Source: Takakia lepidozioides | Taxonomy: Eukaryota; Plantae; Bryophyta | Assembly (NCBI GenBank): GCA_030704615.1 | Contig: CM060734.1 | Span: 34,472,001 to 34,536,000 of the forward strand | Length of the DNA: 64,000 bases | Reading direction: 5' to 3' | In this document: positions 1 through 64,000 of the stretch, in pieces | Position numbering within the stretch: the stretch's first letter is position 1 | How the letters are laid out: every line of letters starts with the position of its first letter | Notes under the pieces: model-generated | Told to the model about the DNA's origin: nothing | What the model saw: the letters and a program-made list of their open reading frames with translations, nothing else | Databases searched by the model: none | Position numbers and translations under genes: made by a program

Positions 1-984
1 AAAACGTTCTTCTCAGATATAATGAAGTTATCAAAGTCTTCAGTATATGTGATGAAGAGAACAAACATCTAATCATAAGTGGAGATATGGTACTTAATGA
101 AGTGTTCGAGGTTAAATTATTCAATGGGATCGTGAAGTGATAATAGTACATGATCATTTGAGCTCATCATTCGAAAATGTTGTCTTCACATTTAATATTT
201 GATGAACCTCCTAATCATAGTGAGCTAAAAGGGCATGCTTATCAACTAACCAATTGATTTTTATCAATCCAATGACCATGTTTGGAGAAAACTCTGGCGC
301 TAATGAGCCTATTTGAGCTCTCTCTCCCTCCTTGGGGAAACTTTCACCTTCTTCCTGCTCTTCACTTGCTCCCTCAAAGACAAGTTACAATGAGATGTGC
401 TTTGCTGCTAACTAAGTGATGGAGTATGATTTAGAACTCCCACAAACAAGTATTTCTTTGGAAGAGGTCTGTAATATTTAAACAAGTGGAATATAATAAA
501 GTTCCACAAGAAAATTGACCGCATCTCGCCGCATCATCTCTTGTAAAACTACGCCAGACACCCAATGTTGTAAGTTTTCTATAATATGATGGTAAGTGCA
601 TTTCCAAAAGCATCATGTAACAAATATCTTAAGCATAACAATATTTCAGAAATCTTATAGGTGACTTGATGATTGTAGCATATCCCTCATCAATTGTGAC
701 AATGGGGTTGGATCAACTCATGGAGAGTTTGACCAGACATTCCCTTCCAAAGCCTTTCAACAACAATATTGTGTGAGGACTTCTCAGAGCAGTTATCACG
801 TATCGAAGACATCAATTGGGTTATGCACATTTCCATAGTACTAGATCAATAGGATGAGGTTCTCCTCTCATAACTGCTAGTTTTACGAGCTGCTTTGTGA
901 TTGTTTATCTTTTTTCTCTTCTAGAACATAAGAGAAACGTCACTCACCGCCTAATTGGCATTCGCTTCAGTTTCTTAAAAAGCG

Positions 985-1980
985 AATAAGAGCGACCGCC
1001 GTATGGCGGTCGCTTCAGTTTCTTTATTTTATTTTATTTTTTAAATTTTAAATTTAAATAATAACAATTAAATTTATTTTATTTTAAAAAAATAACTTAA
1101 AGGAGCGACCGCCGTAATGGCGGTCGCTTCAGTTTTTTAAAAAACGAAAAAGAGCGACTACCATAGGGCGGTCGCTTCATTTCTTCTTTAAAAAAACTTT
1201 ATTTTTTAAAATATTAAGAATTTTTTTTTTAAAAACTTATAGGAGTGACCGCCGTATTGGTGGTCGCTTCAGTTTTTTAAAAAGCGAAAAAGAGCGACCC
1301 CCATATGGCAGTCACTTCATTTTTTTTTTTAAATAAATGAAAATGAACGACCACAGTTGTGGCGGTCGCTTCATTTTTTTAATAATAATAAAAAAGAGCG
1401 ACCACCGTATTGGCGGTTGCTTCATATCTTTTTAAGGAAAAAGAACAACTGCTGTAGTTGCACTCGCTTCATTTAAGTTGAAGTTTTTAAAAAAAGAGCC
1501 ACTGCCGCTAAATGGCGGCCGCTAAATTTTAAAAAACAAAACGAGCGACCGCCATTTGGTGGTCGCTGCATTTTTTTTTTAAAAAAATTAAAGAAGTTAC
1601 CGCCGTTTGGCGATCGCTTTAATTTTAGAATCAAAATAAAAATTTGCGACGGCTGGCGAATGGCTGTCGCTGTATTTTTTTTTAATATTTTTTAAACTAC
1701 GAACGACTGCCAATCTGGGCGCTCGCTTAATTTTAAAAATAATAATTTTCAAGCGACCGCCAATATATGCCGTCGTTTAATTTAAAATATAATAAATTTC
1801 ATGCGACCGCCAATATGGGCGGTCGCTTCATTTAAAACTTCATAAATTGCCGATAATCGCCAATATAGGCATTCACTTAATTTAACAAAATATTAAATTA
1901 CAAGCGACCGCCAATATGGGTGGTCGCTTGACTTAAAAAATAATAACTTTTAAGCGGCCGCTAATATGGGCGGACGTATT
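985..1980. repeat. Array of ~20 GC-rich palindromic units (consensus ~GAGCGACCGCC-N(3-5)-GGCGGTCGCTTC) separated by AT-rich spacers; likely subterminal repeats of a DNA transposon
   Basis: Units such as gagcgaccgccgtatggcggtcgcttc (~990), gagcgaccgccgtaatggcggtcgcttc (~1103), gcgaccgccaatatgggcggtcgcttc (~1803) recur every ~45-110 bp. Element ends were not identified with confidence. Confidence 0.75.
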
Positions 1981-2632
1981 TTTTTAATTAATAAATAAAT
2001 TTTAATAATTAGCCACGTCTGTTCTACACCGTGGCTGTCATGTCATTACAAAGGATAGAAGTAAATCGTAAAAGTCAAATATATAAAAACAATTACATGG
2101 ATAAACGTCCGGATTCGACGTGACGTCTGACGTGTCTGGGCCACGTCACGTCAGGAATGATAACTAGGACCCACGCCAACTCAAAGGCTGCTTCCCAAGT
2201 GACTTTTCCACCCAAGGCTTTAACACCCTCTTCCCAACCTTCTCCAATCAATGTGCACTTCCTCTCCCTCTCCCTGCTTCATTTACCAAGTAGGATAGCA
2301 TACCCTCAAGGACACTGCCATCTGATGGCTCACTCCTACAGAGATATCCTGGATTTCTTACCCTGTACTCAGCTGACTTCTTCCCTACTGGAGTATCCAT
2401 TCTATCGGTTACCATTTCTACGATGTCTACAGAACAGTTCATATCCTCCCCAGAGAACCCCAGTCTGAGCAAACCAACAGCAGTTTTCGTACTCATTCAA
2501 AAAAAGACCCGAAAACCCCAGACAACTTCGTCTTGGTTAACTCTTTGCGACCAAGAGAGCGTAGGGTTAAATTCATTTACCAAGTAACTAGGCCATCAAA
2601 TGAGACTGTCAGTCTGAGCCTACTACTAATCA

Positions 2633-5010
2633 ATGATCTTTGACCTCCACTCATGGAACATCAGAGGGCTGGGTTCTGACCCAGCTTCTCTAAAGAGACT
2701 GAAAATCAAAACTTGGCTGGCCCCCTTCCTGGCAAATCACTCCATTATTTTCCTTTAAGAACACAAATTAGACCAAGGAAAAATCGACAACTTGTCAGAT
2801 TATCTATGGCCATTGGCTAATTCTTTCTGGAAACCGACCTCCTCTGGCACCAAAGGAGGAACTGCAATTTTACTTTCTCCCTCCATCCACCCCTTCATCA
2901 CATCAACTGGACCAGCATAGTTGGGTAAAGTTAATGCACAGAATTGCATTCTTCCGGGTAGCCAGATAGCCTCTGGTGAATATCTATGCGCCAAACACCT
3001 CTGCAGAAAGGTCGGAGTTTTGGAGTCTTCTAGATACCAAAATGCGAGAGCAACCTACTATAGATCGTTGGATAGTTTCTGGGGACTTCAACATGGTAGA
3101 AATGCAAGAAGATAGGAGAGGTGTTGGGTCATTTACCTCGAACCCAGAAGAAATAGACCAATGGTTCAACTGTACTCAAAGCCACAACCTGACAGAGGCA
3201 ATACCCATCTCTGGCCAGACCTCAAATGTCAAATTTACCTAGTCCAACAGCAGATCTCTTGTAGACCTTAGCATGACTCGTCTTGATAGGGCTTATCTCT
3301 CACTCAACCTAGTGCAATATGCCAAAAGAGCCCCTCAAGAACCCATCCCCTTAAGCTTTGACCATGCCCCAATCACCCTTTCCATAGTACTACCTGACTC
3401 TTACAAACGGGGCAGAGGCCTCTACAAACTCAATAACCTCCTCCTTAAGTTACCAAGCTTTAAACAGGGTCTCCTGCAAGCTTGGACTCAAGCTGGAAAC
3501 GTTCACCTCGACCCAACACAGCTGTTCTTAGCCAAATTGAAGGCTGTCAACATTGAAAGCCAAAGGATGAGCTAGGAGCTAGCAAAAAATTAGAAAGAAG
3601 AAGGTAGTGGCATTAAACAAATTCCTCAAAATTTGCAGTAAAAAATAGAATCCACCTGTTGTGATGAAGACAGGCTACCGTACCTATGTTCTAGCCAGGA
3701 ACAATTTGGATATCCACCATAAGATTCAAGAGAGAAAATGGAAATTGCAGGCAGGTGTCAACTGGTCTACAAAAGGAGAAAAAATGAATAAACTTCTTTG
3801 ATAAGACAAGGTTGCGGCGCGCCTCCCAGACAATTACGGAACTTATAGAACAACCCTCTGACCTTTTAGCCTCAACACCGAGAGCTATGGCCGAATTTAC
3901 TGGCAGACACTTTCATAATCTTTTTCACAGTGCCATCAACACCCGAGGAGCAAACATCATGTTTGACTCACACTCCTACCCTGCTGGCCCAACAATATGC
4001 ATCTCAGTTAGAAGGAGACTTCTCAAGCATTGAGCTGGGAGAGGCCTTGTCCAAATTGCAGAACAACAAATCACTTTGAATGGATGGAATATCGGTGGAG
4101 TTCTACAAAGCCTTATGGCCTGACATATCTGGGGATTCACTGCAATGGCCAATCACTTATTTCACCAGGGACACATGCCCCCCTGCATGTCTCAAGGAGT
4201 AATTACCTTGTTATACAAAAAAATGATAGGACGAATATATCCAATTACCGTCCAATTACTCTTCTGAATGTCGCTTACCAAGGGCAAAGAGGTGCATGGG
4301 GATATCATCAAAACTGGAATTGTACCAAATGTCATTATGAACACTGCCCTGGAAGCTCTGGAAAAGGGCAAAGAGATCCATGGCGACATCTTCAGAGCTG
4401 GAATTGTACCGAATGTCATTCTGAACAATACCCTGGTGGACATGTATGCAAAATGTGGGTGTATCGAGGATGCAAAGGGAGTCCCCATGGGTCATGACAC
4501 AAGGTCGAGGACAATTGGTGAGGGCACCTTCTTCTTCAACCTATTTTCAGCCTGTTTTGCCCTCTCATCAGACTCGTCCCTGAATTTGCATCATGTTGAA
4601 TTCTGTAATTTAGCTTGTTGGGTGGATCTGCATGGGATAGCCGAAGGAGCAGGGATAGAGTGTGGGTCTAGATTCATTCAAGAGGGCCAAATTTCAAGCT
4701 CCAGATTACGTATGACTCCCTGTGGATCGTAAATATATACTTGACAACCTCCTGCTGGCTCAGGAAATTCCAGATTACGCCTCTAGGACAAATCAAGCCA
4801 TAGCTCTCCTCCTGCTGGATTTCGAAAAGGCTTTCGATCGTGTGGAATGGTCATACCTGTTTGCAGCCTTGGCAAAACTGGGCTTCCCCCAATCCTTCTG
4901 CAAATGGGTTGTCATTTTACTCACCTCCTCATCCAGAAGGGTCTTAGTGAATGGTCACTTATCAGCCTCATTTCCCCTTCAGCGGTCTGTAAGGCAAGGT
5001 TGCCCACCAA
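2633..5010 (+). mobile_element. Degenerate L1/Tx1-type LINE ORF2 (APE endonuclease + N-terminal RT), 3'-truncated, with many stops and frameshifts
   Basis: Motifs in order: SWNIRGL (~2651), NIYAPN...SGDFN (ORF 2976-3242), RLDRAYLS...SFDHAPI (3273-3575), NYRPITLLNVAY (~4243-4279), YILDNLLLAQE...LLLDFEKAFDRVEW...SVRQGCP (4722-5010). It stops before the YADD motif. Confidence 0.9.
4280..4482 (+). pseudogene. PLS-class PPR gene fragment embedded in the LINE RT region
   Basis: GKEVHGDIIKTGIVPNVIMNTAL...LEKGKEIHGDIFRAGIVPNVILNNTLVDMYAKCGCIEDAKGV, near-identical in style to the PPR tract at 33470-34970. Confidence 0.85.
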
Positions 5011-6012
5011 ATAAAACATAGGGCGAAACTCAAAATCGTGTGAAAAAACACGTAGAACGCCTTTGATCCCCTGTCTTCAGCCTCTGCATCCGCGGGCCCC
5101 ACACCATGTGAAGGAAGTGAGGCGCCCTTATGTCCCGATTGCGGAGGAGGAAGGAGGAGGTGGCACGGGGCACCTGGCACGGGGCCCACGTTGCTCAGGC
5201 GGGTGACCCGTCCCCACTTTTTTTGCTGCTCGTGCCCTTTTCTCTTGACTTTACGGATTGGCGCTTACTGCCACCATCATGACATGTGGGGATGGATTAC
5301 AGGGGGAACAGGGCCCACTTAACGGATAACTTTAATGATACCTTGAAATTTCACTGGTGAAACCCGATACCTTGATTTATTTCGCTGGCGAAACCCGTTG
5401 TTTGCCTCATTATATTAAATTGTTCAATTATTGTTTGATATTTGTGTGTTTTGGATGGTGTTGATACGGTTATTGTGACTTTGTTTTCCCCTAATGTGTT
5501 ATTCTTTGGTAGGATAGCAAAGCTGTAAATATGTGGAACTTGGAGGTTGTAGATATACATTATGGCTGCCTATGTCGCATTAGAATTTAGGGTTTAGGGA
5601 CAGAATTAGGCACAAAAATAGGCATAGAAATCCTATAAATGCACCGTGTCTCTATATCCGCCAGTGGTTTTACTCCGTTTTGAAAGCATATAACTCATGT
5701 TACCGCGGTTGAAAAACATAAAACCCCCATGACCGTGGGTTGTGCTCACGCCGTTGTGCTCACAATCTACCAACCCCCACACCTGCTAACTTAGTCAATC
5801 ATCATATCATAGTTCACTCAAAGCCGGCGTCATCATCAGGTCTTCCTTATACTTTACTGCTTCAGCCCATCGCTCAAGCTTCTTCATCTAGTTCAGCCTC
5901 CATCTCTTCTCTTAGTTTACTCTAACTCCAGATCTCCCTCAACATCCTCTTTCATTCTACTCTTTGCTACTAACAAGTAACCATCATACTCAACCTTTCC
6001 TGCCCATCTTAA

Positions 6013-6836
6013 CCCTTAAGTTCCCAAGCCATTTTTTTTATTTTTTACCAATTTTGGGTACCCAGCTGCAGTAAATTGCCCCTAGAAACCTACCAAAAAT
6101 CATCCAGAGATTCCAGCCTTATAGCAATGGGCCCAATTCATTTATGCATGACATACCAAAAAATGAGCCAAGTCCACCGTGGAAATTGTGAGATTATAGC
6201 GTTGGCCCGGACCTCAAATATCAGGTCCCAAAGAAAAAGTCAGAAAGAAATTGGTTTGACCAAATCAAAACCTAGCTTTCTCCAATTTTGCTTGCCCCAA
6301 GGCCCACCATTTCCAAATCAATAGTGGAGTGGCTATGACCCCACTAAATTGCAGGTCTAGCTGATTTTTTCACCTATGGTTGCTATGCATGCAATTACAT
6401 GGGGGTTGAAATCTCAAAATTGACAACAGAAAATGTGCCTCCAAATGAAGTACTTTGTTTTCTACAAAAATTTTAAAAGCCAGCGGTGGATGTGTGTATG
6501 TAATGCTCACACACCACAAGGCGAAGTGTTTTTTCCAAAATTGCTAATTTTTTGCCAAAAATGGCCTTTGGAGTGCAATCTATTTTGGGCTTGTTTACCT
6601 GCCACGTCAGCGGTCAACAGCCCTTTTCAGGCCCCAAAACGTAAATGAGAGATCTAAGATATTTTTTGTAAGTCGCAGCTTTTGTTTTCTTTTAATTTTG
6701 TTTTTTTTATCATACGCGAGACAAATCCCTTGTCATTAAAGCTTCAGGAGTGGGCCCCATCAGATTAGATCTGCAAAAATTAGGTGGAACTGCAAATTCA
6801 AAGTGACCCAATTCAGGTCGCTTGGGAACTTAAGGG
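6013..6836. mobile_element. Non-autonomous piggyBac-like element (824 bp) with 17-bp perfect TIRs and TTAA target-site duplication
   Basis: TTAA(6009-6012)|CCCTTAAGTTCCCAAGC(6013-6029)...GCTTGGGAACTTAAGGG(6820-6836)|TTAA(6837-6840). TTAA|CCC...GGG|TTAA is the piggyBac end signature. No transposase inside. Confidence 0.75.
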
Positions 6837-7837
6837 TTAAGTCCATAGCTTCACTAATAAAATATGGGCGCCATGCATTTGGTTACGTGATTAAATGCAT
6901 ACGAGTACCCTCTTTAGTAGTATTAATCAGATTATGGCTTCAATACAAGCCTCTAAAATATTAAAGTTAGATGTTTGGAAGTTCTGGCGCTTCATCCTTC
7001 ACAACTTACATCCAGACCAATGGTGCGATCCGTTTTACTTCATCGCTCAAGATCGTGCCACATGGCAGGCACCTCCTTGCCACTTCTTCCCACATTGCCA
7101 CCTTCATGCATCCTGAGCTGTCCACATTTCAGTCATAACCAGGGAGAAACTGAGCAATAATAATATATGACTGACGCCTCATGAAAGGCACTGACCGCCG
7201 GGACTCAGTCTGATTATTATGATGAATAAATGGTAAAATAAAAACAACGATATGGAAGTAAGGAGATAGTACGAGTAGCCGTTGGCGCGCGTGGCAGCAC
7301 TAATCACGGATTAACTGCGCGCATTAAGTGAGGCTTACCGGCCCCGTCCCGTCGTTAGGCTAACGACGCCGCTAATCGCTATTTCGAACCGCAGGACGAG
7401 GCTGTGTGGCTTGTCGTGGCTTGTCGTTGAGTCGCGCTCGTCTGTGCGCTCGTTGCATTTGTCTGGCCTCCTGCACGCAGCTCCGGATCTGCGGGAATGC
7501 ATGTAGAGAGCCTATTTTTGTTCTGCGGGTCTTCACAGTGCACGATTTCATCCCAGGATTCCACCTGAGACCAGCAGAGGTTGCCTGGGTGCTTTGTACC
7601 AGCTCTTTTCTTGGGGCGGAATGGCGAGACAGAAGTCTTCATGGCTTGCATGCACCTGGTGTGGAGGGTTGGGCACAGGGATTTGCTGAACTATCCGTCT
7701 GATTTGACATAGTTTGTGTTAATGTCTCTTCATGTGTGAGGAAGCTCTAGTTCTCGTCGTTTGTCACTTGGCATCCAAACGCTTCACACGGGTGAATTGA
7801 TCCAGGACTTGTTCCTGTCTCTTCATCTCTTTATACG

Positions 7838-9519
7838 ATGCTGGGTTTAAAAAGAGGGGATTTAGGGGGATACTTTAGGAGGAATCAATTTGAGCCTCTG
7901 CTTTCGACGCTCCTGGACGATCCGGTGCTCTCTGATGTTCCAAAGAATGCATCGGTGGCTGATATTGATACTCTCATTGGAGTGGAGAAAGGCAGCGCAA
8001 TGAAGCTCTCCATTCTCAAGCTGGACGGGACTTCCTTTGGTATTCCTCTCTCTGGCCAGATGGACTACTTTCGCACTGCTGGAGTAGTGATCATGCGTTG
8101 GAGTATGATCCATGTGGATTTGAGTGTATGGATATGTATTCATCTCATGTGAGCGGTCGAAGGCCTAACCAGGGAGAGGGACAGTACTACAATAGTGATA
8201 GCCCTAGGTTTCCTTGGGAGCTCGTAGATTGTTGCAATAAGCCCGAAAACCTACACCTCTAGCAGACTTCTTCACCTTTTACACACACGAATTTATTTAG
8301 GTTTTGAGGGTGTCTGCAATAAGAATGGATTTAAGAAAAATACAGCGATCCTTGGCATGTCGTCACTTTCTCTTACTGTTGTTCCGTGCGGTTCACAATT
8401 TGTTTTTTGGGGGCCGGGGTGGGTGGGGGCGCAGAGGTTGCAGTTTTGAACACAGCAAGAGTTCGGGATTTGAAAGCAGCGGTAATGAAAGTGATCAACG
8501 AGTCAGAGCAATCGCACATGGGCCATCGCAATATTTCCTGGTAGAGCTCCCATACTCTCTTTCTTCCGTTTGTTACTCTTCTGTCTCTATCTCCCTGTCT
8601 GTGCTGCACCCTCAAGCGCCGCATCCTAGCCAGCTTCTTTTCTCCCTCCTCTCCGTGTGTGCATTATTTTGAAATGCAATTGGTAGTGAAGTCCAAATTT
8701 AGCACATTATCGTTGACGTCACTTCACCGCACACCATGGTTGGTACTGTTTCCATGTGGGAATTTGTTTGCAATGCTGGTCTTAAATGGCAAGAGATCAC
8801 AACATATCAGTGTGTCTGTCATCCTCTCACTGCTGCGTGCTTCGTTGCAGGAAACATGTGTGGGGTAATTTCTGTTTATGTTATGGAAATGCAAAGCTGA
8901 TAGATGACAGTGCTGTATTACAAGACTTCGGGGTCAAGAACAATGAGCAGGTACCTCTTATCACCCATTTTTGGTGTTTCTGTGTGTGTGAAAAGAACGG
9001 CTGGGTAAAATCATAAGGCTAATTTTCCTGTCCATTCCAGTTCAGGGAAGGAAAAGAGAGATTTTGTTGGTGTATAGTGACTGGTACACCTGCCAGGAAG
9101 GAGGGTGGGAAAGATAAGAAGAGGAATGGATATACTTTTGTCACCTATAAGCAAAACTGACTCTGCTGATAGTATGAGTAGGTTGTTGACTGAATCATGG
9201 TAGATGTTCATTACCAATAATGTGGTTTGTTGTTGTGAAAAACAGAGATTTTGTTGGTGTATGGTGACTGATACACCTGCTAGGAAGGAAGGTGGGAAGG
9301 ATAAGGAGAGGAATGGATATTCTTTTGTCACCTATATGCAAAACTGACTCTGTGGATAGTTTGAGTAGGTCGGGGTTGGCTGAATGATGGTAGAGGTTTC
9401 ATTACGAATAATGTGGTCTTTGGCAGCTGCGATTTGAGCACCATGTAGGGTCAAGAGAAGCTGGGCGTCACTCGCATGCCAAGAAACGACGTTTCTTCCA
9501 CGGCTTACAGAAACATTAG
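7838..9519 (+). CDS. SNRNP25: U11/U12 small nuclear ribonucleoprotein 25 kDa (SNRNP25-like, ubiquitin-like domain); exons ~7838-8039, 8435-8540, 8851-8950, 9427-9519
   Basis: GT-AG splicing keeps frame: LSTLLDDPVLSDVPKNASVADIDTLIGVEKGSAMKLSILKLDGTSF/EVAVLNTARVRDLKAAV...GHRNISW/KHVWGNFCLCYGNAKLIDDSAVLQDFGVKNNEQ/LRFEHHVGSREAGRHSHAKKRRFFHGLQKH*. The true start is uncertain; an upstream exon is possible. Confidence 0.85.
9057..9420 (+). repeat. ~187-bp tandem duplication inside the last SNRNP25 intron
   Basis: agagattttgttggtgtat...aataatgtggt occurs at ~9057-9228 and again at ~9244-9418; the second copy runs into the 3' splice site (ggcag, 9422-9426). Confidence 0.85.
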
Positions 9520-11256
9520 ATAGGGAAAGGTACTCATTGGCATGAACTTGATCACAAAAGTCGAGTGATTTTAGCACACTGTAATAGTACCGAAAAGGAC
9601 CACAAGATCCAGTCAACTATAGGGCTTTTTCACTCGGTACATCTCATGAGTCTCATGTTCCCTTTAGAGGCTCTCTCTCTTGTCCTCAGTCAGTGGATGT
9701 GAGAAGTTTTTTTTGTGGACGAGAAATGAGGTACTCATGAGAGTTGCTTTCCAATATCCTTTGTGGACAGAGAACCCGACCCATGGATGGCCATGGTTTT
9801 TTGTGTTGATAGGAGCTTCACAATGTGAGCAGAGTTGTAGGGTAAAGTTGGTCATAAAAGATGTATGACTTCTGAAGTAAAAAAGTCCCAAACCGTGCGG
9901 GTGTCCCTCTCATGAGAACTGTACTGAAGCAGCCTGTGAGCTATTGCTGTAAGGCATGAAGATGTTTGAAGTACTTATTGTAGGCCATGCCATCTCTGAG
10001 AAGGTAGATTCCGTAGTCAGCTGGATTATTGAACATCGAACAGAATAGTAGTAAGGTTGATTTTTCGGTGCTGTGAAATGGACTGAACTAATTGACAAAA
10101 TAATATGAAACTTACGATCACTATGTACACCTGTGGAGTCGATGAGGAGCAGAATCGATCAGAATATGAACTTGATTTGCCAAAGTACACTTTTTGGAAC
10201 TTGCAAGTTGGCATTTGTCTAAGTAACATTCCAATTTCACATGCAAACTGTTGCAATCAGACACCAAACACCCAAGATCAATGAACTAGCCTGAGTTTAT
10301 TTTGGTCATTGACAAACAGCTTATAGAATGACAGAAGGGGTGAGGTTAGAAAGGACCTTTCTCAATTTTAGTTGAGACACGAGGAAGGGTAGTGGCAAGA
10401 CAGCTCTAGAAGCTGCCAGGGGGAAAAACTAACGATATCATAAGCATGAAGTGTACTACATTTTGAAGAGAGACTTGACCCATATGGATTAAAGTTGAAA
10501 TGCTCTCTCCTTGTTTCAATTTGAAGTAGGCAGTGAACTAACCAAGATGTTTCATGTATGCACTCATGGAGATGTCTTGTAGTGTTTGTGGCACAATGCG
10601 ATGCATAATTCATTGTTAGTACGATCCAGGAGTATCATAACATTTAAAAGGACTTGCCAGAAACATTTACTTCTGTGGAAGAAGAGCCTAGAAACATGAA
10701 ACAAAATTTCGAGCTTTGCGGAGAGGAACCCAGATGGATTAAACCTTGCAGCTCCGGGGGATCCGCTTTTTGAGGGTGAGGTCAGTTTGCTGTACCCACC
10801 ACTCCCTGCTGGGAAAAAATGTCGACCCAAGCTACTCAAGAGCGCAAGGGCCTTTGTTACACTGCTAACTCGGCTGCTAAATATTTCAGTAGCAATAACA
10901 AAGCTTCTAGACCCCAGCCTTGGAGAGAGCTTCACTATGTTACAAAACTAGGCCGGGCCTGCCACCGCACTCGTCTTTCATTTTTGCCACCAGCTTTGTT
11001 GCTGTTCATACCTACCTTCACCTCGACACACACAACTCCTCATGTGCTCTTCCGTGGTTGCCACGACATTGGCTGATACATGCCAACATGAAAGCAAACC
11101 AAATCATTACTTGATTTTCACCCAAGCTAAGCTTATCCCCTTACTGTTTCTCCCATCAGGTCTTACCATGAAGGGGGAGAGACCTTTATTTCCCCAGACT
11201 ACAAGAATTACAAACAAAATCAACCAGCATAAAACCATTTTGATGGAGGCTGCATC

Positions 11257-12449
11257 TCATGAGGTGGGTGTCCTCTTTACAAAGCGACCCTGCAGATCAC
11301 AGAGGAACAAAATATGTCAGCACCTATGAGACAATGCAAGAAGAGGAAAAACCCTGTACAAAACAAAAGCCTGAAAGCAATACGGACCACTTGTTTGAGA
11401 TTTGGCCAGGCCACCTTTCCATTTGATAAGGAGAATGCATCACTGACCTTCATCCGAGGACGCCGCTCGGCATTAAGCTTGCGGACCTCATACCGAATCT
11501 TCTTAGAAAAAAGACGAGTGCGCCGTTTTTCCCTATACCTCAGCACGCGGGCCTCCCTTCCTCCTCCACCAGTGTAGCCATCGTCCATACCTGGCACTCG
11601 CCCACCTTCATCACCCCCTTGACCCCCACTGCCCAAGTCTGGAACCAGGCCTACATCCATACTTCCCTGCACAATAAAACTGTCACATTTAAGAAAGGCA
11701 TACCTTAAAAATTAATCTTCTGTTAGTGCTCATAATCTTTAGAGTATCCTATTTGGGTATTTCGAGTTTGCCTGGCTCATAGAGCAGTACCTACCTTCAA
11801 CATTTGAATGAAATTGCTCTCATGTGATAAGACAAGTGGCCTTCATGTCCAAGGACAGTTTTCAGAAATAGTGTCAAAGACTCCCACAAACATATGTAAA
11901 AACAGTGTCTTGAGTACCTGGCATAACAACCTTCATATATGAGACATAAGGTTGGTTCGATCATGCATGGGGCTGAACAGTCTGGGCTAGAAAATGTTCA
12001 ACCTTGGTAGGTCAGGCAATCTAGCGCTCTTGGAAGGAACCTCAAACAAACAGTAAGATCATTCGACCAGACGAACAAGTTGTCCACTCAGTTAGTGCTG
12101 ATGTATGGACTGGCGAGACGTGAAAGTGGCAATTTAGGTCGTCAAATGTGCCACACTTTAGCTTACTTATACATTCTTTTGCATAATGATCATGAATAAA
12201 TGTTGAATGTTGACTCGTCTGTATCTACATTCACTAAGACAGGGTTTCTTTCCTACCTGAAGAATGGGTGAGGCGTGCCTGAGAGAGGGACTATGTACAT
12301 AGCTCTCGCGGATTTCACTAAAACAGATAGAAAGACCAGGTAAGGCTTTTCTACAACCCAACTTCTTCCCCTCTCACAGTAGCAGAAGCTCATTCTGCTT
12401 AAAAATGTGCATGCCCCCCAGATATATCCAGATATATATGCTTGCATGG

Positions 12450-12480
<31 letters not shown>

Positions 12481-13771
12481 GCACGCACACACACACACAG
12501 AGCAAATGGAAATCACATACCGCAGCATCAGAATTGGAATCTTCAGGAACTGTTAGAGACCGTGTCCCATCCATCCAAAAGCCTCCTCGGTTTGACCAGG
12601 CACTTAAAACATCCTCATAATTCAACCTTAAAGATGGCACTTGTCGCAAATCTTCCTCACTTAGTCCCTGAAGGGAACACCGCAACATCTCCTCTGCCTC
12701 TTTCTTAATCTGGTCAGAGTAGCCAACAAAATTCTCAGTCTTCACCTTCCCGGTATAGAATGTGGCAAAGGCACCGCTGCCCCCCTCGCTTTCTACCCCT
12801 CCCCCTCCATCACCAGTTTCAGAGGTACCTCCTGCTTCAGAAGAATCTCCACCATCTCCCTCAAAGGCATCCGAGCTCCCTCTAAGAGCCAAATCAAAAT
12901 TTAACCCATCAATGCTCAAATCTCTGTTTCCGCAAAGATCCATATCACCAAAACCATCCATGCCTGGAATTTCTCCGCTTATGAAGTTCCCAGAATCCCC
13001 TACCAACGATATGGTTCCGTCAATTTCACAGACCAGATCCACTCCAGAATCCAAGTAGTCGTCTGGGTCACATCCATCAGGAACCAGAAACTGATCAGTG
13101 TCATCACTGAGATCTTGCTGCGCTGCTTGCGCTGCCTTGCCTTTGAAATACTCAGCCAACGGATGCGTTGACGTCGAGTGTCCCTCGTGGAAGCCTGCAT
13201 TGTGACCTGGCGATAAGTCAGTGTCATGGGGGTCTGGAATCACGGTTATGAAAGCCGGAACCTCGTGGGTCCTCTCGTCCGGCGCCTCCTCACTCTCGGG
13301 CGGAGTTCCAGGCTCCGGCTTCACCTTGGCATTGAGCGCCTCTCTACGACTTCTGTGGATTTTGTGGGGGGGACCATCATCTCCACCGGGAGAAACTTTC
13401 AAATGTGCGTAAGACCCTCTTAAGTGAGGATGTGGCCGGCTTGTTCTGGACCGCTTTCTGGAGGGCAGGACTTGGGCTCGACGATTTCCCACTCCGTTAT
13501 CATTCTTGGATTTCTTTGAGTGATCAGAGGAAGAACGTCGGTGTATCTTCATCGGGGCTCCACTGGGCGATAATCGAACTCTCTCATGGCGGAGGGCGAG
13601 CGCATTGGCACTGTGCACAGCCCCGTCACATCTCTCACAGAGGTAGGCTTCATCCGCTGCGCAATACAAACGCGCCCTCTGAAGACCACATACATCACAA
13701 GCGCGCGTTGCTCTTCCAGCAAGCGCCATGGCCGTAGCCACACTCCTGTTCCCATTCTTACCAGTCGTCAT
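11257..13771 (-). CDS. CONSTANS-like zinc-finger protein (single B-box + CCT domain; COL16/group III-like); exons 13771-12521, 11666-11448, 11289-11257
   Basis: B-box [41 protein letters not shown]; conserved [13 protein letters not shown]; [46 protein letters not shown]. Phase-0 GT-AG introns at 12520-11667 and 11447-11290; stop TGA at 11259-11257. Confidence 0.93.
12454..12498. repeat. Compound (CT)n/(CA)n microsatellite in COL intron 1
   Basis: ctctctctctctctctctctctctctc gcacgcacacacacacaca is visible directly. Confidence 0.9.
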
Positions 13772-14997
13772 GTCTCTAGTTCCCTCACTACCTTCTGGGA
13801 AAATCCCAATGATCTCTCTCTTCCCTCCCGCACTCGTAAACAAAGGCACTCAAACGGGAGAGATTTTAACCTTCTCACGGCCCACAGTACTGAGACAGTG
13901 ACACATTATATTGTACATACATACACCTTCCTCTGTCACTGGCACTGAATTTCAAAGAAGGAGAAGCCCAACAATTCCTTACTAACAAAAGGACAAGCCC
14001 AACCTGCAATCACCATAGCTGCAGCTGGGATGTTATTCTTCCTCCTCATTCCGCACTCACCTTCCCAATACAGTTCTGACAGTTCAAACTTCAGTTATTC
14101 AAAGAAAAACCAGTAGACTTATCACTTTGTCTTTCTCCTGGAGAACGTGTCGGCAGATTTTTGAACGTACTAAACTAGAGCCAGTGGCTATATAATGCCA
14201 GCCATGAGATATAGAGCTAAAGAAACAGAACTAGAGCTGTCTCAGAAAGACAGAAAGGTCGCCAGAAAGTGCTGCAAAGTAAACCCACAACGTCTACCCA
14301 CTGACTCACAGGGAAGACAAAGAAAGCTCTGAACAAGATCGCAAAATTCCCGCTGTGTGCAGCTGAGCCACGACTAAAACTACGGTTTCCCTATGGCGTG
14401 GAGCCAGCAGCAGCCGGACTAGTCTAACACGAGACTAGTCCAACACGAGACAGAAACGATCTCAAAAGGGAAAGTGAGAGACATGCGAGAGCCAACAGGA
14501 CTGTACATCGTGTGAGGTGAACCACAAGCAGATAAAGTCCACGAAAAGAGAATGGAAAGCTCAGACTGAATGCATATATGGCTTGCTCTGCCTCCTCGTA
14601 ACTCCATAGCACCAGTAAAGATCATACCTGCAGCGAGAGCAGCTCGCCCTCTCCACTCTCACACCACCCTGGGCCCCGCACCCAGACCCCACCGTCTCCC
14701 CCCCTTCCCTTCGGGCCCTCGCCGCCTCGATCCGCATCTCAATTAGGTTTCGCCATGTGCTTTCCGCCAACCTGAGCTCGCCGCCTGGAAAGCGCACCCT
14801 AATATCGACATCTTCTCCGTCGCCCCGTTCCCACTGTCCCCAGCAGAACAGCGACAGCGATGGATGACTGACGCCGAGACCGAATCCTCATCCACAAAGT
14901 ACCGCCGGCTGCACGGAAACCTGGATGAACGCACCTCCTTATTCATCCGTCCGCGGTAAAGAGAAATATCGCGAGAGGATCCCGGCGCGGGCCTGTG

Positions 14998-15093
14998 ATT
15001 GGCCGGGGGGTAACGCTATCCAAACTCTGCACCCTCATTGGCCGCCCAGGTCCTGAAGGTGCCACTCGCTCATTGGCTCTGCCTCGCCATTGG
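14998..15093 (-). promoter_or_regulatory. Cluster of four CCAAT boxes upstream of the COL gene (candidate core promoter)
   Basis: ATTGG on + at 14998, 15037, 15072 and 15089, in a GC-rich segment upstream of a putative 5'UTR intron (donor ~14627, acceptor ~14004). The TSS is not known. Confidence 0.45.
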
Positions 15094-18000
15094 ATATGGC
15101 AGCCCTGTACCTTCTCCGTATACGCCCTTGCCCCGCATACGACAAACCCTAGTTGCCTTTACCCCTACCCGCGGTCACCTTTCCACCCCGGATTTCAGGA
15201 CTGGGGCCTCTCTCTCTCTCTCTTTCTCTCTTTCGCCTGCCCGCTCCTATTTCACATCTTTGATTTGTTGATGGCTGCTTCAAGGATGTCGAGGCTGCAA
15301 TGATATGAGAAATAAAGTTGAGGCATTCAAGGTTTTGCTCGCATTTCGATGCAGAATGTCGTTCACCATGAATTGATCTGAGCCGTGATGAGCGTGGAGC
15401 GTAGGTGTGTTGCACTCACTTTGAAGGGCCCACTAAAAGGTGTCTAGACTCTAGTCTCTACTGACTGCAGATGGCAGGCGTTCTCCCAGGTACATATCAC
15501 GGTACATATCTACTTACGCGTGCTGCTGGCTACCATGCCCACTACTTTACACCCCTGACCTGTGCAGAACTTGACTGCCAGGAACATCCGGTACTCGCGT
15601 TCGTAGTTCCTGTACATTCATGCAAGTTCGATGTCGGACATTGGACGTCAGATTGTTTGTAAAAAGCCAACGCCGACACAAACCCATGTGACTTGCTCTT
15701 CCACTTCGCAGTTCCCAGATACCGATTACTTATGAGCGTCACAAATGCAACATTCCTTGTTTGTTTGTTCGGTAGAAACACAAGGCTGGAGCAATTGATG
15801 CGAACTGCATAAAAAACAGGAAACACCCTGCGTCGGCTAAAAACAGAACTCACTCTTCCTCATCAGATATTCTTGCCCTTCCAACTTGTCTTTTATCGCT
15901 GCTATAACTGCATAACTAAACTAACACTAATAACCAGTGCCACACTCGCCCACAGTTAACCACGGTTAATAACAGTGGGACGCAAGACGCAACGGTACAG
16001 GGCGACCGGGTAGGCCCAGTCGTCGATTACCGGCGCACTGGATGGTGTCGGTGGATGGGCCCACTGCCCTTGTCAGGCTCACTTTATGCAAAAGTGACTC
16101 ACTTATCTCCACACAGCCTAGTAGCCAGCGACCGGCAGACCGGCTGCAAGCGGCGACCACCCGGAACACCTCATTATCATTGTCGGCCTGCCGCCCTGCA
16201 TTTCCTATACTCTTCTGAGGTAGGTACCTACTTCCTCTTTATTTCACTGTGTTGTACTGAGTACACACTACCCACCTCCCTAGCCAAGTAGGTGTACTGT
16301 CTGACGTGTTTTACCTACCCTCTACACAAGATTCCCCTATGTCTACACCTAGGATCATCCTCATGCCTCCATTCATTCATCCACTCGAAGGTGACTCTGT
16401 CTACGAATGGTTCTGTAGAATCTGACTCCGTAGTGTTTTATAGGTAGTCCAGATTTCGACTTGGGAAAATGGGTCCGACAGCTACTTGTACAAAGGAATT
16501 ATGGTGGATAAAATCCGGAATTTTGGCCAAAAAGCGGCGGTACCTAGTTGCCAGCGTGGACCAGTTAAACGTGCCTCCTGGTATTTAGCAACTTTCCTGA
16601 CCCTGCCAGCTCGATATTCTCGCCACATGGGCACTGGGTAGAATTCAAATGTGGCACCGCCTGCGATTCGGAAAAAATGAAAACCAAAACAGGCGTCCGC
16701 TACGTACTGCACGAACAAATGATATTTCTGGATGATTCTGCAATCAAGCCTCTCGTGCACCCCTTGGAGACACGTGTGAGACACCACACGTGTAGCGGCC
16801 ATTGCGCACACGTTCGAGTGGCCCAGGAGCGCCACCGCACTTCCCACAATTCTGTTGACGCGTCCCTCCCTCCACGTTTCACGCCGCCGCGCCGTTGGAT
16901 CCTCCTGTGGCTGCATTACGTCGATAAATTAGAAATACGTTGGTATATATACATATTGAGTTGAGGCCATGTATGTACGTATTTACTAACCCTGCCATGC
17001 TCATCATTTCTCTGAGACATACTGTCCCACATACTGTACGAATTCGCGTGCGTAGCGGCTTTGATGGACAGTTACCGTGAGCATGACGCTCTGCGCGCGA
17101 GACTCATGATGATAACCCTGCCGCACGCCCATTCCAGGAGGGCCACGTGGAAAAATCAATACGATAGATCCGATGCCACCCAAAAAGTGCAGTTTTAGGT
17201 TTTGTTGTTTCTCGTCGATTATCGTCGTCGTCGTCCGGCAGCTATCGTCGTCGTTATCCGTCCGGAATCCAATCTTTGGGGACATGAATACCTAGTCTAG
17301 TGCTAGGTGGTAAATAATATCTTACAGTCGGAAATCCATGGACGAATGAAATGCGCCAGCTTGCCTATCCAAGATTAGTTACTCATTTTTTCGGATTTGG
17401 GAATATTATAGAATTTAGAGATGGATAGGAAGGGCGGCAGGTGACTCATCATCAGCTACTTACCCACAGTCTAACCATACCCTAGAAATCTAACCTGCGG
17501 GGGTCGAACCCAGGCGGGACCGCCCGGAAAAGTGGGCGGAATTAGTCAGCACCGCTGTGAGTGCTGGCGGGCGTGGGCCCCCGGTCATGATGGCGACTTT
17601 CCGAGAGCCAGCGCACACGTGCCAGATGGAGCTACTTTTTGCATGCAACTCTTTCGTTTGCATGCCCGAGTCCCGAGCTCGGGCCTCATTGAATGGTGAG
17701 CTTCCCCATTGCTCTCACCTCGGAGACTGGAGTGCCAGAAAAGAAAAAAGAATGATCGTATAGTGAGAGTCCATGTAAGCAAGGATTATAAGTTATTGTC
17801 TCTGTCATCTCTTTCCCCCGCCATCAATTCTCGTGAAGAGACAAGCTGTTGGATCATTCAAGTTGCAGCTTCCCAATATGCGCTAGATATTTTTAGTGCA
17901 CTTGTCCTGATTTCTAGTTTGTAGTGTGAATAGCTTGCCGAAGCTCTATTCATAGACAAGTAATGATTAGTGAATGGCCCACCATGCAGAGTTTTGTGCT

Positions 18001-19825
18001 GCGAGTACCTATACCGGTAGTAAGGAGTTCGATCTTATAATGGCTACACTTGGACCCCTATATTATCTCGGTGGAGATCAAACTTGTTCCCAATCTCCAA
18101 ATCTGATTTTATTAATGTACAATGTGTGGACAAATTTGCGCTTTTTCGGCCTTTACCTAGAAACAACAAGGGAGAAACTTGTTTACCACATATGGAGGAG
18201 CAGGGTGTACACAGTTGTGTTTTGTCTTTTCCTCGTTCCTCAAAAGAATCCCCTGAGCAAATTCAATCAGTTAGCTGGAGAGTTTTGAAGTGTAATAAAA
18301 TAACCCACCACTGTCAGTAGAACTATCTCTGTGCGCGATTAGCTCAGCTCATGCTTCACCTGGCTGCAGTAAGTCTCATTTTCAAATCCATTACTGCTTC
18401 ACTTCATACTAAACATCCTTGGGGTTATCTAGTGCCTACCAATGGAGGACGAGGCAGGCTTGCTTCCTGCTTGTAAAGTTGCCCCACCGTCATGGTTGCA
18501 CCACATGAAACCTTGTAAGCTGACTTACAAAAAGTGTAAGCAAATTGAACCCGGCGTCCATGGACCACACTCTCATGTAGAAGAAGCAAGTGCGTGGCAT
18601 GGTGAGCAGCCATGGAAATGGGTTGGAGGGTCGTGGCCACAAGTCCAGGGTGTGTCTGACATACGCCCTCACTTTACGCTGGCGGTCCGTTCTTTTCACT
18701 GCACTTTGTGGTTTTTGTGGTTGGGAAGACTGCGTAATATTCATAGAAACCACCTTAGAATATGTGCGTGAGAGCAGGGTGACCATGTTCATGTAAGCAA
18801 GCTTGATCACTGAACACACACCCAGGCTCAGGGTAGAAGTTAGGTATGGTTGACCCAACCCTAGGAATAGGGTTGTAAAGTGTTTTGTTGCAGCTGCTAT
18901 TGAAATGCAGTCAATCATTTTGGATCATGTGTGACAAGGCGGCATCCCTTTTTTCAACAAGAAATATCTTTTTGGATTTTGCCAACCTGATTGACATTCC
19001 TTAGTCTCTGATTTCTCTTCAACTAATTTTGGGTGCAAGCCAGCGTTTGCTGGCTCCTCTTTATTCGAAAGAGCAAACTACGGCTCAAATGTCAAAAATC
19101 GCTAAGCCCCTATTGTGAATAGTAGTGTAGAGTCTATCTTCACACCCGTGCTGTCAATCTCAAAGCACGTAGATATTTGGCCGGGCCCACTCGACCATGG
19201 TCCATAAGCTGCTTGATATTATGATTCAGGGAAGAGTGGCCCATCTGTTCTGGTTTGACAAGTCTGCCAGTCTGCGACATAATTTAAAAACAATTCCGGT
19301 TTTTCCAATTCCGGTTTTCATTTCTTTCGTTTAAGAGTCATACATGTATGGCATGGGCATAATTAGTGGAAAACTTCCATAACTGAGATTCCTAAAAGCT
19401 CTCATTTTTTAATAATTGGGAGTTTATGTCGCGCATTTGGGACAGGGCGCACATGCCCGCAGAGACGCGGGGTCGCCCTCCCCCGCCCCGCCCCCCCCAC
19501 CTGCCAGCCGCGCAACGCGGTCGCAGCCCCACAAGCCGCCCGTGACCGTGCCCGCACGCCGCCCAGCCCGCCCCCGGACCGCGGCCCCGCCCGCCCGCCC
19601 CTCGCCGCTAGGTCCGCCCGCCATCGGGTCCCCAGTGGGTCTGCCCTTGCTGGGTCTGCCCAAGCTCGGTCTGCGCGGTCTGCAGCCCCAAGCAGCCCGA
19701 TCCGCAGACCCAAATGCACCCCAGATGATGTGCCGCCCATCTCACCGTGATGTCCGCGCTGCTATCGGGCCCGCCCGGATTTAGGGCATGGCAGCCGCTG
19801 CCAATCGTGGGCGAAGACTGTTTCA

Positions 19826-22800
19826 TTGATCTTTTCCTCCTCTGGTTTGTTCTGCCAACGCGCTTCCGTCCTGCCAAGAACGTGCGTGTTGTCGTCCTTC
19901 ACTTCCTCCACTTTTCCAGGTCGTATTGCAGGTGCTTTCGAGTGCGCGAAGGGGTACTGCAGTGTCTATGGTAGCGGCGTCGATGCCCAACCAGAAAGCT
20001 TTCTTATACGTCCACTGCGACAATGTCTTCAAACACCAAAAGATGGGCCATTTTCCTGCAAAGACCTTTACTGGAAGAACGAGAGTCGCTCTGGATACAT
20101 GGGCTCTCAAGTGCGGGTCCGCACGGCTTGTATTCCCTGCAGAGAGTCCCGACTTTGTACTTGGAGAGGAGAGTAGAGAACGGGTGTTCCACCCATTTTA
20201 CATAAATGTGCATGTTAACGCGAAGCCTGGACCGTGAAGAGCTTCAAGAGCTAACACATATCTAACCTCTGTCATGTCTGCACCAGATTCCCGCACTGTC
20301 TCTTTGTTCATGCCATGTGCTTGTGCTTGCCGGACATGTACATGCATGATATGTAGATAGGGTTTAGGCTGTCTTACCAGGCTTGCAGAACTCCATGGGT
20401 GTCGATGACATACGACCCTATCCAGGTATCAGTGTTGCTATGGACCAGAGGACAAGCGCACCAACATTTGACTGTCACGGATCCTAAAGTCAAGCGAGGA
20501 GGTCGGACGTTTGGGGCTGGAAGGCAGTAATCCTCACAAAGGTCCAAGACGAAAGAAAAGCCAAATACGGCAGTCTTACAAGCATGGGGTCTCTGTTGTT
20601 TCAAAGTCTCGCAATGTTATCTTGCTCCAGACATTGGGGTCATCACATATTATAACAACATGCAACATCTGGATGTGTCCGGAAAACCCTCTCATGGTGG
20701 ATATGCTGAGTTCCAGTTCAGCCGATATGCTTATGCTCCACATATTAGCAAGGAGCTCAAAAAGTGGATCATGGAATGTTTGTCTCGAGGTCTTGAGTGT
20801 CGCCCAAGTCACGATTGAACACAAGGAGCACGTCATAGCCGAACAGTGCTTGGGAGACGCATGGACACGCAACGACTTTCTTCTCAAGCAATAGATGTCA
20901 ATCTCGCTAAAAAACGAGCCTGGCAGACCTTCAAAAAAACGCTGATGACGCACAATCCCTTGCGTATGTGGAAAGATCAAAACCCGGACTCGGTCTTCTC
21001 TATCATGAGGAATCATTGGCACCCACATTTCAACATTTTTGATGGAGATTTGACCTTCACCATTGGGATTCAGACTCCTTTGCAGCAGCAGAACATATTG
21101 GACTTGGGCCATGCGCGCATCGTAGCTTGCGACGCTACATTTGGAACTAACCATCACAAGGTCTGCCATGGACCCTCTCCATGGCCTTTTGCTAGCATGA
21201 TAGCATACTACAATGGTCTCCCACTCTTGTGGTACATTGCTTATTCGTCCTCAATCCCGATAGACCTAACTATTGTAGACCTTGTCCCAGTACACCCTGT
21301 TCCAGCAGACCTTCCATTGCACTCTGTTTTAGGGCAAACCCTTTTGCGTGTTCACCTTTTTACAGTAGAACCTGTGCCTGTTCACCAAGTTGCAGTACCA
21401 CCCTGTCGTGTTCACCAAGTTGCAATACACCATGTGTGTTTTCACCTATTGCAGTAAGACCCTGTGCCTGTCGGTACGACACTGGTCTGCTAATTACAAA
21501 TTGTCATTTCATGCAGTTCCCCTTATACACTTTGATGGTGTTCGACCAATGGTGAAAACGGAATCCCGGTTGCATACATTTGTCAGCACGCAATCGAACA
21601 TCAGACCTTATCCCGTGGATGCTAGCATTGCGTGATGCCCTCCTTCAGGAAAAGCCCAACTGGCGGCCAATGCCTTCATTGTCGACGACACTGAAGCAGA
21701 AATCAATGCCATCCGGTATGCCACATCCTCATCTGCCTATGGTCTGCCCTATGGTCTGATGTATGGTCCGCTGCAAGGTCTCCATGTCTCTGGTCTGGTA
21801 TGCCACATCTCATTCTGCCCTATGGTTTGCCCTATGGTCCGCTCCAGGGTCTGCTATTGGTCTGCCCTGTTTAATCTCATGCTTGTGCAGTGCTGAATAC
21901 GAATGCCTGGTTCAGGCACTTCTGACTTTGTGGCCGCATGTAGGTCTGTTTTCACATGAGTATGTATTTTCCTTTGCCTTTGGCATGTACGGAAGGCCTG
22001 GGTCAAGCAATCATGCCAGAAAATCAGTGATCCGGCATCCTCAAAACTGTTGGCAGATATGTGCGACCTTATGTACTGCAAAGGTGGACTGCAGAAAGAA
22101 GACAAAGCTGTGAAATGGGTTAAGAAAAAATTGAAGCAATGAAAAAAAATATCCGTCTGGTCAGTTGTTCCTCCACTTCATGTGTACTGGGTTCCCAAAA
22201 TTGCTATGTGGTGTACTGCTGCCCGCAACATTCCACATGCAAGCCAAGATACTAATGCAGCATCGAGGCATACCACGGAACTTAAAGGCGAGACTTAATA
22301 TGGGCAAAGGCAAAATGACCGGTCGAAGAGCCGATTGGCTCATATGGGAGTTGACTGGGCGTGTACTGGTCCACTACTGGTACGGCATTCATCTGAAGAG
22401 GCATGGGTTTATTCGCAACGATAAACAGGAAAAGCACATTTCCAGTGCAATATGTGCAGCCCGTGACATACCTCTTTCACGTGTGACTTTGCCTGCAGCG
22501 CCTGGGCAGCCTGCTACGTGATCAGCTCCTCCGATCCGAATACACGTACACCGTGTTCAATCCAGAGTCGCAGTGGGCCTGCTGCACTTGCCCGTGGGCG
22601 CTAAAAGGCAATCTGTGCAAGCACCAGGTTTGGGTCATAAAGTTGCTAAAACCAGACCTGCAAGACGGTCTCATTGTAAGGACATGTGGTTCCCACTTCG
22701 GTACTGTTCACGGTGGGCTGAGAATTGGACGAACATGACGACATGGCAGCATGCGACCTCGAAAGCGGTAACGTCCGTGCAAGCGCAACCCCGAACACGG

Positions 22801-23192
22801 CAGAGTCATTGCTCACGGCAGACCTGTCGGAAGCTATTTTGAAACGGGAGATAACCGACCTGCTTGACCTTGTACACAATGACGCATACCTTATACACCA
22901 TTGCTTGTCTGCGGTGCGTGTTTGCCGAGGGCAGATGCAGGACATCCTCGTCAAAAAAACTTCCGGCATGTTACACCCGGCTGCAGTACAAGCGTTCAAT
23001 TGTGTAAAAGACAACAACAACATGTCATTGAAGAGGAAAAAGGATTTTGTGGAACATTTTCAAGCTCGGCGGAAAATGAAACTAAATGGGGGGAAACATG
23101 TGTCTGCCCTTCCCCCTATTAGCCATATTTACTCGACTCTGAGGCGGGTGTCTCATCGTCCAGAACTGAGAAAGATGGATCAATCTAACTAA
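19826..23192 (+). pseudogene. MULE (MuDR-family) DDE transposase with SWIM zinc finger; spliced, frameshifted
   Basis: IVACDATFGTNHHK (~21120-21160) / FPLYTLMVFDQW*NGIPVAYI (from ~21517), AFIVDDTEAEINAI (~21672), FLCLWHVRKAW (~21968), QDTNAA.EAYHGTLK (~22246), GRRADWLIWEL, SWIM CTCPWALKGNLCKH (~22580-22625). Confidence 0.85.
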
Positions 23193-23209
23193 GGAAAGGA
23201 CCTGCAGTT

Positions 23210-24135
23210 GTCCAATGCGGTAGATCAATTCTCACCTGCAGTAGACCAATTCGGTAGACCGTTATCGCAGACCACCTGCAGTAGACCAGATCGGCAGACC
23301 GTTATCGCATACCACCTGAAATAGACCAATTCGGCAGACCATGATCGCACACCACCTGCAGTAGACCAGCACTGACTTGTAATAGACCAATGCGGCAGAG
23401 CATCTGCGACTCCCTTAATGTGCTTTTTAAAGGTTTTGATGAAGGAGACCGTGAAGTCAAAAAATGAGCCAAAGTGAACCTGTAAACGAACATAGTAGAG
23501 TAATGAAGCAAGCATAGTTCAATGAAGTAGACCAAAGACAGTACACTCGACTAACGATGGGACTGACTTGTGCCCCGCATTTAGCCGACCACCGAATTTA
23601 GTATACCACTATCTCAAAGAAGCAAACCAACAACCATGGTCCAAACTCAGTCCACTCATGGAGGTAGCAGACCAATAACATTAATTTAGTAGCAGACCAC
23701 GTCGAGGAGTACTGCATACATCGACAGATCAATAACATCGGACCAGCACACCACGTGGACCAGCACACTACTCAATACAAAACGTCGACCAGAAGTAGTA
23801 GCAGTAGACCACGACAACAGACTCATGAAATGTTCCACAGACCATATGAAGCAGACCAATACAGTACAGGGGTAGCCCAAGACAGTACACTTGACTAACG
23901 ATGGGACTGACTTGTGCCACCGAATTTGGTATACCACTATCTCATGTAGGAGACCAACAACCGTGGTCCAAACTAAGTCCACTCCGTGGATTTAGCAGAC
24001 CAATCAGACCACGGCCAGGAGTACAGCATACATCGGTTCACAAGCAGACCACGTGGAGCACTACTCAATACAAAACATCGACCAGAAATGTTTAGCAGTA
24101 GACCACGACAGCAGACTAATGAAATCATCCACAAA
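23210..24135 (+). repeat. AGACC-rich tandem repeats and a diverged ~340-bp-period duplication between transposase and Ulp1
   Basis: cacctgcagtagacc/cggcagacc units at 23230-23400; agacagtacac...gatgggactgacttgtgcc...ggtccaaact... repeated at ~23537 and ~23880. Confidence 0.8.
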
Positions 24136-24239
24136 AGTTTACATCATATATAAAAAAAAACAGACCTGCACCATAGACCACATGACCGAGTTTGTGCAGG
24201 TTCACTGCCCGATTTGGCTCCACTTTCAACGCACATATC

Positions 24240-25236
24240 TCTGAGGGAAAAGCAATGTTGTAATTCTTTGAAAACGACCCACAGTTTGAGTGCAGTATTT
24301 CCACCGAGGACCTCAAATCGCTAGAGAAACAGGAATCCGAGGTTACAGACCAATTGCTTGAGTTGTGGTGTAGGTTTTATCAGAAGGATCTAGATGTCAA
24401 GACATATAATGATGTTGCTATTTTGCCGACGTGGTTTTGGAGTGTAGTGAAGATTCACTGGAGTGCAGGTCAGGAACGGGTTCGCTCGCAGGTGGAGCGC
24501 CACGGATTGACAGTGCATCGTATGGGGAAGGACCTGAAGACCTGCAAGTACATACTGGTACCAATAGTTGATGGGTAAGTGCTCTGCGTTCGTGCGTACC
24601 ACTGTTTCTTTGCCCTTTATCATTGGTCCACCATCACTGGTCTGCAACATTGGACTGCCCAGGTCTACCAGTCTGCTCAATGGGTCTGCCATTTTGATTT
24701 GCAGTTGTTCCCTTGTGCTGATGCGCCCTGCGTTGTGGCAGGTTTCATTGGAGTTTGGTGATTATTGACCGGGTGCTCCGCGTGTTCACTCATCTGAACT
24801 CAATCAAGGAGATGCATAAACCCGTGGAGATATTGCCATGGTTCGAAATGTGTATGGAGCATGTCTTGGCTTGGAGCGGCACACTACGTCATGGGATGAG
24901 GCCACTAGATTCAATTTTCATGTCCCTGAAGTGCCACAACAACCCTTCTCTTGGGAATGTGGCTTTTACGTCATGACCTTTATCGAGGGGATCTACGACT
25001 GGTTGAAGGGCGATTGTGGCAAAGGACTTAGAGAGAGAGGAAAGCCGTTTATCTCAAAAAGGTTTACATTCCGCTATGCTTGCAGGCAACGCCTAAAGTG
25101 TGTTGAGTACATTTTGAAAGCACTAAGTATTATGGAGAATGTAGTTGTAGAAAGGCAGTTGTCATCTAGGAAGATTTTGAAAGTGTCAGACTCTTCCGAA
25201 GTCCGGGTTATTTCATCTAGGCCTGGCAATAAATGA
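24240..25236 (+). pseudogene. Ulp1/SENP-like (peptidase C48) cysteine protease carried by the MULE
   Basis: YILVPIVDG/(intron 24575-24741)/FHWSLVIID...THLNSI and VPQQPFSWECGFYVMTFIE give the His, Asn (usually Asp), Gln and Cys catalytic pattern. One frameshift between the parts. Confidence 0.8.
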
Positions 25237-25384
25237 AAATTCAGGCCAATGGAGCGGACGAACGACAGCCACATGTAACCCAGCAGACCCATGAAGCAGA
25301 CCCATGAAGCAGACCCATACAACCTTTTTGCTGCAAACCCATAGACTTGGTGTGTTCAGAGCATCGCAAGCAGACCAACGACAC

Positions 25385-28300
25385 TTACTTTTGTTTGTTA
25401 CGTAGCTCCGCAACTTCGCTCTCCACTTCCAAGCAGACCTTCCGGTCAGCACTCATGTATACTCCGGACTTCGGTTTTTTTGCAACGCCTTTGTGGGGGG
25501 AAATTGTTTTTAGCCTCAGGTCTGCCACGCCATCTGGTATGCGCTTCTTCCCAGCTCTATTTGGTGAAGCAGGTTCCTCCAACTTCTTTTCCAATGCAAC
25601 AGCTGCCTCCTTCATACCCTCCCAGAGCTGGCTAGCTCGGCTTCGCAACAAAATTTTGTCCTGGGGTTTATTAACACTTTGTGGTCCCATTCTAGACGCT
25701 TCCTGCACTCCATGGATCGAACTGGCCCCTACGGTGGGGGTTATCACTACTGGTACACCCTTTGTGCTTGACCGCATGTTGAGCACCTGCGACAGACCAC
25801 AAGCTGAGACCTCAGACGCCATAACCTTCACACGAATATCAGACCACAAAACATCAGCAATGACCACCCAAATGCACTGGGAAAAACAAATGGACTGTAA
25901 AAATGCAATGGAATCAGACATTTGTGGGCGCTGTGGGTGTCTGCAATTGCACCACTCCTGTGGCAGGTACATCTTCGACTACAGTGACCGGTTCCACAGA
26001 ATGAGAAGGGACAGAAACATGTGCAAAGGTTTCGACAAGGTCTGATGAATGGTCTGCTATGGGGTCGAACATGCGGAGCACCCTATCAACGGATTGGTCT
26101 ATTGCCAGTAGTGGGTCTACAGACGAGTCGGGGTCCACAAAAGTAAGCAGCAAAACGGCCAAAGATGCATCCTCATCTACAGTAGACCCTGCCTCTAACA
26201 GATGGGGAAGGTCACCGACCAAACTGTCACAGTCATAGTCCATTGTTGCAATTGCAGAATTGGTCTGTACTATGGATAAATGAGCACTGACGCCTTCCCG
26301 GTTCTGTTCAGGCAGTGCTGTGTCAAAAGGTCTGGTGGCAAGGGTAAGGTCCACTACCATTCTCTGCTTCTCAGCAGATGTTGCAGTGGGGGGGAAAGGA
26401 ATTGGTCCTCTCATTTTCGGCAACTCGTATGTGCCAGGGAGGATGGGCGTTGCTTCCTGGGTTATCGCCAGGTCTCCAGATGGTCTGATGTCCTGCACTA
26501 GCAAGGTCTGCTGATGTTGGAATGGTGAGGTGTTGGCGTCCATACCTGTGTCGCAATGCACTCCTGCGGTGCATTTGTCAAGCAATGTACTAGCCAGGGT
26601 GTCCTCCGACAAGGTCTGATCTTCTTTCCTCTGCTCCAGCAAGGTCTGATCAGGTCTGCACTGGTTGAGAAATGTCTGCTCTGAGACGGTTTGGTGTGGT
26701 GTGGTGTGGTCTGGTATCCTCTGGTCTTTTGGGGTATGGTCTGTTGTGCACTCGTATCGTCTGGAGTCTTGCGTTGTGGTCTGGTCTTCTGTGGTCTGTT
26801 CTTGTCTTGTCTGGTGTGGGGTGGTCTGGTCTGGTCTTGTCTGGTCTTGTCGGGTCTGTTGTGGTGTGCTCTGGCCTGCATTGGTCTGCTCAGGTCTGAT
26901 TTCCACTGTAGCGGTCTGCTTTGCCAAGGTGATGGGTGCCCGCTGATCTGGAAAGGTCTGCCCATGTCCGATCTAGAAGTTGTTATCTGCAAAGGTCTGC
27001 ATAACCAAGGTCTCCCCGGTAATTTTGGGTAAGGTGTGCAATGCCTCCACGAAAGTCTGTTTTGGCAACGAAAAGTTTTTGTCACCCACATTCTTTGGCT
27101 TGGGATCACTGGCAATCCAGTCGGGGGTCTGCTGTTCCTTGTTCTCCGTAATCCAGTTGGGGTTCTGCTGGTTGGCATGTCGGTACTTGGGATTTGGCTG
27201 GGAAGGGTCTGCTCGCTCCACAGTCTGCTCGCTGCGGGTCTCCTGGGTCTCCATGGGAGTTGGGTTCTGTGTGTCTGCTGTTGTACGAACTCCAATGAGC
27301 CTACACTTAACGGGTGACTCGACTCCAATATGGCCACGGAGGGCTCGTAGAAGCTGCCTTGTGCCATTGGCGTACTGGTCAAGAGCATTCCGAACAAGCT
27401 CGTCCTCTGGATCATACTCTGCAACATGTCACAAACACGTCAAAAACAAAGCACTCATCCCTGGTCTGCTAACAAACGGAAGAATACATGGGGGTTTGAT
27501 TCACATGGGGCTCTGTTGGTTGTCATGGTTCATAAAGTCTGCTAGAAGGTCTTCGTTCGTGGTCAACGTCAAGGTCTATTCAAAAGGTCTGTTTAAAAGG
27601 TCTGTTCAAAAGGTCTGTGTAAAAGGTCTGTTTAAAAGGTCTGTTTAAAAGGTCGGTGTAAAAGGTCTGTTAACAAGGTCTGTAGGTTTGATGACATACC
27701 ATGATCTAGGACTGTGGTCCACAGCCCAATATCTTTCATAAGCCGATCCATGAAGGCCTCGTCAAGCTCTCCCAGAGCTGCAACACGGTCCTCTGCTGGA
27801 AACCCGCTCCAAAGCACTTGGAAAGCATGTCGTTTGTTGAATGCAATGTCGAAAACCGCACGCTCCTGCACAGTCACAACCACATCATGGCGTCTTGCGT
27901 GATACTTTCCCGAGCCTCTTCGCTTCCGTGCAGCAGGTCCATCCGCAGATTGTGAAGGTCTTTTTTTAATTTGGTGTAAGACCTCGAAATTGCATCCATT
28001 GACGGCGGAGGAAACAATCTGCCATCTCCTCAAAAGGAGTCTCTGTCAAGCTCACTAAGTGCTTCGGACGAACACCAAATATTGGGTGGGCGATGGCCAT
28101 GTGCCTTATCTCCAGTGGGCGTGGGTCGTGCATGAGAAAGAGCTGTGTGATAAGCAGTGGCTCGGTCTCCTCTGCCGGAAGCGCCACTCCATACTCATGG
28201 GCTTTGTCCAAAACACGGGTGGCCTCCTCCGCCGTGAACTCCATTGAGGAGTGCTGCGGAGCAAAGGTCCACCGGGAGGCGACGATGCGGTGAAGCTCAT

Positions 28301-30366
28301 TGTACCAGTCCAGATGCCGATTGTTTTCCCCACAACGAAACTTCGGAAGAGTGGGGTCCTCCTCATCAGTTGCAGACCGCTGTGGAGGACGCCATGGTCT
28401 GCCAAATGGGAAAACAGTCCGACCACGCAATGTGGTCTGCTGAGGGTCTGCTGAAGAGGTACGAAGGTCCGCTGGAGGACGGGTCACGGAAGAAAGGTCC
28501 ACTGAGCCGGGTCTGCTAGTCTGACCGGCGCTCTCAAAAGCCTTTACAACAGACGGAGGGAGGCCTGCTGCGCGGCCAGTGGTACCATCCTGAATTGATG
28601 CAATGGCATCAGCCGACCGTGGATACAGACTCAGGATGTAGTCACAAATATCACGGACCTCATTCCAGACAAGTGTATTTTCCAAGGGAGGACCGTTCAA
28701 CCTGTACTTCCAGATTTGCAAAGCCTTGTACACTCGGTTGTCTTGCGCATTCGCCTCCTGAAAATAAACAGCAATATTGGCCTTCACATTAGACCAGTAG
28801 ACCATAGAGCAGTAGACCATAGACTAGTAGACCAGTCAAGATTGGGCCCGACAATAGACCAGTAGACCATACACCAGTAGGCCATTACAGTAGACCAGTA
28901 GAGCATAGTAGTAGACCATAGCCGTGGACCCATGCAGCAGACCACAGCCACGACAGTAGTGCGCCTTTCAAAGCAACTGCAGTACCATGTTGCGCAAAGC
29001 AGACCCAAAACAGTAGACGGTTCGCAGCAGACCACATATATAATAATAATAATAATAAAACACTATGATTTGCAACAGGGGAAAGTAGTCGCACGGTTCT
29101 GGACCTATAGAGCAGACCACAACCAGAACAAGTAATGCAGTACCATGTACAGAATAGCAGACCCAGAATAGTAGACCGACAGCAGCGGGCCACACATACA
29201 ACACCCAGCATAGCATATCACTAATTGCAACCAGGAAATCGAAAGACTCAAATACGGTAGATGGCAGAAAAAGTGGTTCAAGTACCTGGAGGCCGTTGTA
29301 GTCTTCATCCATTGGGTGTGATCGTGCCTCCACCCACTTTTTCTCGGCTGTGTCAATGGTCTGTTGTATCTGCCCTGATCTCACATAAGCATACAAAAAA
29401 GGGAAAAAATCCGGATCTGATTCATCTGGGTACTGGTCTGGCAGAAGACCGTGGGGAAGCAGGTACAATGTGCCAGGGCGGACAGGGGTGCCCATTACAT
29501 CTCCATGAGCGTCAGTAAGGGTCTGCTGTTTCTTGGTCTGCTTGTTGGGTCTGATATAGGTGGGCGTCGTGGGTCTGTTTGAGGGTGTGATTCCTCCATG
29601 GGGATGTCCGAGTCAAGGGTTATGTCATGTACCGGCGGAGCGTACCCAATGGGGTCGTTCACCAAGTACGGTCTCACAAGTAGTCCCGTCCGCTCCGTCG
29701 ACATGTCCTGAACATGATCCTCCTCTTCATGAGAGTCTTCCTCACTTGAGTCATCCCCACTGGACGACAAAGTTGAAACGACAGCCTGTGGTCTGCTGGT
29801 GTTGGTCTGCTGGGCCTGACCTGGTTGCAATTCTTTGCTACTCACTCACATATCCCGTGGTCTGCCAATGCTGGTACTGCCAGATCTGTGACTTTTGCGG
29901 TCTACATTTTTTTTAGCTCCATCACTGAGCTTCCTTTTCTTCACTAGCACAACGAGGCCGGGGCCCAGCAGGCCGGCTTCATGTAATAATGCTGCCGCAC
30001 TTCCTCAGCAGACCGAGCGACGGCACGCGCACCCCTACATTTTGCAGTGATTTCTTTTGCGGCCTTAGACGAACTTGGCTTGGGCCAAGGCTTGAAGTTC
30101 TCAGGGACCATACCTTTGCATCCTCCATCAAGGGCATGGCGGTTTAGAGTCTCTTTGTCCTTGATAATATCAAGGCAAAAGGGGCACTGAAACCGATCCT
30201 TTGGCCAGTTCTCTTTCTCCTTCGCTACGCGCAAGTCCAAAAATGCTTCTACTATTTTAGCATCGTACTCACTTGGCTCATACCAGTACCTTCTCTTGGC
30301 TTTGTGGCGAGGGGCATGCACATATTCCACCCAATCGACTCCACCCTTTGGGCAAGCTTCTTCCAT
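25385..30366 (-). CDS. Antisense multi-exon ORF cluster of unknown function inside the MULE; N-terminal C2H2-like zinc finger, low-complexity Q/T/P/D tracts, basic C-terminus
   Basis: Successive minus-strand ORFs 30366-29944 (CPFCLDIIKDKETLNRHALDGGC), 29845-29495, 29495-~29220, 28820-27966, 28033-27632, 27427-25914, 25972-25385. Exon structure not resolved; may be a pseudogene or more than one gene. Confidence 0.5.
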
Positions 30367-32049
30367 GGCTGCAACCTAAGGAGGAATTGTGTCAGAGACG
30401 GTATGCTAAATGCAAATGAAGAAGAGCAAGCAAAAAAGGAAATGAAGGTCTGGCGGTGAAGAAGTCTGATGAAGTTGATACCTTTGCACTTCGGCAACGA
30501 CGGGCATGCGGCCTTTGAAGAGCGGGCAGGCGGCGCTACAAACGAATCGTCGAGTCGAAGAGGCAGAAATCGCGAAGCGCAACACACCGTGCAGTCGCAA
30601 AGTGGAGAGACGCGAAAGACGCAAGAGGAGGAAGAGGCGAGGACCCCAACGTAACGGCTCACTGCTAAGCGTGACAGGAGCACGCGTGCGACCGCCGAGG
30701 CCATGCACGTCGGCCATTGGACTGCCGTCGAAACATCTAACATCCCGGAGGCACAATAATGGCCACCGCCAAGGACTTCCATGGTCTGCCCTAAGTCTCC
30801 ACCAAAAGGGTCGGCCAAAAGGGTCCGCCAAAATGGTCTGCCAAAAGGGTCTGTGGCACTGGTCTGTCGCATTCGTGAGGCAAAGATTGTTTGCACTCGG
30901 TCTGCCGTCGGGGTCTGACTAGAGTTCTCCAGGCTGGTCTGTTGGTTCGGTCTTGTCGTTTGGACTGGCATGGTGCACTCTTCTCTTCTCCTGCTCTACC
31001 CATCTGGTCTGCCCTCTGTCTGCAGTGTGTCCCTACCCGTTTCACCATTTCAATGGTCCCCCAGCTGGGTCTCTGCATCCCCGCACTATCATGGTAACAC
31101 TTGGAAGGTCCACTGGTCGGTTGCACAAAATATTCTGCCACACATGCCCATTTCGTCCTGCATCGATGGGTCCACCTGCAAACAACATCCAAGAGACGGA
31201 ACTCGGGTGGAAATTGGAATTTTATACAGCCAGCCATGCACATATGCTTCCGTTATTTTTGCAGTGCCATTCCACACATGCTATATGGAGGACAAGCCTC
31301 GAACAAGACAGTGTGACAAGGGAAAGGCCGATTCTCAATTGTTGTCCGCTAAATGAGTCGTACTTGTTAGCAAAGACCTAAATACTTCCATTCAAGTCTG
31401 CACTGTAAACTCAATGTAACTCACTTCCCCGCGCTCAAACAGTGCGAACAACAAAGCAAAAATAGTAGAAGCATATGAACAAAAGAGGCTGTGGCTTGAA
31501 ACGATGGACTCCAACGTTGCCAGAGAGTCCATGGAGTCATGCAAAGGGATTCTTCACAACCGCCGAGTCTGTTGGTTCTAAACAGTCAAACAACAAACAG
31601 CAACAAGCAACACGAAAAAATAAAAATAAAATAAAATAAAATAAAAAAATTGAGGAGATCGGCGAGTGCCATGGCATGCCCTAAATCCGGATGGTCTGGA
31701 TAAAACCGGATCTGGACGGGCAGATGCGCACCACGTAGGTCTGGGTTTGTTGTGCCGGTCTGGGGTGGTCTGCCGGACGACATGCACAGACCAAGCTTGG
31801 GCAAACCGCAGCAAGGGCAGACCCACTGGGGACTCGATGGCGGGCGGGCGGGGGCCGCGATCCGGGGGCGGGTTGGGCGGCGTGCGGGGCTGCCGACCGC
31901 GCTGTGCGGCTGGCAGGTGGGGTGGGCGGGGCGGGGGAGGGCGACCCCGCGTCCGTACGGGCGTGCGCGCCCTGTCCCACACGCGCGACATAAACTCCCA
32001 ATTATTCAAAAATGAGAGGCGATTCTAAAAGATATTGGGTGGTATCTTT

Positions 32050-34973
32050 GTCGGTTTCGCATAAAGAGGTCCATGATAACATCGTCAAAGCTGGAATTGT
32101 ACCAGATGTCATTGTGAACACTACCCTGGTGGACATGTATGCCAAACGTGGATGTATTAAGGATGCGAAGGGAGTTTTCAACACTATGGTTGAACGAGAT
32201 GTCACTACAGCAAATGGGGGGGGTTTGCGACGCCAGCCGCGCCCTCACGCCCCGCGCGGCGCTGAGTCCGCGACGCTGAGCCCGCGGCGTTTTTTTTGCG
32301 ACGTCCCGGCGTCGCAATCCCCCGCTGCGACATCATTATGACGCCCAGCCGTCATAAGGTGGCATGAAGGGGGAAAGAGGGCCCTTGCTGCGACGGATTT
32401 TTTTTCTTACGACGCCCCAACGTCGGAAATCCAATTTTATTTTTATTTATTTTTAATAATATTTTTAAGACGTTGCGACGCCTCGGCGTCGCAAAAGCGT
32501 CACTAAGGGCGCCCCAGCGCCTCCGCGACGCCAAGGCGTCGCAACAATATCACCACAGTGGGAGTTTTTTTTTTTTTTTTTTTGGGGCTTTGCGGCCCTC
32601 AACTTCACAAAAGCGTGGGACGCCCAACGTTGCAACGTCAAGGGGTCGCAATGGTGTTGTGGTCAGCTTAGGTCCACACAAGGACGTCGCTTGGGGCGCC
32701 TGGCGGTGGCGGGGTACAACAACGGCGACGATGCTGGAGCTGGGGCTGGGCCTGGGGCTGGGCACTAAGGCTTTGGAGGTTGCAACTCCCCGCCATCACA
32801 AGATAGACCCCTTTAGAAACTTGAAAGAACTTGAATGAACTCTTTATATGTGTATATATATATATTTAGATTGCTTTTGTGATACATAGATGTAGCGTAG
32901 GTGTGTTGGTTAGTTTGTAGTGTCTTAGAAATGTTATAATGTGGAGGTCTTAGGTTCAAGTATGCGTTGCATGATATATGTAGAACAATGAACATAACTC
33001 CATTAGGAGTCAATGATCAACGTCGGAGTCAATGGTCAACAAATTTTTGAAATTCAAAATTCAAATTCAAATTTTTCCGCCTAAATTCAAATGTACCCCC
33101 TTAAATTGTGACGTCCGGGCGTCGCACTTTGCGACCCCTGGACGGTGCTAATTTTGCATTGCAGAATAGGGTTTTTTTTTTTTTTTTTTTTTGTCCGACG
33201 CTTGGGCGTTGCAAATCGTGGTTTCGCATATTTGCGACCCCCATTTGTCGCAAATTTGCGATGTTTTTTTGGCGACGGGCTTGCGATGCCCGGACGTGGC
33301 AAATTTGGTTTTTTTCCCCGTCCGAAAAGGGCTGTTTTACGACGCTGCGGCGTTGAACCCCCCCCCCACCCCCCCCACCCCCCCCCCCCCCCCCCTTTTT
33401 TTTTTCCTGTAATGTGTGGTGTCATGGAACACGATGCTTGTAGGATATCCACAGTAGGGACGTGGTAGGGAGGCTTTGGAGACCTGTGATCAAATGATGG
33501 GGGAAGGGGTAGAGCCCGACCACATCACGTTTCTGTGCATTTGCAATGCGTGTGCAAGCCTGGCAGCTCTGGAAAAGGGCAAAGAGGTCCATGGCGACAT
33601 TGTCAGAGCTGCAATTGTACCAAATGTCATTCTGAACAATACCCTCGTGGACATGTATGAAGGGAGTGTTCGACAGTATGGCTGAATGATGGTGTCGTGG
33701 AGTGCGATGATTGCAGGATATGTACAGCAAGGGCGCGAGATGGAGGCTTTGGAGACCTATGAGCAAATGATGTGCGAAGGGGTGAGGCCCAACCACATAA
33801 CGTTTGTTTGCATTTGCAATGCGTGTGCAAGCCTGGCACCGTGGAAAAGGGCAAAGATGTCCATGGTAACACCGTCAGAGCTGGAATTGTACCCGATGTC
33901 ATTCTGATCAACACTGCCTTAGTGGACATGCATGTCAAATGTGGGTGCATCGAGGATGCAAAGGGAGTGTTCGACAATATGGTTGAACGAGATGTGGTGT
34001 CGTGGAGTGCAATGATTGCAGGTATGCACAGCAAGGGTGCGGGACGGAGGCTTTGGAGACCTATGAGCAAATGATGTGAGAAGGGATGAAGCCCGACCAC
34101 ATCACGTTTGTGTGCATTTGCAATGCGTGTGAAAGCCTGGCAGCTCTGGAAAAGGGCAAAGAGGTCCATGGTGACATGGCAGTACAGGTGTGGCCGACGG
34201 TTCCAGAAGTCAGACAAGCTGCAGGTTTGTCAACTTATGTGTTGGCTTTTACTTGGTTGCTCACCATTTCTTCACTAGAGTCCACATCAGTTTTCTTTGT
34301 TTGGGCGTGGCTATCAGCAAATGATGTGGAAAGGGGTGAAGCCCGACCACATCATGTTTATGTGCGTTTGCAAGCCTGGCAGCCCTGGAAAATGGCAAAG
34401 AGGTGCATGGTTGCATCGCCAAAGCTGGAATTGTACCAGATGTGATTCTGAACTATACCCTCGTAGACATGTATGCCAAATGTGGGAGCATTGAGGATGC
34501 GGAGGGAGTGTTCAACAATATGGCTAATCGAGATTTGGTGTCATGGAATGTCATGCTTGCAGGATATGCACAGCAGGGGCGCGGGATGGAGGCCTGGGGG
34601 AAGGGGAGGCCTTGGAGACCTATGAAAAAATGATGGGGGAACGGGTGAAGTGTAACCACATCACGTTTCTATGCGTTTGCAATGCTTGTGCAAGCCTAGC
34701 AGCCCTGGAAAAGGGCAAAGGGTGCATGGTATTGTACCAAATGTCATTCTGGACATTGCCCTGGTGAACATGTATGCAAAATGTGGGTGCATTGAGGACG
34801 CAAAGGGAGTATTTGACAATGTGACTGAATGAAATGTGGTGTCGTGGATGATCGCAGGATATGCCCAGCATGGTTGTCATAGGGAGGTCCTGCAACTATT
34901 TGAAGGAATGCAAAAGAATGGCTTGAAGCCGGACAATATCACCTTTATATGTGTTCTCTCTCCATGCATCCAC
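32050..34973 (+). pseudogene. PLS-class PPR tract (N-terminal part of a PPR-DYW RNA-editing factor pseudogene), interrupted by a CACTA MITE
   Basis: Repeating P-L-S motifs: VEPDHITFLCICNACASLAALEKGKEVHGDIVRA.IVPNVILNNTLVDMY.KCG.IEDAKGVFDNMVERDVVSWSAMIAGY, with many frameshifts and stops; ends at [12 protein letters not shown] (~34973). Confidence 0.9.
32203..33414. mobile_element. Non-autonomous CACTA element (1212 bp) with 3-bp TSD TGT and GCGACGCC subterminal repeats
   Basis: tgt|CACTACAGCAAATGGGGG ... CCCCTTTTTTTTTTCCTGTAATG|tgt. Removing it restores the PPR motif ERDV|VSWNTMLVGY. Confidence 0.85.
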
Positions 34974-35566
34974 AGGCACAAACATCTAACCATGGTTCTA
35001 TACTCCAATGAGAACTGTTGGTTAAATGGGTGTATATCCAAATCCGTATTGGTTAATTTTTGGTCCCAAATCAAAGATATGTATAGGTTCGTCGTGCTAC
35101 AGTGGGAAGGCATGGGGAAGCATTTCAGTCGCTCATGTCGCCCTTATGGGATAGTAAGGTGGCGGCTAAAATGCCCTTAGTGCAAAGTGTCCACAAATTT
35201 GATTTGTTTGTTTTTTTTTTGTTTTTTAAAAAGGGAAACACCTGGGAGCGACAACTCACAAATCAGGCCCCTTAATAGTGAGAGGAGAAAAGTAACCTCT
35301 TTCATAGTAACTCCGCCATGAAGGTGTAGGAATGGGACAACACCCAGGATTCCAAGGAGAAGAGTATACCACACCCCTTAGTAGCAAGATTTGACCCCAG
35401 AATCATCTGGGTGGCTACACAGATCAATGAATGAAGCGAGACACTTGCATCTTGCACTCAACAGTACATGATGGTCAGTACTCTCAAGAAATGGTGGATG
35501 GTCTGAGTAGCTACACGGATCAATGAATGAAGCAAGATACTAGCATCTTTACAAGAAAACATCCTT

Positions 35567-36077
35567 TCACCAGTAATCACCACAAGAACAAATCCCATCT
35601 TCAAAGTGGTGGAAAGTAGTTACCGTCCCATACAACAATTGCTCGGCCAACAATCTTTGAATTTGGTGGAGGTGTGGCAGTCTCCACACACTCGAAGATT
35701 CTTGACGAGTCGTGCTAATCAGCCCAAAACCAATGGCCTTGGTGGCAAAGAGAAAATTCCTTTCCTCCACATCATGCAATAAAAAACGTGTGTCAGGCAC
35801 ATACCCCGCCTCCTTCATCTGCCCAGACAATCTTCTCAGCTCAGCATGGATTTCCTTAATTCTGGATGCAACTTGTCATCTGGCTCCTTTCTAACCCCTC
35901 TGACCTTCATCATTCTTCTCACCTTTGCAGTAGATTCATCGCACCTGCCAGCTGCAGCATAGATGTTTGATATAGCAACACATAAGTTGCGGCATCCTGG
36001 TCATCCCACTTGAGGATAGATGTTGCCACACATTCAGCCATCTCGACATTGCCATGGATTCTGTAGGCACCAAGCAA
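35567..36077 (-). pseudogene. E/E+/DYW C-terminal part of a PPR-DYW gene (degenerate)
   Basis: LGAYRIHGNVEMAE...; QMKEAGYVPDTRFLLHDVEE; KNLRVCGDCH in another frame; FHHFEDGICSCGDYW*. The HSE zinc-ligand segment is deleted. Confidence 0.9.
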
Positions 36078-37519
36078 CACTACAAGAGATGAGTATTTTT
36101 AGGACTACGGGTTTGGTGGAGTCATAAAAACTGCACTAGGTACATGACTACAGAACGCTGAAATGCATTACAGTTTTAGTTTTATGACTTTGTAGTAATG
36201 GATATCACTACATGACTCCGGAAAGTTAGGGAACATTGGTCAAACATTGTTGACCATGATGACAGGGATGGTTTATATGACTAGTGTGATATGTTTGACT
36301 ACACGTGGACGACGTTTCATGGAATCTTATGACTCCATGACTGAAGATGGTTTCAGAGCTCTATTTATACGACTACATCACTACACGTGTCATTTTGAAG
36401 GCACATATAATGCAAATAAGGTTGCCCATTAGGTTTTAAAAAGTTAAATTTTTTGCTAATAAGGTTGCCCATTAGTGTAATCGTAAACAGAAAGGAGGGC
36501 TGGGACTTGGCGTCTTTTTGTCTCCTGCGCCACACCACATAGCTGAGGGATGGAACGCGATGATAGCAGGATATGCAGGGGCGTGAGATGGAGGCGTTGA
36601 GCAAATGATGCACGAAGGAGGAAAGGAGGAGGAGACAAGACGAGACGAGGACAAGCGAGCTCGCCGTTCTTGGGACGGTCAGCTTGGTCTTAGCAAGAGT
36701 GTTTCAATCTCTGACTACTCATCTACGCCGTAGTGGTTCGATCTGACAGACCAATCCGACATTACCTGACTACAGACACAAGCAGAGGTCATCGGTCAAA
36801 TCCTCCATGGGTCAGGACAGGTCAAGGACAATGTGGTAGGGCACCTTCTTCTTCAACCTATTTCAGCCTGTGTTGCCCTCTCATCAGACCGCAAGATGCA
36901 TATTGAATTCTGAAAGTTAGGTCGTTGGGTACATCTGTGGTGGTTTGGAGTGACTTTGGCAAGTTACTGCCAGTGTGGCAGCAGGGAAGTATCTAATAAC
37001 ATATAATAGAGGTGAGGAGAAGCGGTGGGGTGAACACTTTCCGACCCCAATGCAAAGAGAAACGCTTCCTGCAATGCACGCTGCATTTCTACCTCCAATC
37101 CACCACTCTCATCTGCGTTCTCTGTGACATTGGGCTCCCGCTGTGCCGCAGGGCCTTCGTCTTCATCATCTGAATATTCACATCCCTGCATCCCAATAGT
37201 CATCTTGTGAGTGGACCAACAACGATGTGACACTTGTTCATATTATGACAGGAGGCACGGTGACGTTGCAGTGATGCAGTCATATTTACGTATGTATCTT
37301 ATGAATATACACCCAATCAAAACACGACATTTGTAACCATTGAAGTCATAGTTGCAGTCACTTACTTAGTCATATATGACTACATGACTACACATGACCA
37401 ATGAAAACACGACATGTGCATTAATTAAAGTGATAACGGAAGTGGCGTACTCATACTCACGTCTGTATCTTATGACTTCTTGACTACAATCACCCAACGA
37501 AATGTCGACATGTGGAGAA

Positions 37520-37790
37520 GAGGATCGTTGCATTCAAAATTCAAACTAAAGTGCTGAAGGGAAAGTGGCGATCTTACCGGAAGAGAACAGCGTTGGAGAA
37601 GAGGATCCCTCCCGTGTATCATGTAATGATTCCTCAGTGTTTCCAACAAGAGTACTTTTCCTCCATGACACTCATCGCAGTTGCATAGCATTTTTGTATG
37701 CCCATTCCTTGTGGCATAAGCTTCTTCCATTCGCCATAGACGGTCATCTATTCTACGCCTACGCATCCGTTCGCCACCTGCACTGTACAT
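37520..37790 (-). pseudogene. Transposase-associated (CxCxxC...H) N-terminal domain of a CACTA TnpD-like transposase, truncated
   Basis: KMLCNCDECHGGKVLLLETLRNHYMIHGRDP resembles the CPCxxC...HL..G N-terminus of En/Spm transposases. No DDE core was seen. Confidence 0.55.
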
Positions 37791-38253
37791 GCTTTGAACG
37801 TCACCCCTTCCCTCTTTGCATGCTACGCACAGTGCATTGTCTCTAGTTTTGCACCAGCTGCCAATGTGCTATTTCTATATCTATAGTATACTATAAGTAT
37901 CGTTTCTGAGTGTCCATGGTGAAGCGGAAGGTCTTCGAAGTGACAGTCCCTCTCACTGAGTACGAGAAGTTCCGAGAGCGCCGGATTGCTGCCATAAAGG
38001 AGGTGGAAGCAACGTTCAAGCAGTCGATAGATGGGTGAGTTTAGTTCCTGACTTTGGATACCCACCCACTAAACTTGCGATTTGCCTTATCCTCTAACCT
38101 TCCTACAGCGATCATAAGCTTCATAGCACAAATGGGGGCGAGTAGCTGCGACTTGTACAAACAGAGAGGCAAACAACATGCAGTGAGTGACGATTAGATT
38201 TGAGGAGGGTGTGTCATTAGGCGGGAGATGTCCGCCGTCATTCGTGGGCAGGC

Positions 38254-38950
38254 TGTCGTGCGCATACATATCGCTACACAACTACATCGCTGTCCAAAAC
38301 CACACAACACATGTGCACACCACACACTAGTATACCACTAGTCCACCACTAGTCCAACCACTAGGCTACAACTAGTCAGTCACTAGGCTGCCACTATGCT
38401 GCCCACTATGGCAGTCACTAGTCCACACAATAGATAAAGAAGAAGAATACAAGCACAAGCTCATGCGAGCTCACAAAGCTGAAGCATAAACTCATGCATA
38501 TATAACCTCATCACTCAAATACAAGTCAAGCCAAGTGCACCCCACGCCATGGGGAATCCACACTACGGCGCCATAGCTAGGCGCGGTGAGGCTCAACTCG
38601 AGAAAGATGAGCCTTCCGCGCTTGCCGTGAAGATAACCACTCCAGGGCCTAAATCTGCCTTGACCCCTGGATTGACACTTGGGCCAATCCCAAATGTCAA
38701 TATGTAAAAGCTAGCTATTTCCTAGCTAGTTTCACACTAGTGGTAAAATAACTTGACAGCTGTCGTGCGCATACATATCGCTACACAACTACATCGCTGT
38801 CCAAAACCACACAACACATGTGCACACCACACACTAGTATACCACTAGTCCACCACTAGTCCAGCCACTAGTCCAACCACTAGGCTACAACTAGTCAGTC
38901 ACTAGGCTGCCACTATGCTGCCCACTATGGCAGTCACTAGTCCACACAAT
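38254..38950 (-). repeat. 3'-terminal repeat block A-B-gc-A' (complete PPT-defined LTR 38948-38433 plus an extra A half)
   Basis: A and A' differ by a 12-bp CCACTAGT-type indel. B matches 49099-49424 with about 5 substitutions counted by eye. PPT-like AGGGGGGCG on minus at 38959-38951. Confidence 0.9.
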
Positions 38951-39208
38951 CGCCCCCCTAGCTGGTGCTTAGGTCCCTCTAAGTCCAGGTAGCCACAAGA
39001 TGTGATAGTGACCATAGCCTCACTAAGTCCTCCACCACTATCCCTACTACACTCAAACTCGATAGATCAAGAGGCCGGGTGCAAGAGTTGCCCCATCGTT
39101 AGTCGCCGTCTTGCAACCTGTGAACTTGAGCTTGGGATCTCATGTATTGACTCCTATGAGCTTGGCCTCCCATGTCTTGTTAGCTGCCTCCAGTCATGTC
39201 CACTGCCA

Positions 39209-39365
39209 CTATCCCAAGCAGTGTGGACACAACCAATCTCCGTCAGGAACCTTCTCAAGAGGTGGTGTCAAGCATCCCATATGCCAACCCCTTGAGCATC
39301 GATCACACACCAGCATGGTGGCTGCCCCTTTGGCAGACCCACAGAGCATGCACCTCAAACCTGCA
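39209..39365 (-). CDS. PHD finger at the integrase C-terminus
   Basis: CMLCGSAKGAATMLVCDRCSRGWHMGCLTPPLEKVPDGDWLCPHC is a canonical C4-H-C3 PHD pattern, in frame with the integrase core. Confidence 0.93.
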
Positions 39366-39379
39366 GGTACCACTGCCAA

Positions 39380-40520
39380 GTTTGGGTCAACTCTGCCATC
39401 GACATTGGGAAGGTGACATGGCGCACAATTACGCACATGGTCCTTCCAAGTCATGCCATCCCGACCCTCTAAGATCAGGACCCCTGAGGGCAACACCTCT
39501 CGAACCCTCAGAATAACACGCCCTGCAGTAACATCCAGAGTCGTAGGAGCAGTCTGCTGCAAATAAACATAGTCACCAGGGCTAAACCTCCGAACCCCAG
39601 GACGATATCCTCCACCACGTATAGTGGCATACCTCAACGTATCACGGTGCTGTGCAATGGCAAGGTTCTCAAAAGCCATGGGCATGACTTTCTTGAACAA
39701 CTCTGCACGCTGATCACATGCACGTACCCACACGTCCGGATCGTCAAGGTTAAGGACTTGAGCAGTGTCCCTACGAATGGCTGCAGGCAAATCCGGCTCT
39801 CGGCCAAAGAGAAGGAAATATGGTGAGAAGGAGGCAAGTGATGCTTGTTTGCTGAACCTGTAGCCCATGGCTAACCAAGGAACCTGAAGATCCCAATCTC
39901 CTAGGTGTCCCTTCTGCAAGCCATACTTGCGCAAACCCCTCTTCACCGTCTGAACAACTCTCTCTGCTAAGCCATCGGCCTCAGGATGATCCCGAGAAGT
40001 GGTGCGGTGGTCTATCAAGGCTTTATCACACAAAGCCTGAAACTCCCCCAAAACTCTCTCCCTTGGTCCGTGAGTACCTCAGCTGGAGCACCAAATCGGC
40101 TAAGCACACGATCCAAGAATGCATACGCAGCCCCCTCACTAGCCTTGTCAGGCAATGGAACCAACTCAATCCACTTGGAGAAGTGCTCCACCATCACCAA
40201 CACATATCTGTGGTGGCGCATAGTCAGTGGCAACGGTCCTGCGAAGTCAAGACTCCACCTGTAGCCCAATCCCATGATTGGTAAAGGATGCAACTGTGGT
40301 GTAGGGGCGTTGAATGAAGCACGCACCCTGTCACACACCATGCACCTAGCCACGAACTGTTGCACCTCTGTATGCATACCACGCCACCAATACTGCCCCT
40401 GCAGTAAACTGTGAGTGCGTCGCACTCCAAAATGCCCCAACTCCTCATGGGCATGCCGCACTAACCGTGCACGCTGTGTGGGGTGAGGCACAATCCTCAC
40501 CCGACCATCCTCCCACACTC
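39380..40520 (-). CDS. Integrase (HHCC zinc finger + DDE core), frameshift near 40050
   Basis: HAHEELGHFG...CMVC; WSLDFAGP; VLTDQGREF; HPEADGLAERVVQTVK. Confidence 0.93.
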
Positions 40521-40799
40521 GAAGTAGGTGTATCCCCTCCCACTTGAACCTCTTGGCTCGTTGCAGGATCCGATCCCTCTCCCTGGCAGTCACAATGGCT
40601 GCCGTGTCTCCCGTGCGGAGGTAGTCCAACACAGCCGAATCCTCATGTATATCTCTGGCACCACCTAGCTCATCACTAGCCTCAGGGTCCTCAGACACTC
40701 CGTCTACAGTCATCCCTGTTGTAGGTCCAATCTGACCTCCCGATGCCAAGATACACAAAAATGCAGATGCGTGCCATCCCGGCACCATCTCCTCGTCCG

Positions 40800-42265
40800 T
40801 CTCACCATGCCACCGAGCTCCAGTGTCATCCTGCTGGCTCATGCATGGATTGCGACTCAATCCATCCGCATCCCGATTGACCAAACCCGGTCGATGCACA
40901 ACCTGAAAGTCATACTCCTGGAGTATAAGTGCCCACCGTGCAAGCTTCCCCGTAAGCTTGTCTGACTCCATCAACCACTTGAGTGGCTGGTGATCCGTGA
41001 CAAGGGTGAAAAGATTGCCGTATAGATAGCACCTGAAGTGTGCCACGGCCCACACTGCAGCTAAGCACTCTCCCTCATATGAGCTGTACTTAGCCTCTGC
41101 AGCGTTGTTCAAGCGGCTAGCGTAAGCCACTACGAACTCTCTTCCCTCATCATCCACTTGTGTGAGCACCGCTCCAAGCCCCAGCATGCTCCAATCCGTA
41201 TGCAGCTGAAAGGGACGCCCCCTGATAGGTCGTCTCAAGATAGGCGCCGAGGTCAACCTCGCCTTGAGCTCTTGAAAAGCTCGTTCCTGCTCATCTTCCC
41301 ACTGCCACTCCTGGTCCACCTTGGTCAGCTTGGTTAGAGCCTTTGCAATGGTACTAAATCCCTTGACAAACCGTCTATAATAGTTTGCCAACCCCATGAA
41401 AGCTCGAACTCGGCTCACATCCGTGGGGCGTGGAATTTGTGCAATGGCCTCTACCTTAGTCTGCTGTACCCCCAATCCTCCAGGATATATCATGTGACCC
41501 AGATACTCAATCTGGTTGTGGAAAAACTTGCACTTCCCCGGATGCAACTTCAATCCGTGCGCTCCAATACCACCTGAAGGTGTCTCTCATGCTCCTCCAT
41601 CGTAACACTAAAGATGATGATGTCATCTATGTAGCACCGAGCAAAGTCCACCCCTGCTAGAATCCTATCCATGACTCTCTGAAACTCTGCAGGAGCATTC
41701 TTAAGCCCAAATGGTAAGAACCGCCACTGATATAGGCAATCCTTGCCGTGCTCATTGATCCCCCAGAATGTCGTCTTTGCTTGTCCGCCTCCTTGATTGG
41801 CAACTGGTGATATCCGGATCGTAAATCCAAAGTGCTAAAGGCCTTAGCATGCCCGATGGCATCAAAGATCTCCTCTAGTGTTGGCATGGCATACTTATCG
41901 GACTTGGTCTGACGATTTACAGGCCGGTAATCACCGCACATACGTCTCTCCGTCCAATTGCCATAGACATCCTTCTTGGCTGGCATCACTGTGGCTGAAG
42001 CATACTCTCCACCAGAGAGCTCCACCAAACCTGCCTCCCAGAGATCTTGAGTCCTCATCTGAATCAAAGACCTCTCCATGTCACTGTATCTATAGGGTCT
42101 CCGAAAGATTGGGGTGTCAGTGGCCAACTCAATACGGATCTCTTGACCCTTCAGTGCTCCCAAGTCCTTCAAACTGAAGGCAAAGCAATTCCTGTAAGCC
42201 CTCAGGAACCGCCGTATACGTCGTCTCTCTCCTCCGGTGACAATGGGTCCAATGTCAGGCTCCAA
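40800..42265 (-). CDS. Reverse transcriptase and RNase H (Gypsy type; frameshifted)
   Basis: RMCGDYRPVN...YAMPTLEEIFD...STLDLRSGYHQ; YIDD at 41633-41622; KLHPGKCKFF...YLGH; RNase H FQLHTDWS...YSSYEGECLA...TDHQPLKWL...NRDADGLSR. Confidence 0.95.
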
Positions 42266-42619
42266 TTGTCCTCCGTAACTGCAACCTTAAGTCCAGTGGG
42301 CTTAGAGGTAGAGGACGCGTCCAGTGGTTGCTATGTTGCAACCTCTTGAGCAGTACTCCCTGCCTGCTCAGTCAATGACAAGGCCTCATCCTGCCCCATC
42401 ATCTCATCCTTGAGGACCTCCTCAACCCGAGAAGAATCCCCAACCTCATCCATCACAGCCGCCTTGGCTGCCAACTCCCTCTGAACCTCGAGCACCTCCC
42501 ACGTGTGCCATGGATGCATGCACCCCGTGGTCCTCACATGCTCGCCCCCACTCACTGCCTGTACCGTCTCGGTAGGCAGAGAGACCATTGAGGGAAGTGT
42601 ACTCCGCACTCTGCGTTGC

Positions 42620-43585
42620 TCAGCCAAGCCAAGCTGATAATCCAGGTCAAGCAATTGAGATCCATTGCTTGCCCCAACACTTGACGACGTGATGCCTCAG
42701 AAAGAGACGACACCGCCGTGGTACCAGTGGTAAAACCCATTGCCCGCTCACGCTCGTCAGCATTAGGCTCCACTAACTGCTGCAACTGAGCATCCCACAG
42801 GAGGCCAGGTCCACTATCCCGGAAAGCATGCGATCCTGGGAAGCTGAGCAGTGTAGGTAATGCTGCTCGTGGTTGACCCACCTTGTTGACCACTGCCAAA
42901 GGCGAACGGTCATCGTGTCTCACACGCTGAGACTGCCTCCCTGTGTCCAGAATGTTATCCACTGTGAGATGTGCTGGCCGCTGCACCCATCAAATGCACG
43001 CTTGAGCAGTGCGGGTGGCATCAAGTTAGTCCACCATAGCCGTGGACGATGAGCCCGTGACCCCACTGTAGCTGCATCTAGCAACACTGCTGACCCAAGC
43101 CACGACCGGACTTGATGCACACTGGCCATCACCCTGGCCCGAGAATCGCCCATCAGTGGCACATTCTCCAAGATGTATGCTGGAGATACAGCTTGATGAA
43201 GCTGCAAGTGGCGCAAAACCCGCACCATCTCCCAAAACAGACCCGACCTCGAGTCTCGCAATCCATTGCCATGCCCGGCTGATGAATGCCCTTGGCAGGG
43301 CCAACCTGCCACTACCAGATCAATGGAGCCAACCCGCTCCAAATCCTGCGCCCCCAGCAACGAAATGTCTGCTGGCAAGGCCTGCTGATATCCACGAATT
43401 GCAGACACCGACAACAACTCAGGGTACCGCTGCACCAACTGAGCAACATGGCGAAGTGAAACGCGTCGTGCAGTCTCATCCCTCTCCACATACAGGTAAC
43501 GCCGAACTCGTACACCTGCTTGTAACACAGCAGCCAATCCGGTGCTGATCCCGCCAAACAAGTCCAGAAGACAAATGCCTTCATC
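42620..43585 (-). CDS. C5 cytosine DNA methyltransferase domain, DNMT3-like with non-permuted motif order, within the retrotransposon polyprotein (frameshift near 42985)
   Basis: Motif I LLDLFGGISTG, II YVERD, IV IDLVVAGWPCQGHS, VI YILENV, VIII LDAATVGSRAHRPRLWWTNL (ORF 42920-44386, same frame as the protease). Motifs IX-X ERERAMGF...RRQVLGQAMDLNCL follow in ORF 42552-42986. Confidence 0.92.
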
Positions 43586-43899
43586 CGGATACTGCCACAC
43601 AATAGGTGTGGTGTCCAATGGAGACAATTGAGGTGGTCCTGGTGCAATCCCCACTCTCCTCCTCTCCTGACGGTACAAAAGCCTCCACCCAGGCTTGTTG
43701 CACCCGTCGATCAGCATCCCGCTGCAAATCCTTGCTCGTGCCCACAATGGAGTCTGAGCAACCATGGTAGGCAACTCCGCCATACCATACATGTCATCCT
43801 GCTCTCCCGGAGGTGGTACATCCTCTGAATGAGCATTGCCCTCAAGCAACTCTCTAGGCCAACTCACTGCCGCTGTGAATGCTGCTAGTGTCGGCATCT

Positions 43900-44386
43900 T
43901 GCCTCGCTGGGCAACCGCAACTCCTCCTATGAACGTCACAGGGAGTTGCACACGCCGGCCCTCCCCTGACTGCCATGCAGGCCTATAGGAAGCTGACTCC
44001 TCCCAAAAATCCAGGGTGAAGCCCATGGGGTACAACACTGCCCCACCAACCAGGACATCGTATGAGACTGCGTCTGTCACAATGGCCTTGGCTCGCATCA
44101 CTGAGCCATCTGTAGGGTGATCCGGCCGTAGTCTGATAGCCAACTCACGCCGTGTCATGCCCCGAGCCTGCTCCGATCCTCCCAGAGACGTCTGTATCTG
44201 GAAAGGACAAGGCTCCATATCCGCCTCCGTGAGGCCCAAGCCTGCAATAGCAGCTCTGCCCAGCATCAATGGCTGAGCTCCCGAGTCCAACAAGACCCGC
44301 AGTGGCCGGTACCTCTTGCCTGCCGGTCCACTCAAACAGAAAATGTCATCCTGGTTGTCTAACATGACAACTCCAGGTGTCACCAT
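43900..44386 (-). CDS. Retropepsin-type aspartic protease
   Basis: RVLLDSGAQPLMLG (DSG at 44287-44279) ... SYDVLVGGAVLYPMGFTLDF. Confidence 0.85.
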
Positions 44387-45072
44387 GGCGCGCTCAATGG
44401 CTGGCCTAGCTGTCAGCTGCAGCTTGCCATGGCGCCGCCGTGGCAGTCTTGACCCTCAAATCCGAGGATCCCTCCGGCACTACACCTCCCACTATCTCCG
44501 CAGAAGATGAAGTAACCTCCCCACTCTCACAGAGTGTAGCTGCCAGCCTGAACACCTCAGCTGGTCTTACCCCCGGCGTCGCAATCATGGTAGCCGAGAA
44601 CAATGGAGCCTGGCACACAGATGTGGCCGCTCCTAGCAGCACACTAGCTGCCGTAGCCTTGGCAACACTAGGTAGTGGTGCTACCCGTGTAGCTCTCCCC
44701 AATGGCATAGTAACCTCCGCCTCGGTAACAGTCGGGCGAGAACTAGGTGCCATGGATGGCGTCGACACTGTCTCCGCCAATGTGAATGACTGAGGAAGCC
44801 TAGCCTGACGGCTTGCCTCCCCACGCTGTGGATCCAACTCCACCTCTGCACCTCGTGGCTCAGGAACTCGTGCTGCTCCTCGAGTCACGGCTGCAGCAGA
44901 CTCCACCTGCACTAGTGGTAGTGCTGCTCCACACATGAATCCCATGCCTCCCATATCTCCTCCCTCAGGAGCAGGAGGTGGACCATCCGGCCTTAGAGCC
45001 GGTACCACCTGAGCTGTAGCCATGGCAGCGAGCCTCTGCTCTAGCTGCTGAAGCCAGTTGGCCATGCCTTGG

Positions 45073-46487
45073 TCAACCCCTGACCTCCGCGTCCTTGGCC
45101 ATGTTGAGCTTGCCCTTGGCCTGCACCTCTGGCTGGCCACCTCGTCCTCTCTGGGCTGCTCCACCTCGCCCCCGGCCACCATTGTTCCCTTGGAACTGGC
45201 CTGGGCGCAACTCAGGATGCAAACCATAACACTGGGCCTCTCCATGCCCGTGCTTGCCACAATGCCCACACTGCAACTGTGCAGGCTGTGCATGTGCCGG
45301 CCCTTTGCCTCCCTCTGGGCAATCCTTCTTGACATGGGGTCCTCCACATGTCCAGCACACCACATCCGCCCGTTGTTGGCCAGCAAATGAAGGGAGAGAC
45401 CCCTGCATCTGAGGTCCTCTCTGCCCTTCCCTGAGCTTCACCTGAGCCCCCTTGTTGCCTTGAGCACGTTGAGGTAGTGGTTGGCTAAGAGCACCACTAC
45501 CCCGTGGTGTCTCCTTAGCAAATCCCACCATGACCACTCGTTCCTCCACCATGTTGAGCTCTATCCGCTCTGCCAGCAAAAACACATTTGCTAAGGTGGG
45601 TTGGGCCGCTTGTAGGAGAGTTGCATCCCGCACCCTTCTCCTCAGCTCCTTGTCCAATATCCCATACCAGAATTGGACTGCCTGAGCTTCCGTAACCCCT
45701 TGGGTTACATTTATCAAGCGCCTCATGCGAGTGAAAGCCTCCCTCAAGCTCTCGGTCGGCTTCCGTTGGAACTCTTGCAAGCTCCGCAACTTCTCTGTCC
45801 TCACCCCTTGGTAGTTCCCTCTCAACTCTTCGAAGAACTCCACAACAGGGTTGAAGGCAGGCACGGGTGCTAGTGCTGGTGCGGTAGTGGCTTGGGTGGA
45901 CGTCGTAGCTACTGTACCACCAGTCCCACTAGTTCCACTGCTACTTGCTGAAGCTGCCGGTGCAGCGGCAGGTGTAGCCACTGCCCTCGTGGCTCTAGTG
46001 CCCCTAGTGATGGAGACATAGTTGGTGACCAGTACATCCTCCACTCCTCGATCTCAACCTCATGCCCCCGCCTGAACTCATGGTAATCATCCATAGGCGG
46101 CCCCTCAAGGTGCTGAAACAGCCCCTTCCATGCCATGAAAGGCGTAAATAGTTGTGGATTGCGCATTTGCTGCAAATCACACCAACTATCAAACTCTTGG
46201 ATAAAATCATCCAACTCGATGGTGCCCACCGCCCCAGAGTACCTTCGTGGCCCCTTGGTAGCTCCATACATCTCCTCCATTGTGTCCCACAACAATGGCA
46301 AAGAAACAACTTGCACCGCCGGTATGAGTCCTCCTGATTCACAATCCGAATCAGAACCTTCCGTAGAAGACACAGGAGGTGAAGGTGGCCTAAACCGCAC
46401 ACCTCGTCTCGTGTACCCACTAGTATCGCTAGTGCTCAAACCGGCACTGTCCCCAGCAACTAGTGGCACCTCCGTGTTGACACTCAA
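45073..46487 (-). CDS. Retrotransposon Gag with two CCHC zinc knuckles (one frameshift)
   Basis: YSGAVGTIELDDFIQEFDSW; LQEFQRKPTESLREAFTRM...AVQFWYGILDKELR; CWTCGGPHVKKDC and CGHCGKHGHGEAQC. Confidence 0.88.
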
Positions 46488-47149
46488 CCGGTCATGAACA
46501 TGTCCCTAACCCCCTCTCCACAAGGTAACTGAGTAGAGAACCTGTTGCGGCTTATGGTTTGGAATACTAAATTCCTAACATAGCCTACACCTGTACCTGC
46601 ATCCACCGCAAGCACTCCTATGGTTGGCTGGTCATCACCTCCAACCTCACCACAGGAGAAACAATGATGGTCTGGCTGGTCATCACCCCAGCCTCGCCAT
46701 CAACAGCATGCTCTAGGACTGGCCGGTGATCAAATCCGGACCAATCACCTATAAAAACAAGCGCCCACACAAAACTAGCATGGCACACAGTCAAGCATGC
46801 AGGTATGGAGGGGATCCAAACACAAGAAATCAGAACGACAACTCCCCCACACCAAAAATAACTCCACGGTGTTGCTCCTGCAAGGACACCCCAGCCCAAA
46901 CCCGGACTGACTCTTGCCTCCACCTACGGAAAGGTCTTGGCCTAATGAGAGGGTGGAAACTACGAGGAAGAGAAGCTAAAGCAATGCCTAACCCCAGCAT
47001 GACCTCATCCCAACACTCTTCATCTCCTCTCTTCCCTCACTTGCATGACCATGGGAATATCATGAAGATACTCCTCAAATTGCCCTCCACGAGCTTCAAA
47101 ATTCGGCCTTCAAGACCACATACCAGACCTTAGGTAGTCCACCAGTGCC

Positions 47150-47680
47150 TCCACGAGTCAGCACAGGCCGTCCACAGGTCAACACGGGCCCACACAGCTC
47201 ACTGCTCACAGCCGTCACAGGCCCACAGGCCACTAGGCACAGCCTGTCACAGCCCCTCATAGCCCGTCACAGCTCGCCACAGCCCGTCACAGCCCCACAG
47301 GCCACAGGGCACAGCCCGCCACAGCCTGTCACAGCCCCGCACAGCCCGTCACAGCCCCACAGGCCACTGGGCACAACCTATCACAGCCCCTCACAGCCCT
47401 CACAGCTCGCCACAGCCCCTCACAGCCCCAAAGGCCACGGGCACAGCCTGTCACAGCCCCTCACAGCCCGTCACAGCCCCAAAGGCCTCGGGCACGGCCT
47501 GACACAGCCCCTCACAGCCCGTCACAGCCCCAAAGGCCTCAGGCACGGCCTGTCACAGCCCCTCACAGCCCCACAGGCCACTGGGCACAGCCTGTCATAG
47601 CCCCGCACAGCCCGTCACAGCCCCACAGGCCATAGGGCACAGCCCGCCACAGCCCCGCATAGCCCGTCACAGCCCCATCC
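47150..47680. repeat. Degenerate CACAGCCC tandem array in the retrotransposon 5' leader
   Basis: Dozens of cacagccc/cacaggcc units over ~530 bp. Confidence 0.9.
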
Positions 47681-49097
47681 ATGGCCGCTCTGGCAGTTTA
47701 GCCATTTCTCCAAGGGGTTTAGCCACGCCAAGCTAGGGTTTGTGTCTCTTGGACTCTAGGCTTCTTTCCATCGAGCTATGGCGGCTGTGAGGAAATCAGC
47801 AAGGTATTCTTGCTCTTTCGGCTCCCACACACCACCATAGTAGCCCTAAGCCATGAGGTGGTTGCCACAAACCAAGCCTTTTTTCTCACTTAGCCTCCCC
47901 AAACACGCCACTAAACTCAATGGCAAACAACCAAGCCCTGCTGGTTCCCAGCCCTTGTGAGCACTCATTCAAGCACTCTCCTTGGCCATAGCATCTGTCT
48001 TAGAGCCTATTCCAGCCCCCTACACCTGCTGCTTCAAGAGTTGCGTTCCCTTCAAGCTTGAAGTTGAAACCCCAACTCACATAGGCCCTACAAGTGCTTT
48101 TCTTTCACTCCAAGTGGAAACCAGCCCTAGACCTTCCGTTCTAGCTCTCTAAAGCTTGAAAACAAGAGCCTCAATGGGCTGAAGGCATGCTCCACACATG
48201 CCCCACTCTCACCATAAGAGAATCAGCTCCTTTGCTTCATTTCTTGCACCCACAAACCTGAAAATACAAGCTTTCACCAGGCTGATAGCATGCTCCACAC
48301 ATGCATTGCCCTCACATAAGGGAAGTCAGCCCTTCCCTCTTCCTTGCTTGCCCTCTAAGCTTGAAGATGGAAGCTTCAATTAGCTGAATACATGCTCCAC
48401 ACATGCAACCTCTTCACACAAGAGATATCAGCCCCCTATCTTGGCTCCTTGATGCTCTCTAAGACAAGACTAAGCACTCCACAGCCTTTGCCAAGCTCCT
48501 GAAACCCTAAGGCTTACATTTCCACCCACAAGACACTTCTCTTGTGGTGCAAGAGCTCTTCTTCCAAGCTCTGAAACCCTAGGTGCACATTCCATGGCCT
48601 TGCCGCACCTCTTAGTTCCTGTTCCAGCCCTGCTCTTGCCATGACAAGAGCCCTCTCAATGCTGAAGCTCGAGATTGAAACCCAATCTCACCATACTCCA
48701 CAAAGTGCACTGATTTGCCCCAAGCCAAATCAGCCCTTTCGCTTGGTCTTGCAATCCTTCACACAATGAAAGCTCGCATTCCCAAGTCCAGTTCTCAGCT
48801 TTGCCACCAAAGCCACTATAACCTGCTCTTGACTGGTCCTCTTCCCAATCGTGCTTGCTCATGCATGTACACAATCTGAAAATCAAGGTGCTCTGGAATT
48901 ACCTGCAACATGGTGCTTTCATCTCTGAAGCTGAAGATCGAATGCCAAGGTCTACCACCTCGTAACCCACATCGCCTCCGCTTCTAACAACCAAGAGCTC
49001 CACGGTGCTCCTTGCATAACAACTTGGTTTCTCTCATTCTCAAGCAAAAACCACAAGTGCTACAACTAACTCGTATCTGGCACTCACAGATACGAGC

Positions 49098-49424
49098 TGA
49101 TAAAGAAGAAGAATACAAGCACAAGCTCATGCGAGCTCACAAAGCTGAAGCATAAACTCAGGCATATATAACCTCATCACTCAAATACAAGTCAAGCCAA
49201 GTGCACCCCACGCCATGGGGAATCCACACTACAGCGCTATAGCTAGGCGCGGTGAGGCTCAACTCAAGAAAGATGAGCCTTCCGCGCTTGCCGTGAAGAT
49301 AACCACTCCAGGGCCTAAATCTGCCTTGACCCCTGGATTGACATTTGGGCCAATCCCAAATGTCAATATGTAAAAGCTAGCTATTTCCTAGCTAGTTTCA
49401 CACTAGTGGTAAAATAACTTGACA
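49098..49424 (-). repeat. 5'-terminal repeat (B half only, ~326 bp)
   Basis: gataaagaagaagaatacaagc...aaaataacttgaca is near-identical to 38433-38758; on minus it reads TGTC...TTTATCA. Confidence 0.92.
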
Positions 49425-49452
49425 AGGCATTACGTCCTGGTAGGGTGCGGCT

Positions 49453-52400
49453 GTGGTTCAGCGTAGGCTTAAGAGGGTATGTATGCTTACATTTGTTTGT
49501 GATTGTTTGAGAGGGAGGTCATGGAGGTGTTTGTGCAGGCTTGCAGGAGCGAATCGCCCTCGCAAGCCACGCGCTCCAAAGGAAAAAAGTAGGGATCAAG
49601 GTCCTACAAGGCAAAGTGCCAGACTGAAGACGATGAAGACTACGATTTTGCATGAGGGCTCTTCTGAGGACGATGAGGACGATCCACACCTCCCACGCCA
49701 GTGCGAGGCGAGTGCGTCGTCGGCGGATGCCATGGCAAGCCGAGGAGAACATGCCCATGCTCATGTCGCAGGACAAAAACGCCCATCATCTACACTACGA
49801 ACACCTTCTCCGTCTGTGAGTTATAGTTCTTCACAATGACCATGATTCTAATTATGTATGTTTTTGGTAAAATCACGAAGAGATAGGGTATGTCTGTCAA
49901 GACAGGGAAGTTGGACAATGCAGGGGTCAGCCAAGGCACAATCACAAATGATTTCCACTAGACAAGTTGAAGTGCCAAAGGCATGATGTCAGGCCAATGT
50001 AGACTTCAAGTGTGTTCAAATTCTTTGCCCCATGAAACCAACGTCCTGGTACTAAGCTACAATGGCTACTTATAGAGATACTTGGGTTACTTATGCACCC
50101 AGAATATCAGTAAAACTTGGAGGGATACTTCTCATGGACCCATCAGGTTTGTCCATTTGAATTCTTGCTATGGATTTCAGGAACACCCCGGCTCAAAAAT
50201 GTACTGGGAGGACATCATTGGGGCCAATCAAATTTGGGAGATTTACTGCCCAAGATCATACTGAGTTTTGGGTAATCTTGTCTTTACAAATGATATGTGC
50301 TTCCAGTTTGTTTTGCCTGAATTCAAGGATTTGCTGCTTGTTGCCTATATGTATGTGTAATCACCCACATTGTACTGGGGGAATTTCTTTTCAGGGCAAG
50401 CACAAGCGCACTGGATCCACGATCCCTGCTGCTAGCAATGGAGATGGCGCCCACAAGAACGCAGGAGGTGGCCCTAACTCTCCCAACGTTGTGGGTTCTG
50501 TGCCACCAGTACCCCCACCTTATTATGGTATGCCTCAGTACCCACAGTCTGGCACTCAGTATGGTCATGGTCAATATGGTGCTCCTCCATATGGGCAGTA
50601 TGGCCAGTATCCTCCTCCACCATATTTGCCACCCCCTAATAGCTATGGGGGTGGCAGGCCACCAGAATATCCTCCTGCTTATGGACAGTATGGTCCTCAG
50701 CCTTCTGGCCAACAACCATGGCCACCAGTCCCTACTTGGCAGGATCCTGCTTTGAATTCTCCTGAGCGCACGGAGGTCTCTGAAGGAGGGGAGGGTGTCG
50801 TTTCAAAGAATGATAGAACCAATGCTTTAAGGAGGGCCAATAGCTCAGCCAAAATTGAAGCTGCCAAGGTCAAGGAAGAGAGAATAGCTGCAGGTCTTCC
50901 TCCCACGGTGATTTTGACGAACCTCAAAGGAGCCCCATATGGTCAGACCCGGAATGTATGGCACGCTGCCCTTAAAGGACAGGCTTATCGCAAGCTAGAT
51001 TGTTCCCTTGCCATCAACAACCAACCTGATGAAGTTGTATACGAAATCAGAGATCACCTGGCTATTTTCATATACGCCGCACGAGTTAAAAGACTTCCAC
51101 CTAAAACAAACAATTGGCAGAATAATGAAGAGCCAGCGTTATGAAGCACACACTGCGTGGTTGGGTGGTAAGGGGAAATCCATTACTGTATCTGACAAGG
51201 TATGGAACAAGCTTGTAAGTTACTGACAGACAGAGGTGTTCCACAAAGTGTCGGGCAACATGAAGAAGGCAAATGGTGCAATTCTGAATCCTACCAAGAC
51301 TGGCCGTGGTGGGAAGGCAATGGTGGAAGTACGTTTGGTAAGTGGCATCATCACGACTCTGTATTTTGTTCCTCATTGAATTGCTATGTGTATATAGTCA
51401 GCCCTCACATTGCTTACTGACTTGTGGCATGGATTAATTTGTAGGAAACACTACCAGGGTGCCCTCCTACATTATATGAAATTCAAGAGGGTTCAGTGTC
51501 ACGGTTGTCAGCTGGGAGTGACAGGCGGGTAAGTGTGTTTTCCACGTTTGCTAGAGTGGTTGCTGCATCATAGGTTGCTAGGGTTTTTTCACGGCTTTTG
51601 GCCTGGGTTTTCTTTCCAATGGTTGTTCATGCTAGGTTTTTTGGGTTTGATTCATACTTGGGCAAGTTTTCATGGATTGGCAGGAGGGAAGTCTCGCATA
51701 TTCTACAGTAGTTGGCAGGATGGATGGCTTGGACAAACTGGTGGAATCACAAGGACGTGACATGGCAGAATTAAAATTACAGATGCAGAGTATGATTGAG
51801 TACCAGAAAGCCACTGTGACGAGATTCTACCAGGCGCAGGACCAGTGACATCTACGATGGATACGTCTGCTGTGACAGTATCAAAATGTTTGGAATCCCA
51901 ATTTCAGATGGTAACTGGTGCTCACTCTAAGCCCTTATGTCTTCCTGTCACTGATGATCTTTTGAATTTGACCGAGCAGCAGCAGGATACAGGGAAGGCC
52001 AGCTGTGAGGTACATGTGGAAATTCAGCCCTTGCCACGTACAAAGGCAGTAGCAGTCCAGGGGGCAATGGTGACAGAGCGGCCGGGCACACCGGATTCTG
52101 GTATGCAGGTATGTGGGAGTTTAGATGGGGAGGAAGATGCAGACGGGGACAAAACAAACAAGCAGGTTGCTTTAATTTCTCCTGCTCACATGTTGAAGCC
52201 AAATGTCAGTTTACTTCCTGGACCAACGAGGAAGCATTTACTAATTCTGGACTTAAATGGTCTGTTATGTGAATCTTTTCATTCTGCTAATGGGCCTGCA
52301 TCCCTTCCCAAAGGTTTTGTGGGGAAGATGTGTGGCAAGAAGATGGTAGTTTTGAGACCACGCTGTTATGACTTTTTGCAAAAGTGTTTTGAACACTTTG

Positions 52401-53601
52401 AGGTGGCGGTGTGGTCTTGTTGCCAAGCTCGCAACTTCTTCCCAATGGTGGACTATATTTTTGCAGCCCACACTAACCTGGTTTTCCAGTGGGATGCCCT
52501 TCACTGTGACGAGGATCCAGTCCTCCCATGCCATAAGGGGTCTGATTCAAAGCCATTATATTTCAAGAACTTGTCTACAGTGTGGGCAGACTGGCCAGAA
52601 TGGACTTATGAGGACACTGTTCTTGTTGACAACACACCAAGAAAGGCGGCAAACAATCCTCCTTCAGTGGGATTTTTCCAGAGCCATGGAAGGTGCAACC
52701 AGATTCACCAACTGATGAGTATCTAATAGAGGTGTTGTGGCCTTTCTTGTGGAAGGCATCGAAAGCTGCCAGTATTCCCAAGTTTTTGGAGTCTCAGCCT
52801 GTTTTCGGACAACAACCATACAACACTGCTACTGTGAAGGTACAAACATTCTGACAGTGCTCCAGAGGCTACATTTTTGTGGGTTCATTCATTGCATTGC
52901 TTTCTTGGATGCTTCTCCTCGGTTGCTTGATTAATGCTAGGTTTTCTTTGCAGCTTTTCATGTTGGTTTTTTTTGTTTGATTCATACTTGGATTTTGTTT
53001 CTATTCACTATTCCTGTTTGCTCATTGCTTTCCTGGTTGATCTCTGGTCTGTGACACGGGAACTTGTGACAAACAAAGGTGATATTGTCGACAAGCCGGT
53101 ACAGACGAGGGGCAAGAGTGTCGACCCGGCGAGTAGCCCCCCAAAAGAGGTCTCACCACCACTGGAGACTGCAAATGGAGTAAGTCCAGGCCGTTGTCTT
53201 GTCTGTTATATTTTTCCAACCTTGGGGCTCTCTTTAACTCGCAAATGTTGAGTGTCCTAGTCGTGTGTATGTCATGGGTTTTCACATCGTGTTCTTTTTT
53301 GTGTGGAGTTGGGATCACAGTTCAGGGTGGGTGACGAGGTTCGGTTGTTGGATGTGAACTCCAAACGCATGAAATGTGGAGTAGGCTGATTGTTGCTCTT
53401 CAAGGTGTTGTGGTGGGTTACGGGTACCCTGCTGTGCCCCTTGATTATGCCTGTGTGTACATCAAAGAGGCATGTGTCAGTAACATCCCTCTACCATATG
53501 TGAATGGTGTTAGGAAACAGACCGAGTTGGGGCAGGTGGTTGGCCAGACAACACTTTGGAGTCTAAAGTTACTGAAACTTATGGAGCTGCGGAATGGATA
53601 G
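49453..53601 (+). pseudogene. CACTA accessory (TnpA/Ptta-like) multi-exon gene region
   Basis: P/G/Y-rich tract, then TNLKGAPYG...WHAALK...WNKLVSY*...TKTGRGGK (50900-51340). C-terminal YACVYIKEA...PLPY...LGQVVGQTTLW (53374-53601) resembles En/Spm-like ORF2 C-termini. Exons not resolved. Confidence 0.55.
52225..52720 (+). CDS. FCP1/NIF-like HAD phosphatase-homology domain inside the CACTA element
   Basis: KHLLILDLNGLL...VLRPRCYDFLQKCFEHFEVAVWS...FQWDALHC...FKNLSTVW...TVLVDNTPRKAANNP (in ORF 51845-52726); apparent frameshift near the end. Confidence 0.82.
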
Positions 53602-54776
53602 TCAGTATTGCACTGTTTAACAGAGTTCTTGATTCTAATAGCACTAGAACATACTAGCTACAACAATTCAGCCCATGTGTGGGCTTACTTGTTTTTGGCT
53701 GGGCCTTTTGAGGCATGGATTTTTTGACCTTGTGGCTTTTGAGGTGTCCATTGGGATATTGGTCTCATTTGGATTTTTGTAATGTGATTTATAGGGCTTG
53801 TATTGCCCTGTAGTTGACTATTTTCATCCTCCTTGTGGTTGATAGTATGCAGGAGGGATCCATTCTGTTTTCATGTTGGAATTTCACCATGTAATGAAGA
53901 TTTTAAATCATTTAATTCACTTTTATTTTAAATAATAATATGAAAAATAATACCATTAAAAAAAATCCAAGGCTGCAATCTCCCTGTTCTTTTAAATATT
54001 AAATGAAAACTAAAAATTAAATATGAATATTAAAAATATAAACTATTTCGGAAAACAATCTTGATGACACGTGGCATCACTCTTGCTCAAACCAGAACAC
54101 GTGGGAATATATGACACGACATTCTTTATCCATATTTTCACCACGTGTAAAGATCCGTAGTCATATATGCTAGTCATATATTTTGTCTGTGTGCCACATG
54201 TCACATCTCAAGTGCAACAGATGTCCCGCTAATATCTCTCCATGTAGACATCCCTGTAGTCATATGAGCGAGTTTTGTAGTCACCACGTGTGAAATCTGC
54301 CATAGCACACGTGTCTTGCTAGCGCCTCTCCATGTAGGCATCACTGTGCAGACATGTAGTCATATGATCATGGCAAGAAGTCGTGACATGTCAAATTCGC
54401 AGTGGCGCACATGTCCATCCGTCGCCTCTCCATGTAGGCATCACTTTGCAGACATATAGTCATATGATCCCCTGACGAATGCATGACGTGTCGCTTGCGC
54501 AGTGGCGCACGTGTCCCGCTGAAGCCTCTCCATGTAGGCAGCGCTCAACAGACAATGTAGTCATATATTAGTCATATAGTTGTGACTGCAACCCTCTCTG
54601 CAGCAGGACTCCAGGTGCCACGCAAGCAGTCATGGATATGACTTGCAAAACGCAGTCCTAAAGACTAGTCGCTATGACAGGGCTTTTTTCACTATAGAGT
54701 GATGTAGTCATGAACGCATATAAGACTGAAAAAATAGTCACATGTGAAGTCATAAAAACGCTCATCTGTTGTAGTG

Positions 54777-54963
54777 CAAGGCCTTCCACACCACAACATC
54801 TGGATTGATTGGCATTTTATTTATCAGGTCCACTGCCTCATATACTTGTCCCGCTTGTCCAGAAGGTCCACCATGTAGCCAAAGTGCTTTACTGGCAGGG
54901 TGGCACCATGATCTTGACTCAGGGAATCGAAGTAGCGTCCTCCTTCATTCAATAGGCCAGGCA
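54777..54963 (-). pseudogene. PPR L2/S2-E1 segment belonging with the DYW fragment at 35567-36077
   Basis: GLLNEGGRYFDSLSQDHG...KHFGYMVDLL/GQAGQVYEAVDLINKMPINPDVVVWKAL. Confidence 0.85.
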
Positions 54964-55439
54964 TAACCTAGGTGATCTGGGGTATGTTCACCTTCCAATG
55001 AAGACACTAGTCCCGAGTAGTCCCTCCGAACAAAAAAACATCATAATGTACGCTTCCTTCGGGAGGTGTCATCCATTTTTTTGTTTGAAACCGTGGGTGT
55101 TTAATTTGAGTATAACCGATCAAATATCTTTAAGTTCAAATATTCTAGAAAATAAAACCGGAATTTCGAGTGATTGGGAGAGGGTTGGGAAACCATGTTG
55201 TCTTGGTTAAATCCTTAGCACTTGGGGATGAATCGACATTAGTTAAATTGGTACTATTAGGCTAGAAGATGAATTTCCAAGAACTGTAGGTTGTTGTAAT
55301 CCAAGGTGTCATGAGAAACATCGCATATTAAATGTTATACCTTGTCAAAAAAAACTTTAAGTGATAGTACCATCAGCGAGGTTTTCCAGAAAAAAGTCAG
55401 AAATGAGTGTGCCTTTAGATCGTATTATTATGGAGCTTG

Positions 55440-55503
55440 ACTAGTGAAACTGTGGGGGATAACCTTCATCGTCGAGAGGGGAACAGCCCAGATCACTAAC
55501 TAA
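55440..55503 (+). other. Short degenerate fragment of plastid/bacterial-type 23S rDNA (probable NUPT)
   Basis: agtgaaactgtgggggataaccttcatcgtcgagaggggaacagcccagatcac closely resembles the conserved 23S segment ...GGGGGATAAGCTTCATCGTCGAGAGGGAAACAGCCC... (recognised from memory). Confidence 0.6.
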
Positions 55504-56799
55504 ACAAAGCGGACATATATTTCTTGATAGAGAAACACATCTCACATAACTTATGACTTAGTCCTACACAAGAGTTTTATTTTGAGATGTTTATTGGTTA
55601 GTGATGTACAAGTCAACTCTACAAGTAAATTCTAAAATGTTATCTCTTATGCTTTGTCTCATAAATCTCTTCATAAAGATGTAGATTATATAGTCGTGAA
55701 ATGTTTAGTAAATGATCTATTGGTGTGGTTGGGTTAGTTAGGAAACTAGGACTACCAAGCGATATAGAGATTCATGTAGTATATAGTAATGTTCCATGAT
55801 TGTTGTCTCATGTCGACAGCTAGTTTAGTTTAGGATTAGCCTTGTAGGCAAGTCTCCGGTTGAGTTTTGGAGGACTTTCGGCGTGCTACCATCTCGCTAA
55901 TCTGTTAAAGTTCGATCATCTATATAAGCTTGGAGGCTTGGACTCTCGGGTTGGATGTTTTGGGTGTTAAAACCTTTGTATCTGGGGTGTTGGATGAATG
56001 TCGGCAGACATTGAAATTTGAGTCTGAGTTGCTTTGAGCATATGTTGGGTGACAAATGCAATTCCCTTACAAAAAAATCCTGACTATTAGCATGCGCGGG
56101 TTACCGAGTTACATACCCCTATTAAATTAGCTTATCCCTACCCAGGAAAGGAATCTCTAATGGAGCAAGAATTTGGCTTCACTCCAGTTGCACTACTGTT
56201 GAAAAATGAAAAACAAACAGCTAGTAACATATGGCTCCTCTTTTTCAGTAATGGAATCCATAATAACCTTGAAAGTTCATCCATTTATTTTTCATAAATT
56301 GTTCAATAAGAGAGACGTTACCTTAGGGAAGGCAAATTAGCAAGCAGTTTTGAGCAAAGGAGAGGAAGTGAACGAAATGATTTTGCGCGGGCCTATGTCA
56401 TTCCACACGAAACAGGTCGACAATACATTGTATATGGCCAGCAAGCATCATCGTCGAGTGTGTCGGCATCCCTTACTCCACCGACTGCCGCATCCATATT
56501 TTGCCCACGTCCTACGAAGACGGAGAGTATTCAAATATTGAGTGAGGAGGATGAGGACTGCATGGTGGTTGGCAGCAGACGAGCACACTCCGCCCCTCCA
56601 CGCACGCGCGCAAACACCACGGAGGACGACGATGCACATGAGGTGGATGCTGACATGTTTACTCCCACACCCGCAGATGCGGTTACAAATTCAATAGTGG
56701 ACATCTTGCAGCTCCTACGCACCAGCACCACATCCCGCATCGAGCTTTCAAGGATTGACTTTCACAGTGTTCAAATAGTGAAGGTGAACCATTTACCCA

Positions 56800-59700
56800 C
56801 ACTACAGGAAAAGGGGGGCCTTTCCAACGCTCGGGCCACGCCGCAGTGTCGGGAAAACGCGCATTTCAGGCACGCGGCAGACGCCGAATTTGCAACGCCC
56901 GGCTGTCGCATGGGCGTCGCAAAAATGCGACGTATGGGGGTCGCGAGCCTCCGCCCCAACTCTCGCGACTGCCGGACGTCGCTTTTTCGGGTCGTCCGCG
57001 CCGATGGTAGGGGCCTCCTTTGAGCGACGTCTCGCCGTCGCTGCCCCCCAGCCGACGGCGTTGGTGGAGGCGACGGCGCGGCGTCGCATCCCTTTTTTTT
57101 CTAACCTACCCGGTAGTCCCATCCTAAAACCCAAAACACGTGGCGTAAGCCGGGTGGTACGCCAAGCGACTATTGGGTGTGGCAAAAAAAAACAGCAAGA
57201 GCAGGAGTCGGGCTCCGCCACACCCGGGCATGGGTTTTCGCGACGCTCTGGCGTCGTTTTTTTTATATTTAATCCACAAAATAAAAGACGTGGCGCAGGC
57301 AGGGTGGCGGGCTCCGCGACGCCAGGGCATCGTGGCTTGCGACCCCCGGACCAAAAAAACACGTCACAGGGGGGTGTCGGGCGTTGCCGCCCGCAAATGG
57401 GATTTGCAACGCCCAACCGTCGCGGCTTGCGACCCCCGCCCAAAAAACACGTCGCCAATGGCGGCGTCATGCAGTCGCGAGGGCAGTTTGGTGGGGGGGG
57501 GTTGGGGGGTTGATTTTGGGGGTGAATTGGGGGTGGTTTTTGTTTTTTGCCTTGTTTTGTTTTTGGGGATGGGAGACCTTACAGCTTCCATTTCTCTGAT
57601 TTAGCAGGTATACAATTGAGCAAGCATGAATCGAGGGGAGGACGGTGCGACACATGAATAAGATGGAAGATGGAAAGATGGAAATATATTTATAGGAAAT
57701 GAGCTGAAAAGCTCACAAGGGTTTAGTAGGCTGACCCTGGGACCTACATAGACTAGGACTAGTCATCCTCATCCTCATCCTCATCCTCAGTGGAGGACTC
57801 AGAGCTATCTGATGAGCCTGATGACTCCGCGCCCTTTGCCAGAGCACCTAAATGAGGCGGCGTTCCCCTAAGTCCCAAAGCTCTCATCCAATCCCTGGCC
57901 ATGACCCCCGACCTCATCCATACTAGTGCCTTGTAGTGCACTCATCCCCTCCGTGTTGGCCATGTTCTTCATGAGGGATTGCCAACCATGCTCCTTGGCG
58001 TAGTTGTACTCTACCGGAGATGGCTTCCTCTCAAACGCGCGTTGCTACACATGCCACAAATTAAAGTCAGTTCTTCGCGATGATGGTGCCAAAAAGAAGA
58101 CATAACAAAATCCATATGGAAGTACAACTTACAAATCGCAAGATAAAACCCTTGGATCCGCCGGCGCCCCACTTGTGTGTGGATTCATGCTTGTCAAGGT
58201 GGACTGTTGTTGCTTTGCATGCTCGGTCAAATTTGGCCTTGATTGCGGCATCATTCTCTCCCGCAATGAGTGCATCCCACGATACCTATGCCCCCCCCCA
58301 ACAATTAGTGAATTACATACATACGTTGCATCGAATCCACCTCATTAATGCACATGCGACAAATGGAAGGTGAAATGATTCAGGATTTGCCAACCTGTGT
58401 AATTCCATAAGGTGGTTTGGGTATGGCCCCCTTTTCCATTGCCCTCCGAATGATCTGTCTGGCACGGTACCTCCTGTCCATCAAGTTTCGCCCCACCATC
58501 TCCATCACCCTTGTGTCACTCCAATTGCCCGGAAACCGGCGGTCTAACTCATGGGCATACGCCCGCTTTGCGCCAAAGTGCTGATCAGCCCACTCGATGT
58601 GCAAAGGGAACCACCTCATTGTGAGTTCGAAGGCTGGCTTCTTCATAGCCTCCCAAAATGCACCGCAGGGGTCACCATGGCGATTCACCTCCACCGGTGG
58701 CACCACGATCTTTGCCAACTCCACGTCCTGTATCACCAAGGCCATGTTCTTCTTCCCACCCTCTCCCTTCTTTGTAGCCTCCTTCCCCTGCTCCCTTGTT
58801 ACCCCACTACCCTCCCCCGCATGCATACTCACCCCTTCCTCTCCATGGGATTTCTTCTTCTTCTTCTTCTTCTTTTTCCTTCCCTTCTCCACGACCATCT
58901 CCTTCACCTTCCCCGCTACTTCATCTCTCTCCTTCTCCTTCTCCCTTCTCTCTCTCTCCTCGGCAGCCTCTTCATTGATGGTAAAAGGGATCTCGGGAGG
59001 TCGAGGCCTCTTCTTCTTACCTTTGGTGTTCGGGTCCATCATGAACCCCACGTGCTCTCCCTCATTGGCAACCCCACCAAACTGCACCAATGAGGCCAGC
59101 CATGTTGCTGCCTCCTGAAGATAAATAACCCCTCCAAATTCAAAAAAAGAAACAAACAACAAAGAAAATCATGCATGCAAAAGAAAGGATAAAACATGGA
59201 ACAAGGTGCGACAATTGTACCTTTGCAAGCTTGTCCGACTTGCCCCCGGTATCACCCGATGTGGTAGGAGTCCCCGTTGCCGGATGTGCCCGCGCTATCC
59301 CCTACCAGAGCGCCACTGGAAGTAGATTCCAGATGTAGAGCATAGCCGGCGGCGACGCCCCGTAGTCTAGGCCATTCTTTGCTGACCGCTCAGGCTCAGG
59401 GGGCGGCGTTGCTGATCGGCTAGGCCGCTCCAAACCGGCCCATACCTCCTCCCCCCCCCAAAAAAAGTGTATCAGGGTAGAAGCCCTCACCCGGCTTGAC
59501 TTCTTCGAGGCGCTTCGCTATCTCGGCCACTTCATTGGCCCTCCTCGTCTCCTCCTCCCTCATCGACAACATTGGGCTAGCAATGGAGGCTTTCAAAGGC
59601 CCTTGAACCTGACGTTGGGCCTTGGCAAGTGCAGCCTTTGCTGCGGAGGAAGGGGTCGCTATGGGGGTGACATCCAAAAGTTGCCCATACCGGGCCCCCG

Positions 59701-60030
59701 AACAGGTGATGTGCTTGCCAAGGTACATTTCACCCGTCTTGGTGGCCGGGGGTGTGTTCAACTGAGCATCCGGCTCAACAACAACCTCCCGAATAGGAGA
59801 GCTGGCTGAGCCAGCCCCTGGCGCATCCAAGATGTGGACAAGAGGGGGGGTACTGGCCTTGGGGGGCAGACGAGCCCTCCGGCTGCGGCTGTCGACGGGG
59901 CTGGTTAACCGTGAGACGCCCTGGCGCATCACACGTGCCGTCAGAGCAAATGGATCGTCCGCCCCTTTCTTTGGGGCAGGGGACTTCTTCTCTTTCCCCA
60001 TAAGCTGGCACCTGTCATGCAAATCCACAA
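56800..60030 (-). mobile_element. Partial CACTA element (same TIR family as 32203-33414) with TnpA/Ptta-like ORF remnants on minus
   Basis: CACTACAGGAAAAGGGGGG at 56800 followed by GCGACGCC subterminal repeats to ~57480. ORF 59162-58380 VNRHGDPCGAFWEAMKK... and downstream THKWGAGG parallel the 50900-51340 protein. The other TIR was not found. Confidence 0.7.
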
Positions 60031-60369
60031 GTTGGTCTCATTAGGAAACAACCTCTACATTCAAGATCAAAAACAAAAAAAAAACCAAGCATGTCGGGGG
60101 CTGAGAGCAGCAAGTGCTCGGGGTCTCGAGAGGGGGCAACAAAGAGAAAAGAAAAAGGGGGGGGGGGGGGGGGGGGGTGGTGTGACTACCACGGGCTCAT
60201 TCACTCGCCCCCCCCCCCCCCCCCCCACCCTCCCATTTCCCCCCCCATTTCCTGATCTTTCCCTCTCTCGGTCCTTCTCTGTCCCTCTCTCCCTCTCTGT
60301 CCCTCTCTATTGGGAGTTGGCAGTTTGCTATCAGTGTTGACTTCATGTTTTCTCATCCTCTATCAGGCT

Positions 60370-60875
60370 TTTTCATCCATACCGGATGAGCCACCAGGAT
60401 GGACACTGAATTACCTCTAGGATGGTTCTTTTGGCCTTTTCATTCCTCCTTTATTGACTCTCATCCATACCGGATGACTCACCATGGAAGAAAAGAATTA
60501 CCTCTATGAAGGTTGCCAACAACATCATGTTTTTCCATCTGTATCGGATGAAAAACTACTAGGGTGATAATTTTTCATTCCTCTTTTATTGACTCTTTTT
60601 ATCCATACCGGATGGTCTGGTGAGGAATGATAGAATTACCTAGATAGAGGTAAGGCGCTGCCACGGATGATATTCCCTACTGTTTCATCCTGACACAAGT
60701 GATCTGTCTATGGATGATGTGATTATGGCCTGGAATTGATCTTTACTACCCATAATTATGATTCATTACGGTGGAAACCCTAACCCATACCCCAAAACCT
60801 ATTTTTAACCTTGCTGCGGATGAAATCTGTCAGGGTATACGGATGCGTCCTACTATTTTTCATCCACGGATGAAT
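60370..60875. repeat. Array of CATCC-N(1-5)-GGATG hairpin motifs within longer degenerate units
   Basis: catccataccggatga at ~60374 and ~60462, atccataccggatgg at ~60601, variants at ~60536 and ~60861; gaattacct units interspersed. Confidence 0.6.
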
Positions 60876-62865
60876 AATTGGGGGACAACCCTATGTTGTC
60901 TCTCCCGCTGTCAGAAGCACGCGACGTGCTTCTGAGCTCGCGAGGAGAGTGTTATGGCGGACGCGCTTCGGTGGCTGCCGCTGGACGAGCGCCTGGGGGG
61001 GGCGCGAAGGCGGCGCCTTGTCTCTCTTGCAGCGGGAAACACCGCTATGAATGCACTGGCATCTTCCCTCCTGTGGCTTTTTTTGTGCTTAGCAAGGGTG
61101 CTTATGATGGGAAGTTCTCTCCCTCCTTTCTAGTGCCTTGCGATTGTGCCTGCTTTGCTTCATTGCTTATGTGCTTTGTGGAGGCGGCTTGCTGCGGGTG
61201 GTGATGGCGCATAACCCTCTTCCCCAATCGCTTAAGGTGCCTTTGGAGTTTAGGGATTCTCATGTTCTTATCTCTTTCTCTTGCTTTTGAGTTTCTTAGT
61301 TGACATCGATGACAAGTGTGAGGGTCTGTGATTCACCTGGGGTTCCACAATCCTCACTAACTTGTTGGTTTTTGTGGGGGCTTGTGATGGGACCACGTGA
61401 GGATCCTCACCTACTTTGAAGCTTCTTGAGCATGCAGATTAGGATATGGGCTGAGAAGACCTATGGGTTTTTGCACTGTGAGGTGGTTGCTGCCTGCAGC
61501 CCCGATTACAACCCGACTGCTCCTGGTTTGGCATGCTACATCCTGGTTTTTGGCCTTTGTCGTTCTGCCGTCGATGCGCAGCTCGGCATGATTGGCCTGT
61601 CTCCTGAGGCTTGCATACAAACCATACCCTACCTCTTGATCTTTGACAGCAGGGCCTGTGGATTATTGAGCTAGGTTATAAGTTCTTTTGGTTTTAGGTG
61701 GTATGTTTTTGGCGGTTTTGGGTCTTGAGGGTGGATCCTCGGTCAGACCCTTCTCCTCTCAGGAAGCGGGCGACACTCTTCTCCTCTCGGGTCCTCCTGG
61801 GTGTAAAGTCCAAGGTGCAGGTGAAGAACAGAAATATCCCGGAAACTTGATCGACCTTTCCCAACATTCCTCACCCTCCCCGTTCAGTACACAGGGTCTG
61901 GTCTATCCAACCCGCAGGGCAACCATCGGGGACTTGGCTGCGGCTCCGTTGTACCTTGTTCCGTCTCTTCCTCGCATATCTCCCCAGCACGAGGGTTGGA
62001 CAGCCCAAATCCGCACGAGTCAAGTGACTTAAACTCATTTCTCGCTCCTTGCTCATTATCCTAGTTTCACTTAGTTTGAGGTGGACATGGTGGCCTTGAA
62101 GGGTATGACGGCAGCCTGATAAGGCACCGACCTACTCCTTTTCGGGCCTGTTTCTGTTGAGTACCGGATCACAGTGAGGTGTTCTTTGTATGCTTTAGCA
62201 TGGAACTCTTGAAGGATGAGGATGGTAAGCTGCAATGGGATCCTATCTATAGTTTTGGCTTTGTCATGACATCAGGCCTATGACCTGCAATCTGGTTTTT
62301 TATATGCAAAAGAAGCTGGATCTCGGCTGTTCAAGCTGCTTGTATGTACAAGTCTTGAACCTGCAATTTGACAGGCTGAGTTCACATTCCCTTGACACCT
62401 TGTATGATCACATGTCTCGGGGGTGAATACAAATGATATGGAATTTATTTCATCATGCCCAAGTAGGACTACTTGGTGGCATATTGTGATTCTGACAATT
62501 TGCAGGCTGGTCCTTATGCCTTGGCTGATGCATGACCTGCGATAATTAATGGCTGAAAATGTAAGATGCTGCAACCTGTGGGTCATATCCAAGATGTATG
62601 TGTGAAAACGTGTCTTGAAATGGTAATAGGGTAGGCTGGACCATGGTAACTTGCCCTTTGCATGACCTCAGCATTTTTATGCTCCTTCAATACATGACCT
62701 GCTGGTAAGGTATGTGTGTAGGCTGAACCAAGAGGCCTTGCAACTTGCACAGGGGCAGCAATATCTTATCTTGTCCCACACATGAACACATGATTCATTG
62801 GCCAAGATGGCCGGATCTCGGGTGTTCAAGATGCTTGCATCCCCTACATGAACAAACCCCGCCCT

Positions 62866-64000
62866 CCCACCCTGTTTTATCATGACTGCTTGGGTGATGT
62901 CAATTCATGGGAAGCTATGACAAGAATGGAAATGTTAGATGGTGCCCTGTTTTGGGTTGTTTATGTCTTTAATTGACAATGACCCTAGTGGGTCTTGTCC
63001 ATGTCTTGACATGACATGAATATCTTCCCTCTTTTTTTTGCTGCTCACAAAAATAAACAAACCACAAGGGAGAGAGGGTGTAGAATAAGTTAAAAAGATT
63101 ATACTCATAAGACGTTGTTTGCCGTAGCCTTGTGGCCATTGACCCCGCGCCCAGTTTGAGCGGAAACAAAAGGGATAGAACCTGCCTCTGTCAGGGACTA
63201 ACGTTGGTAGTAAGACTTACCTTCATATATAGAATTAATCCGGGTTTTCCAGATATCCTCTAGAAATCCCTTCACACAAGCATCAATCTGTTGTGTGTGA
63301 TTTGCCCAATAACTAGGCCTCAGGAGGGCCTGGGCTTTTGGCTCAACCTTGAGACTTTCAAAGTTGGTAAACAGAGGTACAGACACAATTCCCTTGATAG
63401 ATTTGAAGAGAGTGTCTCTTTGGTGAGAGAACTCCGGATAGTGTATCAGAAATGAGTATTGTCTTCAGATTGCCCACACAACGGGCAATTGCACTCTCCC
63501 TTTCCTCTCTGCTTCTGTTTGCTGTTCAAAGGTAGGCTTCTTGCCCTGAGTTTAAATTTCAGTCTAGTGCCGAGAGTGGGTAGACCCTTGAGGTCATCCA
63601 AGATGTCCTCCCCCATGTCACTGACTGGAAACAAGTTCAGGGAAGTTTTCTGCCTAACTTCATTTTCATCAGACAATCTCATGGCAACAGACATGGCTGA
63701 GGACACTACAGCCTCTAAGTCAGATTTATCAACCCATATTGCAGATCTGAACTCCAAGGTAGGTCTAATAATGCGACAAAGCATGGTTTTCTTAACCTCA
63801 GAGTTGACATCTCTGCAGAAAAAATTAAAAAGAGAGAGGGAAGATATTCATGTCATGTCAAGACATGGACAAGACCCACTAGGGTCATTGTCAATTAAAG
63901 ACATAAACAGCCCAAACAGGGCACCATCTAACATTTCCATTCTTGTCATAGCTTCCCATGAATTGACATCACCCAATCAGTCATGATAAAACAGGGTGGG
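62866..64000. mobile_element. Long inverted repeat (arms 62866-63032 and 63835-64000+) enclosing an ~800-bp LINE C-terminal fragment; foldback/Pack-type element cut by the window edge
   Basis: cccaccctgttttatcatgact...gaatatcttccctct is the reverse complement of agagggaagatattc...gataaaacagggtggg. The spacer on minus encodes LGTRLKFKLRARSLPLN...CPLCGQSEDNTHF, a LINE zf-RVT-like C-terminus. Confidence 0.75.

Follow-up and report, generated by a model that had tools for sequence, protein, structure and literature searches.

Results

Structure of the element at the locus

The window analysed here is a stretch of 64,000 nucleotides of Takakia lepidozioides (contig CM060734.1 of assembly GCA_030704615.1, positions 34,472,001 to 34,536,000). 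It contains a Gypsy-type element of 11.2 kb with the order gag-protease (PR)-cytosine methyltransferase (DNMT)-reverse transcriptase (RT)-RNase H (RH)-integrase (INT)-PHD finger. The features of the element, with the minus strand given as (-), are:

38254..49424 (-), whole element, TG...CA ends, A-internal-B-A-B
38250..38253, target-site duplication AGGC, left copy, 4 bp
49425..49428, target-site duplication AGGC, right copy, 4 bp
49099..49424 (-), repeat A1, the element's 5' end, 321/326 identical to A2
49068..49098 (-), hairpin immediately past A1, at the expected tRNA primer-binding position (folding compared with 200 shuffles)
47186..47685, ~10-bp units repeated in tandem within the long 5' leader
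45199..46280 (-), gag (Retrotrans_gag, weak), with zinc-knuckle-like motifs at 45357-45331 and 45270-45229
43930..44416 (-), aspartic protease (LLDSG), in the frame of DNMT motifs I-VIII
42627..43590 (-), DNMT3-like C5 cytosine methyltransferase domain, motifs I-X linear, one frame break near 42986
43567-43538 (-), DNMT motif I, LDLFGGISTG
43498-43484 (-), DNMT motif II, YLYVE
43309-43289 (-), DNMT motif IV, AGWPCQG
43174-43160 (-), DNMT motif VI, ILENV
43054-43022 (-), DNMT motif VIII, AHRPRLWWTNL
42767-42735 (-), DNMT motif IX
42677-42660 (-), DNMT motif X, LGQAMD
42325..42333 (-), in-frame stop TAG followed by CAACCA, end of the gag-PR-DNMT ORF, type I readthrough context
41559..42286 (-), reverse transcriptase, YIDD at 41633-41622
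40912..41300 (-), RNase H (Pfam scan)
39500..40480 (-), DDE integrase with H2C2 finger and rve core (Pfam scan)
39209..39352 (-), C-terminal PHD finger and stop (PF00628, E 4.3e-11)
38951..38959 (-), polypurine-tract-like run directly ahead of B1, present likewise in loci L005, L013, L017, L022 and L024
38761..38950 (-), repeat B1
38755..38764, palindrome GACAGCTGTC at the B1/A2 junction, its halves matching the element's two ends
38433..38758 (-), repeat A2
38254..38431 (-), repeat B2, the element's 3' end

An earlier, sequence-only reading of this DNA had reported repeats of ~98% identity; the identity was borne out (321 of 326 positions), but the repeats are not ordinary LTRs, the A repeats (326 nt) being one half of a split A-internal-B-A-B arrangement in which B measures ~180-190 nt. 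The A-coding-B-A-B order is seen in the window and in L022, and in part in L005, L009 and L050/L051. A canonical LTR retrotransposon was ruled out by these split repeats without two complete direct LTRs, and since there is no ordinary LTR pair, LTR finders would likely miss such elements. A tyrosine-recombinase element of the DIRS, Ngaro or PAT type was ruled out by the rve integrase, the 4-bp target duplication and the Pfam scan of nine element ORFs, in which no tyrosine recombinase family was found.

No TGG-type tRNA primer-binding site was seen by eye after A1, and no tRNA genes were found in the 64-kb window with ARAGORN. The hairpin in this place has a folding z-score of -2.1 in the window (4 of 200 shuffles were equally stable), -0.9 in L022 and -0.2 in L005; given this modest support, tRNA-free priming is treated as a lead. 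The CpG observed/expected ratio is 0.52 in the element and 0.55-0.67 in the flanks, a depletion no stronger inside the element, and CpG/CWG depletion as a trace of self-methylation did not separate the element from its flanks.

Several other features lie outside the element. A B-box/CONSTANS-like 16 gene occupies 12374-13849 (-), with its best named matches in Physcomitrium, Ceratodon and Sphagnum, which mark the host as probably a moss. Broken gene remnants, which we take to be of the PPR family, are spread across several repeats (4280-4730, 32057-35875), one of them ending in a DYW-like motif. An ORF with an NLI-interacting-factor-like phosphatase domain (51800-52726 (+); PF03031, E 2.9e-13), which adjoins a proline-rich ORF (50161-51144), possibly belongs to another mobile element. 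A region of 12.6 kb (19399-32018) that is flanked by GC-rich inverted repeats (125 nt, 91%) and contains short tandem arrays is possibly a DNA transposon remnant, and nested inverted repeats of ~180 nt with 97-98% complementarity (62866-64000) reach the window end.

State of the window copy

The assembled copy (39209-46280) carries at least nine frame changes, in line with the earlier description of it as frameshifted, and has no stop codon in 1451 aligned codons, compared to 4-21 stop codons in decayed Sphagnum-type copies. All ten listed internal length differences from read contigs are shortfalls in the window sequence, and six of the ten fall in runs of at least three like bases, compared to 17% at random sites. 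One-sided shortfalls in like-base runs, together with the absence of stops, favour assembly (long-read consensus) error over decay, and we lean slightly towards this explanation of the frame breaks. On this view the copy may be younger, and less damaged, than the assembled sequence suggests. In contigs from three public runs each of the 30 bins into which the element was divided is covered, those of DNMT among them; many variants are present, and depth is well above that at the flank (depth is not equated with copy number). The family appears to be multicopy in its host.

The methyltransferase domain

All of the C5-methyltransferase motifs that had been noticed between protease and RT were found, on the minus strand and in linear DNMT3 order. 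A stop-free ORF at 44455-42920 (-) holds the protease (LLDSG at 44293-44279) and DNMT motifs I-VIII in the common frame that had been proposed, and motifs IX and X lie in a different frame, past the break near 42986. In a Pfam scan of 11 ORFs the domain matched PF00145, the family that had been suggested for a check, with 49.2 bits (cut-off 22, E 6.6e-13); an Atlas search confirmed PF00145 and returned nothing further.

The family profile of the domain comprises 28 alignment rows. Of these, 27 span the key residues, and without exception they have the catalytic Cys, E-N in motif VI and the two Arg of R-x-R in motif VIII. A profile search of the PDB placed DNMT3A at the top (E 1e-19), followed by DNMT3C/B, DRM (3e-10) and M.HhaI (1.5e-6). 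An AlphaFold model was obtained for the domain of L002, a natural unbroken relative with 72% identity to the window's N-terminal DNMT piece (pLDDT 92.7), and its best structural match is DNMT3A bound to CpG DNA (6f57, TM 0.73, 21% identity). DNMT3A is thus ranked first by both profile and fold, as expected from the claimed resemblance to DNMT3 and not to the permuted DRMs. Human DNMT3A is ~21% identical to the family domain; DNMT3A/B are nearest by fold and sequence, and DNMT2 is far behind. By profile and predicted fold the domain is DNMT3-like and stands nearer to DNMT3 than to DRM, DNMT2 or the bacterial enzymes. DNA methylation is its likely, predicted activity, by analogy with these relatives.

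Selection on the domain was examined in 17 pairs. Between the window and other families, pS is 0.67-0.78, with synonymous sites near or at saturation; pN between the window and the four nearest families is 0.17-0.21 for DNMT, 0.14-0.18 for RT and 0.26-0.30 for protease. With codons filtered to locally conserved ones, a filter that favours conserved codons, the dN/dS of DNMT is 0.07-0.09 in the three Sphagnum-type pairs with computable dS and 0.23 between the window and the distant L026; dS was saturated and not computable in three pairs. Among decayed Sphagnum-type copies, dN/dS is 0.5-0.65 for DNMT and 0.25-0.86 for the other domains, as expected of copies after insertion. Neutral evolution of the domain (dN/dS ~1), raised earlier as a possibility, is not what was found where the ratio is measurable, and the substitution pattern indicates that DNMT is under purifying selection.

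Relatives and two architectures

A first protein search returned 50 proteins, with Marchantia, Calypogeia, Sphagnum and Closterium as named sources, and a profile search for DNMT relatives returned 58. At 50% identity, 540 clusters reach E<=1e-30, of which the best 150 were examined. Metagenome loci were represented by the best 80 of 106 confirmed (L001-L080). Two architectures could be distinguished. Architecture I, gag-PR-DNMT followed by RT-RH-INT-PHD, is that of L001-L033 and L080, several of which are partial; architecture II, RT-RH-DNMT-INT-PHD in a single long ORF, is that of most of L034-L077. Among 139 new top representatives, 91 have architecture II and 6 architecture I, with 42 unassigned between them. 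An architecture-II protein (P0158) comes from the chlorophyte Scenedesmus sp. PABB004, the one host named among 20 clusters looked up.

Intact relatives, whose existence had been surmised, were found: unbroken DNMT domains occur, for example, in L002, and Marchantia polymorpha has unbroken gag-PR-DNMT genes such as Mp_4g09160. With relatives in liverworts, Sphagnum, Closterium and Scenedesmus, the one-off capture named earlier as a possible refutation does not hold. There are no vascular-plant names among the family matches, which is weak evidence of absence.

Quick, unrooted trees were constructed for DNMT (70 rows) and RT-RH (41 rows), without host DNMT3 or Klebsormidium rows, the searches having yielded neither a host DNMT3 nor a sequence named Klebsormidium. 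In the DNMT tree the window groups with the bryophytes Calypogeia, Marchantia and Sphagnum (SH-aLRT 99), and architecture I is a single group in both trees (support 94 by DNMT, 100 by RT-RH). Several architecture-II subgroups also recur in both. As the same main groups are seen in the two trees, DNMT appears to have been broadly co-inherited with RT. The outgroup, P0084, is a distant match (25% identical) whose branch is very long; it resembles SymbioDIRS-Dnmt3, of whose kind it is a likely member, in having a DNMT3-like domain after RT.

One architecture-II locus has an unusual composition: L040:1-6500, with an unbroken ORF of 1997 aa, contains no CAG/CTG in 6500 bases, with ~185 expected in 6 kb. 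Host CWG methylation followed by deamination and an enzyme of different specificity are two candidate causes of this total avoidance of CWG.

A conserved stop between DNMT and RT

The gag-PR-DNMT ORF of the window stops at a TAG (42333-42331) followed by CAACCA. Of the 35 architecture-I rows (the window and 34 loci), 26 have a TAG or TAA in the same place and in a similar setting; in the other nine, motif X was unmatched (six), an insertion interrupted the region (two) or the row was incomplete (one). The 26 rows represent five families, between which the sequence flanking the stop differs, and they form a single group in the RT tree (support 100). The exact CARYYA context is present in three of the five, the window and L002 having CAACCA and L026 CAATCA; the Sphagnum-type family, the commonest, has CAACCC and L027 has TAGCCA, each one letter off. 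The background frequency of CARYYA after TAR triplets in the same loci is 0.4%. Where the locus is undisrupted, RT continues the frame of the stop; in the window itself a break just downstream hides the frame. An ATG past the stop is not conserved, being absent in four of the five families; only the Sphagnum-type has one, in frame and two codons 3' of the stop.

Database proteins show the same division. Marchantia, Calypogeia and many further proteins end ~80-160 residues past motif X, Closterium and a few other proteins run from DNMT into RT, and some Marchantia and Sphagnum gene models bypass the stop region as if spliced. UAG-CAR-YYA is known as the type I (TMV-like) readthrough signal of plant viruses, in which UAA works too, as described in the accessible part of PMC3542737. 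The context here is the same, and its mechanism would be the same to judge from sequence. These elements did not appear among the papers listed in a general open-licence literature search on stop readthrough.

The conserved in-frame stop separates DNMT from RT, which in the land-plant lineage assigns the enzyme to a predicted Gag-side product and not to Pol proper; most translation would yield gag-PR-DNMT, and RT-RH-INT-PHD would arise rarely, by readthrough. The earlier description of DNMT as an integral pol domain stands in so far as the domain is integral, conserved and selected, and fails in placing it inside Pol with RT, since it ends the Gag-protease ORF at a conserved stop.

The junction palindrome

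The ends of the element are the exact halves of the palindrome GACAGCTGTC minus its central GC. In 560 kb of loci this 10-mer was found 13 times, compared to 0.7 expected. All 13 fall in the portions downstream of PHD, which total 78 kb in 35 loci (many incomplete). They represent ~8 independent groups and both architectures, and each is followed by repeat A. The three elements for which both ends are available (the window, L022 and L009) all have 4-bp target duplications. Palindrome halves lacking GC, together with 4-bp duplications, are what 3' processing by an integrase would leave.

A symmetric two-LTR-circle model, which predicts that B-GC-A should sometimes precede the internal part, is disfavoured, this being seen at none of seven independent 5' ends. 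The substrate for integration could be either a circle or linear cDNA with its ends rebuilt from the internal junction. Two loci, L013 and L017, end in the order internal-B-flank, which could reflect a one-repeat circle, recombination or assembly collapse. Extra bases at the A/B junction in L009:11348-11365 and L010:5690-5707 copy the sequence past A1, resembling an imperfect circle junction; a copy with such extra bases is internally rearranged, yet keeps its 4-bp target duplication.

Discussion

Proposed mechanism and alternatives

The position of DNMT at the end of the Gag-protease ORF would likely give Gag-level output of the enzyme. We hypothesize that occasional readthrough of UAG-CAA-YYA yields RT-RH-INT-PHD, that the protease frees DNMT from the Gag-side polyprotein, and that many DNMT copies are packaged per particle. 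There the enzyme would methylate the cDNA, with CG as the presumed context given what animal DNMT3 and SymbioDIRS-Dnmt3 do, and new copies would thereby be pre-marked; the integrase would take each palindrome half as an end, remove GC and join the CA ends to a target whose chromatin the PHD finger may read. We are evenly divided on the core of this proposal, namely that DNMT is made and packaged at Gag-like abundance and methylates new cDNA in the particle before integration. Such abundance would not be needed family-wide, since in Closterium and architecture II DNMT and RT share one ORF. Also counting against the proposal are the lack of methylation by KnitGypsy-Dnmt3 in yeast, a CpG depletion that does not exceed that of the flanks, the Sphagnum-type CAACCC with its ATG, and the gene models that bypass the stop region.

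A different site of action is conceivable, if rather unlikely: DNMT might work after integration or in the nucleus, together with integrase-PHD or released in bulk, its targets being other copies or the site of insertion and its function self-regulation or a brake on dosage. The PHD finger on the integrase and the large free enzyme pool that a Gag-side position would yield are in keeping with this, as is the methylation of CHH in heterochromatin by the host DNMT3b of Physcomitrella, according to the part of that report available. The fusion of DNMT to RT-RH or INT in architecture II and Closterium, however, would suit action in cis on cDNA. A non-DNA role, such as RNA methylation, nucleic-acid binding or base flipping in priming, is improbable. 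It would accord with the hairpin found where an evident tRNA primer site was expected and with the inactivity of KnitGypsy-Dnmt3 on DNA in yeast, but in fold and sequence DNMT3A/B, which act on DNA, come closest, well ahead of DNMT2, and SymbioDIRS DNMT3 domains methylate CG (both reports as given in the accessible part of PMC5890265).

The role of DNMT would be unchanged if the domain were real and selected and RT were expressed by splicing or re-initiation instead of readthrough, which we regard as unlikely. Gene models P0008, P0039, P0014 and P0021 do span the DNMT region into RT, with P0008 and P0039 bypassing the stop region, and the Sphagnum-type ATG could serve re-initiation. Gene callers often invent introns around stops, however; RT is in frame with the stop in unrelated families, four of five families lack the ATG, and the CAA-YYA context persists despite saturated synonymous sites. 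That the domain is a one-off capture, or a recent retrocopy of host DNMT3 in a dead element, is scarcely credible: the at least nine frame changes of the assembled copy would fit, but relatives are spread from liverworts and Sphagnum to Closterium and Scenedesmus, with 540 clusters at E<=1e-30 (best 150 of 540 examined), the domain is under apparent purifying selection and just ~21% identical to human DNMT3A, and contigs of three runs span DNMT with the rest of the element.

Methylation of cDNA by packaged enzyme can be placed in a broader reading, offered tentatively, of an ancient green-plant lineage that combines a Gag-level methyltransferase acting on cDNA with palindrome-defined, tRNA-free, DIRS-like replication by a DDE integrase. 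A DNMT3-type enzyme would have been carried since before the chlorophyte/streptophyte split and moved within the polyprotein; the readthrough stop of the land-plant branch would have put it on the Gag side, with many copies per particle; and ends would derive from the built-in palindrome, possibly by cutting of a circle, with priming without tRNA and DIRS-like replication.

Instead of a capture in a single alga, these observations point to a large family of the green lineage that comes in two architectures. What retrotransposon DNMTs do was left as a question in 2018, when activity of the Gypsy type could not be demonstrated; the unbroken genes of the model liverwort Marchantia polymorpha bring it within reach of experiment in a plant for which genetics and methylomes are available. 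Enzyme dosage can be predicted from the readthrough stop, and the palindrome offers a concrete substrate for the handling of DIRS-like split repeats by a DDE integrase. Element ORFs also inflate DNMT counts in bryophyte annotations.

Comparison with known systems

Retrotransposons carrying a DNMT were named in the sequence-only reading from Klebsormidium and dinoflagellates, and this precedent is correct (de Mendoza et al. 2018, PMC5890265, accessible part, as for all statements on these two elements below). KnitGypsy-Dnmt3 of Klebsormidium nitens has a Gypsy domain set, an unpermuted intronless DNMT3 with Ka/Ks <0.2 and DIRS-like A-coding-B-A-B repeats; according to the authors, DNMT lies in one ORF with RT and RNase H, and the acquisition took place in the K. 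nitens lineage. It showed no de novo methylation in yeast, a result that its authors call inconclusive, and SymbioDIRS-Dnmt3 of a dinoflagellate methylates CG in yeast. The DNMT3-type domain and the A...B-A-B repeats are common to SymbioDIRS-Dnmt3 and the Takakia element, but the former has a tyrosine recombinase and the latter a DDE integrase.

In the integration step, the closest parallel is the foamy-virus integrase, reported to cut palindromic LTR-LTR junctions (PMC1180852, accessible part). Cleavage of either palindrome would give processed CA ends; the palindrome here is a permanent component inside the integrated element and not just a by-product junction, and its cleavage is putative. 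These elements did not appear among the papers listed in an open-licence literature search on junction cleavage.

REM1 is reportedly a PHD-bearing Gypsy element of Chlamydomonas. Gypsy-7a_cRei of the same genus is a further green-lineage case of a PHD finger in a Gypsy polyprotein, but no DNMT domain is listed for it in the part of PMC9940879 available, and it is likened here by description only. The EpiLTRs/DAM-LTRs (bioRxiv 10.64898/2026.05.21.726589) are Gypsy-like too and encode both a DNA methyltransferase and a chromatin-reading domain; their DNMT, unlike that of the Takakia element, is the sister group of DNMT4 and is accompanied by DAM and a chromodomain. The accessible text of that preprint refers to 'streptophyte Gypsy-DNMT3' as a separate, earlier-described acquisition, and in the available portions of a 2025 paper and of this 2026 preprint Gypsy-DNMT3 is cited as a streptophyte case without naming land plants. 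No description of Gypsy-DNMT3 in bryophytes or chlorophytes was found in the open-licence PMC and bioRxiv literature (figures and several supplements excluded), and the supplement of PMC12344493 gave no match.

A Gypsy-DNMT3 with DIRS-like A...B-A-B repeats is already known, having been published in 2018, to judge from the accessible text; the readthrough-context stop, the conserved junction palindrome and the chlorophyte RT-RH-DNMT-INT-PHD architecture were not found in the literature searched. In the available part of PMC5890265 no mention of a junction palindrome or target duplications was found for KnitGypsy-Dnmt3, and 'PHD' is absent from the main text, whereas the Takakia element has a PHD finger. 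Unlike KnitGypsy-Dnmt3, the Takakia element resides in a land plant, with relatives spanning bryophytes, Closterium and Scenedesmus, and its DNMT is split from RT by the conserved stop; the single DNMT-RT-RNase H ORF described for KnitGypsy-Dnmt3 is instead seen in Closterium and the architecture-II relatives. The two elements have in common the Gypsy set PR-RT-RH-INT with a DDE integrase, an unpermuted DNMT3-related domain, the A-coding-B-A-B repeats and purifying selection on DNMT. Judged by features and not by a tree, with three shared (domain set, repeats and selection on DNMT) and the common RT ORF lacking, the Takakia element appears to work like KnitGypsy-Dnmt3.
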